Virus record (IMG/VR): IMGVR_UViG_2802429246_000002
Length of the DNA stretch: 47,096 bases
Source: a virus
Taxonomy: Duplodnaviria; Heunggongvirae; Uroviricota; Caudoviricetes
Reading direction: 5' to 3' (one strand)
Below are positions 1 through 47,096 of the stretch, one piece after another. The position numbers and the translations under genes are program-made. A model generated the notes under the pieces. It saw nothing but the letters and a program-made list of their open reading frames with translations, was not told where the DNA came from and did no database searches. How positions within the stretch are numbered: the first letter of the stretch is position 1; every line of letters starts with the position of its first letter.

Positions 1-159
1 CATTAAATTAATATATATATTTCAATTATATTTTTTATTAATTTATTATTCTGGTGAATTTTAATAAATTAAATCTATTCCTTTATCCGCAATACATTTA
101 CTTTCTTCTTTTGAGGATCTTAAATGTCTTATTTTTCGTAATGTGTACAACAAGGAATA
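1..159. promoter_or_regulatory. AT-rich upstream region of the first lipoprotein gene (putative promoter region)
   Basis: Very AT-rich non-coding stretch immediately upstream of the ORF starting at 160; no ORF. Confidence 0.3.
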
Positions 160-678
160 GTGATGAAATTTAAAAAATGTTTTCTGCCTGTGGCAATTTT
201 AGCGTCATTCACCCTGGCAGGATGCCAGTCAAATGCTGACGACCATGCCGCCGATGTCTATCAAACCGATCAACTGAATACAAAGCAAGAAACTAAAACC
301 GTTAATATTATCTCCATTCTTCCCGCAAAAGTTGCCGTAGATAACTCACAAAATAAACGGAATGCGCAAGCCTTTGGCGCACTTATTGGCGCTGTCGCAG
401 GCGGCGTTATCGGCCATAACGTTGGATCTGGTAGTAACTCCGGAACAACGGCTGGTGCAGTTGGTGGCGGAGCTGTAGGCGCGGCAGCGGGTACTATGGT
501 GAATGATAAAACCTTAGTGGAAGGTGTCTCTTTAACTTATAAGGAAGGCACCAAAGTGTACACCTCCACCCAGGTGGGTAAAGAATGCCAGTTCACAACG
601 GGTTTAGCCGTTGTTATTACCACCACTTATAACGAAACGCGTATTCAGCCAAATACAAAATGTCCTGAAAAGAGCTAA
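160..678 (+). CDS. yfgH: Outer-membrane lipoprotein, glycine-zipper type (YfgH-like)
   Basis: Signal peptide with lipobox LAGC; Gly/Ala-rich zipper GALIGAVAGGVIGHNVG; position two genes from guaA matches the E. coli yfgH-yfgI-guaA neighbourhood as recalled. Confidence 0.6.
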   Translation: MMKFKKCFLPVAILASFTLAGCQSNADDHAADVYQTDQLNTKQETKTVNIISILPAKVAVDNSQNKRNAQAFGALIGAVAGGVIGHNVGSGSNSGTTAGAVGGGAVGAAAGTMVNDKTLVEGVSLTYKEGTKVYTSTQVGKECQFTTGLAVVITTTYNETRIQPNTKCPEKS

Positions 679-693
679 CTATCAGGAGGACTC

Positions 694-1236
694 ATGAAGA
701 AAGTTTTTCTTTGCGCCGCCATATTAGCTGCTGTTAGTAGCCCGGCTTTCGCCTCTTCATTACAGGATCAACTCTCTGCGGTCGCAGAAGCTGAACAGCA
801 AGGCAAAAATGAAGAACAAAGGCAGCATGACGAATGGGTTGCGGAGCGCAACAGGGAAATCCAGCAAGAGAAGCAACGGCGCGCAAACGCTCAGGCCGCA
901 GCGAATAAAAGAGCGGCAGCAGCAGCAGCGGATAAAAAAGCTCGCCAGGATAAACGGGACGCCGAATTCACTGCGGATAAAAAGCGCGATCAAAGTTATG
1001 AAGATGAGCTGCGCAACTTAGAGATTCAGAAGCAAAAACTGGCGCTGGCAAAAGAAGAAGCGCGCGTTAAGCGTGAGAACGAATTTATCGATCAGGAACT
1101 GAAACACAAAGCAGCGCAAACCGATGTTGTACAATCTGAAGCTGACGCTAACAGGAATATGACTGAAGGTGGTCGTGATTTGATGAAAAGCGTGGGTAAA
1201 GCAGAAGAGAATAAATCAGACAGTTGGTTTAATTAA
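694..1236 (+). CDS. yfgI: Secreted coiled-coil protein (YfgI-like)
   Basis: N-terminal signal peptide AFASS; charged K/E/R/Q-rich helical body; RBS AGGAGG upstream; synteny with guaA. Confidence 0.55.
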   Translation: MKKVFLCAAILAAVSSPAFASSLQDQLSAVAEAEQQGKNEEQRQHDEWVAERNREIQQEKQRRANAQAAANKRAAAAAADKKARQDKRDAEFTADKKRDQSYEDELRNLEIQKQKLALAKEEARVKRENEFIDQELKHKAAQTDVVQSEADANRNMTEGGRDLMKSVGKAEENKSDSWFN

Positions 1237-1313
1237 TCGTCTTTCCACTACCAGGCCTGTAATTCGTGAGGATTATGGGCTTTTTAATTGCATAAAAAAA
1301 CCTCCAGTGGATG

Positions 1314-1330
1314 AACAGAGGGTTTTGTTA
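1314..1330. repeat. Putative attL core (direct repeat AACAGAGGGTTnTnTTA)
   Basis: aacagagggttttgtta here vs aacagagggttgtatta at 41854..41870; flanking sequence also shares cataaaaa and aacc motifs. Confidence 0.45.
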
Positions 1331-1488
1331 CCAAAATATGCTGAAGCCTCGTACGAATAGAAAACCTCAGCATTTAGTGTTCGGGTTTATTCCCACTAAA
1401 TTATTTACGACACACATAACCATTTGACTGATAACAACTTTCTGAAACCTGATTTTCACCGTACCGTTTTATATACCGTCACCGGAAA

Positions 1489-1986
1489 TCAGTGCCACGA
1501 TTTTTGCTTCTTCAGTGAATCGTATTGCTGTTCGCAGGATTCTCCTGCAATCCGATACTTTTCAGCCTCAGCTGCTGTTGCGTTGTAAACTCGGTTGCTT
1601 TCTTCAAGCATGTCGGCGAGCACACCGATGACCTTGCTGGCTGGCGTGCCAGTGGGGAAAGATCCGGTATAGTGTTCGGCGAGTCGCTTGGTTTTGTCAA
1701 GCTCGGCGCGCAGGCTGTCAGCAGCGGCATTAGCATGCTCAGCATCAACACGCGCCACATCGATACGGGATTGTGCTTCACGTTCAATTTGTGTTTTCTC
1801 CTGATCACGTTGTGACCTGGCCTTATCATCAGCCTGTTTCTGATCTTCCTGTGCCTGCGCATACCCGGCGTCGTACTGACGAATGCCGTGTGCATTCCAG
1901 GCTACAACTCCTGATATGACCAGAACAGCAAGCATCGCCATGATAACCAACTGTTTCCAGTATGCTTTTGCGAATGCCCAGATCAT
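1489..1986 (-). CDS. Rz-like inner-membrane spanin (i-spanin)
   Basis: N-terminal TM helix followed by long charged coiled coil; start overlaps endolysin stop (ATGA); last gene of lysis cassette. Confidence 0.7.
1512..1763 (-). CDS. Rz1-like outer-membrane lipoprotein spanin embedded in the Rz frame
   Basis: Alternative frame inside the Rz gene encodes [17 protein letters not shown] (lipobox) followed by a Pro-rich segment; start codon choice uncertain. Confidence 0.5.
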   Translation of the reverse strand, partial: SMWRVLMLSMLMPLLTACAPSLTKPSDSPNTIPDLSPLARQPARSSVCSPTCLKKATEFTTQQQLRLKSIGLQENPANSNTIH

Positions 1987-2612
1987 AACGCCAGCACCTT
2001 ACTGGCAGTGATGTATCGCGCGCGCCGGTCATCAATGCCGTTCCGGCCACCATTGATAAGCAGAGTTACACGTGCAATATCTCCGGTATACTTCATGCAG
2101 CCTTTGCTGGAGAAGAACCACGCCGCGCTACGAGCCGCGTATTCGTCCTGCGCAAGCAGTTCAGGACTCTCCAGCAGGTCAACCTTAAGACCGTTTCCAC
2201 AGTCACGATAGTTATTCAAACCGGTAATCTGGATAAGTCCGCGCCCACGGTAGTTCCAGCCATCGCCAGGAGCATTGTTACCCATGCGTTTGCTGTACAC
2301 CAGATTGGCAATCGCTCTCTGGCGCTCAGGTGGCAATGGTGGTTCGCCTGCGCGTCGCCCCAATGCGTTGGCCTGTCCCTGAGTGAGACGCCCAGCCCGA
2401 ACAAAGTTAGCCAGTCCGCTGACGCTGTAGTTGAAATTTTCCTGCAACCGGGTGAAACCTCCAGACTCATGCCCGACCTGAGCAATAAACATTGCCTGAT
2501 CTTCTGGTTTGCTGATACCAAACTCTTTCATCGCAGAAGTTATATGCGAGAACCAGCGTGCGGCCAGCGCCTCGCTAATACCAGCAGCTCGCTGGAATTG
2601 TTTAATCTCCAT
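1983..2612 (-). CDS. Endolysin, glycoside hydrolase family 19 (chitinase-like)
   Basis: Motifs [10 protein letters not shown]...[12 protein letters not shown]...YGGRN typical of GH19 phage endolysins; start taken at MEIKQFQ (internal Met of the longer track ORF). Confidence 0.8.
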
Positions 2613-2805
2613 GTTTAGACCTCGATACTTTAAAAATTTGAACGACGTTACCGCGCGTTTTAATAACCGCAGCGAGCATGACAGCGTTGATAATGACCTC
2701 AGATAAATCCACAGCCATTGGCGTGCGGAACCAGATTGCATAGGCAACACGAACCGGAATACTGGCCGCAGCAACAATCAGGAAATAAGCAAGCCACCCC
2801 CCCAT
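2602..2805 (-). CDS. Small two-TM protein, possible holin/antiholin component
   Basis: 67 aa with two hydrophobic helices; sits between holin-like gene and endolysin; weak RBS. Confidence 0.3.
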
Positions 2806-2895
2806 CTTCGATGTTGAGATCCGTTACGCCGGAATGTGACAACACGAATTGCTATGCCAGTACAAATAACTGCATTGGTGATAAGCAAAAAAAAC

Positions 2896-3300
2896 TCATG
2901 CGTTACCATCGTCTTTTCTCCCCGGAATTAACTCGCGTGGATTATCGGAACGGTGGTAGAGCCATATACCAATACGCACAGCAACAATTGCTGACACGAA
3001 TGCGCCAGCAGAGAAAACAATCCCTTTTTCAAAAGAGTCCTGCGTGATAGTAGGGATCAGGCTGGCTATGCCGATAAGAATTGATGCTGCTGGTTTATAA
3101 AAAAGAAGGCCGCAGAGAAAGCTAAGCATCGACAAGAGTACACGACGACGAATGGGATACTCTACCGCAGAGGTAACAAAAATTACCGCTCCAGCCAAAG
3201 CCCCCAAAGCAACCTCAGGAGGAACTCCTGCTATCACCGCCGCCAGAGAACTCATGCTAAGCCACTGATTTAAAGTTTCACTGGTTAGTTGAGCTGACAT
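2896..3300 (-). CDS. Putative holin (multi-TM, charged C-terminus)
   Basis: About four predicted TM helices and a charged C-terminal tail; directly upstream of endolysin; start taken at ATG 3300 with GGTGGA RBS rather than the track GTG at 3309. Confidence 0.5.
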   Translation of the reverse strand: MSAQLTSETLNQWLSMSSLAAVIAGVPPEVALGALAGAVIFVTSAVEYPIRRRVLLSMLSFLCGLLFYKPAASILIGIASLIPTITQDSFEKGIVFSAGAFVSAIVAVRIGIWLYHRSDNPRELIPGRKDDGNA

Positions 3301-3491
3301 GTTTTCCACCGTTTATATGCATAACTACCTCCTGAACAGTAAAGCATTATGCATGATAAACCATTTATGGTTTTTTGTTACTTCAACATCGTCAATCCCC
3401 TGTTTTCATGCCGATAATAAGGCTCACCTTTTACATAACACTGAAGAAACAACAGTACAGAAATGATTCAAACTATGGAGATCGGGTTGAA

Positions 3492-3516
3492 TACCGCGCC
3501 ATCAAATGGCGCGGTA
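3492..3516. other. Perfect 10-bp stem-loop (taccgcgcca-tcaaa-tggcgcggta)
   Basis: Read directly in sequence between the small membrane gene stop and the holin gene; no adjacent U-tract on either strand. Confidence 0.5.
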
Positions 3517-3520
3517 GCGA

Positions 3521-3817
3521 TCAAATAGAGAAATAAATACAAAAACAAAAAATGACAGGAACAGCAAAATCCAACAGACTTCCCACATCCCACACGCGTG
3601 GGTCAAAACCTCCCCACCATGGCATGTTGATACGTTTCCCTTTCCCAAACTTTTCTATCCAGCGATATTCTGCCTGGGTGTGTTCACGCGCAATGAAGAA
3701 CGTACAACCGGCTATCGCACCGTAAGCCCAGTTTCCTGTTATTATTCCGAAGAAACATTGCACAATTATTGATGCAATAGCATGGACAAAAGGAGAATAG
3801 TCAATATTATTCATCAT
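3521..3817 (-). CDS. Small integral membrane protein (unknown function) downstream of tailspike
   Basis: About 99 aa from MMNNIDY; 2-3 hydrophobic helices; AT-rich codon usage. Confidence 0.5.
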   Translation of the reverse strand: MMNNIDYSPFVHAIASIIVQCFFGIITGNWAYGAIAGCTFFIAREHTQAEYRWIEKFGKGKRINMPWWGGFDPRVWDVGSLLDFAVPVIFCFCIYFSI

Positions 3818-3846
3818 AACACCTTCATGAATAAACCATATTCTGC

Positions 3847-6588
3847 TTACACAGCACAAATCCTGATCGTTGCTGTGATATCAGTTTCAGTGCCATTATT
3901 GAGATATAACCTACCGCCTACAATTGACATCCCAATTTTGGTAGAAACTTCTTCATCTGCAGATGTCACCACCACGTTTGTTTTATTGTAATTACCAAGC
4001 GGAGATTCATCAGTCGAATGCCCTGGCCTCAATATCATTCCTACACCTGCAAAGAAATTAGGGTTCCCATTATTTATAACATCCACACAATAAGATAATG
4101 CGCTTTTACTAAGTGGGATGGATTGACTTGTATGTGCCTTAACCCACATTTCCCATACGTATTCACTTTTACGTATCGCCCCCTCACATGAACCAGATGC
4201 ATGGAATAACTTTCCTGATGATACAGTGTTATTGGTGCCAACAAGAATCATCTGATTTCCACCACCAAAGCCAAAGTTATCACCAAGAGATGGTCCACCA
4301 TTAATCCTTAACATATATGCATCAGTACTGCCTGATGAGGCGTCAGAGTTATCTATATATACAGTGCAATCACTTATAAGAACGCCATCAATCTTATCTG
4401 GCGCAACAGTATTAGTTTGGACAACGACGAACTCTCTGGTGGTAGATTTTGCCGAACAACCTTTAATAATTGTTGGTGTTTCAAGAGTATATGTTTGAGT
4501 AATAAAAATGAAATTACTAGGACGAAGCTTCCGATTAACAGCATTTGTTGCTTTCCACCATTTATTGCTTGATTCGGTTGTTTCGCTAAAGCCATCAATA
4601 TAGTGAGTATCGGTAATAGTAATTCCGCTACCATAATACAAACGAATCGGAAGGTTGCTAAATCCTCTAATCTCGCAACCAGATACTATCTCATTAAAAC
4701 CACGTATAGTTGCGCCATAAAAACAGTCAACTGCCACATTGTCTTTATATTTAGACTCTGCGGCACCACCATGACTACCAAACCCATAGGAAAATTCAGT
4801 CCATCCTTCCGATGGAAATATAATCCCACCAGTATAACCAGTTCCGCCACCACGCATTGTAATGTTGGTTACATTATTGTAGAGAGAACTCCAGTTACTC
4901 CCTCCAATATCAACACCACGCCTACAACAAGATGCATTGATATTGTCCACAGTGCAGTAACTGCTATTGGAAACAGAAACAGCATTACCTGTACCACCAT
5001 CACCATTGAAAACTCTATTGATTCCATACAGAGATGTATCACGAACAGTGCATCTTAAGCAGCCTAACAAGGTAATCCCAGCATTCGGGAAATTTTCCAC
5101 ACTAGCGAAACTGGCAATACCGTTTACGCAATATTCGAAGACAACCCCATCATAAGCTTTTTGTCCGCTAGTTGCATTGGTAACTAACCCGTGTATCGTC
5201 CCAACATGAAAATCTCCAGAAATATTAAATGTAGCAGGATAGACAGCCCAGGCCTCAGCTTGCCTAACCAAACGAAATGTATCTCCTGCAGCAGGTTTAT
5301 TTGGGAATCCAGTGTCAGCATTACTACCAATAGTAAATGTTTTTGTGTCATCATCATATGCTGTAACCATTTTGGTTATACCAGCATTATCTCCCGTTAA
5401 TCCAAGAATTTTATAGAGTGCATCACGAGGTGGTGATGTCACTGAGAAATTTGTAGATGTAAATGATTGCCCACTAGATGCGCCAGTAACTGTAACTGTA
5501 ATATTCCCTCCTGAACGGTAGTAATAATATGCATCCTGATCTAATGTCACATTATTTCCACTAAGTGAAACGACTTCAACAATTTGCCCTTCCTGCCAAC
5601 TTCCTCGGTTATCTCCACGAACAAGGTGGTTATTACGAATAACAAGCAAATCTCCGACAGAAATATCAGACACATCATCAAGAGTCACAGTCTTTTCGCC
5701 CAATGATATATCTCTCGTTATGAAATTATGCAATTTAGTACTTGCAATTCCACCAAGCTTTATTGCTGAACCTTCATATCCTACAACATTATTTGTGCAG
5801 AGCAATTCAACCTTTCCTGATGCCACCCAATCGAAGCAACCATATGGAATGGAAATATCTATTTGTGAAAACAGGTACTTTCCTGCTGTCCATTCCAAAC
5901 GCTTTCCGTTAGATGCGCAGTAAATGATGGCATTTGTTATTGCGTCTGTATCGTCAGTAATGCCATCCCCTTTTGCACCAAAATCGCGAACATTGACGAT
6001 ATCCCGCATCTTATCCTGGAACGTTCTGTATACTGCTCCAGAACCATACTGAATAAACAAACCAAAACCACCAACAACTCCGGCGATTGCAGCATCGACA
6101 TAATTACGCATTGAGCGATTATTTACAGCATCCTGCTCAAGTGATGGATCTGCAAGGTTAGAAATTCTGTTTTGTTTTGCATCGTAATATTTTGCAAGCA
6201 GAGAGGGCTTCATCAATGCACGTCTGAACCACCCAAAACATTGCTGGATCAGCATCGTCAGATAGTCAAAGGCATCCTCATGCACTTCGGGGAAAAATTT
6301 TCCCTGATTGCGAAGGTCTGTCTCCTGCACTACATCAAGCACACGATCTATCGTAATTCGCCATCCAGCAGCAAGCGGAGACGGAAGAACCACAGAACCG
6401 CCACTATAAGTGCCCGCCCCAGTTACCGTATAACCGGTATCCAGAACCAATTCTGTTACGTTCCCGTTCAGGTCAGACACCTGAACAACCAGGTCTGATT
6501 TTCTGAAAATTCGAAAAGTATACGGAAACGATGTCGTAACGCCGTTACCTGTGTATTCGTTGTGGTCAACTTCGGTTGAGACCGTCAT
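3847..6588 (-). CDS. Tailspike protein with pectate-lyase-like beta-helix (probable polysaccharide depolymerase)
   Basis: 913 aa; conserved podovirus tailspike N-terminal head-binding region; RDFGAKGDGITDDTDAI beta-helix motif; Ser/Thr/Gly/Asn-rich repetitive body. Confidence 0.8.
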   Translation of the reverse strand: MTVSTEVDHNEYTGNGVTTSFPYTFRIFRKSDLVVQVSDLNGNVTELVLDTGYTVTGAGTYSGGSVVLPSPLAAGWRITIDRVLDVVQETDLRNQGKFFPEVHEDAFDYLTMLIQQCFGWFRRALMKPSLLAKYYDAKQNRISNLADPSLEQDAVNNRSMRNYVDAAIAGVVGGFGLFIQYGSGAVYRTFQDKMRDIVNVRDFGAKGDGITDDTDAITNAIIYCASNGKRLEWTAGKYLFSQIDISIPYGCFDWVASGKVELLCTNNVVGYEGSAIKLGGIASTKLHNFITRDISLGEKTVTLDDVSDISVGDLLVIRNNHLVRGDNRGSWQEGQIVEVVSLSGNNVTLDQDAYYYYRSGGNITVTVTGASSGQSFTSTNFSVTSPPRDALYKILGLTGDNAGITKMVTAYDDDTKTFTIGSNADTGFPNKPAAGDTFRLVRQAEAWAVYPATFNISGDFHVGTIHGLVTNATSGQKAYDGVVFEYCVNGIASFASVENFPNAGITLLGCLRCTVRDTSLYGINRVFNGDGGTGNAVSVSNSSYCTVDNINASCCRRGVDIGGSNWSSLYNNVTNITMRGGGTGYTGGIIFPSEGWTEFSYGFGSHGGAAESKYKDNVAVDCFYGATIRGFNEIVSGCEIRGFSNLPIRLYYGSGITITDTHYIDGFSETTESSNKWWKATNAVNRKLRPSNFIFITQTYTLETPTIIKGCSAKSTTREFVVVQTNTVAPDKIDGVLISDCTVYIDNSDASSGSTDAYMLRINGGPSLGDNFGFGGGNQMILVGTNNTVSSGKLFHASGSCEGAIRKSEYVWEMWVKAHTSQSIPLSKSALSYCVDVINNGNPNFFAGVGMILRPGHSTDESPLGNYNKTNVVVTSADEEVSTKIGMSIVGGRLYLNNGTETDITATIRICAV

Positions 6589-6691
6589 GTTAAATCTCCA
6601 GATAGTCGCAGCACCCGTTGCGCCGCATATCTGGTTATTCTATTACCTGAAAAACCACATATGGATAGAAAGACTGTAAATACGAATAGAT

Positions 6692-6708
6692 ATTACCTTT
6701 CAGGTAAT
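6692..6708. promoter_or_regulatory. 17-bp inverted repeat attacct-ttc-aggtaat (operator-like site A)
   Basis: Exact 7-bp arms, reverse complements of each other; member of a family of at least 13 sites. Confidence 0.6.
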
Positions 6709-6744
6709 TTGCAAAACGTGCTGGATAGCAAACAAATTATTTGC

Positions 6745-6764
6745 TACTGTATAAATATACAGTT
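6745..6764. promoter_or_regulatory. Putative LexA (SOS) box TACTGTATAAATATACAGTT
   Basis: CTGT-N8-ACAG with AT-rich spacer, near-consensus, about 20 bp upstream of the ATG at 6784 with GGAG RBS in between. Confidence 0.7.
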
Positions 6765-6783
6765 ATTGCATGGAGAAGATAAG

Positions 6784-7041
6784 ATGCAGCAGTATCACTA
6801 TCCACTGGAAGACGGATTTACCGAAAGGATTCACACGCCGGGAGGCGTCAGATCACTGGTGGAGGGATCGCACTTGATGAAATTACTCCGGGATCTCGAT
6901 AAGGATGGATTTAATGTCGATGGCCCACTTGCCGAACTGACTGCACTGATTAACTACGTCACCAGCTCACAGATGTCTATGCAGGATCTGCAAACACATC
7001 TCGACTATTGTGCCGAACAATTACGAAAACAAACCCGGTAA
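6784..7041 (+). CDS. Small antirepressor-like protein (homolog of the C-terminal domain of the antirepressor at 8190..8885)
   Basis: 85 aa from MQQYHYPLEDGF; aligns with C-terminus of the 8190 ORF (Y..PL..G...IH.P.GV..L.E.S.LM.LL..L..DG..V.G..AELT); LexA box upstream. Confidence 0.6.
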   Translation: MQQYHYPLEDGFTERIHTPGGVRSLVEGSHLMKLLRDLDKDGFNVDGPLAELTALINYVTSSQMSMQDLQTHLDYCAEQLRKQTR

Positions 7042-7063
7042 ATTTAAAGGCCGCAAGAGCGGC

Positions 7064-7792
7064 CTATCGTTTCGCTTTGTGCTCGTCCCAGCACGTTTTG
7101 CACCATGCCATTAAGCCGTCCGCATTTTGATTATTAGGGTAAAAGCTGGTTCGTTTTCTGCGGACATTACAAATTGGGCACCACTTCATATGACGTGTAT
7201 TCTTTGGGCCATCGAGACACCTTGCACACCACTTAGTCAATCCATCTGGATTTTTTGACGATTTCCTGAATTTTTCATATGGAAGGTTTATTCTGCATCG
7301 CAAGCACTGCTTGCTACCGCTTGAAACTCTGTTAGCTGATTCTTCTTTTGGCGGCGATACAGAAGATATTCTTGCTGGCTCTGATACTGCCTGAGGTGCT
7401 TTTTTAAATGACTGAGACGATATGTCATCACCAGGGAATCTTCCATGATATGCCGGACGCGTTGACACTCCAGGTGGAAGCTCAGCTGTAAACGGCTTTG
7501 GCTGAATCAGTTGCCTCTCTTTTGCTAACTCCTGCTGTTTATAATATGTCTGGATTACCGCACTATCATAAGCAGGAGGTGCGGAAATATTAGGCGCATT
7601 ACCTCCAGTTTTTTGAAACTGAGTAGAGGTGTGTTCTATCACCTGTGTACGATTAATCGTTATCTCCCCATCTTCGGTCTTTATCGTTTTGTTATGATTA
7701 ACGACCGTACGATCAGAGATCTTAGTCTTGTTCTGGTTGATAACGTAAATAATCACCGTAACCACACCAACAACTATCCAGAAAACTTCCAT
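7064..7792 (-). CDS. Membrane-anchored protein with Pro-rich linker and tandem C-terminal zinc-ribbon repeats
   Basis: N-terminal TM helix; two repeats of C-x2-C-x(13-17)-DGL-x2-WC-x2-C; GAGGAA RBS; operator-like site 20 bp upstream. Confidence 0.6.
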   Translation of the reverse strand: MEVFWIVVGVVTVIIYVINQNKTKISDRTVVNHNKTIKTEDGEITINRTQVIEHTSTQFQKTGGNAPNISAPPAYDSAVIQTYYKQQELAKERQLIQPKPFTAELPPGVSTRPAYHGRFPGDDISSQSFKKAPQAVSEPARISSVSPPKEESANRVSSGSKQCLRCRINLPYEKFRKSSKNPDGLTKWCARCLDGPKNTRHMKWCPICNVRRKRTSFYPNNQNADGLMAWCKTCWDEHKAKR

Positions 7793-7811
7793 TGCTTTTC
7801 CTCACAATAAC

Positions 7812-7828
7812 ATTACCTTAAAGGTAAT
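7812..7828. promoter_or_regulatory. 17-bp inverted repeat attacct-taa-aggtaat (site B)
   Basis: Exact arms; about 20 bp upstream of the minus-strand gene starting at 7792. Confidence 0.6.
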
Positions 7829-7904
7829 ATCTTGCTTTCAGGTGATCAAGCATTAAACGCAACCAACCAAATACGGTTGATTTTAATATTTATTCGCGTT
7901 TATC

Positions 7905-7921
7905 ATTACCTTTGCGGTAAA
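7905..7921. promoter_or_regulatory. 17-bp inverted repeat attacct-ttg-cggtaaa (site B2)
   Basis: Same motif family with one arm mismatch. Confidence 0.5.
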
Positions 7922-8189
7922 TTTACATCGCACTCCTCTTGTGCCATAGTAATCGGGCACTGGCAAAATCCAGTGCCGGGATTGGCGTCCCGGATTACTA
8001 AAAGGCGCATTCACCGCGCAAGCGGTTTTTTTATGCGTATAGCACGGCCACATTCGTATTATGGTGGGCTGTGTGGGGGCACCGAAAGGTGCGCCGGGTC
8101 CTTTTAGCCGGTTACGCCAACCCTGCACAGTTCACCACCAACCGATTGGCGTCGGTAGTGGTGATTAACCAGACTAAAAGGTAACCACT

Positions 8190-8885
8190 ATGACAGCTAC
8201 AAAAAGCACGTCCATTTTTTCTTTCGAATCCCAAGCCGATATACGGGTAATCGTCATTAATGGTGAGCCATGGTTTATCGCTTCAGATGTTTGTCGGGCT
8301 ATAGGCATAGCAAACCATCGAGATGCTGTTCGAAAACTTGATGATGATGAGAAGGGCGTCGCTTCAACCGACACCCCTGGCGGTGAGCAAGAATCGATCA
8401 TTATCTCCGAGTCAGGCCTCTACACACTGATCCTCCGCTGCCGCGATGCGGTGACACCAGGCACTATCCCCTACCGCTTTCGTAAATGGGTTACAGGTGA
8501 GGTTCTTCCTCAGATCCGCCGCACCGGAAGTTACATTAAAAACTCGCTCCCGCAGGAAGAACGCATAAAGATGGTTGCCGACCAGGTTGCCAACGCCACG
8601 GCGTCAGCAGTAATGCAGGCGATGAAGATAGAGAACAAAACCTACAGCGCCCCGCTGAAGCCAGGATACCGCAGTCTGATTCACTCGCCGTCTGGTGTTC
8701 TCGGCCTGACGGAGAACTCACTGCTGATGAATCTGCTGAACCAGTTACAGGAAGACGGGCATGATGTATCGGGCGCGGCGGCGGAGCTGACCACCATGTT
8801 CTGCTACATCGTCGGTGTGAGTAAATGCCTGCGTGATATCCAGACGCATGCGGAGTACATCAACGACAAGGCTGGGTTCTTCTGA
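8190..8885 (+). CDS. Antirepressor (Bro-N/KilA-type N-terminal domain + Ant C-terminal domain)
   Basis: N-terminal IRVIVINGEPWFIASDVCRAIG...ISESGLYTLILRCRD resembles Bro-N; C-terminal domain homologous to the 6784..7041 ORF. Confidence 0.7.
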   Translation: MTATKSTSIFSFESQADIRVIVINGEPWFIASDVCRAIGIANHRDAVRKLDDDEKGVASTDTPGGEQESIIISESGLYTLILRCRDAVTPGTIPYRFRKWVTGEVLPQIRRTGSYIKNSLPQEERIKMVADQVANATASAVMQAMKIENKTYSAPLKPGYRSLIHSPSGVLGLTENSLLMNLLNQLQEDGHDVSGAAAELTTMFCYIVGVSKCLRDIQTHAEYINDKAGFF

Positions 8886-8950
8886 CGGGCGGCGGCACAG
8901 GGATGTGCCTTTAAAATAATCATTGGCGATGTGATGTAGATTCGCGTAAT

Positions 8951-8967
8951 ATTACCTTAAAGGTAAA
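8951..8967. promoter_or_regulatory. 17-bp inverted repeat attacct-taa-aggtaaa (site C)
   Basis: Sits 26 bp upstream of the ATG at 8993 with strong GAGGAGGAG RBS in between. Confidence 0.55.
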
Positions 8968-8992
8968 CCATGTGTTTACATGAGGAGGAGAT

Positions 8993-9202
8993 ATGGGATT
9001 TTGGTTCGCTCGTACAAAAACGAGGGATAATGCACCCAGCCCTCAGGCAAAAAATGCAGAAGTTCCGGCGTCAGCGCAGGTTAACAAGCGTGGTGGAGTA
9101 TATATCTCATCACAGCAAATTTCTGAGCTTCCTGAGGTTAAGGAGATGCGTCGTCTCGCTGCTGCAATTGTTAAACAGGATCTTGCCACTGTAAGGAAGT
9201 AG
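8993..9202 (+). CDS. Small soluble protein (69 aa), first gene of a two-gene cargo operon
   Basis: Strong RBS GAGGAGGAG; stop overlaps start of the downstream membrane protein gene (TAGTG); no recognizable domain. Confidence 0.55.
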   Translation: MGFWFARTKTRDNAPSPQAKNAEVPASAQVNKRGGVYISSQQISELPEVKEMRRLAAAIVKQDLATVRK

Positions 9203-10068
9203 TGTTGCTAGCTCTTCTAATTATCCCAATCCTGGTTAGCGGTTATATTATGATAACCGCTAACCAGTATCATTATTTCCGTTTATACCGACACGAAGGC
9301 CAGCTTCTTTATATGAAAGTAGCGGCACTAGGTACATATTGCCTTGTTGCATCAGTAATAATTGCAGCCGCTATAAAATATAAATGGCCTGATTTTCACC
9401 TAGTTCACGATATGGTGGAAACTTTTAATGTAACATCAAAACCAGAAACAGATAGAATTTACATGTGGCTGCTTCTTCTCTCAGCCACATCCATTTGCTT
9501 CTCTTTGTGTTATGTGTCTGTTGTGTGGGTGAAAGATTTTCTTCTTGGTTGTTTTTATAAACGTGATATTTACGAGCAAAAAACAGAGGCAATGAAGGCC
9601 AGAGTACTGCGAAAAACTTACTCGCAGGGTTCTTTAGACTTACTATTGCTTGATGCTATTGAATCGGATCCTAAACGACCAATGCTGATTACTTTATCAT
9701 CAAACAAAGTGTATGTTGGAATAATAAATGGTTCTGGTGAACCAACGGAAAATCAGGGTCCGCATCAGCACATATCTTTTGTTCCTTTAATGTCAGGATA
9801 CAGGAACAAAGAAAACTTATCTGTCACATTCACTAATGCTTATCCAGGAGAAATACAGGTCAAGCGGACTGCAGCAATAAGAGGAATTAGCAGAAAGAAA
9901 GTGCCAGGACTTGAGATCATGGTGTCTATTGACGAAATAAGTTATATATCATGGTTTGATTTTGAAGTATATAAAGCAACAAATAACAAAGTAGAATCCA
10001 GGGGGCACGTTATTCGTGTTACCAAAAATGGAAGAAATATATATCAAAGAAATAGCAAAAAAGAATAG
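9202..10068 (+). CDS. Integral membrane protein (3-4 N-terminal TM helices) with ~150 aa C-terminal soluble domain; unknown function
   Basis: 288 aa; GTG start overlapping upstream stop; AT-rich codon usage; followed by intrinsic terminator. Confidence 0.65.
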   Translation: MLLALLIIPILVSGYIMITANQYHYFRLYRHEGQLLYMKVAALGTYCLVASVIIAAAIKYKWPDFHLVHDMVETFNVTSKPETDRIYMWLLLLSATSICFSLCYVSVVWVKDFLLGCFYKRDIYEQKTEAMKARVLRKTYSQGSLDLLLLDAIESDPKRPMLITLSSNKVYVGIINGSGEPTENQGPHQHISFVPLMSGYRNKENLSVTFTNAYPGEIQVKRTAAIRGISRKKVPGLEIMVSIDEISYISWFDFEVYKATNNKVESRGHVIRVTKNGRNIYQRNSKKE

Positions 10069-10088
10069 CCCGCGCCGCGGGCTTTTTT
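10068..10088 (+). terminator. Rho-independent terminator (GC stem gcccg/cgggc + T6)
   Basis: Hairpin followed by TTTTTT directly after the stop of the 9202..10068 gene. Confidence 0.6.
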
Positions 10089-10160
10089 GTGGACGAAACA
10101 AAAGTCAGTGCTACACTCATTGACGCCACATTGAGATGGCTTATAGATGGAAATTTCACA

Positions 10161-10322
10161 ATGAAAAAAGCATTTGCTGCACTGTTCGTTTTGTTGTCTC
10201 TGGTAGCTTCAACTCAGGCCTTTGCCGGTCGTTGTCAGCACGACAGCGATACTGCTGCTGACGGCTCCCGCTGCGGTGGGCGTTCTGCGGATTCCCGCCC
10301 GGGCGGCGGTGGCATCCGTTAA
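10161..10322 (+). CDS. Small secreted Cys-containing peptide (signal peptide + ~30 aa mature, Gly/Asp/Arg-rich)
   Basis: MKKAFAALFVLLSLVASTQAFAG signal peptide, AFA cleavage motif; start chosen at internal Met 10161. Confidence 0.4.
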   Translation: MKKAFAALFVLLSLVASTQAFAGRCQHDSDTAADGSRCGGRSADSRPGGGGIR

Positions 10323-10351
10323 AAACAAGGCCGCGAAAGCGTCCTGTTTGA

Positions 10352-11203
10352 TCACTGTGCAGTTTTCGCTGATCGATTTTCAGCTCTAAATTCAAGAACC
10401 GTTTCAATATTTCTTTCCTTCAGCATATCAATAACATTTTTATTCATTTGACTATCACTGGTTAATAACTGGTAAACGTTGCTTCTCTCTTTATCAGAGT
10501 TTTCTTTAACAGCTGCTTTGCATGCCAAATGCTTATTGAAATTTTCTACATCGCTAGTACAGGAATTTACGGCTGCTGATGAAATATCAGACGCTGAAGA
10601 AACACCATCATCCAAACGTTTTATAGCATTTTCTATACATGAGTTAAGGGAATAAACGACAACTGAGCGATACCCTTCAGACGCACACCATTCTAAATTT
10701 CTTGAAGGATCGAGTGGTTTTACTTCGCTGGATTGAATTAACTTGTCAAAAACTGACTTATATTCAATCTGTTTTTTATCTATAGCCCATACTTCAGTAG
10801 CTGATTTATAATTCCCCGTATGCCTATTAACATCAAATCCATGTTTTATAAGCAAATCTGCCCATGAAAGATTTATTGATTCATTGTTATGAGGCCATTT
10901 TCCTGTCAGAACCGCCCCCATAGACCCCATATATCCGCCATATGATGGTATAGCACCATGGCTCAGTAACTTCTCAGCAACCACAGGGCAATTAATTACA
11001 TAAGAGGCGTAAAGCCCATTCCATAAAGCCCCTCTATAGTAATCGCCACGATTAGGTTCTTTTAAGTCGATAGCCTTTGATAATTGTTCACACGTTTTGC
11101 ATGCATCAAAGTTATCCTTATTGCATTGCAATGAACTGGCAGCTGTAGGATTTACAGAGACTATTGAAAGCACTATGCCAAAAAACAAATTTATTTTTTT
11201 CAT
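10352..11203 (-). CDS. Secreted protein with possible ankyrin-like repeats (AT-rich cargo gene at the end of the ejection-protein operon)
   Basis: N-terminal signal peptide; segments VAEKLLSHGAIPS and WADLLIKHGFDVN loosely resemble ankyrin repeat cores; about 38% GC; starts 1 bp after the stop of the upstream gene. Confidence 0.5.
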   Translation of the reverse strand: MKKINLFFGIVLSIVSVNPTAASSLQCNKDNFDACKTCEQLSKAIDLKEPNRGDYYRGALWNGLYASYVINCPVVAEKLLSHGAIPSYGGYMGSMGAVLTGKWPHNNESINLSWADLLIKHGFDVNRHTGNYKSATEVWAIDKKQIEYKSVFDKLIQSSEVKPLDPSRNLEWCASEGYRSVVVYSLNSCIENAIKRLDDGVSSASDISSAAVNSCTSDVENFNKHLACKAAVKENSDKERSNVYQLLTSDSQMNKNVIDMLKERNIETVLEFRAENRSAKTAQ

Positions 11204-11204
11204 C

Positions 11205-14200
11205 CTATTTCATCTGCTCTTCAACTTTATTTAGTAATGGTGATATCGCCCACAGATTCTGAAAAGGTAGCATTTTACGGACAGCGTGGGTTTGCTGGCT
11301 GTCAAATTCTCCGTTAAGTACACCATTTGCAACCGTCGCGGCATCACCGCCAAGATCAAAGGTAGGACCAAGTAAAGCACCAATAGCATTACGACTCTGA
11401 AACCTTGATACCGGAGGCGCACCAAACATCGCGCCAAGACCAAACCTACCGCCGCTTATGTTCTCAACGGTATTCAGCGGCTCAGAGAGCCAGCCAAGCA
11501 TTCCGCCCCGGTCGATCCCCTCTTTCACAAGGTTATTCCAGCTGTAGTCAATATCGCGACCGCTTAACTTCTGTTTCATCATATAGACCATTGAGCCAAG
11601 CGCAATCGTGCCAAGCGCACCAAGATAGAATGCAGCATCGCCCTGCTGGATACCAGATACCAGCACCCTGTTATGCTGTGCGAAGATAAACGTTTTAAAC
11701 TGCGTGATCATCTTCCAGCCTTCTTTACTAAAAAACAGCGGGGTATCACCTACGCCAGGCGTTACAATCACTGAGTCTACATCTTTCAGCACTGCAGACT
11801 GGAAAATCTCTCTAGCGAAACGGTCATCCCACAGATGACTATGCCCGGTTAACAGCCCGTCCATATCCTCTCCGTGCTTCCCGAATTGCTCCCCGATTCG
11901 GCGCAGAACATCTTCATTGATGCCGACCTGTGCCATCTTCCGCATTTCACTTTTGGAGAGCGTGCCACCAGCAGAAACTTTGCGAGCCGCGTCAAGTATC
12001 CTCGACTGCACTATCATCCCGGACCATGATTTAAGTGCGCTGTTCCACTGATTCATCAGCGTCCAGTTACCGAATTTCTGCGTCATCCAGTTCAGACCTC
12101 GCTCAGCGGCGCTTCTCCGGCTATAGGGGTCAGTAAGATCCGCTATAGCCTTTGTACGCGTAGACAGGACATAATCAAGCCCAACGGCCATTTCTCGCAA
12201 ATCCCTGGTTGCAATTTTCACTGAGTCCATATTTTTAAGCATGCTTACCATTGGTCCGAGAGATTTTCTCAGGCCATGCTGCATCATCGGTCGCATCAGA
12301 TCAGTTGCAGCGGAGACAGTCATTCCACCAAGCAAACGGAGGAAGTTAATATTCCTAGCAACTCGCCCGGCACGAACAAAGAAACTGCGTGGATCTTGAG
12401 GTGCACCGTAAGTACCAAGCAGTCGATCACGCATAGCCGTAATATCCCTAATATCAGCCTCCCGTTGCTTCTCAAGAACTGCACGTCGTTTAGGTGTTTT
12501 AGCCTCTTTTATTAGCCGGGTATATTCCTCACTAACCTGACGGATTTGCTCCCCCATATCTTTACGGCCAAACTGCGCAGTCAGCTCAATTTCTGGTGCC
12601 ACCTGCCGGAGATAACTTTCCATGATGTAGTTAACATCTGATTCAAGAAAATCTTCTATACGCTCATCAGGAATAAGCAGCGTTCTGCTTTTAGTGAAAC
12701 CAGCCCGACCAACGAGTCTCTCTGGGATAATATCGGCTGGTACAAGCCCGGAAGGTGCGCCTATTATTTTATTCACGATCTCGTCAGCAGCGTCCTCTGC
12801 TTCCTCTCGGGATAGAGGCTCCATCTGCTTCAGTGCTCGTTCGCGGCTTGCATTCAGCCTTGTGGTTGAATTTGCCCGTTTTTGCAGTCGGCGAAGCTCA
12901 GAACGATATTTCCGTGGATTATCCAGCAACTCCATATGGCGCTGATAGACAGGAAGCTCACTCTTTGCCTGCGCTATATCATCAAGGCGTGTTTTAAGGT
13001 CAGAGCTTTCTTTCATCATTCTTGCCTGAAGTTTTTCTGATGAAGTCTCGGCCAACTCTTTTTCTATTCTTGTAAGACGCGCCTGTGTGTCAGTCTCCTG
13101 AGATATAAGCTTATTTCGTTTATCCAGTTCTTCCATGAGTAGAATTTTTTTACCAGACCATTTCTCCGCTTCAGCGATTTCACTAGCGAGAGCATCAGCG
13201 CGCGGTGCCGATTCCTCTGCAGTTTTTAGCAATGAATTTATCCTTTCAATTCGCTGACCTGCTTTGTCAGCACCTTTGGCACTAATCCCTTGTATCCAGT
13301 TGGCAATTCGCCCTCTGAATTCAGTGCGGTCGGAAAGTATCTTATCGAACTTATAAATGCGGGGAAGATAACTTTTCGCCGTCACGACATCGATATCTTC
13401 AGGAAGGATCCCCAGTTCCTGCATACGGGCTTTTGTGGTCTCGAAAATGGGGCGGATTCTGGCGGCTGCTTGTGAAACCTCAGGAATATCACTCTGATCA
13501 CCACGGCGCATAGCCATGCCAACAGCTTCATTGAAATCAATAAAGTTCATCCTCTTCACGCCGCGGGCGCTAACAGATTTGCTGTACTGCTGGTAAGCAT
13601 CACGAGTAGCTTCCATCTGCTTATAAAGCATGGCGTCGTATTGCTTAATCTTAGTCTCGACTGCTGTAAACGTAGCCAACCCCTCATCATTTTTGGCGAA
13701 GAAATAGTTATTTTCGGCAAGCTGCTGGTTAATCTGACGGGAGACAAGAGATGGTGATTGCGCCAAGCGGCCAGCAGGAGTGACACTCAACGTTTTGTTA
13801 GCAAGTCCAAGTCCAGCGAGCTGTTCCTGATCGAGTGTGGTATTGAAAACCTGAGCTGCACCAATGCTTTGAGGAGAATCCATACCTCGCAAATGATTAC
13901 CTACTGAGTTAACCACTGCCTCGCGCGCGCCAGGTCCAGCAAGTAGCTGTGCACCAGCACCAAGAATCCCACCAACGAGAGCATCAACAACAACGTTCGA
14001 TACGCTCTCCATCGGTGAGCGAGCTTCCTGAGTGGCCTGTAATGCGGCCTCTGAAGCAACACTGCCAGCAGCATTCGCCATGGCAAAACGCCCGGCTGTT
14101 TCTGCAATACGACCGCCACGAACGACAGCGCCGAACGGAATAAACATAGAAATCGCATTGAATGGATCTGCTAATCTCATTGCTACAGAAGAGACTGTAC

Positions 14201-14594
14201 CAGCAAATCCCAAGCCTGAATTGTATTCCATGTCAGCTCTCTGCTGATCGATTCGATGTTTAATTGCCATTGTTTCTTCAGGCGAACCGGAGTTGATAAA
14301 CGAATCTGCAAAATCTTCATAGCCTTTAATATCTGCTGCATCGTTATCAAATGGGTTATATCCTTCAACCCTGTCAAACTGACTGAAAGGAGCACTGGCA
14401 ATAAAGCTACCCAGCGTGTTATCTATACGAAATGCTGCTTGTCTAGACCTTTGAACGCGTTGATCACTGGTAAATGGGTTCACAGCAGAAAGCAAAGAAG
14501 GTGTTTCCATATAGAAATTACTGTCATCAGGTGCTGCTATTTGCTGAATATCCTCGCCAAGCAACTCTTTAGGATCCTGTTCATATATCGGCAT
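11205..14594 (-). CDS. Internal virion / DNA-ejection protein (large, 1129 aa)
   Basis: Size, position after tail tubular genes, coiled-coil-rich sequence; typical of podovirus core/ejection proteins. Confidence 0.6.
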   Translation of the reverse strand: MPIYEQDPKELLGEDIQQIAAPDDSNFYMETPSLLSAVNPFTSDQRVQRSRQAAFRIDNTLGSFIASAPFSQFDRVEGYNPFDNDAADIKGYEDFADSFINSGSPEETMAIKHRIDQQRADMEYNSGLGFAGTVSSVAMRLADPFNAISMFIPFGAVVRGGRIAETAGRFAMANAAGSVASEAALQATQEARSPMESVSNVVVDALVGGILGAGAQLLAGPGAREAVVNSVGNHLRGMDSPQSIGAAQVFNTTLDQEQLAGLGLANKTLSVTPAGRLAQSPSLVSRQINQQLAENNYFFAKNDEGLATFTAVETKIKQYDAMLYKQMEATRDAYQQYSKSVSARGVKRMNFIDFNEAVGMAMRRGDQSDIPEVSQAAARIRPIFETTKARMQELGILPEDIDVVTAKSYLPRIYKFDKILSDRTEFRGRIANWIQGISAKGADKAGQRIERINSLLKTAEESAPRADALASEIAEAEKWSGKKILLMEELDKRNKLISQETDTQARLTRIEKELAETSSEKLQARMMKESSDLKTRLDDIAQAKSELPVYQRHMELLDNPRKYRSELRRLQKRANSTTRLNASRERALKQMEPLSREEAEDAADEIVNKIIGAPSGLVPADIIPERLVGRAGFTKSRTLLIPDERIEDFLESDVNYIMESYLRQVAPEIELTAQFGRKDMGEQIRQVSEEYTRLIKEAKTPKRRAVLEKQREADIRDITAMRDRLLGTYGAPQDPRSFFVRAGRVARNINFLRLLGGMTVSAATDLMRPMMQHGLRKSLGPMVSMLKNMDSVKIATRDLREMAVGLDYVLSTRTKAIADLTDPYSRRSAAERGLNWMTQKFGNWTLMNQWNSALKSWSGMIVQSRILDAARKVSAGGTLSKSEMRKMAQVGINEDVLRRIGEQFGKHGEDMDGLLTGHSHLWDDRFAREIFQSAVLKDVDSVIVTPGVGDTPLFFSKEGWKMITQFKTFIFAQHNRVLVSGIQQGDAAFYLGALGTIALGSMVYMMKQKLSGRDIDYSWNNLVKEGIDRGGMLGWLSEPLNTVENISGGRFGLGAMFGAPPVSRFQSRNAIGALLGPTFDLGGDAATVANGVLNGEFDSQQTHAVRKMLPFQNLWAISPLLNKVEEQMK

Positions 14595-17341
14595 TATTTG
14601 CCCCCTGCGTATATATTGCTCGGAAGGTAATTGGCTGAACCATAACCGAATGGTTTGGTCAGATCTGGAGGAGTATATCCATCTTTATTGCTGAACTGCG
14701 GCAGCGGATTGCCTTCTCTCCGCACTCTAGCCTCATCAACACGCTGTTGCTGGAACTGAATGGTTTGCCTGTACATTGGAGATGTCAGCTGATCCGGCTT
14801 GAAACGAACAGGGAGACCATTTTCTCCAATATAATTTCTCGGTTCTATCGCTCCGTTTGCGTCAGGCTGTAAAACCATAACAGCATAACTCCTATCCCTT
14901 GCCGTAAGGCCATCAGAAACAAGTATTAAGTCCGTATCACTGCGAGGACCGCCAAAGGATTTTGATTTAAGCTCGCGTTTTTCCTGCTCCCACTGCCCCT
15001 GTATCCAGTTACCAGCACCATTATTTACTCCGTACAATGCCTCAGGTGCATACTTCATAACCTCTGCTTTGCCATTAACCGTAGAAACTCCCCAGGTGGT
15101 TCTGATCATGGCATTGGTCATTTTCTCAGCCTGTTCTGCATCGCCACCTGTCTGTACAAAGTTAGCATCGTAAATTGTCTGGTAATCTCGCTGATAGGCC
15201 GCATTTGATTTTCCTGGATCGGTAATATCCGGAGACCACGAACCAAAGGAAGTCAGACTGCTGGCGTTATTTTGTGCAGCAGTTGCCCTCGCCGCGACAT
15301 ATTTTTTGTCTCGCATGGCAGTGGAAAGCATCTGTTTCATTCGGTCATCCTGTTGGAACACCTGGCTGTAAGCCATATCAACAGCCTTATCCTCCGGCAC
15401 GCCAGCGCGGGAATAATCGTAAACCTTGCCGTAAAATGCCATCGTACTTTTATCAAGTGTTGCCGCTGCCGCCGGATTATTATCGAATAACTGACCGTAG
15501 AATTTTGCCATCGGGACAACCAGCGCAGGATCTCTTGATGTTGCTCCACTGTTAAGCATTGTTTTAACCTGAGTTGGTATCATGCCGCTTTTAGTTGTGA
15601 CGGTGACCAGTGTATTGATGCTCTGCGGATCAGATATGGAAAACGAAGGCGCAATATCCTGCGCGAAATAACGGTCTACCGCTGCCTGATTGTTTTTGTC
15701 GTTCGGGTCCAGCGGGAAGTTATTTTGCATTGAAGACACGAACCTGTTTCTTCCCTGCTGAATCTCCCAATCCCTATCCATCTCTTTAAATTTGGCCTGC
15801 ATTTTCTCCCAGCGTTGCTGGTTAGCTGCAAATCCAGGAGCGTTTGGATCCTGTGGACGTAAACGTTCAAGAATGTCTTGTCGTCCTTCTGGAGTGAGGT
15901 CTTTAGCGGCACCAATGACACCTCCATATTGTATCTGCGCCTGCATATCCTTCCACTTCATAGCGCCAATGCGCGGACCATTGGCCCGGATAAAATCGTC
16001 CTCAGAAGGTAACTGCTCAGGTTTCAATCCTTCATCAAGGGCTGAATATGCATCTTTAACTACGGTGCTAAGCTGGTCCGCATACTGCTGGCGGTACTGA
16101 TTTCTCAGCTCATTAGCCTGCCTCAATGCCTGTATTTGCATTTGAGGGCTCATAGCATCAAATGCCGCATTGCCCGTATAACGCTTAGGTGAATCAAGGT
16201 TAGTTAGACCAAGGGCTGCCGAGATACCAGTTTCAAGCTGTTCGGTGCTATAAGGCATACTGCCATTTTCGTGTTTAATAATCCCAGCAAATAAAGCAGC
16301 TAGTGTCTTTGGGTTAGAGATATCAAGCTGATCATTCTCCCCAACACCAAGCTCACCACACAATGCCCTAATATAAGCATCAGTATTATTACCATCACTA
16401 GCCGGAGCATAGCGATTAACAATCTCGCTAACGGTGTCATAGCCTTGACGCTGGTAAGACAACATATTTTTACCCAACGCGCGGATTCCATGCTCAGGGG
16501 TAGCAAACGTTGCAAAACGTCCATCGCTACCGATCTGACCTTCCCACGGGTTAGATTTGCTCGCTTCAATATTACCAGGGTTATTATTACGTAAACCACG
16601 AGCATCCAATGAATTACCATGTGACATTGCACGACTCACACCGTCAAGATCCCCTGGCTCTCCATTAACCTGAAGAAACTCGTTGTATTTTTGAGCGATA
16701 TTTCCTATCCATGCTTGCTGCCCCATTTGTTCCTTGAGCTGAGTTTTCTGCTGAACACGCCACTCATCAGGAAGCCCATGCGCATCAGCGTATTGATCAA
16801 TAGATTCAAATCGCTGCTTGGCTAAATCGACAAATGCTTGGTTATCGCTATATAGCCCCGCAGACTGAGTGACAGCCAATGCATTTCCTGACAAATACGT
16901 TTGATCTTGGAATTGCTGAAACTGCCCAACTTCATATCGACGTGCCTGATTGTAATAAGACTGCATAGACTGCTGGAGTTGAAAGGATAATTTATTCCTT
17001 TCCTCACTTTCAGGAATTGAGCCTAATAATGCCTGAGCCCTTTCCTGCATATTTTTCATAACAGCGTCACTCTGACCAAGAGCGTTTTTACCCTGTTTAG
17101 AAATCAGCCCATTTTCAGGGTTGTTAATCTGGTCATCTGCAAATTGGTTAAATTGCAGTAACGCCTCCTGGGCCATAGCAACATTCGCTTTCTGCCTGGC
17201 TTCACCATATGCCACCGCATACTGATCTGCGACATTCGCCAGCACCTGACCTGCTTGAGGAACATCGAAGGTCTGAAAACCACCGGTTTGCACACCACGA
17301 CTTTGCACCTGGCGTCCGGATGTAGTAGGAACAACAGGCAT
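14594..17341 (-). CDS. Internal virion / DNA-ejection protein (915 aa)
   Basis: Position and size; Gln/Asn-rich N-terminus; conserved-looking block around RNNNPGNIEAS in the N-terminal third. Confidence 0.6.
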   Translation of the reverse strand: MPVVPTTSGRQVQSRGVQTGGFQTFDVPQAGQVLANVADQYAVAYGEARQKANVAMAQEALLQFNQFADDQINNPENGLISKQGKNALGQSDAVMKNMQERAQALLGSIPESEERNKLSFQLQQSMQSYYNQARRYEVGQFQQFQDQTYLSGNALAVTQSAGLYSDNQAFVDLAKQRFESIDQYADAHGLPDEWRVQQKTQLKEQMGQQAWIGNIAQKYNEFLQVNGEPGDLDGVSRAMSHGNSLDARGLRNNNPGNIEASKSNPWEGQIGSDGRFATFATPEHGIRALGKNMLSYQRQGYDTVSEIVNRYAPASDGNNTDAYIRALCGELGVGENDQLDISNPKTLAALFAGIIKHENGSMPYSTEQLETGISAALGLTNLDSPKRYTGNAAFDAMSPQMQIQALRQANELRNQYRQQYADQLSTVVKDAYSALDEGLKPEQLPSEDDFIRANGPRIGAMKWKDMQAQIQYGGVIGAAKDLTPEGRQDILERLRPQDPNAPGFAANQQRWEKMQAKFKEMDRDWEIQQGRNRFVSSMQNNFPLDPNDKNNQAAVDRYFAQDIAPSFSISDPQSINTLVTVTTKSGMIPTQVKTMLNSGATSRDPALVVPMAKFYGQLFDNNPAAAATLDKSTMAFYGKVYDYSRAGVPEDKAVDMAYSQVFQQDDRMKQMLSTAMRDKKYVAARATAAQNNASSLTSFGSWSPDITDPGKSNAAYQRDYQTIYDANFVQTGGDAEQAEKMTNAMIRTTWGVSTVNGKAEVMKYAPEALYGVNNGAGNWIQGQWEQEKRELKSKSFGGPRSDTDLILVSDGLTARDRSYAVMVLQPDANGAIEPRNYIGENGLPVRFKPDQLTSPMYRQTIQFQQQRVDEARVRREGNPLPQFSNKDGYTPPDLTKPFGYGSANYLPSNIYAGGK

Positions 17342-17886
17342 CAGTAACCTCCTATTTTGAATCGGGAGTCAGAATTCATAAAACCTGAGTTAGATAACAT
17401 TGGCGTCCCACCACTAGATGTACTTCCTTTAGAGAACGGACTCCACGTCCCACCAAACATCTGGTACGCACCGTATGCCTTCAGAGGCGCAGTGAGCAAT
17501 GTTGTTGCTGCTCCCACATTCCCCTGTTTACGGGCTGAACTGGCTTCTGCTTTATAGTTGGCAGCCTGAACCTGATAACCGTAAGCCTCGCGTTGCGCGT
17601 TATTCACCGTCGTCAGCGAATCAAGAGCGCCAAACTGAGCAGTGTCACCAAATATATCCAGCGCGTTACCGGTAGATAAATCAGCGCCGGTAGCCCCCAT
17701 TGTCGCCGCCTGTGTACCAAGCCGCTGTCGGGTCTCTCTGCGCCGTTGCTCAGCTTCAGCGTTACCCCTGTTTATTGCATCATTTGCCTGAGCTGTGGCT
17801 ATATCTGCGTTCGCTTCTGCAACCTTCGAGGCATACTTTCCCTGTTGGTACTGGGTGTATGCCTGAATGCCACTCATGGCGAGCAT
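17341..17886 (-). CDS. Internal virion protein (small, Ala/Gln-rich)
   Basis: 181 aa, low-complexity helical protein within the virion-core gene block. Confidence 0.5.
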   Translation of the reverse strand: MLAMSGIQAYTQYQQGKYASKVAEANADIATAQANDAINRGNAEAEQRRRETRQRLGTQAATMGATGADLSTGNALDIFGDTAQFGALDSLTTVNNAQREAYGYQVQAANYKAEASSARKQGNVGAATTLLTAPLKAYGAYQMFGGTWSPFSKGSTSSGGTPMLSNSGFMNSDSRFKIGGY

Positions 17887-17915
17887 TGCGCCACCAGCAA
17901 TAACCGGATCGCAGA

Positions 17916-18380
17916 TTATTTTCTCTCCATGTGAAATCTGTGGAAATTAAGACCAAGAGCACCATAAGGCGCGGCTTCTTCAAGCCTGAATCCAAGCCAG
18001 TGCAGCCATGCTTTGGCAACATGGTTTCGCTCGTCGACGTAGTTTTCCAGGCGCGGATAAACTGCCAGCATCTGCTGCAATACAGGGCGGCAGTGGCGAA
18101 GAAATGTCTTCTGATATTTTTCAATACGGCTGGTTCCGACCAGCCAGGGCGTACCATTGCCACCGATCATTGACGCCGGAGATACACCAAACATGGTTAC
18201 CAGTTCTCCGTTCGCGAACCCTGACCAGGCCATAGTCGCAGTGCGCAGACCAACGCGCAGCGCATCTTCGGTAGTCATCAGCGATACCGCATACAGTTCG
18301 TCAATATCAGCCTGACGAACATCCGGCAAAATCATCTGAAGATGCTCTTCGGTAGCGGGAATAATTTGAACGTCGATCAT
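17916..18380 (-). CDS. Tail-associated / virion assembly protein (unknown function)
   Basis: 154 aa ORF within the structural operon between tail tubular and core genes. Confidence 0.45.
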   Translation of the reverse strand: MIDVQIIPATEEHLQMILPDVRQADIDELYAVSLMTTEDALRVGLRTATMAWSGFANGELVTMFGVSPASMIGGNGTPWLVGTSRIEKYQKTFLRHCRPVLQQMLAVYPRLENYVDERNHVAKAWLHWLGFRLEEAAPYGALGLNFHRFHMERK

Positions 18381-20851
18381 CAGAATCCCCCAACAGTAAG
18401 GCGAGGAATAACGGCAAGAACAGACAGCGGCAACGGGTCAAGCTGACGGATTTTTACACGTCCGTTTTTGCCCCAGTTACTGTCCAGTTTCACTTCTACT
18501 TTTCCGGTAGCATCATCAACAGGATCATCGTAGAACTCGAATTCACGCTGTGGATATTCGTACCATTTACCGCCAGGCGTAGTCGCCCAGATGCCGCGGC
18601 TGGCATTCACAACCAGAGTAACGGAGGGGATCACCTGTTTTTTGTCCAGCAGCGTTTCCTGTCCGTTAATGTTGATATCCAGTGTTTCGAATTCAGCAGT
18701 TATTGGCAGACCGATGTGCACTACAGCCCCCGGAGATTCCAGCGTGACGGCACCTCCGGAAACAACTTTCTGTGGCTCAACATTCGCATCAGAAAGAATG
18801 TTTACGGTCTGTCCTTCAAGATGAGACAGGCCTCCAAATGTCCGGCGCGCCATCTGCCAGTTCGTGGTGGCCGCATTCCTGAGGGATGGCGGGAGGTTCC
18901 TGTTGGCACGAACCACTACAGCGGTATTGCTGGTTACAGAAATAATGTCGCAACGTAATTCTTTTGACACTTCATCGCCAGTATCAGGATCAGTTCCAGC
19001 ATAAGGGAACTGTAGTTGCGCACCGACATCACTACTGGTGAAGTACGCACCACCAGAAACACTGATTGTATATTCCGCGCGGTAATCCCATTCACCAGAA
19101 CCACCAGTGATGGTCATCGTTCTGTCAGACGTATTTCTTCCATCATAGCTAAGGCCAGAATCAACAAAGAAAGCGTCTTCATCGCTGGTAAATAAACGGC
19201 TGGACAGTCTCTCGATGTATCTCACTGCTTGCCCGTTAACGGTTCGGTTAACGACGAAATACACCGCATCTTCATTGCCTTCGCTGATACTGCATGTGCT
19301 TTCATATTTTCCGGTACTGGACTGTGGTGCCCATGCAAAAACCTGCTGATCACGCAAATAGGTCATCACCAGTAATTTACCGTCATCACGAATGCAGAAG
19401 GCGCTGGAGTAAGGGACAATCGAGAAGCACCAGTCAACAATGCTGTGCTTCTGAAAAAGATGATTGGCAAGGATGGTCAGGTCGTTCCCCTGATAGCCGT
19501 CAACATCGAATGAGTAGGCCAGATCACGGACAACGCTGCCTTTCTCCTGGACGAACAAAGCAATATTCGCCACGGCAATTGGCGGGACGTTGCTTGAGCC
19601 ATTTGATCCCTGAGAGCTGAATGCAAATGATGATGGGGTTAACACTTTGTTCTGGTCGCCGGTGATGACGTACTCACCTCCGGAAGTCAGCGCCACCAGC
19701 GAACCAACATCAATCAGGTGACGGATCTCATTAACCTGACGCCCGGCATAGGTGTAGATAATTCTGTCGTCATCCTGCGTAGGATTGCTTTTGCCAAAAT
19801 CCTTATAATCCCCAGTACGGCTGGCCCAGATAGTCTGAGGGAACGCAGTCGATGCGGCGAAGTAAAGACGTTGTTGATAATAAACAACAGTGCCAGGATA
19901 ACCATTAACACTGTTCCAGGCATATTTAGCCCATTTATAGCTGGCATTATCCTCGCCAACGACCTGCGAAGGGATATAGGAAATCACCTCAGCAGTTGCA
20001 GTAGTGCCATTTACAGCAGTTATACGGGCAATGCCAAAACCACTGTGCAGATACTCCCACTCAATGCCAGTATCATCATCACCGGATCCGCCCCAGCCAT
20101 CCCATGATGTGCCTTCTGTATGCGAAGGGCGCAAAGTGCCTGTTTTGCCTGCTGTAACGGCGCGATAGTAGTTACTGTCTGCACGGCGAATATCACCAAT
20201 CGACGTACTCTTACTGGTTTCCCATACCGGCACTGAATCCACTGCAGGCTGTTCCAGATAGAACAATTTGCCTACCTGCTCCGCGCCAAAAATAGAGGCG
20301 CTTGCCGTTAACGTAATTGTCCCGGTGCTGGCGCTGGCATAAACCGTCACTGACTCGTCAATATTGATATCTTCAAATGGCCCGTTCTTCGTTACCACAT
20401 CAACCAGTTGCCAGTTGTCATGAGCATAGCGGCGCAACTCTTTCGGCGGGTATGCCGGATGAACCAGCGTAAGCACGTCGGCGCTTTGCGTGAATTTAAT
20501 TCGGAACAGATCGGCTTCAGTATATGGCGTGGCAATTTCATAAATAACATTGCTGCTGTTCAGCACCAACGCACCATCTTTGATAACGCGCATGTACTGG
20601 TGTCCGAACTCCAGAGCATAGGTCTGAACAGTCGAGAACTGGAACGGGATCAGGCGGCATTTCCGATTTGGGTATTTGGCGGCACCGACAAAACGCGTAC
20701 CCGGTCGATTCTCAACGCCGCCATACTGCCGCACGATAAAGTTATCGCACTTGCGCAAAGCCACCTGGTACTTCGCCATGTCGATACGACCGTACAACGA
20801 CGGTCCAATCTCACCACCGGCAAAGCTGGGCTGGATCCAACTGATAGCCAT
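18380..20851 (-). CDS. Tail tubular protein B-like (podovirus nozzle protein)
   Basis: 823 aa; N-terminus MAISWIQPSFAGGEIGPSLYGRID typical of podoviral tail tube B-type proteins; follows a tail tubular A-like gene. Confidence 0.6.
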   Translation of the reverse strand: MAISWIQPSFAGGEIGPSLYGRIDMAKYQVALRKCDNFIVRQYGGVENRPGTRFVGAAKYPNRKCRLIPFQFSTVQTYALEFGHQYMRVIKDGALVLNSSNVIYEIATPYTEADLFRIKFTQSADVLTLVHPAYPPKELRRYAHDNWQLVDVVTKNGPFEDINIDESVTVYASASTGTITLTASASIFGAEQVGKLFYLEQPAVDSVPVWETSKSTSIGDIRRADSNYYRAVTAGKTGTLRPSHTEGTSWDGWGGSGDDDTGIEWEYLHSGFGIARITAVNGTTATAEVISYIPSQVVGEDNASYKWAKYAWNSVNGYPGTVVYYQQRLYFAASTAFPQTIWASRTGDYKDFGKSNPTQDDDRIIYTYAGRQVNEIRHLIDVGSLVALTSGGEYVITGDQNKVLTPSSFAFSSQGSNGSSNVPPIAVANIALFVQEKGSVVRDLAYSFDVDGYQGNDLTILANHLFQKHSIVDWCFSIVPYSSAFCIRDDGKLLVMTYLRDQQVFAWAPQSSTGKYESTCSISEGNEDAVYFVVNRTVNGQAVRYIERLSSRLFTSDEDAFFVDSGLSYDGRNTSDRTMTITGGSGEWDYRAEYTISVSGGAYFTSSDVGAQLQFPYAGTDPDTGDEVSKELRCDIISVTSNTAVVVRANRNLPPSLRNAATTNWQMARRTFGGLSHLEGQTVNILSDANVEPQKVVSGGAVTLESPGAVVHIGLPITAEFETLDININGQETLLDKKQVIPSVTLVVNASRGIWATTPGGKWYEYPQREFEFYDDPVDDATGKVEVKLDSNWGKNGRVKIRQLDPLPLSVLAVIPRLTVGGF

Positions 20852-21456
20852 CAGGACAACCTCGCAATAGTAAACTCGTCAACCGGTGGCTGTGGTTCCT
20901 GTGATTCATTCTGGCTATGCGAGCCAGCACTAAGAATCACGCGATTGTACATATTGAGGGCAAACGTACCGAGGTCTGCATTCCCAGTCAGCGCCATGTT
21001 AATAGCTGCCGCAAGACGCCAGGCCAACGCCTCCATAAAAATGGCATCAAACATGTTCACATCTGAAACGCGAGAGACATACTTGAGCCATGCCTGAGGC
21101 TGGTCTGTGTAGATCAACTTTCCTGTTCCGTTGGTGTCTGCACCAACTTCGTACTGAACGCGCATTGCTGCTGTTGGATTGCGTACACCAGGAAGCATAA
21201 TTTCAGTAATGCGCAGACAATCTGACGGGTACTGATACGCATATTCCCAGTCAGGCGGTGGATTGCTCGTATCTGCAAGCGCCACGCGTTTGGTAGCAAA
21301 GTTCCAGTCAAAATCAGAAAGCACAGCATCACGGCAGGCCTCAAAGTGCAGCGAACATTCCCCCGCTTCCTTGCTGGCTTCCTTCAGGCTGTTAATGCTG
21401 CGGCTATTGCCAATATTGGACAGCGCACGATTGCAGATCTCTACTACAGAGGCCAT
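20851..21456 (-). CDS. Tail tubular protein A-like / head-tail adaptor
   Basis: 201 aa; N-terminal VEICNRALSNIGNSRSINSLKE pattern resembles T7 gp11-type adaptors (from memory). Confidence 0.5.
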   Translation of the reverse strand: MASVVEICNRALSNIGNSRSINSLKEASKEAGECSLHFEACRDAVLSDFDWNFATKRVALADTSNPPPDWEYAYQYPSDCLRITEIMLPGVRNPTAAMRVQYEVGADTNGTGKLIYTDQPQAWLKYVSRVSDVNMFDAIFMEALAWRLAAAINMALTGNADLGTFALNMYNRVILSAGSHSQNESQEPQPPVDEFTIARLS

Positions 21457-21785
21457 TACTCACCCCCATTGCCGTACAGGGTTTCAGCCGCTGATTTTTC
21501 TACATCCCCGGAAACAGGAGCGATCGCCATATCAGTGATCTGCAGATCGGCGCTGCGATTAACACCATCGTCAGTTTCTCTGGCAGACAGGCCTCGAATA
21601 ACAGCCTTTGCAGTTATCATCTCTTCTGTTCCGACGCCCTGAGGTTGCGCCTTCAGCTTATTCAATGTGTCGTTATTCAGCGTGATGCACAGCCCCCACG
21701 GGTATTCATCGCGAGTTCTGGTTTCTCCGCTCTCATCCTGGTAGCTGTCAGTGCCGGTTTTGAGGTTTACGAGTTCCATATACAC
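21456..21785 (-). CDS. Hypothetical virion protein
   Basis: 109 aa ORF in structural operon; start overlaps upstream stop. Confidence 0.4.
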   Translation of the reverse strand: MYMELVNLKTGTDSYQDESGETRTRDEYPWGLCITLNNDTLNKLKAQPQGVGTEEMITAKAVIRGLSARETDDGVNRSADLQITDMAIAPVSGDVEKSAAETLYGNGGE

Positions 21786-21829
21786 TCCTGCAATAAAGGG
21801 GCCGAAGCCCCTTGTCGGATTCGCGAGGC

Positions 21830-22174
21830 TTACACGCCCAGTTCTTTACGCTTATCTGCGATCTTCTCGCGGAGCGTTTCGGCTTTGGCGTTATGGTGTG
21901 GCTTCTCGTTAAAGAGCAATTCGTACTCTTCACGGAGCTTATCCAGTTCACCATCATCTGACACATCGTTGATGATTTTGGTGCTGGTTGCTGCCATAGA
22001 CACCTTTCCTGCTACCTTTGCTTTTGCCTGTCTGGCTGCATCGTTAACAGGTTCCAGTGCGCTACCAGGCTCACCTTCGTATTCGATTTCTGCCCCCTCC
22101 GGCCACAGTGTGTTATGGATATGAGAGAGGCGCAGAACGCGGTATCTTGGTTTCTCACCTGACATCGATATCAC
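21830..22174 (-). CDS. Hypothetical head-associated protein
   Basis: 114 aa ORF in structural operon, charged C-terminal helix. Confidence 0.4.
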   Translation of the reverse strand: MISMSGEKPRYRVLRLSHIHNTLWPEGAEIEYEGEPGSALEPVNDAARQAKAKVAGKVSMAATSTKIINDVSDDGELDKLREEYELLFNEKPHHNAKAETLREKIADKRKELGV

Positions 22175-22175
22175 C

Positions 22176-22613
22176 TTAACCAGTTACTTTTGAGCGGATC
22201 GGGTACGGCGTATTGGCATCAACATCAAGACTGATACCCGCAGTGAATTCGCCAGCCGTTAGTGGGCCAGTTGCGACGGAGTAGTTAACACGCAGATATC
22301 GCTGAACACCGGCAGGCACCTTTGCAGAAACAACTCGTTTACCTGCTGTCAGGGTGGTCTTTGCCAGTGCGCCACTATCATAAATAGTGGTCCATGAGCT
22401 GTTATTCTCACTCGTCTGCAACTGGATGTTTACAGTTGCATCACCGCTTGCCGCGGCGGCTGTGTTAACCAGCGCCCAAAATTCAAGCGGGTAACCCACG
22501 CCGATATCACGACGTTTTCCGTCAATTGGACCGAGATCGATTACGTCAGTAGAAGCCGCGGTATTCGTAACCGCCTGAGCTTCGGAGAACATCAACAGTT
22601 TGTCGGTGATCAT
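22176..22613 (-). CDS. Putative capsid decoration protein
   Basis: 145 aa, beta-rich composition, immediately downstream of major capsid gene. Confidence 0.45.
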   Translation of the reverse strand: MITDKLLMFSEAQAVTNTAASTDVIDLGPIDGKRRDIGVGYPLEFWALVNTAAAASGDATVNIQLQTSENNSSWTTIYDSGALAKTTLTAGKRVVSAKVPAGVQRYLRVNYSVATGPLTAGEFTAGISLDVDANTPYPIRSKVTG

Positions 22614-22664
22614 CTTCTTTCTCCATTAGTGGGTCTGTTACGACCCACAGGTTAATAACAGGCG

Positions 22665-23657
22665 TTACACCACGCGGGCTTCTGTTTCCAGAAGCGCATC
22701 AGTTTCACGGATTGGTACACCACGGAATGAAGTCCACCACTCGCCTTCAGTCTCTTTTACGCTGATAGCCAGAGATGTTTTCTCCAGAGACTGTAGATCA
22801 AGAGCCTGGCCTACAGTGCGGTTCATGTAGAACACCGGGCGGCCCATGCCACGGTTTGGAATGCGATGCAGTGCTTTAACCATCAACTTCGCAATATTTG
22901 CGGCAGAGGAAGGTTCTGAAAGATTGCTGACATCGATGTTTGCAATGCGAACAACATAACGCCAGTCACGCAGAGCAAGTCCGTTGTCCCATTTGTAATG
23001 GGTACGGTAGCCTTCGTACTTGCCGCCATTCGCATCTTCCAGTGTCACCTGGCCTTTATCTTCCATCTGGATGCCAGCCTTCTGCCCTTTCGGGAAGATG
23101 CCATGCACGGTGTTTTCGCCCCACACCACTAACCAGATTGAGGTGTTATCTGTACCCGTGCCACCAGCATCAATGATGTTCTGAGCATTACCCGCAGACA
23201 GGCTGGAATAGCGGGAGGACAAACCCATAAACTGCTGAGGGTTAACGCTGGAATCACCATAAAACAACGTCTGCGCCATCTGCTGATTCATCGCTTCAAT
23301 AAATGCGCGGTCTTCAGACAGGCGGAATTCGGCGGTATTACCGTTCAGATCAGCCAGTGACTTATCGACTTCAGCATAGGTTTCCAACATGCCAACGGAA
23401 TCGGTGACCTGCACTGTGGTTGATTTGCTTGGTTGTACGCCATAGTTCAGCAAACGCCAGGTAGCTGAAGGTAAACCAGAACGAATGGTGGTTCGGTGTC
23501 CGGTAGGAAGGTTCCCTTCGACAAAAGGCATATCCTGAAGGATCGGGTTAGTTTGACCGAGAAGCTCGATAATCTTATCGACTTTCCCGTTTGGATCGAC
23601 GCGCTTACCCCAGTCAGCCAGCGTTAGCGCAGTTAAGCCTTTAACAGCCATTGTCAT
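22665..23657 (-). CDS. Major capsid protein (HK97-fold)
   Basis: 330 aa; position after scaffold; typical size and sequence character of podovirus major capsid proteins. Confidence 0.75.
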   Translation of the reverse strand: MTMAVKGLTALTLADWGKRVDPNGKVDKIIELLGQTNPILQDMPFVEGNLPTGHRTTIRSGLPSATWRLLNYGVQPSKSTTVQVTDSVGMLETYAEVDKSLADLNGNTAEFRLSEDRAFIEAMNQQMAQTLFYGDSSVNPQQFMGLSSRYSSLSAGNAQNIIDAGGTGTDNTSIWLVVWGENTVHGIFPKGQKAGIQMEDKGQVTLEDANGGKYEGYRTHYKWDNGLALRDWRYVVRIANIDVSNLSEPSSAANIAKLMVKALHRIPNRGMGRPVFYMNRTVGQALDLQSLEKTSLAISVKETEGEWWTSFRGVPIRETDALLETEARVV

Positions 23658-23665
23658 TTCCTCTC

Positions 23666-24361
23666 TTATTTGCCATAGAGCACTTCGGCCGCACTACGCT
23701 GGCCTTCATTACCACCGGTGACCATGCCATCTTCAGACATCGCCTTTCCGATTTTCACGAACGTTTTGACCAGATCAGGGTGATTACCCAGCCCGGTGGT
23801 GTTCAGATATTCTTTGAGTTCAGGTGTCCCGAACTGGTCAAGCGCACGCTGTGCGGCGCTAAGGTTAGAAATCAACTTGTCGCCACCGATTTCTTTGTCA
23901 GCTTTTACATCCGCAGCCCACTGCTCGGTTGTTTTCTGCCAGGCTTCTGCCTGGCGCTGCTGAACACCTGCCAGAATCTTCGGATAAGCATCAACCAGCT
24001 TTTGCGCTTGCTCGTTGGTCAGGTTAAGTTCTCGCGCCACCGGCTCGAATTCCTTCAACGCTTCTGTATCCAGCTCTACGCCTTCGGCAGCCTGAAACTC
24101 GTACTTCTCAGGCGCACCCTCTGGTTTATCGCCGCCCTTTTTTTCATCCTGCTTATCGTTTTCAGGCTTTTTGTCATCAGCAGGTTTATCGCCATCAGCA
24201 ACAGGTTGTGGCTTATCGCCTTCCTGTTGTGATGGATCACCAACTGGAGCAGGGGTATCACCTGCAGGCGCTGACGGTTCTGACGCAGCCGGAGCTGCTC
24301 CACCATCGACTGGTTGCTCATTGCAAAGACGGCGATACAGCAAACGCTCAAATAAATTCAT
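23666..24361 (-). CDS. Putative scaffolding protein
   Basis: Acidic, Pro/Ala/Asp/Lys-rich low-complexity N-region and helical C-region; between portal and capsid genes. Confidence 0.5.
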   Translation of the reverse strand: MNLFERLLYRRLCNEQPVDGGAAPAASEPSAPAGDTPAPVGDPSQQEGDKPQPVADGDKPADDKKPENDKQDEKKGGDKPEGAPEKYEFQAAEGVELDTEALKEFEPVARELNLTNEQAQKLVDAYPKILAGVQQRQAEAWQKTTEQWAADVKADKEIGGDKLISNLSAAQRALDQFGTPELKEYLNTTGLGNHPDLVKTFVKIGKAMSEDGMVTGGNEGQRSAAEVLYGK

Positions 24362-24363
24362 GA

Positions 24364-24660
24364 TCACTCCTGTTCACTGGCCTCTTTGGCCATCTTCAAA
24401 TACTGTTCAGGGCAATGCGCCATAACGCGCTGAAACAGTTCCAGCGCCAGATTGCGTTGCCCCTCATTAAATGCCATTGCCATAGCGTCCATCGGTGAGA
24501 TAGCGGAAAACACACGGCCTTTCTCCAGCACCGACCAGACAACGCGACGCCCCTGTTCACTGCTCATGACAAAGCGAATGTCATCAATTTCACGCTGCGC
24601 CATGTCACGTTGCTTACGGGCGTTTTCTTCTTTCAGTTGATCGTCTTCGTAATCTGTCAT
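24364..24660 (-). CDS. Hypothetical head morphogenesis protein
   Basis: 98 aa ORF overlapping portal stop and scaffold start. Confidence 0.4.
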   Translation of the reverse strand: MTDYEDDQLKEENARKQRDMAQREIDDIRFVMSSEQGRRVVWSVLEKGRVFSAISPMDAMAMAFNEGQRNLALELFQRVMAHCPEQYLKMAKEASEQE

Positions 24661-26336
24661 TGTGATTGCCCACCCTGACCACTAACTGCATTCGCCATAG
24701 CTGACAAAACACTCGGATCCGAAGTTTTAGCTTCGCTTAGCGTCTTGGCACCCTGTGCCGCCGCCATCCCCATCGCCATCATTTGTTGCTGCTGTTGCTG
24801 CTGTGCCCGTTGCTGGCGAGCCTGCTCAACCTGTTCCTGCGGAACAATGACGGTTGGAGACACTCCGGACATATCAGCGAATGCATCGATCGCCTGATCA
24901 ACGTTGAGTTTGTCGAGAGCTTCTGGTTTCGCTTGCGCAAGTTGACCAATGAAGTTGACCGTAGACGCCAGACTGGACAAGCCGATAGACTTCTGCGCCT
25001 GAGCCATGACGGAAATGTATTCGACCTTCAGGGGCATACCTTCCATCGCGTCAGGCGGTGGCGGCAGCATGTTTTTACGCACCATCATCGAGAAAGCGCG
25101 GTCAATGAGAGGATTAAGACATTCGTCGTTCAGACGCTCCAGAACCGGCCCCAACATCAGAAGTTTTTCTTCTTTCATTTCGATCACCGCTTCAACAGGC
25201 ATCGAGCGGGTATTGATGTTCTGCAACATCATGAACAGATCGACAAAGTAGGCGCTGTTAATGATTTGACGAGTGTCCTGAATGTCTGCCACCAAATCTG
25301 CTGTACTGGGGTTAACCAGATAAGCAGGCCTGAAGCCATCCTGACCAGTAATCTGATCGATATACGTGATGTCGCCAGGAAGAAGGGAGGCGCGCTGATT
25401 CTTGAGGGAAGTCGGAGCAACCATCGGCGGATTGGTGGCTTTATCAATCAACTGCGACTTGCGCTTCTGGAGAAGCTGCAATGCCTTAACAGGTCCAAGC
25501 GCCAGCATACCCGGGCATGATGATCCATAAACATCTTCGCCGTTAACTTCCCAGCGCGGAGCCATAATTGGAAACTCATCGAATCCGGACTCACGCAACA
25601 ACTTGTCGTTATCGCCACCAACCTCGTAATAAACCGATTTGAATGGCTTGTTCTTGCTATCCAGCTTCGATGTATCGCGGTCAATGTTCGGGTAAACCGA
25701 ATGCATCACTTCAATCCACTTCTCGTAGGTGCCGCTTTCCCACATGCTTTTTACGGATTCGCTGACGTTATTTAGCCCGAACTCCTGAACAAGCTGACGA
25801 ACAGTCATAGAGAACTTACGAAAACATGTGTCCACACTGCCACGAGGTGAGTTAGCCAGGTAGTAACTACCTATCGGGAATGGCATTGTGCGAATTATGT
25901 CCTCGTCATCCTCCAGCACCGCCATTGCACCAGTGCTGTATGTGCCGAGGCTTCCGTATAACTGCGGAAGAGACTGGTAGAGATTCGACTTATTGAACAT
26001 ATCGTTCATGCGGTTCTGCACCGCCTCAAGCCACAACTTAACAGGGCCATAATCCATCATTTCAGGATCTGGCGTAGCCAGGCGAAACCACGGACGCGCG
26101 GGACTTGTGATGCCTGACATCATGCCGCTGGCGAGAGTGCGCGCCGCCATAGTCCCGGTCGAATCAATAATGCGTGTATTGCGTCGATCGTTACGGTTGA
26201 CCTCAGAAGTCAGAAAGCGGGAACCACGCGGGTTGATGTAATCACTCAACTCGCGCCAGTGCGGCTCGAACGACTGACGCTCGCTTTCAAGTTGTGCGAA
26301 CTGTTTGTTCAATCGCTCTTTAGTTGTTTCCGCCAT
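24657..26336 (-). CDS. Portal protein
   Basis: 559 aa; position after terminase module; Gln-rich C-terminal tail. Confidence 0.75.
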   Translation of the reverse strand: MAETTKERLNKQFAQLESERQSFEPHWRELSDYINPRGSRFLTSEVNRNDRRNTRIIDSTGTMAARTLASGMMSGITSPARPWFRLATPDPEMMDYGPVKLWLEAVQNRMNDMFNKSNLYQSLPQLYGSLGTYSTGAMAVLEDDEDIIRTMPFPIGSYYLANSPRGSVDTCFRKFSMTVRQLVQEFGLNNVSESVKSMWESGTYEKWIEVMHSVYPNIDRDTSKLDSKNKPFKSVYYEVGGDNDKLLRESGFDEFPIMAPRWEVNGEDVYGSSCPGMLALGPVKALQLLQKRKSQLIDKATNPPMVAPTSLKNQRASLLPGDITYIDQITGQDGFRPAYLVNPSTADLVADIQDTRQIINSAYFVDLFMMLQNINTRSMPVEAVIEMKEEKLLMLGPVLERLNDECLNPLIDRAFSMMVRKNMLPPPPDAMEGMPLKVEYISVMAQAQKSIGLSSLASTVNFIGQLAQAKPEALDKLNVDQAIDAFADMSGVSPTVIVPQEQVEQARQQRAQQQQQQQMMAMGMAAAQGAKTLSEAKTSDPSVLSAMANAVSGQGGQSQ

Positions 26337-26350
26337 TTCAATGACTCCGG

Positions 26351-26557
26351 TTACTGACCAAGCAGCGTTTTACCGCTGGTATTAGCGGTTGATGTGTCGC
26401 CCTGAGAACCGGTAAGCAGCGTAGAACTACGACCAGCAGCAGCGCGACGGCGACGAGTTTCTTCGTCGCGGGCATCAACAACGGCGGCATCCTGCTCCTG
26501 TGGTGCGGCCTGAACTTCTGGTGTTGCAGGCACTGATGGTGAGCTACCCATGCACAT
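26351..26557 (-). CDS. Small hypothetical protein upstream of portal (low-complexity)
   Basis: 68 aa ORF ending 15 bp before portal start; Ala/Arg-rich; coding status uncertain. Confidence 0.25.
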   Translation of the reverse strand: MCMGSSPSVPATPEVQAAPQEQDAAVVDARDEETRRRRAAAGRSSTLLTGSQGDTSTANTSGKTLLGQ

Positions 26558-26646
26558 ATCAATGACTCCGTACGCAATTAAATTATTACCAATTTAACCA
26601 CATATGATTTATTTATCGTAGATAGTTGACATTTAACGCACGAATT

Positions 26647-26663
26647 ATTACCTTTCAGGTAAC
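26647..26663. promoter_or_regulatory. 17-bp inverted repeat attacct-ttc-aggtaac (site D)
   Basis: Same motif family; upstream of the GC-rich structured region and tRNA. Confidence 0.5.
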
Positions 26664-26984
26664 CAAAGAGTTCATTCCGGTTACTAACCTGACTGGCTTG
26701 TCGTTAAATTGAACAGGTGGAGTGAGCTTTTATTTTGAGCAGTACGGCGTATGGCACATGCGCCGATAGCGGTCTGGATACGTTTAAGGGGCACCCTCCC
26801 TTGCTCGGGCAAACGAACCAGGTAGCCGGAATGTGCAAGTCGAGCGGTTTTATTCCGCGCACGGGGATTCACCATCCCGGCGATTCGGTGTGACACCTCG
26901 GAAGAGACGAGGGTACAACGATGAGGGCATTTATGGAGCCGCGACAAAGTGTGGTGCCTTAACAGGCTAAGTGCTCTCAGCGTT

Positions 26985-27061
26985 GTGGCATTAGCTCAGC
27001 TGGACAGAGCAACCGCCTTCTAAGCGGTTGGTCGCAGGTTCGAATCCTGCATGCCACGCCA
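26985..27061 (+). tRNA. tRNA-Arg (anticodon UCU), phage-encoded
   Basis: Manual fold: acceptor GTGGCAT/ATGCCAC, D-stem GCTC/GAGC, anticodon stem ACCGC/GCGGT with loop CTTCTAA, T-stem GCAGG/CCTGC with loop TTCGAAT, discriminator G, encoded CCA; sequence differs from E. coli argU. Confidence 0.85.
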
Positions 27062-27104
27062 GAATCACGCCTAAGGACCGTGATGCCAGAAGTTCCATGG
27101 GCTT

Positions 27105-27146
27105 GGCGGTGATGGTTTCCCTTGAAGGACTATCACCGCCCTTTTT
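27105..27146 (+). terminator. Rho-independent terminator downstream of tRNA (stem ggcggtgat/atcaccgcc + CTTTTT)
   Basis: 9-bp stem followed by T-run on plus strand. Confidence 0.55.
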
Positions 27147-27224
27147 ACAGCAGGACGCCATTGCGATGACTTCATGCTGTAAACCAGTACAGCCACGGAA
27201 GGCATAACTCATTGCTTCCAGTTC

Positions 27225-27248
27225 GCCCGGTTCGCCGGGCATTTTTTT
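27225..27248 (+). terminator. Rho-independent terminator (gcccgg-ttcg-ccgggc + T7)
   Basis: Perfect 6-bp GC stem with tetraloop followed by TTTTTTT. Confidence 0.65.
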
Positions 27249-27263
27249 GCCTGGTGACTGAAC

Positions 27264-27280
27264 GTTACCTTGAAGGTAAG
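27264..27280. promoter_or_regulatory. 17-bp inverted repeat gttacct-tga-aggtaag (site E)
   Basis: Core TTACCT-N3-AGGTAA intact; 32 bp upstream of the ATG at 27312. Confidence 0.5.
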
Positions 27281-27311
27281 ATAACAAAAACATTTAACAT
27301 CTGGTTTAGAC

Positions 27312-27917
27312 ATGTTCGAGCAATTTAAAGAGATCGCATCATCGGCTATTAGCACAACGTCAGAGAGAGTCCGCAACCCAGCACTTGGGGCATTTGTGTT
27401 TTCGTGGTGTTCTTTTAACTGGAATCCACTATTATTTTTATTCTTCAGTAAGTCAGGAATTGAAGAAAAAATAAATTATATATCTTCCCATAGTGATGCG
27501 TACCACTCACTCTTATATCCAGCTTTATGTGCATTCGCGCTGTGTGTAATAGTTCCATGGTTTAACAATATAGTGGTGATGTTTCAAAAAATTCCACTAC
27601 AGAACATCGATAACTTCAAACACAACAAAAGCCTCAGGGATGTTAAAAACGCCATAGAATTGCGTAAGCTTGAGGCACAAAGGGACATTACATACGACAG
27701 AGTTAAGGTTGAGTTTGAGTCTGAGATTCAATTCTATAAAAATGATTTAATCAAGCACCAAGAGTCTTTGAATTCTTTTTTGCAGGAAAGAGATTCCCTT
27801 ATTGAAAAAATAATGGCGCTTGAAAAAGAACTTGCAGAAGAAAAAATAAAATCCAATACCAGAATTGCAAATAAGTTTAACTCAAGGAACAATCGCAACA
27901 CAGACAATGCTGCTTAA
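27312..27917 (+). CDS. Cargo membrane protein: two N-terminal TM helices + C-terminal coiled coil (unknown function)
   Basis: 201 aa; about 35% GC; opposite strand to flanking terminase and portal genes; preceded by operator-like site. Confidence 0.65.
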   Translation: MFEQFKEIASSAISTTSERVRNPALGAFVFSWCSFNWNPLLFLFFSKSGIEEKINYISSHSDAYHSLLYPALCAFALCVIVPWFNNIVVMFQKIPLQNIDNFKHNKSLRDVKNAIELRKLEAQRDITYDRVKVEFESEIQFYKNDLIKHQESLNSFLQERDSLIEKIMALEKELAEEKIKSNTRIANKFNSRNNRNTDNAA

Positions 27918-27921
27918 AACT

Positions 27922-29391
27922 TTATGAAAACGGATCGTACTCAGTAATAGCTTTCCCCTGCTGCTGCCGTGGGTCATTAGTTTTCTTGGCTACCGGGAAG
28001 GCGAACGTTAGCAGCAGCGCATCACCTTTACCCGGCGAACGCCCAAGTCGCTCTTTGATATCTTCCTTCGGTTCGATAACGATTTTACCGTCCACGCGAA
28101 CTTTGTACTCTGCCGTCGACAGGTCGTCCGCTGTTTCCTGGTCATCCAGCATCCCGCCCAGCCTCAGCCATGTCTTGCATGAGTTGAACATCTCCCCACG
28201 CTTGTTGAGCATCTGCGGGTCAGTAGACGCGCCACCGAACGGAACAAGTTGCCATGTACGACCCCAGCCGTCACCGATTGACTTCAGACCAGTTCCGTAA
28301 CCGAAGTCGATGAACACTGCGTCAGCCTGGTACTGGTCTTCAAAGTCAGCGATACGCTTCGCCATTATCAGATCGTCAGTGGTCTTGTTGCCAGTCCACA
28401 GCACCTTACTGTGCAGCCCCTGCCGCAGGTATATCACAGCGTCATCAACGCCGGAGTATGCAGGGTCAACGCCGATTATCACCGGAGCATGTGCCACCTG
28501 CGCAGCAGTTACCACCCGTTTCATTGCCTCGTCAGTAAGACCGGTAGGGATAAACTGCAATTCAGATGCATCAGGAAATATGCCGCGCACACGGATTTTA
28601 ACGAAGTCGCTGTCTTCCCCGTAGTCATCAACCCATTTCTGTAATTGCTGCTTGTTAGTACCTTCCACCGTCCGGCTGTCAATCTGTGCAGTTTTCCAGC
28701 GGTGTTTATATTTGCGGAAACATTCGCGGAAACGCCCGGTGTTACGTGTCGGGTTTCCGAACGCCACCCAGATAATCTCAGTGTCTTCGTCCGTAAGCGC
28801 ACCCTCAGCAACTTCCCACACCAGATCCGCAATGTTCGACGCTTCATCGAATACCACGATGATGCGTTTGCGCTCATTGTGTAATCCGGCGAATGCCTCA
28901 GTGTTGTGCTCAGACCAGGGGATTGCGTCAGCTCGCCACCGCTTGTCGTGCCCAGGGTCATTGCTGTACATCGCGGTAGCGGTACAGGTAAACCAATCTT
29001 TCGTGATAGCAAGGTTCGACCACTTGATAATTTCCGGCCAGGTCTTCGTTCGTAGCTGGTTGTCGGTGTTGGCGGTCACCACGACCTTACAATCCTCGCA
29101 AGTGGACATGCCCCAGTTGATCAGCATTGAGATGAATGCTGATTTACCAATACCGTGACCAGAAGCACGTGCCAGCATAAGCGGCTGATAGCGCGTCTCT
29201 GGATTCTGCAGATGATCACGTATCTCTCGGAACGCATCGGCCTGCCACTGACGTGGACCGGTGGCATGTGCCAGTTCAGTCCCCTCTTCCCCCCACGGGA
29301 ACGCATAGAGGGCATAGCCAAGTGGATCGTGAGTGAACCCTGCAATATCCTCGATTAACTGCTCTTCAGGAGATAACGCTGTATCTGTCAC
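27922..29391 (-). CDS. Terminase large subunit
   Basis: 489 aa; ATPase region with GHGIGKS and downstream acidic motif VVFDEAS, C-terminal nuclease-like region; adjacent small subunit. Confidence 0.85.
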   Translation of the reverse strand: MTDTALSPEEQLIEDIAGFTHDPLGYALYAFPWGEEGTELAHATGPRQWQADAFREIRDHLQNPETRYQPLMLARASGHGIGKSAFISMLINWGMSTCEDCKVVVTANTDNQLRTKTWPEIIKWSNLAITKDWFTCTATAMYSNDPGHDKRWRADAIPWSEHNTEAFAGLHNERKRIIVVFDEASNIADLVWEVAEGALTDEDTEIIWVAFGNPTRNTGRFRECFRKYKHRWKTAQIDSRTVEGTNKQQLQKWVDDYGEDSDFVKIRVRGIFPDASELQFIPTGLTDEAMKRVVTAAQVAHAPVIIGVDPAYSGVDDAVIYLRQGLHSKVLWTGNKTTDDLIMAKRIADFEDQYQADAVFIDFGYGTGLKSIGDGWGRTWQLVPFGGASTDPQMLNKRGEMFNSCKTWLRLGGMLDDQETADDLSTAEYKVRVDGKIVIEPKEDIKERLGRSPGKGDALLLTFAFPVAKKTNDPRQQQGKAITEYDPFS

Positions 29392-29984
29392 TGATTACCA
29401 TCCTGACGTTCTTTGAGTCGCTTCCTGGCTGCTGCTATGCGATCAGCAATTGTCACATTCACATTAACATCCAGACGTTCTTTGAACGCGTTGACATCAA
29501 CATGCTTACCAATCAGCTCAAGGTTCTTCACCTTGTCAGGCCATTTAATTTTTTTGAGGATTGTCTCTATCGAATCCTCGTTCATGTTCATGATGGTCGA
29601 TGACAGATCAAAGCCACTAAGCGTAGTACGCCAGATTTTCGGCCACTCACGGATTGGTTTAAGGCTCCCATCGTCGTTGAGGATGTCGATCACGTCCATC
29701 TGGTCGATCTCCACCAGGCGCATGAGAACGTAATCAGCACTGACGCGCATTCGTTTGTTGCGCTCCTCCATCAACTCGGCAATCCGTTTCTGAATGCGTT
29801 CATCGCGCATCATGACACTGGCTTTAACTGCCGCTGTATTTGGGGAGAATCCTGCGTTAATCGCAGCCTGAGTCTGGTTTTCAGGCGTTTTGATGTATGA
29901 CTGGCAATAAGCCTCCTGCATTGCTGTGAGCGGCTTAAATTGCGTTGATTTGCGTTTATAGGTTTTAGGTTCAGCAGGCATCAT
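29388..29984 (-). CDS. Terminase small subunit
   Basis: Segment AMQEAYCQSYIKTPENQTQAAINAGFSPNTA typical of small terminase N-terminal HTH; start chosen at MMPAEPK (the track ORF extends to 30062). Confidence 0.65.
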   Translation of the reverse strand: MMPAEPKTYKRKSTQFKPLTAMQEAYCQSYIKTPENQTQAAINAGFSPNTAAVKASVMMRDERIQKRIAELMEERNKRMRVSADYVLMRLVEIDQMDVIDILNDDGSLKPIREWPKIWRTTLSGFDLSSTIMNMNEDSIETILKKIKWPDKVKNLELIGKHVDVNAFKERLDVNVNVTIADRIAAARKRLKERQDGNQ

Positions 29985-30094
29985 AACCACCGTGGTAATT
30001 GTTACCGTTGTGGTAATAGTACCATGCAAAATAAAGCCGCCATAGTTGGCGGCAGTATTCAAAACCCATCAAATTCATCATGCATAATCTACTC

Positions 30095-30106
30095 GTGACA
30101 TGTCAC
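30095..30106. promoter_or_regulatory. 12-bp perfect palindrome GTGACATGTCAC upstream of terminase genes
   Basis: Read directly; lies between the 113-aa gene stop and the terminase small subunit start. Confidence 0.35.
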
Positions 30107-30444
30107 ACTATTAATTTCGTTTCATGCCAGCCTTTAGTCACCCAGCATTGCGAGTCACCATTACACGGGCATGAATTAACTGGAACTCTCTCGCCGCACT
30201 TACCGCAACGTTTTCTGCTGATCGATTTTATACGCCCGCGCACGCGTGCATCATCCTGGCGGATCAGTAACGCTATATACTCACCAAATTCGTAAGGCGC
30301 ACGCCCGGGGCGACGCGTGGCACAGTTACGCTCCAGCATTTCAATTTCCTGAGCATCAAGCACAATTTCCAGCTTACGCACACCAGATGCAGCTTGTCTG
30401 GCTCTCTGAGCGGCTTTGCGCTCTGCTGCTGATTTAGCCATCAA
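30103..30444 (-). CDS. Hypothetical protein with C-terminal Cys-rich (zinc-binding-like) segment
   Basis: 113 aa; Ala/Arg-rich helical N-terminus; RCGKCGERVPVNSCPCNGDSQC. Confidence 0.45.
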   Translation of the reverse strand: MMAKSAAERKAAQRARQAASGVRKLEIVLDAQEIEMLERNCATRRPGRAPYEFGEYIALLIRQDDARVRGRIKSISRKRCGKCGERVPVNSCPCNGDSQCWVTKGWHETKLIV

Positions 30445-30715
30445 TATTTACCTTTATCGCGAACACCTTTACCGGTTTATCGCCGAAGTGCGGATGTGTG
30501 ATTGTCTTGATTTCATATCCGTCATACGGAACATTAATTCTGCGGCTGGAATCGTCGCGCTTCGGATATCCCTTTGTGATAATCAGGCGGTCGTACTCGC
30601 GGAACATAATTCGCTTATTCCAGTAGTCATTACACAGGCGATACTCTTCCGTTTTCTCTCCGCGAATCATGGCATCGAAGTATTCACCTTTGACGGCAAG
30701 TTGCAGGTTAGCCAC
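30434..30715 (-). CDS. ASCH/PUA-like small domain protein
   Basis: 93 aa; YFDAMIRGEKTEEYR motif reminiscent of ASCH/DUF3850-type domains (from memory). Confidence 0.4.
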   Translation of the reverse strand: MANLQLAVKGEYFDAMIRGEKTEEYRLCNDYWNKRIMFREYDRLIITKGYPKRDDSSRRINVPYDGYEIKTITHPHFGDKPVKVFAIKVNIDG

Positions 30716-30995
30716 GACCTTCCTCCTTTGGCTTGTGAATTTGTATCGTCATGCCGCTTTGAGTGGTGACTACAACGACAGAACCTGGCTGAAGGCTGTT
30801 AAGATTGAATGCTTCGTAAAACGAATCCAATGCCAGTGCTTTTTTATTCTTTCGGTTCCACCAACGCCATCCCTTGCTACAGGCTACATCGACAATCCAC
30901 TGTCCACTCCTGTAAGCCATATAAAACCAGATGAGCAAAACCTGAAGGAAGGCTATCCAGTCAATAATCGTATATTTCGCGAAGGAGTCCATCAC
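30708..30995 (-). CDS. Hypothetical small membrane protein
   Basis: 95 aa with one hydrophobic helix (IAFLQVLLIWFYMAY). Confidence 0.35.
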   Translation of the reverse strand: MMDSFAKYTIIDWIAFLQVLLIWFYMAYRSGQWIVDVACSKGWRWWNRKNKKALALDSFYEAFNLNSLQPGSVVVVTTQSGMTIQIHKPKEEGRG

Positions 30996-31822
30996 TTCAC
31001 CTCCTGCGGCGGTTCCGGTAGCCGCATCCAGTCGGTTACATTGCGACTCTGTGTTTCGAAAAGTTCATCACCATTGCGGACAATATCGAAAAACTCTCCG
31101 TCTCGATATTGCGCATAAAGAACGAATGCGCCATCACATAAAATAATTACGTGCTGACCATCATCTGGCATTCGCTCACTACAGCTTATCCAACCATCCG
31201 GAGTTACCGGAGAATTGCCATTTACCAAGTCAGCTCGAACATATAGCGTGTCATCATGGTGCTGATTGTGGCTGCACCACGTTAATTCGCTTAACTCGCC
31301 ATCTTCTGGCCATACTCCAGCTGTTTGCAGCCAGATATGGGCTGGCGCATCCTGGCAAGGTGTATTAACTGGAAACTTGTAAGTTTGGCTTACAGGTTGG
31401 CTACCCTGAAGCATGGCAGCGTGGCAGGCATCCTCTACGCCCTTAACTGCATCTGCGCAGTAGTTATAGCGATTGCATTCCACTAACTTCTGCTTGAGGA
31501 TTTCAATTGTTTGCGCGACATCAGCCTGTATTACCGGCGCTGGCGGTGCAGTGTACACAGTACGAAATTCGGCGTTTTCACTGGCGTTATCTTTGACAAA
31601 CTCGTATTCCTGCTCGGTCAATTCCTGCCATCCGGTCGTCATGCCATTGTAGGGATTTCGCTCGCGATAGAGAGTTACCTTTTCAGCTTCCAGAGATGCC
31701 AGTGCAATCCGTGCCAGTTCTTTAAGATTTTCGCTATATGGTGAAGTATTATCACGGTTGATTACGTGATTAGCTGTATCTATGAGAACTTGCTTTTGTT
31801 CTTCTCTGTTCATAGTGGTCAT
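30992..31822 (-). CDS. Hypothetical early protein with C-terminal DUF551-like domain
   Basis: C-terminal GWISCSERMPDDGQHVIILCDGAFVLYAQYRDGEFFD pattern; start set at MTTMNREEQ to avoid overlap with upstream gene. Confidence 0.45.
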   Translation of the reverse strand: MTTMNREEQKQVLIDTANHVINRDNTSPYSENLKELARIALASLEAEKVTLYRERNPYNGMTTGWQELTEQEYEFVKDNASENAEFRTVYTAPPAPVIQADVAQTIEILKQKLVECNRYNYCADAVKGVEDACHAAMLQGSQPVSQTYKFPVNTPCQDAPAHIWLQTAGVWPEDGELSELTWCSHNQHHDDTLYVRADLVNGNSPVTPDGWISCSERMPDDGQHVIILCDGAFVLYAQYRDGEFFDIVRNGDELFETQSRNVTDWMRLPEPPQEVK

Positions 31823-31823
31823 C

Positions 31824-32384
31824 TCACTCTCCTTTGATGCGAATGCCAGCGGCGCGTGGCACATTAACTTCCACGATGCGCACAGTTGGTTTGTACATCT
31901 CAATCGCTGTCAGCCAGTCAGCTCCTGTCATGCGCTTTTCCGCATCGCCATTAGTCCACTGAACCGGTACACCAATAGCCTTCATCGCGATTTCTATTTC
32001 CCCGGCAATGGCGCTTTTTCCGCAACCAGTAAAACCAGATACAACGACAAGAACTTCGCCTTTGGCTGGTTTTATTTCCCGTGCTTCCAGTTCTGCAATG
32101 CGCTTTTTGTCTGCTTCCCGTTCATCCAGTAGTGCCAGCAAGATAGCTGGACTGGCTGCGGCGATGAATTCAGCATTGGCCTGCTGTTCCATTTGGAAAT
32201 CTTCATCGAAACCGCTTTCTGGATGCGCTCCTTCAATTCTGCAAATGGGAAGATATCCAACAACTTCACGATGAATTAGCGCATCACCAGCATCAAATCT
32301 CTCCTCTCCATATTCGAGCGACCACACACCACACGTTGCTTTCTCTGCCTTTTCACGCAGTGCCTGATAGTCAATCTTGCTCAC
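31824..32384 (-). CDS. Hypothetical early protein (Ea22/ead-like N-terminus, P-loop-like segment)
   Basis: 186 aa; MSKIDYQALREKAEKA... N-terminus; VVVSGFTGCGKS glycine-rich loop. Confidence 0.4.
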   Translation of the reverse strand: MSKIDYQALREKAEKATCGVWSLEYGEERFDAGDALIHREVVGYLPICRIEGAHPESGFDEDFQMEQQANAEFIAAASPAILLALLDEREADKKRIAELEAREIKPAKGEVLVVVSGFTGCGKSAIAGEIEIAMKAIGVPVQWTNGDAEKRMTGADWLTAIEMYKPTVRIVEVNVPRAAGIRIKGE

Positions 32385-32688
32385 TGGGTGCCTCCTTTGC
32401 TGGGCTTTCTAACTTCTGAGTGGTTGTATCAAACTCAAACAACTTAACCACGTCATCAAACAGGACATAATCTCCATCAGAATCTTCAGTCATGTCAGCG
32501 CCACAATCCTGACCGCACGAGTCACAACCATCCATATCAAGCTCGTATCGCTTGAGGTTTGCGATATTTGATAAATTCAGCGCCAGTACAGCTAGGTCAT
32601 AAACCTCGTCAGCGGTATACCCTGCACCATGTCCATACATTTCAATGCGGGATATGATTTCTTCTACCCGTTGTTTTGTGATTGTCAT
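32371..32688 (-). CDS. Hypothetical acidic protein
   Basis: 105 aa ORF in early operon, Asp/Cys-rich middle. Confidence 0.35.
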   Translation of the reverse strand: MTITKQRVEEIISRIEMYGHGAGYTADEVYDLAVLALNLSNIANLKRYELDMDGCDSCGQDCGADMTEDSDGDYVLFDDVVKLFEFDTTTQKLESPAKEAPSEQD

Positions 32689-33146
32689 TTTTGCTCACCT
32701 CCCTGTTCTTCCAGAAAAATACGCATAGCCTCAAGCATCTCTTCGGTGTCATACGGTGACAACTTGTCACGCAGGATGTGTTCAATGCTGTTAATGAACT
32801 TGCGGATTGCTTTGCGTTCAATTTCAGCCAGAAAAGCATCGGTGGCTGGCATATTTCCTGTTGCCTTCATGGCCTCCAAAATAACCAGAACGCCATCTCG
32901 CCCAACCTCATCAGCGATAATCTCGGTGTTGTCGCCAACAACATCGCAGAATGCCTGAACTGCCTTACGAGCCAGCTCATTCTCCGCCGCAAGCGCATTA
33001 GCACGCGCCAGTTGCACTTCCAGTTGCGTTGCCAAATCGCTGATCAGCTTTGCCACACTGCGCATATCAACGGCACCACATTCTGCTTTCAGTTCCGAAG
33101 CCATCTCATGCCCGGCGGCAACTAACCCTTTGATATTACTTTCCAT
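32685..33146 (-). CDS. Hypothetical helical protein
   Basis: 153 aa ORF in early operon, overlapping stops/starts with neighbours. Confidence 0.4.
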   Translation of the reverse strand: MESNIKGLVAAGHEMASELKAECGAVDMRSVAKLISDLATQLEVQLARANALAAENELARKAVQAFCDVVGDNTEIIADEVGRDGVLVILEAMKATGNMPATDAFLAEIERKAIRKFINSIEHILRDKLSPYDTEEMLEAMRIFLEEQGGEQK

Positions 33147-33207
33147 CTTTACCCTCGCTTATCCACATAACTTATTGATTACATTGATAACTAAAAAGAT
33201 CGTCGAT

Positions 33208-33552
33208 TCAGAACTCTTCGATGTTCCAGCCATCACCCGCTTTCTTTGTCTTAACCGTTACCCCGATGATGCGAAACGGGTACTGGTCTGCTGCGACTTT
33301 GGTTTTCACCCTGGCGTCGTCGGTCCAGAAACCTTTCACTTCGTGTAGTTCCATCTCGCCGGTGGCGAGCATCACAGCAAAATCGGGCGTATAGAACGTG
33401 TTGTCAGCTAACCGCAGCTTGATACCCTCGAATCGATACCAGGCGATTTCCCCTGCACGTTTACGCAGCTCAAGGTGCTGGCAATACGCAGATTCTGTTT
33501 TGTTCATCTGGCCTGTTTTGAGTCGACCAAGAGCCTGTATCTGTTTTCTCAT
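33208..33552 (-). CDS. Putative PD-(D/E)xK nuclease (possible Holliday-junction resolvase-like)
   Basis: YTPDFAVML...ELHEVKG matches a PD...E.K motif arrangement; 114 aa; downstream of replication genes. Confidence 0.45.
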   Translation of the reverse strand: MRKQIQALGRLKTGQMNKTESAYCQHLELRKRAGEIAWYRFEGIKLRLADNTFYTPDFAVMLATGEMELHEVKGFWTDDARVKTKVAADQYPFRIIGVTVKTKKAGDGWNIEEF

Positions 33553-33669
33553 GATTTACCCCTGAGGTAATTAAAAACCACATAAGACACGAAATCAATA
33601 GAGTTTAGAATATTTTGTTACCAAACAGGTAATTATCAAGACGTAAAAAAATGCGCTATCGCGCTGGTA

Positions 33670-34446
33670 TTACTTGATAAATCCTGCCGCCTTTCCCCGC
33701 CTGTATTCCTCCATCAGCCACTGCGCCGGTGTTATTCCCCCAAGGGTGGCGGCGTTAGGCATGCACCCGAAACTTCGCCCTGGTGGATGGTAAACGTCTC
33801 TCCCTGTGTCCGGAGGTGTACTCATGGGCTCTGGCTTTGCCTGTATGCTGATCACCGGATCGGGTATCTGCTGTCCGGAAGCCACCTTTTTCGCCCAATC
33901 ATCGAGCAGCCTGCGCGCGTGTTTCTCAACCTCAATCTCGCTAAGCTGGCGCTGATACATTGCACGGCGGGTATCACATACGACCCAGTACATAACCGGA
34001 TGCCGCCACGGGAATCTTTCGGGACCACCAGGATATAAACTTTTTTCCTTGCTGTACCGGTGAAACTCCGCCATCACATCGTCAATGGTGACGCCAAGAA
34101 CCATCTTGCTGTCTTTACACCACTTGATAAATTGCCCTGGCGACGGCCAGAACGGAGATTCACTGGCGCGGGCGTGGCGCATACCAGCGTTAACCTGTTC
34201 CATTGTAGTGATCCCATTCTCCAGAAACGCAAGCATCCATTGCTTACGGAATTCATTAAGTTTGTTCTGCTCCCTTATGGTCGAAACGCTTGCAGGAAAT
34301 GCAGCCTGTAACTGGACAAATAGTTCATTGAAAATTCTAGCGACCTGCTCCTTTTTGCCATTGCTGTCACGCCGCTCTTCATGCACAGCAACACCATGCT
34401 CACGTAAGCGATCGTACTCATTGAGAAGTTCTGGAGTTGATTTCAT
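33670..34446 (-). CDS. Replication protein P-like (DnaB helicase loader)
   Basis: Block ENGITTMEQVNAGMRHARASESPFWPSPGQFIKWC closely matches lambda P (ENGITTMEQVNAGMR...PFLPSPGQF..WC) as recalled. Confidence 0.75.
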   Translation of the reverse strand: MKSTPELLNEYDRLREHGVAVHEERRDSNGKKEQVARIFNELFVQLQAAFPASVSTIREQNKLNEFRKQWMLAFLENGITTMEQVNAGMRHARASESPFWPSPGQFIKWCKDSKMVLGVTIDDVMAEFHRYSKEKSLYPGGPERFPWRHPVMYWVVCDTRRAMYQRQLSEIEVEKHARRLLDDWAKKVASGQQIPDPVISIQAKPEPMSTPPDTGRDVYHPPGRSFGCMPNAATLGGITPAQWLMEEYRRGKAAGFIK

Positions 34447-35248
34447 CCCACACCCCTTCTATCCAGTCAGTGTTATTCCAGTCAAGCTCATCGCTTTTCC
34501 CGACGTTTTTTGATTTTCCCCTGATATGATTTACGTGCCTGGCGAATTTTTGTTCCCACTGAACCTGCGTGAACACTTTGCCCTCAGCCATCCAGTAATC
34601 CCGGAATGCAGCAAGTTCAGCAGGTGTAAATTCCGGTTCCGGCAGGGCCGTTCCCCACAGCGCAGCACGCCGTCGAAAATCCGGCGACGGATGCCAGCCA
34701 TCGGTCATCGGAAATTTCCCAATAGGTTCACTCAGGCCATCCAGAAATGCAGGTTCTGCCACCTGCAACGGCGTACCGTTCGCTTCACTGGTCGGATCAC
34801 TCTCGCGCGCGTGTGCTATGTGTGGGGTTTTATATATATCTTCCTCTTCCTCTTCCTCTGGTAACTCTTTTTGTAACGCTGTTGGCGTTACTTTTTGCGT
34901 TACTCGTTTTCGATGCTCTGCCACTCTTCTATTCGTAAGTGCACGTTTTTTCGATGATTCTCCATTGTGTCGCTCAAAGTTTGGAAGAATTAGTTTGCCG
35001 TCATGATAAGCAAGCCATCCGACGCTAATGAGGGCGTCAGCAAATCCTGTAATAAAAGCGAGTCTATCAAGTACTCCTTTTGTAACGCTGCCAGCGTTAC
35101 CGTCTATTGTTTGCTGGTCAGCCCATGCCCATATACGAACCAGCTTTCCAAGAACAGCATCTGGATCAATACCCAGAATTTCTGCTATCTGAAAAATTTC
35201 AGGTTTATCAGGAGTGATAACTTCAACCTTAATCCAGCTGCTTGCCAT
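34418..35248 (-). CDS. Replication initiator / replisome organizer (lambda O-like, DnaT-like C-terminal domain)
   Basis: N-terminal replisome-organizer-like region, acidic linker EEEEEED, C-terminal WHPSPDFRRRAALWG...AFRDYW pattern; directly upstream of P-like gene. Confidence 0.6.
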   Translation of the reverse strand: MASSWIKVEVITPDKPEIFQIAEILGIDPDAVLGKLVRIWAWADQQTIDGNAGSVTKGVLDRLAFITGFADALISVGWLAYHDGKLILPNFERHNGESSKKRALTNRRVAEHRKRVTQKVTPTALQKELPEEEEEEDIYKTPHIAHARESDPTSEANGTPLQVAEPAFLDGLSEPIGKFPMTDGWHPSPDFRRRAALWGTALPEPEFTPAELAAFRDYWMAEGKVFTQVQWEQKFARHVNHIRGKSKNVGKSDELDWNNTDWIEGVWDEINSRTSQ

Positions 35249-35441
35249 AGGTTTCCCCTCTTGCACTCTTTAGTGCACAAGCAAATTCATTACGATGGCG
35301 GTTGGCGCTATTCATTGCACATTCAACACATGTTCCGTTCAGAACATACCTTTCAGAGAGATGGCCGTGACGGCACCGCTTTCCTGTGAAATAGCGATTT
35401 AACCCGGCTTTTGCGGCCTCCATTCTGGTTACTATCTTCAA
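35229..35441 (-). CDS. Small Cys/His-rich protein (cII-position; unknown function)
   Basis: 70 aa; RCRHGHLSERYVLNGTCVEC; between cro-like gene and replication genes. Confidence 0.4.
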   Translation of the reverse strand: MKIVTRMEAAKAGLNRYFTGKRCRHGHLSERYVLNGTCVECAMNSANRHRNEFACALKSARGETYGKQLD

Positions 35442-35517
35442 TTTTTCCGCCCCTTTTTGTTATTGATATTGGCTATTTTGCACAATTGGAAAATTTGATC
35501 AACCAGATTTGGTTTTT

Positions 35518-35534
35518 TATTACCTTTGAGGTAC
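35518..35534. promoter_or_regulatory. 17-bp inverted repeat attacct-ttg-aggtacg (site F)
   Basis: Left arm exact, right arm 5/7; between the cro-like stop and the next early gene. Confidence 0.45.
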
Positions 35535-35589
35535 GAATAGATATGAAAAGACCGCCGGATGGCGGTCTACAGAGGGTTGTGGATGGATA

Positions 35590-35820
35590 TCATGAGTAGA
35601 AGAAGTATGCCAGTTCTGCTTTTGAGCGCAGCCATTGTCTTGTTTTACAGGCTTTAAAAAGCCCATTCATCAATACCTTACCTGGCATTTTGCGCTTACC
35701 TGTTAAGTGAGTCTGGATATAGTGACTCGTCGTTCCGGCTTCCTGTGCGAAGGCTTCACGCTCATCCGGAGTAAGTGCAAGCCAGTGCTTTTTGAAATCG
35801 AAATGTCCGTTATCGCTCAT
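35590..35820 (-). CDS. Cro/YdaS-like HTH regulator
   Basis: 76 aa; putative HTH AFAQEAGTTSHYIQTHLTGKRKMP; divergent from repressor gene; first gene of replication-side operon. Confidence 0.6.
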   Translation of the reverse strand: MSDNGHFDFKKHWLALTPDEREAFAQEAGTTSHYIQTHLTGKRKMPGKVLMNGLFKACKTRQWLRSKAELAYFFYS

Positions 35821-35886
35821 AGCTATTGCCTGATATTTATTTCAGATAATAAATATTCACCCATAAGGTAACAAAAATCAAGGATA

Positions 35887-35920
35887 GTTACCTATGAGGT
35901 GCATTTACCTGTTGGGTAAT
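35887..35920. promoter_or_regulatory. Tandem operator-like sites gttacct-atg-aggtgca and tttacct-gtt-gggtaat in the divergent immunity intergenic region
   Basis: Two adjacent 17-bp sites of the aTTACCT-N3-AGGTAAt family between the cro-like start (35820) and repressor start (35975); extra half-site aggtaac at 35866. Confidence 0.6.
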
Positions 35921-35974
35921 ATTGCTTTAAATTGAATCATCTACTGATTCATATATGAGGCGATTTTCCAGAAA

Positions 35975-36559
35975 ATGAAAAGTATCCAGGACGTCCGCAG
36001 GCAAAATCTCAACGACTTGATCGACCGTGAATTCAATGGTGTTCAGACGCGGATGGCAGAAAAACTTGGAACTCAGGCAAATCTGGTAAACCGCTGGGCT
36101 CTTGGCAAGAAGGTTATCGGCGACCAGGTTGCGCGAAAAATTGAAGCTGCCGCCAATAAACCCCGTAACTGGCTTGATATCGATCGCTCGCTTTCTCAGG
36201 AAGGTTTTCAGCCTGTCGGCCCAAGCGACATTGGTCAGCTGGCGGCTCACAACCTGGAACGCTGGATGAGCGAAAGCCGCGACCTTTCAACACAGGGAAA
36301 ACTTCACCGCGCATCCGGCGTCGCCCAGGTAACAATCAGCCGCCTGTTAAACAATGAGGTCAGCGTTTCCATTTCCACCCTGGAGAATGTTGCATCCGCA
36401 TTCGGGCGTCACGGCTATGAATTACTGATTCACCCGCACGACCCTGCGACCATCAACTATGACCGCTCGCGCTACGCATTGTTACCCGAAACCGAGAAAG
36501 CAAAGATCGAAAGTTACATTGAATTTGTCATCAACCAGAACGAAAAAAATAAACAATAA
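35975..36559 (+). CDS. Prophage repressor (CI-like), two HTH-like regions, no obvious LexA/S24-type autocleavage domain
   Basis: 194 aa; N-terminal XRE-type HTH (VQTRMAEKLGTQANLVNRW) and second HTH-like segment (GVAQVTISRLLNNEVSVSISTLENVA); divergent to cro-like gene. Confidence 0.65.
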   Translation: MKSIQDVRRQNLNDLIDREFNGVQTRMAEKLGTQANLVNRWALGKKVIGDQVARKIEAAANKPRNWLDIDRSLSQEGFQPVGPSDIGQLAAHNLERWMSESRDLSTQGKLHRASGVAQVTISRLLNNEVSVSISTLENVASAFGRHGYELLIHPHDPATINYDRSRYALLPETEKAKIESYIEFVINQNEKNKQ

Positions 36560-36615
36560 AACTATAGTTTTCAGCAAGTAAGCCGCCTCATGGCGGCTTT
36601 TTTATTGCCATCAAG

Positions 36616-36632
36616 ATTACCTTATGGGTAAT
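36616..36632. promoter_or_regulatory. 17-bp inverted repeat attacct-tat-gggtaat (site H; OL-like position)
   Basis: Downstream of repressor gene, upstream of the recombination-side operon. Confidence 0.55.
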
Positions 36633-36677
36633 TTTTTTAGCTCATATCTATTGACATCAAACCAAATACGCATAATC

Positions 36678-36694
36678 ATTACCCCAACGGTAAC
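36678..36694. promoter_or_regulatory. Inverted repeat attacc-ccaac-ggtaac (site H2)
   Basis: 6-bp arms ATTACC/GGTAAC with 5-bp spacer; 19 bp upstream of ATG at 36713. Confidence 0.45.
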
Positions 36695-36712
36695 AGACCG
36701 AGGTAACAAATT

Positions 36713-36865
36713 ATGCAGTGGAAAATCATCAACGGTTGGTACTGCGTTACTGCATGCGGATTCATGAGCTGGAAGTTCCGCACCTTACAGGAAGGCATTA
36801 AGTGGGCTTTCGTCAGCAAAGAAGCTCGCGATGTGGCCAACGATAACGAGATATGGGAGGGCTGA
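36713..36865 (+). CDS. Small hypothetical protein (50 aa), first gene of the recombination-side early operon
   Basis: ATG with GAGGTAAC RBS; ORF MQWKIINGWYCVTACGFMSWKF... ends just before the next start; below the ORF-track cutoff. Confidence 0.3.
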   Translation: MQWKIINGWYCVTACGFMSWKFRTLQEGIKWAFVSKEARDVANDNEIWEG

Positions 36866-36867
36866 TA

Positions 36868-37167
36868 ATGAACGTTAATCAGCAGAAAAATCTTCAAAAA
36901 ATCATGCTGGCATTCGACAAGGACTACCGCCTGTCAGAACAGCTATATGACCGACAAGTTGAACTGATTGAGAGCATCCGACTTCATCAACTGTCCTCAA
37001 CTTTCGACGTTGTAACAGGCAAAGGCGTTCGTCAGGAAGTACTGGAGGCTGCTAAAGACAGCCCTGAGTTCGAAGAACTGATGGATGCCTACCGGCGCGA
37101 GGCAATGGCAATTATCGCCCGCTGGGATCTGGCGGATCAGCTTGATGGACAGAGGGACGCGGCATGA
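36868..37167 (+). CDS. Hypothetical early protein
   Basis: 99 aa from MNVNQQKN with GGGAGGG RBS; stop overlaps exonuclease start. Confidence 0.45.
   Translation: MNVNQQKNLQKIMLAFDKDYRLSEQLYDRQVELIESIRLHQLSSTFDVVTGKGVRQEVLEAAKDSPEFEELMDAYRREAMAIIARWDLADQLDGQRDAA

Positions 37168-47096: not shown

Follow-up and report, generated by a model that had tools for sequence, protein, structure and literature searches.

A conserved, pseudoknotted RNA domain of temperate enterobacterial phages, found upstream of a prophage tRNA-Arg(UCU), and its possible role as a put-like read-through leader

Introduction

Among the closest described systems, the put element of phage HK022, an RNA-only system of processive antitermination, consists of two stem-loops (~70 nt), occurs as a putL/putR pair and is a folded nascent RNA of conserved structure, placed at the start of the early-left transcript of an N-less lambdoid phage, before intrinsic terminators and promoterless early genes. 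In the nutL/N system of lambda, the site lies just downstream of OL/PL. Other phage RNAs are associated with tRNA genes. T4 species 1 and 2 (rnaC and rnaD) are non-tRNA structured RNAs co-transcribed with the phage tRNA-Arg(UCU), and the 3' part of rnaC is tRNA-like; GOLLD and ROOL are conserved structured RNAs of phages and prophages, of unknown function and often found beside tRNA genes. In MALAT1-mascRNA, a tRNA-like structure directly 3' of the non-coding RNA lets RNase P set its 3' end. This eukaryotic system is unrelated and serves as an analogy only for the phage RNA discussed below, which RNase P may process.

The DNA analyzed here, referred to as the window, is a stretch of 47,096 nt carrying a prophage (Caudoviricetes; IMG/VR record IMGVR_UViG_2802429246_000002). 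Comparison with homologues identified positions 26744..26984 as a copy of a conserved, structured and pseudoknotted RNA of ~240 nt, here preceding a tRNA-Arg and forming the 5' part of a modular non-coding cassette of temperate enterobacterial phages.

The location of the core of this RNA, the A-domain, was of the put type: lambdoid copies follow cI and a set of repeats and precede a terminator (T1) and the genes yfdP to int, and the copy in the window follows an operator-overlapped promoter and precedes two terminators, T1 and T2. Unlike put, the A-domain extends over ~180-240 nt and contains a pseudoknot, has behind it a tRNA or cloverleaf that cleavage would remove, and is also present in podoviruses and P1; its role in antitermination is put forward here as a proposal. 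No second A-domain copy, comparable to the putL/putR pair, was seen in the early-right region. Homology to put was rejected, since the HK022 immunity region and the cassette shared only chance matches of 9-13 nt, and the invariant motifs were absent from the former.

The lambdoid copies share their map position with nutL. Furthermore, the loop of helix P7, a 5-bp hairpin, starts with GAAGA, as in boxB, and the sequence UGCUCU(C/U) in the 3' strand of the long stem resembles boxA. This boxA-like UGCUCUY forms one side of a covarying helix, its 3' strand, and appears as GUCAUCU or UACCCUU in some members. Since these bases are paired and vary by compensatory changes, it is the structure, and not the boxA sequence, that is conserved, and mimicry of boxA for NusB-E was discarded for the same reason. 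Unlike lambda, these lambdoid phages are reported to have no N homologue, and a put-like RNA has been suggested for them (PMC12315714); none is annotated in the copies examined here. The first ORF after the lambdoid cassette, of the yfdP type, was acidic and not N-like.

As in T4, the domain lies adjacent to phage tRNA genes and on the same strand. Nevertheless, it has no sequence similarity to rnaC or rnaD, it precedes the tRNA whereas the T4 RNAs follow it, and the A-domain is confined to temperate phages. It differs from GOLLD and ROOL in its smaller size, its modularity, its Enterobacteriaceae hosts and the absence of any Rfam match.

Results

A conserved RNA domain upstream of the tRNA

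An earlier note made from the letters of this DNA had described the region upstream of the tRNA as GC-rich and structured, and this description was borne out: the GC content of 26744..26984 was 0.57, versus 0.48 in the prophage and 0.35-0.36 in the immediate flanks, and the upstream region folded better than its shuffles (z = -2.59 on the + strand, -1.12 on the - strand). An alignment of 19 diverged homologues (A1) was then analyzed by RNAalifold folding, pair counts, 500 shuffles and slid controls. The consensus fold comprised 47 pairs in nine helices, pseudoknot included, with 99.4% of the paired cells able to pair (92.9% in the shuffles). Compensatory changes were observed in 16 pairs, compared with 6.3 in the shuffles, and none of the 500 shuffles equaled the observed values; the slid controls gave 0-4 compensatory pairs versus 15-16 observed, and 0-3 in the count with 16 pairs. 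Many G-U pairs of the domain would be A-C mismatches if read on the opposite strand, which identifies the + strand as the one that folds. The indels among homologues (1, 2, 4, 5, 8 and 10 nt) were not confined to multiples of three, and no frame was open across the domain in all 19 homologues. The coordinates of all features are collected in Table 1.

Table 1. Features of the RNA/tRNA unit and its surroundings, in positions of the window.
Feature	Position	Strand	Basis
-35 hexamer TTGACA of candidate promoter	26626..26631	+	read from sequence
Palindrome TTACCTTTCAGGTAA, candidate operator over the -10 region	26648..26662	.	dispersed repeat count
5' leader with GTCGTTAAAT motif	26665..26743	+	resemblance to leaders/inserts, by inspection
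A-domain, conserved core	26744..26920	+	alignment A1, RNAalifold, pair counts
Helix P1	26745-53/26757-65	+	alignment A1
Helix P2	26770-73/26825-28	+	alignment A1
Helix P3	26774-76/26819-21	+	alignment A1
Invariant segment GGUAGCCGGAAUGUGCAAG of A-domain	26821-39	+	alignment A1
Helix P4	26839-41/26879-81	+	alignment A1
Helix P5	26864-67/26875-78	+	alignment A1
Pseudoknot	26870-73/26887-90	+	alignment A1
Helix P6	26891-92/26914-15	+	alignment A1
Helix P7, loop GAAGAGA	26896-900/26908-12	+	alignment A1
B module: closing stem and hypervariable insert	26918..26984	+	pair counts, alignment A1
B-module stem arms	26918-20/26981-83, 26923-32/26969-78	+	alignment A1
Hypervariable insert of B module	26933..26968	+	31 distinct inserts across loci
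tRNA-Arg(UCU), encoded CCA	26985..27061	+	ARAGORN, Rfam, argU comparison
Invariant hairpin H (AAUCACGCCUAAGGACCGUGAU)	27063..27084	+	identical stem in 9 diverged homologues
Intrinsic terminator T1 (GGCGGUG...CACCGCC and U run)	27105..27146	+	terminator scan, hairpin 27105..27140
Inter-terminator segment X	27147..27224	+	conserved among Uetakeviruses of several genera
Intrinsic terminator T2 (GCCCGG UUCG CCGGGC and U7)	27225..27248	+	terminator scan, hairpin 27225..27240
Second operator-like palindrome	27265..27279	+	palindrome search
Moron ORF, 201 aa	27312..27917	+	phrog_4780 (function unknown)

Two hairpins had been given as examples of this structure in the earlier note, and only one of them was conserved. 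The hairpin gggat-tcacc-atccc corresponds to helix P5, in which three of the four pairs showed compensatory changes and whose loop joins the pseudoknot. The other, cggaat...attccg (arms 26827-26832/26852-26857), is present in this copy but is not conserved: helix P2, which is conserved, and the invariant junction contain its 5' arm, and a lineage-specific variable hairpin contains the 3' arm. The stem of the B module comprised 13 pairs, six of them with compensatory changes, and the module ended in an invariant GUU (G242, T243, T244) directly before G+1 of the tRNA.

Regarding known families, the Rfam 15 covariance models gave no match to the + strand of 26650..26984 even at E <= 10, and nothing at E <= 0.1 was obtained with the A, B and T modules of six related loci; elsewhere, the only Rfam matches were tRNAs, C4, isrK and int-alpA. 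The invariant sequences had no match in full-text literature searches, whether given as DNA, as RNA or as the reverse complement, and topical searches returned nothing on this RNA element. The Pas sRNAs were considered and are unrelated to the domain.

Distribution and genomic contexts

Copies were located with an nhmmer profile of the A-domain, whose sole match in the window was the A-domain itself (E = 1.5e-43). The domain was present in 1843 of the 5426 complete E. coli genomes, about one third, and spanned at least 12 genera. E. coli accounted for roughly 2500 copies, and the one in E. coli VR50, a phiV10-type lysogen, was 100% identical to the window over the 185-nt A-domain query (26741..26925). 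It occurred in three unrelated groups of temperate phages, namely the Uetakeviruses (to which the phage of the window belongs), N-less lambdoid phages including Stx2 phages, and P1/P7; many P1-like plasmids and Stx2-converting phages are among its carriers. Annotation as RNA was found in none of the records examined, and some of them (phiV10, mEp460 and others) carry spurious "hypothetical protein" CDSs over it.

The cassette was modular: the A-domain, the long stem with its hypervariable insert, a tRNA or a cloverleaf-like domain without any gap, a hairpin and a terminator. The A-domain was found as a single copy per locus and always as the 5'-most module. A tRNA-Arg directly abutted the RNA in the window and in loci L020, L090, L125 and L127. 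In the Uetakeviruses the domain lies between the terminase and portal genes, and in P1/P7 it precedes ban by ~100 nt; copies of the P1/P7 types also have a tRNA 11 nt before them. The lambdoid copies, from at least 10 lineages, start ~110-160 nt after a cI-like gene, behind two TTGC-N7-GCAA operator-like repeats; after cI and the early-left promoter they come first, in the nutL/putL position, and are followed by a strong terminator and then by yfdP to xis-int, where no promoter was recognizable. In the CPS-53 prophage of E. coli K-12, yfdP to yfdT have been kept and the element has been lost; hence, K-12 data do not apply to it. The B and T modules were also found in tRNA clusters of P1 and of Klebsiella, E. 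coli and Pseudomonas phages, virulent ones included, and the A-domain was absent from the virulent phages bearing them.

The earlier note had offered the upstream region as a processed leader or an unannotated structured RNA. The second suggestion was right, and understated, but the region is not merely a leader of the tRNA, because the same domain occurs without a tRNA in lambdoid phages and before ban in P1/P7.

The tRNA-Arg(UCU)

The canonical tRNA fold was confirmed by ARAGORN, which called a tRNA-Arg(tct) on the + strand with its tct anticodon at position 35, and by the Rfam tRNA model (RF00005), with 71.7 bits against a gathering score of 29 and a full-length match at 26985..27058. The UCU anticodon stands in a 7-nt loop, and the 3' end, ...ATGCCACGCCA, includes the encoded CCA. 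The tRNA matches K-12 argU except in three parts: its acceptor stem has GTGGCAT in place of GCGCCCT, its anticodon stem has CCGCC in place of CGACC, and the variable loop also differs. The first two had been noticed before, and these results together support a prophage-borne tRNA distinct from argU. In most other members of the family, the same slot is held by a cloverleaf-like non-tRNA domain (GUGGUGA...CCACCACAA).

The comparison of AGA usage between late prophage genes and the host, proposed earlier, was made within the window. AGA reached 7.1 per 1000 codons in the prophage ORFs versus 0 in the three host genes of the window, but the capsid, portal and terminase genes contained none. Therefore, AGA supply by this tRNA would serve mainly the tail and early genes.

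Promoter, terminators and downstream region

The TTGACA hexamer was followed, 17 nt 3', by a weak but conserved -10, TACCTT, and TTGAC(A/C)-17 nt-TACCTT was also present in the Klebsiella (L125) and Salmonella SPN1S (L127) homologues. A sigma-70 consensus scan showed no strong site there, and the pair is regarded as a candidate promoter of the RNA/tRNA unit. The TTACC-N5-GGTAA palindrome occurred 12 times in the window, versus 0.05 expected, with copies flanking an HTH_3 repressor-like ORF (35975..36559), and it is probably the operator of this repressor. Since one copy overlaps the candidate promoter, the unit is probably repressed in the lysogen, and the expression in the lysogen considered in the earlier note is doubtful.

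Downstream of the tRNA, the stem of hairpin H was unchanged whether a tRNA or a cloverleaf domain preceded it. The two terminators previously claimed were both found, each hairpin being followed by a T run. The flanks of T1, UUGGCGG...CCGCCCUUUUUAC, were kept in the Uetakevirus and lambdoid copies, with differing stem interiors, and the T2 stem covaried (GCCCGG/CCGGGC versus GCCCAC/GUGGGC). In segment X, a hairpin UUUACAGCAG...CUGCUGUAAA uses the U run of T1, and the motif CGCCAUUGCGAUGAC is also present; alignment A2 showed few covarying pairs here, and Rfam gave only sub-threshold matches (RyhB, 18 bits, E = 1.5). An RNA of ~80 nt had been suggested between the terminators. The segment was conserved, but no promoter-like site was detected in 27147..27224, which looks like a read-through leader and not an independent RNA gene, because in relatives it continues directly into the ribosome-binding site and start codon (ATG) of an ORF that lacks a promoter. 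In Uetakeviruses of at least six genera, the U run of T2 adjoins AAGGUGA...AUG (RBS and start) of a variable promoterless ORF, which would consequently be expressed only by read-through. Homology to phiV10 stopped at 27248, and a cassette at 27265..27917 stands in place of that of phiV10; its moron ORF had no match in Pfam and no credible match in PADLOC.

Discussion

The reading that we favor, with a probability of roughly 0.4, is that the domain works in cis as a leader, enabling RNA polymerase to pass the terminators behind it, in a manner functionally similar to HK022 put. Transcription would start at the TTGACA promoter, whose -10 lies under the dispersed palindromic operator, so that the unit would be off in the lysogen and come on upon derepression. 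The A-domain would act in cis on the polymerase transcribing it, which would pass T1 and T2 of the cassette into the promoterless genes behind them, and cleavage by RNase P would be expected at the GUU|G junction (26984/26985), which is invariant. The element would thus be a functional counterpart of HK022 put or lambda nutL/N, unrelated in sequence and fold, and the tRNA-Arg would be a passenger in the cloverleaf slot, supplying AGA decoding. Action in cis is favored because co-directional genes lie 3' of the domain in all three phage groups.

Several observations speak against the cis model, the lack of sequence or structural likeness to the HK022 put region among them. A tRNA or tRNA-like domain separates the A-domain from the terminators, and RNase P cleavage between them would sever the tether that put-type RNAs need. 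T1 moves with the cassette between phage families, as the end of a stable-RNA gene would, and P7 has no terminator between the A-domain and ban. The downstream ORF of the window may not depend on read-through, because it has an operator-like site of its own (27265..27279). Finally, the companion modules occur in tRNA clusters of virulent phages without downstream ORFs, which fits stable RNAs better.

A processed stable RNA acting in trans is the main rival, at a somewhat lower probability. The gene would end at T1, and RNase P would free an A+B RNA of ~240-320 nt plus the tRNA or cloverleaf, as for T4 species 1 and 2; early in the lytic cycle, the RNA would bind a conserved host component or counter tRNA-targeting defences by mimicking a tRNA or acting as a decoy. 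The exactly abutting junction, with an invariant U at -1, agrees with this, as do the 3' modules that fold as cloverleaves, the canonical T-arm in 6 of the 31 stem inserts, the B and T modules within phage tRNA clusters and a T1 conserved together with the rest of the cassette. The gene order in T4 is likewise tRNA-Arg, rnaD, rnaC, with rnaC ending in a T-arm and acceptor strand, and hypervariable inserts on a fixed scaffold would suit an arms-race interface. Nevertheless, a stable RNA leaves unexplained the constant first place of the A-domain before promoterless genes behind a strong terminator; moreover, the remainder of the prophage showed no significant complementarity to it, the 3' processing handle is missing in the P7-type copy, and the virulent phages with B and T modules lack the A-domain. 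It is unlikely that the domain is a riboswitch-like leader sensing a ligand or tRNA, in which the state of an A-domain aptamer would set the use of T1, T2 or the translation start and tie early or moron expression to host metabolite or tRNA status. Its architecture is aptamer-like, in that covarying helices and a pseudoknot frame unpaired segments that are invariant, and it always stands in a 5' leader before terminators or a start codon; by inspection, the invariant loops hold UGGC, complementary to the GCCA 3' end of the tRNA-Arg, and AGA in GAAGAGA, which might point to T-box-like tRNA sensing, although such short matches could easily be due to chance. However, the A-domain and T1 showed no conserved alternative pairing with each other, the unrelated modules separating domain and terminator span 150-300 nt, and the 3'-adjacent sequence differs wholly between contexts.

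An ordinary pre-tRNA leader, or a decaying remnant without function of its own, would agree with the position of the domain directly 5' of the tRNA-Arg in the window, but is highly improbable for an element kept with compensatory changes in tRNA-free contexts across at least 12 genera and carried by a third of the E. coli genomes. A minus-strand protein gene, as annotated in several records, or a site acting at the DNA level in recombination or packaging, is scarcely credible. A minus-strand frame was open across the element in seven of the 19 homologues, but the other 12 contained 1-4 stops, the indels were not multiples of three, the variation was compensatory within helices, and the G-U pairs mark the + strand. 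The location between the terminase and portal genes, which might suggest a DNA-level site, is not common to the lambdoid or P1 copies.

Other readings were rejected. Antisense action within the prophage was set aside because only chance matches (<=13 nt) were found, and an integron attC-like AAC...GTT hairpin because there was no integrase nearby and the consensus fit was poor. A packaging RNA of the phi29 type, suggested by the terminase-portal location, was discarded since the lambdoid and P1 copies lie elsewhere. Conserved GGA motifs numbered only ~5 in 500 nt, too few for a CsrA sponge, and the complementarity required for an attenuator between hairpin H and T1 was not conserved in the lambdoid copies.

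More broadly, and with considerable reservation, the A-domain might represent a new, RNA-only class of processive antiterminators with no relation to put. N-less lambdoid phages (Stx2a and Stx2c converting phages among them), P1-like phage-plasmids and epsilon15/phiV10-like podoviruses would use it, once derepressed, to carry transcription of their early or moron operons past intrinsic terminators. The stem-insert and cloverleaf modules would then belong to a second and broader family, of phage RNAs that mimic tRNAs, which also occurs in virulent Klebsiella, E. coli and Pseudomonas phages. The cis-acting leader would be a concrete candidate for the put-like mechanism long suspected in N-less lambdoid phages. 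The lambdoid copies stand between the early-left promoter and everything through xis and int, and because of this place the activity of the RNA may decide excision and development after induction, toxin phages included. The tRNA-Arg is an exchangeable part within a larger RNA, and "phage tRNA" loci of this type should be read differently in this light. With its pseudoknot, modularity and strong covariation, this new RNA family is ready for structure probing and cryo-EM, and it offers a link to a 50-year-old puzzle, that of the non-tRNA stable RNAs in phage tRNA clusters.

Additionally, the 5' leader (26665..26743) bears a faint resemblance to a degenerate copy of the stem-plus-insert module: by inspection, AAGCGCRC...GTCGTTAAAT...GGAGYGCGCT is common to the leaders of L125 and L126 and to the inserts of L130.

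Structure of the RNA Domain Upstream of the tRNA

The tRNA-Arg(UCU) described in the earlier note was called by both ARAGORN and Rfam with a canonical fold, and its alignment with K-12 argU differed only in the acceptor stem, the anticodon stem and the variable loop. Two terminator-like hairpins were found downstream, and the 240 nt upstream contained 57% G+C, compared with 48% in the prophage and 35% in the immediate flanks of the stretch. Therefore, the initial observation was correct. The tRNA-Arg is already known and annotated. The suggestion that an unannotated structured RNA preceded it was borne out by a covarying, pseudoknotted fold conserved across 19 diverged copies of 26744..26984.

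RNAalifold predicted 45 pairs in this alignment, 15 of them with compensatory changes. A pseudoknot between the P5 loop CACC and a GGUG nine nucleotides downstream was added, displacing two poorly supported pairs. In the final model (47 pairs, 9 helices), 99.4% of the cells were paired, compared with 92.9% in shuffled alignments, and double changes were counted in 16 pairs (6.3 in shuffles) and in 58 cells (14.4 in shuffles). Neither value was attained in any of 500 shuffles, counts which should not be read as probabilities because many of the sequences are related. When the partners were slid by 1–3 columns, the double-change pairs dropped to 0–3; these controls, together with the multiple independent lineages, argue more strongly for an RNA structure than the shuffles do. 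Furthermore, the C:G pair of the pseudoknot was replaced by A:U in the three lambdoid-type rows, and no mismatch of the earlier model was left unmended by this change. The frequent G-U pairs indicated that the plus strand, that of the tRNA, is the folding strand. One of the two hairpins first proposed, gggat/atccc, corresponded to the conserved helix P5, while the other, cggaat/attccg, was lineage-specific and competed with the conserved P2.

No reading frame was open in all of the 19 homologues, which differed by indels of 1, 2, 4, 5, 8 and 10 nt. Hence, the minus-strand "hypothetical proteins" that some records annotate over the domain are not genes, and a coding gene is an unlikely explanation of this region. 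Two long minus-strand ORFs of the window, with 87 and 100 aa, lie across the RNA domain and the tRNA; records of phiV10, EC.W1-9 and mEp460 list their counterparts as hypothetical proteins, but the frames are not conserved.

Modular Architecture of the Cassette

The conserved core (A-domain) is followed by the B module, whose inserts were wholly different between lineages (31 distinct inserts of 31–95 nt, six with a canonical T-arm). Directly after it comes either the tRNA-Arg(UCU), as in the window, L020, L090, L125 (Klebsiella) and L127 (Salmonella SPN1S), or a cloverleaf-like domain of 81–200 nt closed by GUGGUGA/(Y)CACCAC. The first hairpin of the latter resembles a D-arm and the last abuts the 3' strand; both covary. 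An invariant hairpin, H, is next, followed by the terminator T1, whose flanks are common to Uetakevirus and lambdoid copies. In Uetakevirus copies T1 is followed by a further terminator, T2, with a conserved segment, X, between the two. The leader ahead of the A-domain in the window has a motif, AAGCGCRC...GUCGUUAAAU...GGAGYGCGCU, in common with leaders in L125 and L126 and an insert of L130; the closing stem looks degenerate in the window.

Positions of the cassette and related features
Feature	Locus	Position	Strand	Remarks
Portal	window	24657..26336	minus	
68-aa ORF	window	26351..26557	minus	
Island with the RNA/tRNA cassette	window	26626..27917	plus	between portal/68-aa ORF and TerL
Leader with the shared motif	window	26665..26743		
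Leader with the shared motif	L125	1560..1655		
Leader with the shared motif	L126	1460..1550		
87-aa ORF	window	26684..26947	minus	
A-domain	window	26744..26920	plus	P1 to P7, pseudoknot; invariant UGGCACAUG, GGUAGCCGGAAUGUGCAAG, CACCA, GGUGUGAC, GGAAGAGAC
B module	window	26918..26984	plus	13-pair stem around insert; invariant GUU at end
tRNA-Arg(UCU)	window	26985..27061	plus	
100-aa ORF	window	26991..27293	minus	
Terminator-like hairpins	window	27105..27140; 27225..27240		
TerL	window	27922..29391	minus	
TTACC-N5-GGTAA copies	window	6693, 7813, 7906, 8952, 26648, 27265, 30002, 33556, 33618, 35905, 36617, 36679		
Stem-insert and cloverleaf without A-domain	L165	1400..1630		tRNA cluster; L165 to L167 comprise Klebsiella phages KP591P1 and Magnus and phage P1
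Stem-insert and cloverleaf without A-domain	L166	1395..1750		tRNA cluster, as for L165
Stem-insert and cloverleaf without A-domain	L167	1432..1660		tRNA cluster, as for L165
T4 tRNA-Arg, rnaD, rnaC	L168	1409..1748	minus	
ST64B cI–yfdP gap	L169	7239..8053	minus	
Stx2a phage WGPS2 cassette	L170	4389..5166		
isrK and C4 antisense RNA	mEp460 (L002)	206..394		

Distribution of the RNA Domain and Its Modules

The window prophage is an epsilon15/phiV10-like Uetakevirus inserted beside guaA, and its segment 26560..27300 was 98–99% identical to phiV10, TL-2011b, ZX5 and the O157 typing phages 9 and 10. In these phages, the corresponding segment has portal-side genes on one side and the large terminase subunit on the other, and is in the opposite orientation. 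In a sensitive DNA search, 26744..26984 proved not to be restricted to Uetakeviruses: copies ~83% identical were found in lambdoid mEp460, cdtI, 2H10, Ayreon, Stx2c and Stx2a phages, copies with 68–73% identity in Klebsiella, Enterobacter and Salmonella podoviruses, and the first ~170 nt in phages P1 and P7.

An exact 18-mer from the A-domain was present in at least 120 IMG/VR contigs. With one degenerate position, it gave 32 matches among species-representative genomes; 23 of them were supported by flanking motifs or a profile match, and the other 9 were attributable to chance. The supported genomes were nearly all Enterobacteriaceae (Kosakonia, Citrobacter, Kluyvera, Klebsiella, Enterobacter, Phytobacter, Pseudescherichia, Pseudocitrobacter, Superficieibacter, Buttiauxella, Escherichia whittamii and Candidatus Erwinia dacicola). 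One supported match came from a MAG labelled Bacillota, on a contig of 1.7 kb. A 185-nt core was present in 1843 of 5426 complete E. coli genomes, at 2479 places (1925 chromosomal, 554 plasmid), and no annotated feature was found at any place listed. The domain had no match in Rfam 15, no RNA annotation in any record examined and no mention in the searchable literature.

The B and cloverleaf modules are found independently of the A-domain as well, and 130 phage records match them. They directly follow a tRNA-Thr in P1, in a stretch annotated as the lipoprotein gene plp in the related phage RCS47, and form the leader of a tRNA-Ser/Arg/Met operon in Klebsiella phage KP591P1. They were also found in Klebsiella Ackermannviridae, with short matches in E. 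coli, Shigella, Erwinia, Edwardsiella, Cronobacter and Pseudomonas D3-like phages. These A-domain-free modules had no Rfam match and look like a second uncatalogued RNA family. The arrangement is analogous in T4, where the stable RNAs rnaD and rnaC come directly after a tRNA-Arg, and rnaC terminates in a canonical T-arm plus an acceptor-like strand.

Genomic Contexts and Regulation

The A-domain of lambdoid prophages starts, in 10 or more distinct lineages, ~110–160 nt after a cI-like repressor gene on the same strand; in some lineages this distance is larger. It is preceded by the cI terminator and two OL-like TTGC-N7-GCAA repeats, which would place it ~45 nt into the early-left transcript. 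Then come the cassette's own T1, a long hairpin and yfdP-yfdQ-yfdR, with the series of genes continuing as far as xis and int; neither a recognisable promoter nor an N gene was found between cassette and xis/int. A study of this phage type likewise stated that an N homologue is absent and suggested a put-like RNA (PMC12315714, 2025). The cassette also follows CI in O157:H7 Shiga-toxin phages (Stx2a WGPS2; Stx2c, L004), where the early-left operon behind it ends in excisionase and integrase and no N gene is annotated.

In Salmonella phage ST64B, an 815-nt gap between cI (sb38) and yfdP (sb37) houses a cassette with a different 5' domain at the place of the A-domain, the B module, cloverleaf, T1 and hairpin being unchanged. 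Therefore, the 5' domain seems to be of several types. The ST64B 5' structured region has GUAGCC...GUGCAAG echoes. In P1/P7-type elements, the A-domain lies 11 nt after a tRNA(CAU) and ~100 nt before ban.

The promoter candidate of the window comprises a TTGACA −35 (26626), 17 nt and a weak −10 covered by TTACCTTTCAGGTAA. Twelve copies of the palindrome TTACC-N5-GGTAA are present in the window (0.05 expected), often in pairs ~62 bp apart or ahead of ORFs, and some of them flank an HTH_3 repressor-like ORF (35975..36559). The prophage repressor probably uses this palindrome as a dispersed operator, recalling the scattered C1 operators of P1; hence, the RNA/tRNA unit would be repressed in the lysogen.

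Possible Function

In a profile search, the A-domain was always the 5'-most module, with one copy per locus. It is confined to temperate phages. It lay ahead of co-directional genes in all three phage groups, and in two of these the genes follow strong terminators and lack a promoter. These features favour a role in cis, whereby the A-domain may let polymerase read through (probability roughly 0.4); it would work like put, yet outside the put family. The domain would be co-transcribed with the downstream modules as a unit under repressor control, and RNase P would cut at the junction between GUU and G. A U at −1 is the preferred RNase P context.

The main rival, a processed trans-acting stable RNA or a tRNA mimic, is rated only somewhat less likely, and is favoured by the tRNA-like modules, the terminator borne by the cassette itself, the hypervariable inserts and the module contexts in virulent phages. 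Both readings could be true, for different modules. A riboswitch-like sensor appears improbable, and, considering the covarying fold, a plain leader or a DNA site is unlikely.

The tRNA and the Region Downstream

Of the Arg codons in prophage ORFs, 12% were AGA, the rare codon which the tRNA had been proposed to read; its frequency there was 7.1 per 1000 codons, and the three host genes of the window had none. It was concentrated in tail, injection and early genes and absent from capsid, portal and terminase genes. Codon supply is plausible but modest in extent. The tRNA sequence matched 64 Synechococcus phage records (~90–95% identity). Therefore, this tRNA type is common to phages far beyond the enterobacterial ones.

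Of the ~80-nt RNA envisaged between the terminators, conservation of the segment (27147..27224) held, but no promoter-like site was found in it. Its hairpin reuses the U run of T1, and the whole 3' tail had only 4 covarying pairs. The segment is interpreted as a putative read-through leader that may form an attenuator together with T2, in preference to an RNA gene of its own; processing may nevertheless yield an sRNA from it. In relatives from Escherichia, Klebsiella, Salmonella, Citrobacter, Superficieibacter, Pseudocitrobacter and Erwinia, AAGGUGA...AUG of a variable ORF comes straight after the T2 U run. In the window this ORF cassette has been swapped from 27249 on, phiV10 homology stopping at 27248, and the replacement (27249..27917) carries a second, operator-like palindrome copy. 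Its moron is a 201-aa ORF (phrog_4780, function unknown) with no Pfam match, a hydrophobic N-terminus and a lysine/glutamate-rich C-terminal half; relatives carry other ORFs at this spot, such as a DUF2829 protein in Klebsiella.

Additionally, the prophage end directly adjoins a 525-aa ORF (41911..43488), and 40468..41718 is an ORF of integrase size; both fit the attachment site at the 3' end of guaA that has been reported for phiV10, epsilon15 and ZX5 (PMC9782041). Tandem isrK (77.9 bits) and C4 antisense RNA (77.7 bits) matches at 7957..8032 and 8057..8142, upstream of an ORF at 8190..8885, make up an antirepressor control module of the immI type, and mEp460 has this isrK–C4 pair as well.

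Follow-up and report, generated by a model that had tools for sequence, protein, structure and literature searches.

Among the described systems closest to the locus analyzed here, SieB is an abortive exclusion protein of temperate phage, and SieA of P22, gp15 of HK97 and Imm of T4 are inner-membrane proteins that block genome entry. RexB, a protein with four TM helices that requires RexA, forms with it the two-component RexAB abortive system, in which RexB is the membrane effector; it has been proposed to depolarize the cell upon infection. Validated E. coli defense proteins with a membrane anchor include DS-13 (WP_001022716.1) and DS-43 (WP_001057122.1, with a Csx28-like fold) (PMC13092281). 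The gene considered below, the cargo gene, lies in a 47,096-nt stretch of DNA (the window), which is a phiV10/epsilon15-like (Uetakevirus) prophage of E. coli integrated at guaA.

The terminase-portal gap and its exchangeable slot

In this prophage the genes for the portal protein (24657-26336, minus strand; Pfam PF12236, Head-tail_con, 1.6e-187) and for the large terminase subunit TerL (27922-29391, minus strand) are 1585 bp apart, in agreement with the gap of about 1.6 kb given in a preliminary description of this DNA. That description regarded the gap as an anomaly; separation of TerL from portal is, however, the norm for Uetakevirus. Its list of the contents was also incomplete, as it lacked a conserved 68-aa gene between the portal gene and the tRNA region (26351-26557, minus strand), the equivalent of epsilon15 gp3 (phrog_831 at 2.4e-36; phiV10p06 annotation). 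The palindrome TTACCTTTCAGGTAA (26648-26662) lies upstream of this gp3-portal operon and is kept in the E. coli and Klebsiella Uetakevirus loci. Three plus-strand elements follow, all of which had been noticed beforehand: a tRNA-Arg(UCU) with the anticodon tct (26985-27061), identified by both ARAGORN and Rfam (71.7 bits), a terminator-like hairpin with a 14-bp stem (27105-27140) inside a conserved block spanning 26300-27248, and a second terminator-like hairpin, GCCCGGTTCGCCGGGC (27225-27240; GCCCGG/CCGGGC with a T-run). An Rfam scan of 26300-28100 returned no RNA beyond the tRNA. The idea that the cargo gene had been inserted together with the tRNA did not survive comparison with related phages, in that the tRNA, both terminators and a 430-nt spacer are 98-99% identical in phiV10-type phages with other cargo and thus belong to the phage-group backbone. 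The tRNA-Arg is also annotated in typing phages 9 and 10, phiv142-3 and SPN9TCW, and the hairpin at 27225, the last backbone element before the exchangeable DNA, is kept upstream of differing cargo genes. The TerL protein of the window shares 97-99% identity with TerL from phiV10-type loci; its counterpart is labeled terminase large subunit in EC.W1-9.

The exchangeable cassette (27249-27991) comprises the predicted promoter and the cargo CDS and extends over the ~23 codons at the 3' end of TerL, the C-terminal tails of which differ between loci. Homology to phiV10 and TL-2011b (L002, L003) ends at 27248 and restarts at 27992; comparison with allele L031 places the borders at 27297 and 27928. 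In phiV10 the slot is occupied by p03 (Pfam PF13876, Phage_gp49_66) and in TL-2011b by gp23 (phrog_3163), so that the cargo gene is replaced in these relatives rather than universally present. Both occupants match it in position, between the tRNA terminators and TerL, and in strand (plus), but they are unrelated to it, encode small soluble proteins and lack the palindrome-bearing promoter described below. GC content is 0.35-0.38 across 27300-27899, as opposed to 0.51-0.56 on either side, and 70% of the arginine codons in the cargo CDS are AGA or AGG, a share that is 0-7% in the genes for head and terminase. Because the slot has these alternative occupants, because the borders can be placed at 27249 and 27991 and because the GC content is low, this stretch is an exchangeable accessory cassette (a "moron") with the cargo gene as its payload, situated in a hot spot between the tRNA and TerL.

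The allele of the window is a minority one, occurring in 25 of the ~450 E. coli genomes that have the left flank and in only 1 of 118 phage records. Among complete E. coli genomes, 18 carry the L031-type allele, 5 the L021-type allele and 11 TL-2011b gp23, and phiV10 p03-like DNA occurs in 243, a number that counts such DNA anywhere, irrespective of slot position. About 64 of 80 IMG/VR loci hold ~40%-identical alleles of the cargo family in the same slot; many of these are flanked by TerL and portal genes 97-100% identical to those of the window, and in others, of the Klebsiella types, the flanks are less similar. Between terminase and portal, phiV10-like phages thus have a conserved module of regulatory elements and a tRNA, together with a single slot whose contents are exchanged.

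The cargo protein and its family

The cargo CDS (27312-27917, plus strand) starts with ATG, encodes 201 aa (phrog_4780 at 1e-51) and has a GC content of 0.36, all in keeping with the AT-rich ORF reported earlier. It is convergent with TerL, the two stop codons being 4 nt apart, and a sequence scan of the region found no convincing terminator for it. Copies that are 99-100% identical were found in 25 genomes of E. coli and in 4 contigs of IMG/VR; with such near-identical copies, and with homologues under purifying selection, the ORF is a real gene.

The predicted protein consists of an N-terminal amphipathic helix, a membrane hairpin and a long helix. An AlphaFold2 model (pLDDT 91.7) places helices at residues 2-19, 23-35, 37-45, 50-60 and 63-200, the last being a single continuous helix, and is confident up to residue ~190; a 281-aa family member was modeled with a pLDDT of 82.9. 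Of the two TM helices proposed initially, the one at residues 66-91 is clear (Kyte-Doolittle 19-residue maximum 2.1) and the other, at 24-46, is marginal (1.3; family mean 1.48). Across 68 family members the net charge is +1.5 in the N-terminal flank, -0.7 in the loop and +1.1 after the second TM segment, from which we infer an N-in/C-in topology in the inner membrane with a cytoplasmic long helix; it is no firmer than that because the first segment is of marginal hydrophobicity. The coiled coil of ~100 aa in the preliminary description is borne out by the model insofar as the helix is continuous, and less so by its heptad pattern, which is modest: over residues 96-190 the hydrophobic fraction at a/d positions is 0.647 versus 0.568 +/- 0.047 for shuffled sequences, a value reached by 30 of 500 shuffles, and the pattern is strongest at about 126-174. 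The modeled helix probably oligomerizes as a coiled-coil stalk.

That the protein fits no named family was upheld by every search performed. It has no family relative in Pfam (E<=0.1) or NCBIfam, and a sequence-profile search of the PDB returned myosin and other coiled coils only, with no fold relative. Its sole match in PADLOC-DB 2.0.0 is CARF_HEPN (E=0.0014), confined to the stalk. The 68 family members gave nothing but coiled-coil noise against Pfam, NCBIfam and PADLOC, the PADLOC matches being to LmuB, JetC and similar SMC-type coiled-coil models, and these domain scans revealed no enzymatic or ligand-binding domain. Profile comparison by hhalign yielded probabilities of 2.4% for lambda SieB and 0.3% for P22 SieB, 0.7% for P22 SieA, 0.3% for lambda RexB, 0.4% for DS-13B and 0.6% for DS-43, none of which indicates a relationship. 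A literature search found no characterization or functional test of any family member. Lysis proteins were considered as well. Class II holins are ~65-95 aa long, have two TM helices and are encoded beside the endolysin in the lysis cassette; the cargo protein has 201 aa and no holin Pfam match, and its gene is 25 kb from the lysis cassette, which by similarity to phiV10 p28-p30 (holin, endolysin, Rz) lies at 1507-2909. An i-spanin (Rz-like), which would combine a single N-terminal TM helix with a periplasmic coiled coil, have an o-spanin lipoprotein as partner and be encoded in the lysis cassette, was rejected too, given the two hydrophobic helices, the charges that predict a cytoplasmic C-terminus and the lack of an embedded or adjacent lipoprotein ORF; the prophage has its own Rz at 1507-1986.

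The family itself is large: 1489 cluster representatives (50% identity clusters) match at E<=1e-3, of which 169 reach E<=1e-10. Of the matches listed, almost all have their start in the N-terminal ~25 residues of the query. A profile search of genome contigs for the family confirmed 0 of 54 pattern matches. Members occur in Uetakevirus, in lambdoid and Pantoea prophages, in inoviruses and on Klebsiella plasmids; they are always solitary and, in prophage loci, usually on the strand opposite to their neighbors. Lambdoid copies sit in the replication-nin slot, the Pantoea prophage copy adjoins an integrase, inovirus copies lie in accessory regions, and copies on Klebsiella IncF plasmids adjoin a DUF1778/GNAT toxin-antitoxin pair.

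The N-terminal signature residues R19, P23, G26, W32, N36-W37, S46, P70 and P82 are conserved, and dN/dS amounts to 0.03-0.17 in the N-domain versus 0.08-0.58 in the stalk. Judged from these alignments, evolution of the family is modular, with a strongly conserved N-module and a fast-evolving stalk; dS is also unequal between the two halves, which therefore points to recombination. At 201 aa the cargo protein is shorter than all other members in the alignment of 68 (median 286). Recent truncation of a longer gene was nevertheless rejected, as the short form makes up a stable subfamily: versions of 201-203 aa that are 88-99% identical are found in E. coli, in Klebsiella michiganensis and in metagenomes, a Kluyvera copy has 218 aa and 72% identity, and conserved residues extend over the full length of the short-form copies. 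Alleles that are truncated do occur elsewhere (L052, 62 aa; L076, 100 aa; plasmid copies cut by IS1).

Predicted promoter and repeated palindrome

A sigma-70 promoter is predicted for the cargo gene at 27255-27283 (plus strand), with the -35 hexamer GTGACT (27255-27260), a 17-nt spacer and the -10 hexamer TAAGAT (27278-27283). Its hexamer score is 8/12, and a scan with a stricter promoter consensus did not pick it up. The layout TGAC..N17..TAnAAT does recur upstream of most family alleles, several of which have a perfect TATAAT. The spacer contains the operator-like palindrome TTACCTTGAAGGTAA (27265-27279), which overlaps the -10 hexamer. The sites at 26648 and 27265, the two that had been singled out as operator-like, turn out to belong to a set of 17 occurrences of TTACC-N5-GGTAA in the window (<=1 mismatch) versus 0.81 expected; these sites are not due to chance. 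The motif flanks the divergent cro-like/repressor promoters of the immunity region and the early-left promoter (TTGACA-17-CATAAT), and it also precedes TerS, gp3-portal, tailspike, a Bro-N antirepressor and int. The cro-like protein is encoded at 35593-35820 and the repressor, a 194-aa HTH protein of the phiV10p40 type, at 35975-36559. In phiV10 it occurs ~40 nt upstream of oac, annotated in the phiV10 record as acetylating the host O-antigen with a role in superinfection immunity. A literature search found no published description of this 15-bp palindrome, which marks many regulatory gaps of phiV10-like phages and their morons.

Because one copy of the palindrome overlaps its promoter, expression of the cargo gene is probably under the control of the repressor/Cro circuit of the phage itself. 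Among the alleles listed, most of those from Uetakevirus have an unchanged left arm TTACC; in the Klebsiella-type alleles and in L077 this arm reads CTACC or departs further, and several lambdoid copies have it altered.

Candidate functions and described systems

The explanation that we tentatively prefer, and that we regard as quite possible though short of probable, is that the cargo gene encodes a phage exclusion or abortive-infection membrane protein that would protect its carrier. In such a scheme the variable stalk would confer specificity or sense an incoming phage component, and the conserved hairpin would act at the membrane and either prevent the genome from entering or permeabilize the membrane itself. 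The gene would be driven by its own sigma-70-type promoter, and the overlapping palindrome would tie it to the phage circuit. The RefSeq protein on a 99.9%-identical copy of the cargo gene, WP_024946521.1, appears in Table S5 of DefensePredictor, an independent machine-learning prediction, under the label "Predicted novel defense gene", with a mean log-odds of 4.36, which is barely above the strict cut-off of 4 (range 0.8-6.9); the experimental validation reported there is 45% over 94 cloned units (PMC13092281). The cargo gene is not among the cloned units in those tables (PMC13092281). The model draws on low GC content and gene context (PMC13092281), features that any moron shares, and this weakens the support that the prediction lends.

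If binding of a repressor to the palindrome at the -10 hexamer is real, the gene would be off in the lysogen, and this would suit a lysogen-expressed defense poorly. It is conceivable, though in our view unlikely, that the cargo protein serves the phage in its lytic program, being held off by a CI-like repressor and switched on after induction or infection, whereupon it could exclude secondary infection, tether replication or assembly to the membrane, or modulate the envelope. T4 Imm and Sp exclude secondary infection during lytic growth, and phi29 p16.7 tethers replication/assembly to the membrane. Such a role is consistent with the location of TTACC-N5-GGTAA, which falls in the spacer and the -10 hexamer of the promoter predicted here, with the sharing of this motif with the cro-like/repressor and early-left promoters and other phage genes, and with the intact left arm in most Uetakevirus alleles. 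However, repressor binding to the motif is putative, and since phiV10 oac carries the same motif upstream, the motif would be compatible with expression in the lysogen if oac is lysogen-expressed. The gene is moreover dispensable and replaceable in close relatives, late transcription runs antisense through it, with only 4 nt between its stop codon and that of TerL, and the family also has members in inoviruses and on plasmids, elements that lack a lytic program. Its presence in these non-lytic elements argues against a function in lysis, packaging or the virion. A packaging or virion component working with terminase and portal, for which position alone speaks, is hardly credible: the gene is on the opposite strand, it is missing in phiV10, TL-2011b, ZX5 and most sequenced relatives, homologues reside in lambdoid early regions, inoviruses and plasmids, and the predicted product is an integral membrane protein.

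Low GC, a predicted promoter of its own, the opposite strand, a predicted membrane product and family members in typical conversion slots (beside integrase, in the nin region) would all be compatible with a lysogenic-conversion gene whose benefit to the host has nothing to do with phages, such as in envelope stress, colonization or another membrane process. We consider this quite improbable, because ~40%-identical alleles in near-identical flanks and a mosaic, fast-evolving stalk fit an arms race better, and because the family has no enzymatic or ligand-binding domain. Slightly more doubtful still is a decaying or selfish remnant, that is, a truncated, functionless copy or a membrane toxin kept by addiction. 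The short length of the cargo protein relative to the other 67 aligned members and the existence of truncated alleles (L052, L076, IS1-cut plasmid copies) would agree with it; yet the stable short subfamily conserved along its full length and the AlphaFold2 model, confident to residue ~190, speak against decay, and the cassette has no room for a partner antitoxin ORF.

Returning to exclusion or abortive infection, a bolder version of this reading, which we find somewhat unlikely as a whole, is that the family represents a new, widespread type of single-gene immunity on mobile elements, in which a conserved hairpin would be combined with a hypervariable cytoplasmic coiled-coil "antenna" of 16-35 nm. 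The tRNA-TerL slot of Uetakevirus would then be both a hot spot of diversification and an export source, the latter because lambdoid copies retain a TerL 3' stub, and the resident operator would gate an exclusion or suicide device that is not constitutive. Should the family indeed serve defense or exclusion, it would add a single-protein membrane effector common in Enterobacterales prophages, inoviruses and plasmids (at least 1489 clusters). The dozens of ~40%-identical alleles in near-identical flanks amount to a natural experiment, and stalk swaps between them could map specificity.

How would such an effector relate to those already described? SieB of P22 and lambda (PF14163) likewise is the product of a solitary opposite-strand gene, has ~190 aa and carries N-terminal hydrophobic segments, and its gene has its own promoter, as is predicted for the cargo gene; but it lacks the long single-helix stalk, and no sequence relationship to the cargo protein was found. 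RexB shares with it the property of being a prophage-encoded membrane protein; in contrast to RexB, the cargo protein is encoded by one gene with no neighboring partner gene and has two hydrophobic helices. SieA and, by description, HK97 gp15 and T4 Imm are similarly small, phage-encoded accessory proteins of the inner membrane, and the cargo hairpin could share their block of genome entry, even though the bulk of the cargo protein is a predicted cytoplasmic helix not obviously fit for plugging a periplasmic channel. DS-13, which unlike the cargo gene is a two-gene unit, and DS-43 are non-homologous to it; nonetheless, both resemble the cargo protein in combining one or more N-terminal membrane anchors with an all-helical cytoplasmic part.

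A cassette exchanged within a conserved prophage backbone

The window represents a Uetakevirus prophage, a podovirus of the phiV10/epsilon15 type that has integrated next to guaA; its repressor (35975-36559) is 100% identical to phiV10p40, and its lysis cassette occupies 1507-2909. The cargo gene (27312-27917, +) starts with ATG, encodes 201 aa and has a GC content of 0.35-0.38 versus 0.51-0.56 in the flanks on both sides. It converges on the large terminase gene TerL (27922-29391, -), with 4 nt between the two stop codons; TerS (29388-30062, -; Terminase_2, 1.4e-29) and the portal gene (24657-26336, -; Pfam Head-tail_con, 1.6e-187) complete the packaging region. Upstream of the cargo gene lie a tRNA-Arg(UCU) (26985-27061, +; ARAGORN, Rfam 71.7 bits), two terminator-like hairpins on the cargo strand (27105-27140 and 27225-27240) and the palindrome TTACCTTGAAGGTAA (27265-27279), whose twin TTACCTTTCAGGTAA occupies 26648-26662. 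The preliminary description had located the ORF, its GC content, the tRNA, both terminators and the palindromes accurately, but its inventory omitted a conserved 68-aa gene (26351-26557, -; phrog_831), the equivalent of epsilon15 gp3.

Comparison of the terminase-portal junction bears out the view that the gene is cargo. Homology with phiV10 and TL-2011b ends at 27248 and restarts at 27992, within the 3' end of TerL, and rather than sharing a universally present gene these relatives carry unrelated occupants on the same strand, p03 in phiV10 (Pfam Phage_gp49_66, 6.3e-35) and gp23 in TL-2011b (phrog_3163). The last ~23 residues of TerL (window 27925-27991) are unlike those of phiV10 and TL-2011b, the remainder being 97-99% identical. 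Recombination at the slot thus has its border inside the terminase gene, so that the TerL C-terminal tail tolerates replacement. The earlier proposal that the gene was inserted together with the tRNA does not hold, because the tRNA and both terminators belong to the backbone: the block 26300-27248 comprises the gp3 gene, a spacer of 430 nt, the tRNA and the two terminators and shows 98-99% identity to phiV10, O157 typing phages 9 and 10, vB_EcoP_ZX5, TL-2011b and others that carry different cargo; it is still recognisable in SPN1S-like Salmonella phages and Klebsiella phages. Nor is the gap between terminase and portal the anomaly it was taken for; both the separation and the tRNA are traits of the phage group.

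The cargo gene thus forms a cassette that is exchanged at a hot spot shared across the genus. A family member occupies exactly this slot in ~64 of 80 IMG/VR loci, in many of which TerL and portal are 97-100% identical to those of the window and the cargo only ~40%. Among 50,697 phage records the window allele occurs in one, Escherichia phage EC.W1-9. A 27200-27960 query matches in part 450 of 5,426 complete E. coli genomes, 25 of which have the window allele; by DNA similarity only, 18 carry L031-type, five L021-type (two other slot alleles) and 11 TL-2011b gp23 cargo, and phiV10 p03-like DNA, counted wherever located, is found in 243. In two Uetakevirus loci (L052 and L076, from position 6001) the alleles are truncated (62 and 100 aa); decaying copies thus occupy the slot too.

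Several neighbouring features deserve mention. The spacer 26558-26984, between gp3 and the tRNA, is without a credible ORF and is 98-99% conserved among phiV10-type phages; it contains TTGACA (26626-26631) adjoining the 26648 palindrome, and divergent promoters of the tRNA and the gp3-portal operon may lie within it. The 100-aa ORF 26991-27293 (-), equivalent to PhiV10p04 (phrog_4647), is given as a protein in the annotation of several phages, but is probably no gene because it overlaps the tRNA gene and the two terminator hairpins in antisense orientation. The window tailspike has only its N-terminal ~160 residues in common with phiV10 p25 (68% identity; window 6094-6588), and no homologue of oac (phiV10 p26) was found when the whole window was compared; the receptor specificity of the prophage therefore differs, and the known phiV10 conversion gene is missing. 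The cargo gene has the highest AGA frequency in the prophage (19.9 per 1000 codons; AGA and AGG account for 70% of its Arg codons), the tail/ejection genes (3847-6588, 11205-17341 and 18380-20851) have 6-11, and head, terminase and host genes have zero, so that the phage tRNA-Arg(UCU) matches the needs of tail genes and cargo.

A predicted membrane module joined to a diversifying stalk

The cargo protein belongs to a large unnamed family on mobile elements. Its closest homologues are few (99% identity in E. coli; 88-93%, 203 aa, in metagenomes and Klebsiella michiganensis; 72%, 218 aa, in Kluyvera). An exhaustive search returned 1489 cluster representatives at E<=1e-3 and 169 at E<=1e-10, typically 250-340 aa long, with nearly all matches beginning in the first ~25 residues of the query; some of the weakest may be coiled-coil noise. 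The protein falls into phrog_4780 (1e-51; unknown function), and the named members (Citrobacter, Enterobacter, Klebsiella, Pantoea) are all annotated "hypothetical protein". Pfam, NCBIfam and PADLOC scans of it and 68 members yielded nothing beyond coiled-coil noise, in agreement with the earlier failure to place it in a known family, and we found no paper in the literature that characterises the family.

Alleles taken from IMG/VR identify a real gene under purifying selection, with dN/dS of 0.03-0.17 in the N-terminal 95 residues versus 0.08-0.58 in the rest. Identity of other alleles to that of the window is 43-52% in this N-domain and 15-31% in the stalk, the long helix that follows; a conserved, predicted membrane module is thus joined to a fast-diversifying stalk. 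Several allele pairs have very unlike dS in the two halves (L004 versus L012: 0.036 in the N-domain, 0.233 in the stalk), which indicates mosaic recombination.

AlphaFold2, run on a 68-sequence alignment, gave a pLDDT of 91.7 with helices at 2-19, 23-35, 37-45 and 50-60 and an unbroken helix at 63-200; a Pantoea member of 281 aa follows the same plan, its helix 83-249 leading into a disordered tail without a globular domain. On the Kyte-Doolittle scale residues 66-91 are clearly hydrophobic (2.1) and residues 24-46 marginal (1.3; family mean 1.48). Net charge over the 68 members is +1.5 ahead of the first segment, -0.7 in the loop between the two and +1.1 beyond the second; from this the positive-inside rule predicts an N-in/C-in inner-membrane protein whose long helix would be cytoplasmic. 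Residues R19, P23, G26, W32, N36, W37, S46, P70 and P82 are near-invariant. Helix 96-200 has no Pro or Gly and a heptad pattern that is modest overall and strongest at 126-174; the protein presumably oligomerises through a coiled coil. Structure searches with it returned generic long helices only.

The family gene is always solitary, without a conserved partner. Outside the slot, the IMG/VR loci are mostly lambdoid, the gene lying after the replication genes and, in loci with mapped nin genes, ahead of these; in annotated lambdoid prophages and in a Pantoea prophage, where it sits beside int-xis, it is on the strand opposite to its neighbours. In six lambdoid loci (L005 4794-4949, L007 5032-5289, L055 6742-7158, L065 6804-7217, L068 6795-7028 and L084 4095-4352) it is followed 3' by a fragment that corresponds to the C terminus of Uetakevirus TerL, beginning at residue 342, 344, 404, 414 or 440 and ending at 488-489. 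The cassette thus left a Uetakevirus together with this terminase stub, evidently by illegitimate recombination. Other homes are the accessory regions of the inoviruses vB_VipaK and 10N.261.55.E6_PE001, and Klebsiella IncF plasmids, where the gene, often cut by IS1, adjoins a DUF1778/GNAT toxin-antitoxin pair. In two such plasmids (L094 5001-5309, L095 5001-5864) it lies directly downstream of the DUF1778 antitoxin/GNAT toxin; the pkle02 copy is intact (287 aa) and that of pFF1076_1 is cut by IS1. Several other Klebsiella plasmids match the first ~95 residues only, suggesting the same truncation.

The promoter and the repeated palindrome

The predicted cargo promoter (GTGACT at 27255-27260, a 17-nt spacer, TAAGAT at 27278-27283) recurs in layout upstream of most alleles, several with a perfect TATAAT, and carries the prophage's repeated palindrome: TTACC-N5-GGTAA takes up the spacer and extends into the -10 hexamer. 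Allowing one mismatch, this motif occurs 17 times in the window versus 0.81 expected (3162, 6693, 7813, 7906, 8952, 26648, 27265, 29984, 30002, 33556, 33618, 35520, 35857, 35905, 36617, 36679 and 41761) and 11 times in phiV10 versus about 1 expected, at matching places. Nearly all sites are in regulatory gaps: between the divergent cro-like and repressor genes, on both sides of the TTGACA-17-CATAAT early (early-left) promoter at 36651-36679, and upstream of TerS, gp3-portal, the tailspike, the Bro-N antirepressor and int. In the papers searched we found no description of this palindrome, and we infer with moderate confidence that the CI/Cro-type regulators of the phage use it as their operator. 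The cargo gene would then be controlled by the phage repressor, with ambiguous consequences for its expression. Most Uetakevirus alleles keep the left arm TTACC intact, the Klebsiella-type and L077 alleles have CTACC or worse, and several lambdoid copies have an altered arm; in this small sample of alleles, the pattern hints at a function in the native phage.

Candidate functions and known systems

What might such a protein do? Holin and spanin readings are ruled out by position, size, predicted topology and the missing partner gene. We tentatively read it as an anti-phage protein with an exclusion or abortive role, and put the chance of this at somewhat under even. Conceivably the gene instead serves the phage itself in the lytic phase, as a palindrome that overlies the -10 hexamer points to repression in the lysogen; but in phiV10 a similar site lies ~40 nt upstream of the O-acetyltransferase gene oac, annotated as a conversion gene acting in superinfection immunity, and we hold this account to be the less likely one. 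The remaining probability falls to other conversion functions or decay.

The anti-phage reading can be set beside an independent prediction. WP_024946521.1, the RefSeq protein of a gene copy 99.9% identical to the cargo gene, is listed as "Predicted novel defense gene" in DefensePredictor Table S5 (Science 2026, PMC13092281) for an E. coli strain of a 69-strain, mostly ECOR, panel. Its mean log-odds is 4.36 (range 0.83-6.89; strict cut-off 4), and among known defence proteins it matches LmuB best, with 12% coverage. It is absent from that study's tables of cloned and validated units; 45% of the 94 cloned units were validated.

The SieB/RexB/Imm-like shape given in the preliminary description stands in part. 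As a matter of homology it fails, with hhalign probabilities of the family below 3% each for lambda SieB, P22 SieB, P22 SieA and RexB, and below 1% each for the validated membrane-anchored E. coli defence proteins DS-13B and DS-43. What stands is the likeness in concept to SieB, SieA, RexB and Imm, all of them small phage-encoded membrane proteins, and we regard the cargo gene as a solid candidate for experimental work, though not as a surprising one.

What the first reader, a model, noticed from the sequence alone, without database searches (positions are those of the whole stretch)
35975..36559. Repressor with two HTH-like regions and no evident self-cleavage domain
The CI-positioned protein has an N-terminal XRE-type HTH and a second HTH-like segment, but I see none of the Ser/Lys dyad motifs of LexA/lambda CI-type S24 peptidase domains. 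A double-HTH architecture could fit the 17-bp inverted-repeat operators, and it makes induction dependent on the antirepressors.
Basis: inference. Interest (0 to 1): 0.5.

Follow-up and report, generated by a model that had tools for sequence, protein, structure and literature searches.

The report
Known antirepressor-controlled phage repressor (phiV10/SPC32H type)
This gene is the already described lysogeny repressor of a phiV10-like (epsilon15-like) E. coli prophage: it has no self-cleaving domain, is most likely switched off by small antirepressor proteins, and its second helix-turn-helix-like region corresponds to a dimerisation module in the solved homologue, so the finding is correct but ordinary.

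Summary
ORF 35975-36559 (+, 194 aa) sits divergent from a cro-like gene. It has an N-terminal Cro/YdaS-type HTH and a second HTH_3 match at aa 106-147. It has no Peptidase_S24 hit, no GxS[ML] motif and no Ala-Gly or Cys-Gly site.

It is not new. The protein is 100% identical to phiV10 gp40, which GenBank already annotates with "two helix-turn-helix motifs". It is also 100% identical to ORF21 of phage vB_EcoP_ZX5, which was shown by overexpression to shut off lytic genes. It aligns end to end (42% identity; profile E 5e-65) with Salmonella phage SPC32H Rep, whose structure is solved alone and bound to its antirepressor Ant (PDB 5D4Z, 5D50).

In SPC32H Rep the N-terminal domain binds DNA, the middle domain dimerises, and the C-terminal domain tetramerises and binds Ant.

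Antirepressor-dependent induction is supported. The window encodes an Ant 88% identical to SPC32H Ant behind a perfect, conserved LexA box. It also encodes a second, Bro-N-Ant fusion antirepressor behind isrK and C4 RNAs. Twelve perfect TTACC-N5-GGTAA operators occur across the prophage.

Verdict: already known; low interest.

The parts
35975..36559 (+). rep: prophage lysogeny repressor, 194 aa. It is 100% identical to phiV10 gp40 and vB_EcoP_ZX5 ORF21, and 42% identical to SPC32H Rep.
35975..36184 (+). Rep aa 1-70: N-terminal HTH DNA-binding domain. Helix 'NLVNRW' is invariant or nearly invariant in the family. This domain is 54% identical to SPC32H Rep.
   Evidence: domain role from PMC9986798
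36185..36238 (+). Rep aa 71-88: variable linker, 22% identical to SPC32H Rep, with indels in the family alignment.
36239..36430 (+). Rep aa ~89-152: second HTH-like segment (Pfam HTH_3 at aa 106-147). It corresponds to the middle dimerisation domain of SPC32H Rep. The boundaries are approximate.
   Evidence: (5d4z_A covers aa 89-190)
36431..36556 (+). Rep aa ~153-194: C-terminal segment corresponding to the tetramerisation and Ant-binding domain (CAD / TetDloop) of SPC32H Rep. It is 43% identical. The boundary is approximate.
36580..36609 (+). Intrinsic terminator after rep.
   Evidence: annotated in phiV10
35857..35919 (.). Operator cluster between rep and the cro-like gene, with three TTACC-N5-GGTAA sites: 35857-35871 (1 mismatch), 35888-35902 (2 mismatches) and 35905-35919 (perfect). 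SPC32H has the same three-site layout.
35846..35874 (-). Sigma-70-like promoter (TTGTTA-17-TATTAT) pointing at the cro-like gene. It is overlapped by the operator at 35857-35871.
   Evidence: consensus match only
35590..35820 (-). cro-like gene, 76 aa, phrog_35. It is 76% identical to SPC32H_042.
36617..36693 (+). Two perfect operators (36617-36631 and 36679-36693, 62 bp apart) bracket a TTGACA-17-AATCAT promoter at 36651-36679. That promoter drives the recombination/early operon.
6784..7041 (+). ant: 85-aa antirepressor, 88% identical to SPC32H Ant (PDB 5D50 chain E).
6747..6762 (.). Perfect LexA box CTGTATAAATATACAG, ending 21 bp upstream of the ant start codon. It aligns with the SPC32H LexA box.
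6693..6707 (.). Perfect Rep-type operator upstream of the ant promoter region. It is conserved in SPC32H at 20013-20027.
8190..8885 (+). Second antirepressor, 231 aa: a Bro-N domain followed by a C-terminal Ant-like domain (aa 150-226, E 1e-13 to 5D50 chain E). It is the counterpart of the Bro-N 'anti-repressor' ORF4 of vB_EcoP_ZX5; that correspondence rests on the annotation under a DNA match and was not aligned separately.
   Evidence: PMC9782041
7957..8142 (+). isrK-like sRNA (7957-8032) and C4 antisense RNA (8057-8142) directly upstream of the Bro-N-Ant gene.
7813..7920 (.). Two perfect Rep-type operators (7813-7827 and 7906-7920) around the promoter-like site upstream of isrK, C4 and the Bro-N-Ant gene.

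Best explanation
The ORF encodes the lysogeny repressor (Rep) of a phiV10-like Uetakevirus prophage integrated between yfgI and guaA of E. coli. It belongs to the SPC32H Rep family.

Inferred by homology to the solved SPC32H Rep: the N-terminal HTH domains pair up on the palindromic operators ATTACC-N5-GGTAAT. The second HTH-like region is a protein-protein dimerisation module. The short C-terminal beta-alpha module makes tetramers and is the docking site for the antirepressor.

Shown by sequence: Rep-type operators overlap or bracket the cro-side promoter, the early-left promoter, both antirepressor promoters, and the int, replication, terminase and late-operon upstream regions.

Shown by sequence: the protein has no S24 peptidase module. 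Inferred from that and from SPC32H: RecA does not cleave it. Instead, DNA damage cleaves LexA, which frees the LexA box in front of ant. The 85-aa Ant is then made, binds the Rep C-terminal domains, breaks the DNA-binding tetramer into dimers and releases the operators.

A second antirepressor carries the same Ant module fused to a Bro-N domain. It sits behind isrK and C4 antisense RNAs and probably gives a second, RNA-gated route to the same end.
For: - Identity: 100% aa identity to phiV10 gp40, vB_EcoP_ZX5 ORF21 and more than ten other phage records. DNA is 97-99% identical to phiV10, TL-2011b and HEMP4.
- Homology to a solved structure: phmmer E 4e-42 over aa 1-190 to 5d50_A, and E 4e-20 over aa 89-190 to 5d4z_A. 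The family profile gives E 5e-65. The 5d50_A sequence equals the SPC32H rep translation.
- Domain roles and the Ant mechanism in SPC32H: PMC9986798, PMC9638917, bioRxiv 10.1101/2025.11.27.690993.
- Direct experiment on the identical protein: ZX5 ORF21 overexpression cut endolysin and holin transcripts by 99.99% and 99.97% and abolished free phage. Overexpression of the Bro-N anti-repressor lowered lysogeny (PMC9782041).
- No S24.
- Ant: 88% identical to SPC32H Ant, E 4e-47 to 5d50_E.
- LexA box: perfect at 6747-6762 and aligned with the SPC32H box. The constitutively lytic sibling SPC32N differs from SPC32H by a G-to-T change inside that box.
- Operators: 12 perfect sites against 0.05 expected. 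SPC32H has the same motif at syntenic places.
- Reviews state that this phage group is induced by LexA-controlled antirepressors (PMC7380047; PMC9437464).
Against: - Nothing was measured on this protein for oligomeric state, DNA binding, Ant binding or resistance to RecA. All of these are transferred from a homologue that is only 42% identical overall, and 34% in the middle domain.
- I could not obtain a usable structure model.
- The two primary SPC32H papers (PMC4983836, PMC3807360) are not held, so their content comes from citing papers and my own memory.
- The ZX5 study tested the Bro-N antirepressor, not the short Ant.
- No convincing promoter for rep itself was found.
Confidence: 0.85

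Rival explanations
1. One reading: both HTH-like regions of one Rep chain contact DNA, and the double-HTH architecture is what reads the 17-bp inverted repeats.
For: The second region is a significant HTH_3 match at E 1.2e-9. Q118 and R123, in the position of a recognition helix, are invariant among close family members. No DNA-bound structure of any family member was available to me.
Against: - In SPC32H Rep the DNA-binding domain is N-terminal and the middle domain is described as a dimerisation domain.
- The fragment equivalent to aa 89-190 was crystallised separately (PDB 5D4Z); from memory of PMC4983836, which I could not read, it is a homotetramer without DNA.
- The operators are perfect palindromes with half-sites one helical turn apart, which fits a symmetric pair of identical HTHs.
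- No conserved bases lie beyond the 17-mer.
- SPC32H and this phage use the same TTACC half-site. The N-terminal recognition helix NLVNRW is identical between them, whereas the middle-domain 'recognition helix' shares about 4 of 13 residues and Q118 is Pro in SPC32H.
Confidence: 0.07
2. Rep is inactivated by proteolysis after all: either cryptic RecA-dependent autocleavage or a dedicated ImmA-type (COG2856) metalloprotease.
For: Only the general fact that most textbook phage repressors are cleaved. Nothing in the sequence supports it.
Against: - There is no S24 domain, no Ser/Lys dyad motif context and no AG or CG site.
- Pfam scans of five neighbouring ORFs either side of rep showed no protease; nearer ORFs such as 33208-35266 were not scanned, and the phiV10 annotation of the same region lists none.
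- From memory of the abstract of Kim & Ryu 2013 (PMC3807360, which I could not read), SPC32H Rep is not cleaved during SOS. Reviews agree on LexA-controlled antirepression.
Confidence: 0.03
3. The working inducer in this E. coli phage is mainly the Bro-N-Ant fusion protein under isrK/C4 RNA control. The short LexA-controlled Ant would be redundant or serve cross-talk with other prophages.
For: The only antirepressor of this phage type tested experimentally is the Bro-N protein, ZX5 ORF4. It carries the same Ant module (E 1e-13 to 5d50_E; phrog_450). It has its own Rep operators and RNA regulators. ZX5 lysogens are reported to induce spontaneously at high titre.
Against: The short Ant is far closer to the crystallised Rep partner (88% against 38%). 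It is the one with a perfect, positionally conserved LexA box. No LexA box lies upstream of the Bro-N gene; the nearest one-mismatch site, at 8069, lies inside the C4 RNA and is GC-rich. The two routes are not mutually exclusive.
Confidence: 0.2

Closest known systems
Rep of Salmonella phage SPC32H, with its antirepressor Ant (PDB 5D4Z, 5D50; Kim & Ryu 2013, J Virol, PMC3807360; Kim et al. 2016, PNAS, PMC4983836)
   Same: - Full-length homologue: 42% identity, E 4e-42, profile E 5e-65.
- Same genus (Uetakevirus).
- Same gene position, divergent from cro.
- Same TTACC-N5-GGTAA operators at syntenic sites.
- No S24 domain.
- Cognate Ant is 88% identical, with a conserved LexA box and Rep operator upstream.
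   Different: - Rep is one of the most diverged proteins between the two phages (42%, against 76% for Cro and 88% for Ant).
- The middle domain is only 34% identical.
- This phage has an extra Bro-N-Ant antirepressor with isrK and C4 RNAs, which SPC32H lacks.
- Nothing biochemical has been done on this allele.
phiV10 gp40 and vB_EcoP_ZX5 ORF21 repressor
   Same: Identical protein (100%). phiV10 gp40 is annotated 'putative transcriptional repressor; two helix-turn-helix motifs'. ZX5 ORF21 was shown by overexpression to block lytic transcription. ZX5 has the same guaA integration site.
   Different: None for the protein. The ZX5 authors took the C-terminal HTH (TreR-like hit) to be the DNA-binding part, which conflicts with the SPC32H structure.
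Lambda CI, P22 C2 and LexA (S24 autocleaving repressors)
   Same: Same position and role in the genetic switch. An N-terminal HTH binds palindromic operators on both sides of the repressor gene. The response is to SOS.
   Different: No S24 peptidase domain, dyad or cleavage site. The SOS signal arrives indirectly through LexA and Ant. The working form is a tetramer built on a different C-terminal fold.
Coliphage 186 CI/Tum and the Gifsy/Fels-2 repressor-antirepressor pairs
   Same: Non-cleavable repressor inactivated by a small antirepressor that LexA represses.
   Different: I found no homology of this Rep or Ant to a solved 186 or Gifsy protein: the PDB sequence searches returned only 5D50/5D4Z as strong hits. 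From memory of Kim & Ryu 2013, the SPC32H-type Ant was described as a structurally distinct class.
P1/P7 immI (c4 antisense RNA-icd-ant) and Gifsy-1 IsrK-AnrP
   Same: The second antirepressor gene is preceded by Rfam C4 and isrK RNAs.
   Different: It is attached here to a podovirus whose main repressor is of the SPC32H type. The C-terminal module of this antirepressor is the SPC32H Ant fold rather than that of P1 Ant.
Rco of Bacillus plasmid pLS20 (TetDloop repressors)
   Same: N-terminal HTH DNA-binding domain plus a C-terminal p53-like tetramerisation module, and an antirepressor partner.
   Different: Rco lacks the middle dimerisation domain. There is no detectable sequence similarity outside the DNA-binding domain.

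Membership tests
SPC32H-type Rep (PDB 5D50/5D4Z) | End-to-end sequence homology to SPC32H Rep | tested here: met
   phmmer E 4e-42 over aa 1-190 of 194. Family profile E 5e-65 over positions 1-192. tblastn gives 41.8% identity to KC911856 rep.
SPC32H-type Rep (PDB 5D50/5D4Z) | Three-part architecture: N-terminal HTH DNA-binding domain, middle dimerisation domain, C-terminal tetramerisation/Ant-binding domain | tested here: inconclusive
   All three parts align without large gaps. The separately crystallised fragment 5d4z_A maps to aa 89-190.
SPC32H-type Rep (PDB 5D50/5D4Z) | Cognate small antirepressor Ant encoded in the same phage | tested here: met
   ORF 6784-7041 is 88% identical to SPC32H Ant, with E 4e-47 to 5d50_E.
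SPC32H-type Rep (PDB 5D50/5D4Z) | ant under LexA control (SOS box at the ant promoter) | tested here: met
   Perfect CTGT-N8-ACAG at 6747-6762, aligned with the SPC32H box. The SPC32N mutation lies in that box. LexA binding itself was not tested.
SPC32H-type Rep (PDB 5D50/5D4Z) | Same operator type at syntenic promoters | tested here: met
   There are 12 perfect TTACC-N5-GGTAA sites in the window, and 11 perfect plus 7 one-mismatch sites in SPC32H. They lie at corresponding places: rep-cro, downstream of rep, ant, int, replication, terS and the late operon.
SPC32H-type Rep (PDB 5D50/5D4Z) | Binds DNA as a tetramer; Ant tetramer splits it into dimers; not cleaved on SOS | not testable with these tools
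   Known for SPC32H only.
LexA / lambda CI S24 autocleaving repressors | Peptidase_S24 C-terminal domain with a Ser/Lys dyad | tested here: not met
   No PF00717 match at E<=1. No GxS[ML] motif. No S24 domain in any of 86 homologues.
LexA / lambda CI S24 autocleaving repressors | Ala-Gly or Cys-Gly scissile bond in the hinge | tested here: not met
   There is no AG or CG dipeptide in the protein.
ImmR/ImmA (COG2856 protease-controlled XRE repressors) | Adjacent Zn-metalloprotease gene | tested here: not met
   Five neighbouring ORFs either side (35229-35441, 35590-35820, 36713-36865, 36853-37167, 37164-37985) give no protease family. Not every nearby ORF was scanned, but the phiV10 annotation of the region lists none.
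Tandem-HTH DNA binders (both HTHs of one chain read DNA) | The second HTH contacts DNA, and the operators contain a second, distinct recognition element | tested here: not met
   The operators are simple perfect palindromes with no conserved flanks. In the homologue the equivalent domain is a dimerisation domain. DNA contact itself is not testable here.

The most novel reading that the evidence does not exclude
This prophage may feed two differently gated antirepressors into one non-cleavable tetrameric repressor. One is the LexA-gated 85-aa Ant. The other is a Bro-N-Ant fusion gated by isrK/C4 antisense RNA and carrying the same Rep-binding module (phrog_450). SPC32H has only the first.

Ant is 88% conserved while Rep is only 42% conserved. 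The Ant-docking surface of Rep must therefore be under strong constraint, and Ant could trans-induce heterologous Uetakevirus prophages across E. coli and Salmonella. A weaker variant is that the middle HTH-like domain keeps some DNA contact.
Probability: 0.35. Interest if true: 0.35.

Novelty: already known. Interest (0 to 1): 0.1.

Why it matters
It matters little as a discovery. The protein is identical to an annotated and partly tested phage repressor, and a homologue has crystal structures with its antirepressor.

The practical value is in annotation. The short Ant belongs to phrog_450, which PHROGs lists as "unknown function", and it is unnamed in several of the matching phage records; it should be called an SOS-controlled antirepressor. 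Prophages of this type, which sit next to guaA in E. coli including O157 and O103 strains, should be expected to respond to SOS without repressor cleavage.

Tried and rejected
- **Structure prediction.** The single-sequence run gave an unusable all-helix model (pLDDT 44.9, pTM 0.22), so no fold search was run.
- **Primary literature.** The SPC32H papers (PMC4983836, PMC3807360) and the epsilon15 genome paper (PMC2698709) are not held. I used citing papers and checked one remembered fact independently: the SPC32N LexA-box mutation.
- **NCBIfam.** Only sub-threshold HTH hits appeared (RstR, HigA, TreR), so there is no specific model for this family.
- **Promoter of rep.** The consensus scan found none on the + strand in 35821-35974. 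Hand-picked candidates were weak and not conserved with SPC32H, so I do not name one.
- **LexA box for the second antirepressor.** None was found. The one-mismatch hits are at chance level: 18 observed against 16.6 expected.
- **Second att site.** No copy of the 17-bp core appears within 3 mismatches. By eye, a 13/17 copy lies at about 1383-1399.
- **Rejected readings.** Peptidase S24 and ImmA-type control (see the membership tests), and a toxin-antitoxin reading of the YdaS and HigA hits, which are generic HTH similarities below cut-off.

Full report
**1. What is at the coordinates**

The ORF list gives one long ORF at exactly 35975-36559 on the + strand: 194 aa, ATG start. A hairpin plus T-run terminator follows at 36580-36599.

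The ORF is transcribed divergently from a 76-aa ORF at 35590-35820 (-), which matches PHROG 35, 'transcriptional repressor', i.e. Cro-like. On the other side lies an operon with RecE-like (DUF3799) and RecT genes, an AlpA-like gene and an integrase. The ORF therefore occupies the CI position of a temperate phage.

**2. Check of the observation**

- Pfam finds HTH_3 (E 1.2e-9, two stretches, best at aa 106-147) and HTH_26 (aa 104-144).
- In the N-terminal part, Pfam finds the Cro-like YdaS_toxin HTH (aa 21-61, E 3e-4), which is below Pfam's own cut-off.
- PHROG repressor families match aa 1-75 on their own, and phrog_8 matches the whole length.
- No Peptidase_S24 match appears even at E<=1.
- A regex scan finds no GxS[ML] motif and not a single Ala-Gly or Cys-Gly dipeptide.
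- None of the 86 homologues found in the large protein database carries an S24 domain. All are about 194 aa and come from Enterobacteriaceae.

The observation of two HTH-like regions and no self-cleavage domain is confirmed.

**3. What it is**

*The element.* The DNA around the gene is 97-99% identical to phiV10, TL-2011b, HEMP4, vB_EcoP_ZX5 and related E. coli podoviruses of the genus Uetakevirus (epsilon15-like). The window holds a whole prophage of this type between host genes:
- yfgH- and yfgI-like genes on the left (glycine-zipper lipoprotein and DUF5384), and guaA on the right.
- The published 17-bp att core is perfect at 41909-41925, at the 3' end of guaA.
- A 13/17 copy lies at about 1383-1399.

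*Identical proteins already described.* The protein is 100% identical to phiV10 gp40, ZX5 ORF21 and more than ten other records.
- The GenBank note on phiV10 gp40 reads 'putative transcriptional repressor; two helix-turn-helix motifs (PF01381); similar to putative repressor epsilon15p38'.
- The ZX5 paper overexpressed this very protein. It reports a 99.99% drop in endolysin transcripts, a 99.97% drop in holin transcripts, and no free phage.
- Overexpression of the Bro-N 'anti-repressor' ORF4 in the same study lowered the prophage titre from 10^9 to 10^6 (PMC9782041).

*Solved homologue.*
- A sequence search of the PDB gives 5d50_A 'Repressor' (E 4e-42, aa 1-190) and 5d4z_A (E 4e-20, aa 89-190).
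- A profile built from 32 family members raises the 5d50_A match to E 5e-65.
- The 5d50_A sequence is identical to the translation of the gene annotated rep in Salmonella phage SPC32H (KC911856).
- Entry 5D50 also contains an 'Anti-repressor protein' chain.

*Domain roles in SPC32H Rep.* I could not open the two primary SPC32H papers, because they are not held. Papers that cite them give the following:
- SPC32H Rep has a DNA-binding domain at the N-terminus.
- A dimerisation domain (MDD) lies in the middle.
- A C-terminal tetramerisation domain (CAD, 'TetDloop') also binds the antirepressor Ant (PMC9986798).
- Rep binds DNA as a tetramer, and the dimer binds only weakly.
- The N-terminal pairs that sit on a palindrome come from different dimers.
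- Ant acts by imposing a non-functional conformation rather than by occluding the DNA-binding domain (bioRxiv 10.1101/2025.11.27.690993).

Our second HTH_3 match (aa 106-147) lies inside the stretch that aligns with the separately crystallised fragment Rep(92-198). It therefore corresponds to the MDD.

**4. The second half of the system is present in the window**

*Short Ant.*
- tblastn with SPC32H Ant finds ORF 6784-7041 (+, 85 aa) at 88% identity, with E 4e-47 to 5d50_E.
- A perfect LexA box, CTGTATAAATATACAG, lies at 6747-6762. It is one of only three perfect CTGT-N8-ACAG sites in 47 kb and the only AT-rich one.
- A perfect Rep-type operator lies at 6693-6707.
- The whole upstream region aligns with that of SPC32H ant, including the operator, the LexA box and the Shine-Dalgarno sequence.
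- From memory, Kim & Ryu 2013 reported that Rep is not cleaved on SOS, that LexA represses ant, and that the lytic sibling SPC32N carries a point mutation in the LexA site. I checked the last point: over the 601-bp ant region compared, SPC32H and SPC32N differ at two positions, and one of them is G-to-T inside that LexA box, changing CTGT to CTTT.
- Reviews agree that this phage group is induced by LexA-controlled antirepression (PMC7380047; PMC9437464).

*Second antirepressor.*
- ORF 8190-8885 (+, 231 aa) has a Bro-N domain (E 2.3e-21).
- Its C-terminal part (aa 150-226) matches SPC32H Ant at 38% identity, with E 1e-13 to 5d50_E. It matches the same PHROG family as the short Ant, phrog_450.
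- Directly upstream, Rfam finds an isrK-type sRNA (7957-8032, 77.9 bits) and a C4 antisense RNA (8057-8142, 77.7 bits).
- Two perfect Rep-type operators lie at 7813 and 7906.
- This resembles the P1/P7 immI and Gifsy-1 IsrK antirepressor arrangements (my own knowledge). SPC32H has no such gene.

**5. Operators**

- TTACC-N5-GGTAA occurs 12 times perfectly, against 0.05 expected from base composition. With up to 2 mismatches there are 44 hits against 13.8 +/- 3.6 in shuffles.
- The sites lie in the following places:
  - the rep-cro spacer (35857, 35888, 35905);
  - downstream of rep, around a TTGACA-17-AATCAT promoter (36617, 36679);
  - the two antirepressor promoters;
  - upstream of int (41761, one mismatch);
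  - between the replication and DUF1064 genes (33556, 33618);
  - upstream of terS (29984, 30002);
  - near the tRNA and the late operon (26648, 27265).
- SPC32H has the same motif at the corresponding places. It has the same three-site rep-cro layout with 17 bp and 30-31 bp spacings. It also has the same recurrent 62-bp pairs. A 62-bp spacing is about six helical turns, which would suit one tetramer bridging two sites. This is inference.
- Apart from a preference for A before and T after the core, the flanks are not conserved.

**6. Why the double-HTH reading fails**

- A perfect palindrome with half-sites one turn apart calls for two identical reading heads related by a dyad, which means one HTH from each of two chains.
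- The two phages use the same half-site, and their N-terminal recognition helices are identical (NLVNRW; N36, R40 and W41 are invariant in the family).
- The 'recognition helix' of the middle domain differs between them (VAQVTISRLLNNE against IGPATVNRIMKAE), and that domain is only 34% identical, against 54% for the N-terminal domain.
- In the homologue, this domain is described as a dimerisation domain.

**7. Most likely mechanism, with status of each step**

| Step | Status |
|---|---|
| Rep is the repressor | Shown by experiment on the identical ZX5 protein |
| No S24 module | Shown from sequence |
| N-terminal HTH pairs read the 17-bp palindromes; middle domain dimerises; C-terminal module tetramerises and docks Ant | Inferred from a 42%-identical solved homologue |
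| LexA represses ant; SOS leads to Ant, which disassembles the Rep tetramer and derepresses | LexA box and Ant shown in sequence; function inferred from SPC32H |
| The Bro-N-Ant protein under isrK/C4 control gives a second input | Gene and RNAs shown; antirepressor effect shown for ZX5 ORF4; regulation inferred |

**8. Novelty**

Already known. The identical protein is annotated and has been functionally tested, and the family has crystal structures and a published mechanism. I rate interest at 0.1.

Two matters remain mildly open. The first is the interplay of the two antirepressors. The second is the contrast between an 88%-conserved Ant and a 42%-conserved Rep: Rep is among the most diverged proteins between this prophage and SPC32H, whereas Cro is 76% identical.

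**9. Dead ends**

- No rep promoter could be named.
- NCBIfam has no specific model for this family.
- No LexA box was found for the second antirepressor.

Noticed in passing
window 7957-8885: Rfam isrK sRNA (7957-8032) and C4 antisense RNA (8057-8142) lie directly upstream of a 231-aa Bro-N protein. The C-terminal 80 aa of that protein are an SPC32H-Ant-like module (38% identity; phrog_450). This looks like a P1 immI / Gifsy-1 IsrK-style RNA-gated antirepressor cassette inside an epsilon15-like podovirus. SPC32H lacks it.
   Followed up: partly
window 6693, 7813, 7906, 8952, 26648, 27265, 30002, 33556, 33618, 35905, 36617, 36679 (15-mers): Twelve perfect TTACC-N5-GGTAA palindromes occur against 0.05 expected. 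They are spread over nearly every promoter region of the prophage: ant genes, int, replication, terminase, late operon and both sides of rep. The repressor regulon is therefore genome-wide rather than confined to the immunity region. Pairs 62 bp apart recur here (33556/33618, 36617/36679) and in SPC32H.
   Followed up: partly
window 35975-36559 compared with L002 (SPC32H): Rep is one of the most diverged proteins between this prophage and SPC32H (42%). Its neighbours Cro (76%) and gp40 (79%), its partner Ant (88%) and the operator half-sites are all conserved. This suggests allele replacement or fast divergence of Rep under a constraint to keep both the DNA specificity and the Ant-docking surface.
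   Followed up: partly
window 6784-7041: The short Ant matches phrog_450 and phrog_15539, both labelled 'unknown function' in PHROGs. It is listed as a hypothetical protein in several of the matching phage records, even though its SPC32H orthologue is a crystallised antirepressor. This is an annotation gap.
   Followed up: yes
window 1383-1399 and 41909-41925: The prophage lies between yfgI-like and guaA genes. The published 17-bp att core is perfect at the guaA end but only 13/17 at the other end (GTTTATTCCCACTAAAT). The attL core may therefore be degenerate, which could affect excision.
   Followed up: partly
window 37164-38923: RecE-like (DUF3799, 273 aa) and RecT (313 aa) are two ORFs overlapping by ATGA. 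In phiV10, the same stretch is annotated as a single 'recET fusion' of 1761 bp. This is either a frameshift difference or an annotation artefact in one of the records.
   Followed up: no
window 7064-7792 (-), 9202-10068 (+), 10352-11203 (-): This is a cargo region between ant and the structural genes. It holds a 242-aa protein with an N-terminal hydrophobic segment and endonuclease-VII/Lar-like Cys-rich repeats (phrog_6762). It also holds a 288-aa putative membrane protein and a 283-aa protein that starts with a hydrophobic, signal-like segment; neither has a Pfam match. These may be moron or superinfection-exclusion genes.
   Followed up: no
window 26985-27061: A phage-borne tRNA-Arg (anticodon TCT) lies next to a perfect Rep-type operator at 27265. 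SPC32H carries a tRNA-Arg at the corresponding place.
   Followed up: yes
PMC9782041 (ZX5 paper) compared with window 35975-36559: The ZX5 authors assign DNA binding to the C-terminal TreR-like HTH of the identical repressor. They also describe the antirepressor as competing for the repressor. The SPC32H structure assigns DNA binding to the N-terminal domain, so the literature on this exact protein contains a probable mis-assignment.
   Followed up: partly
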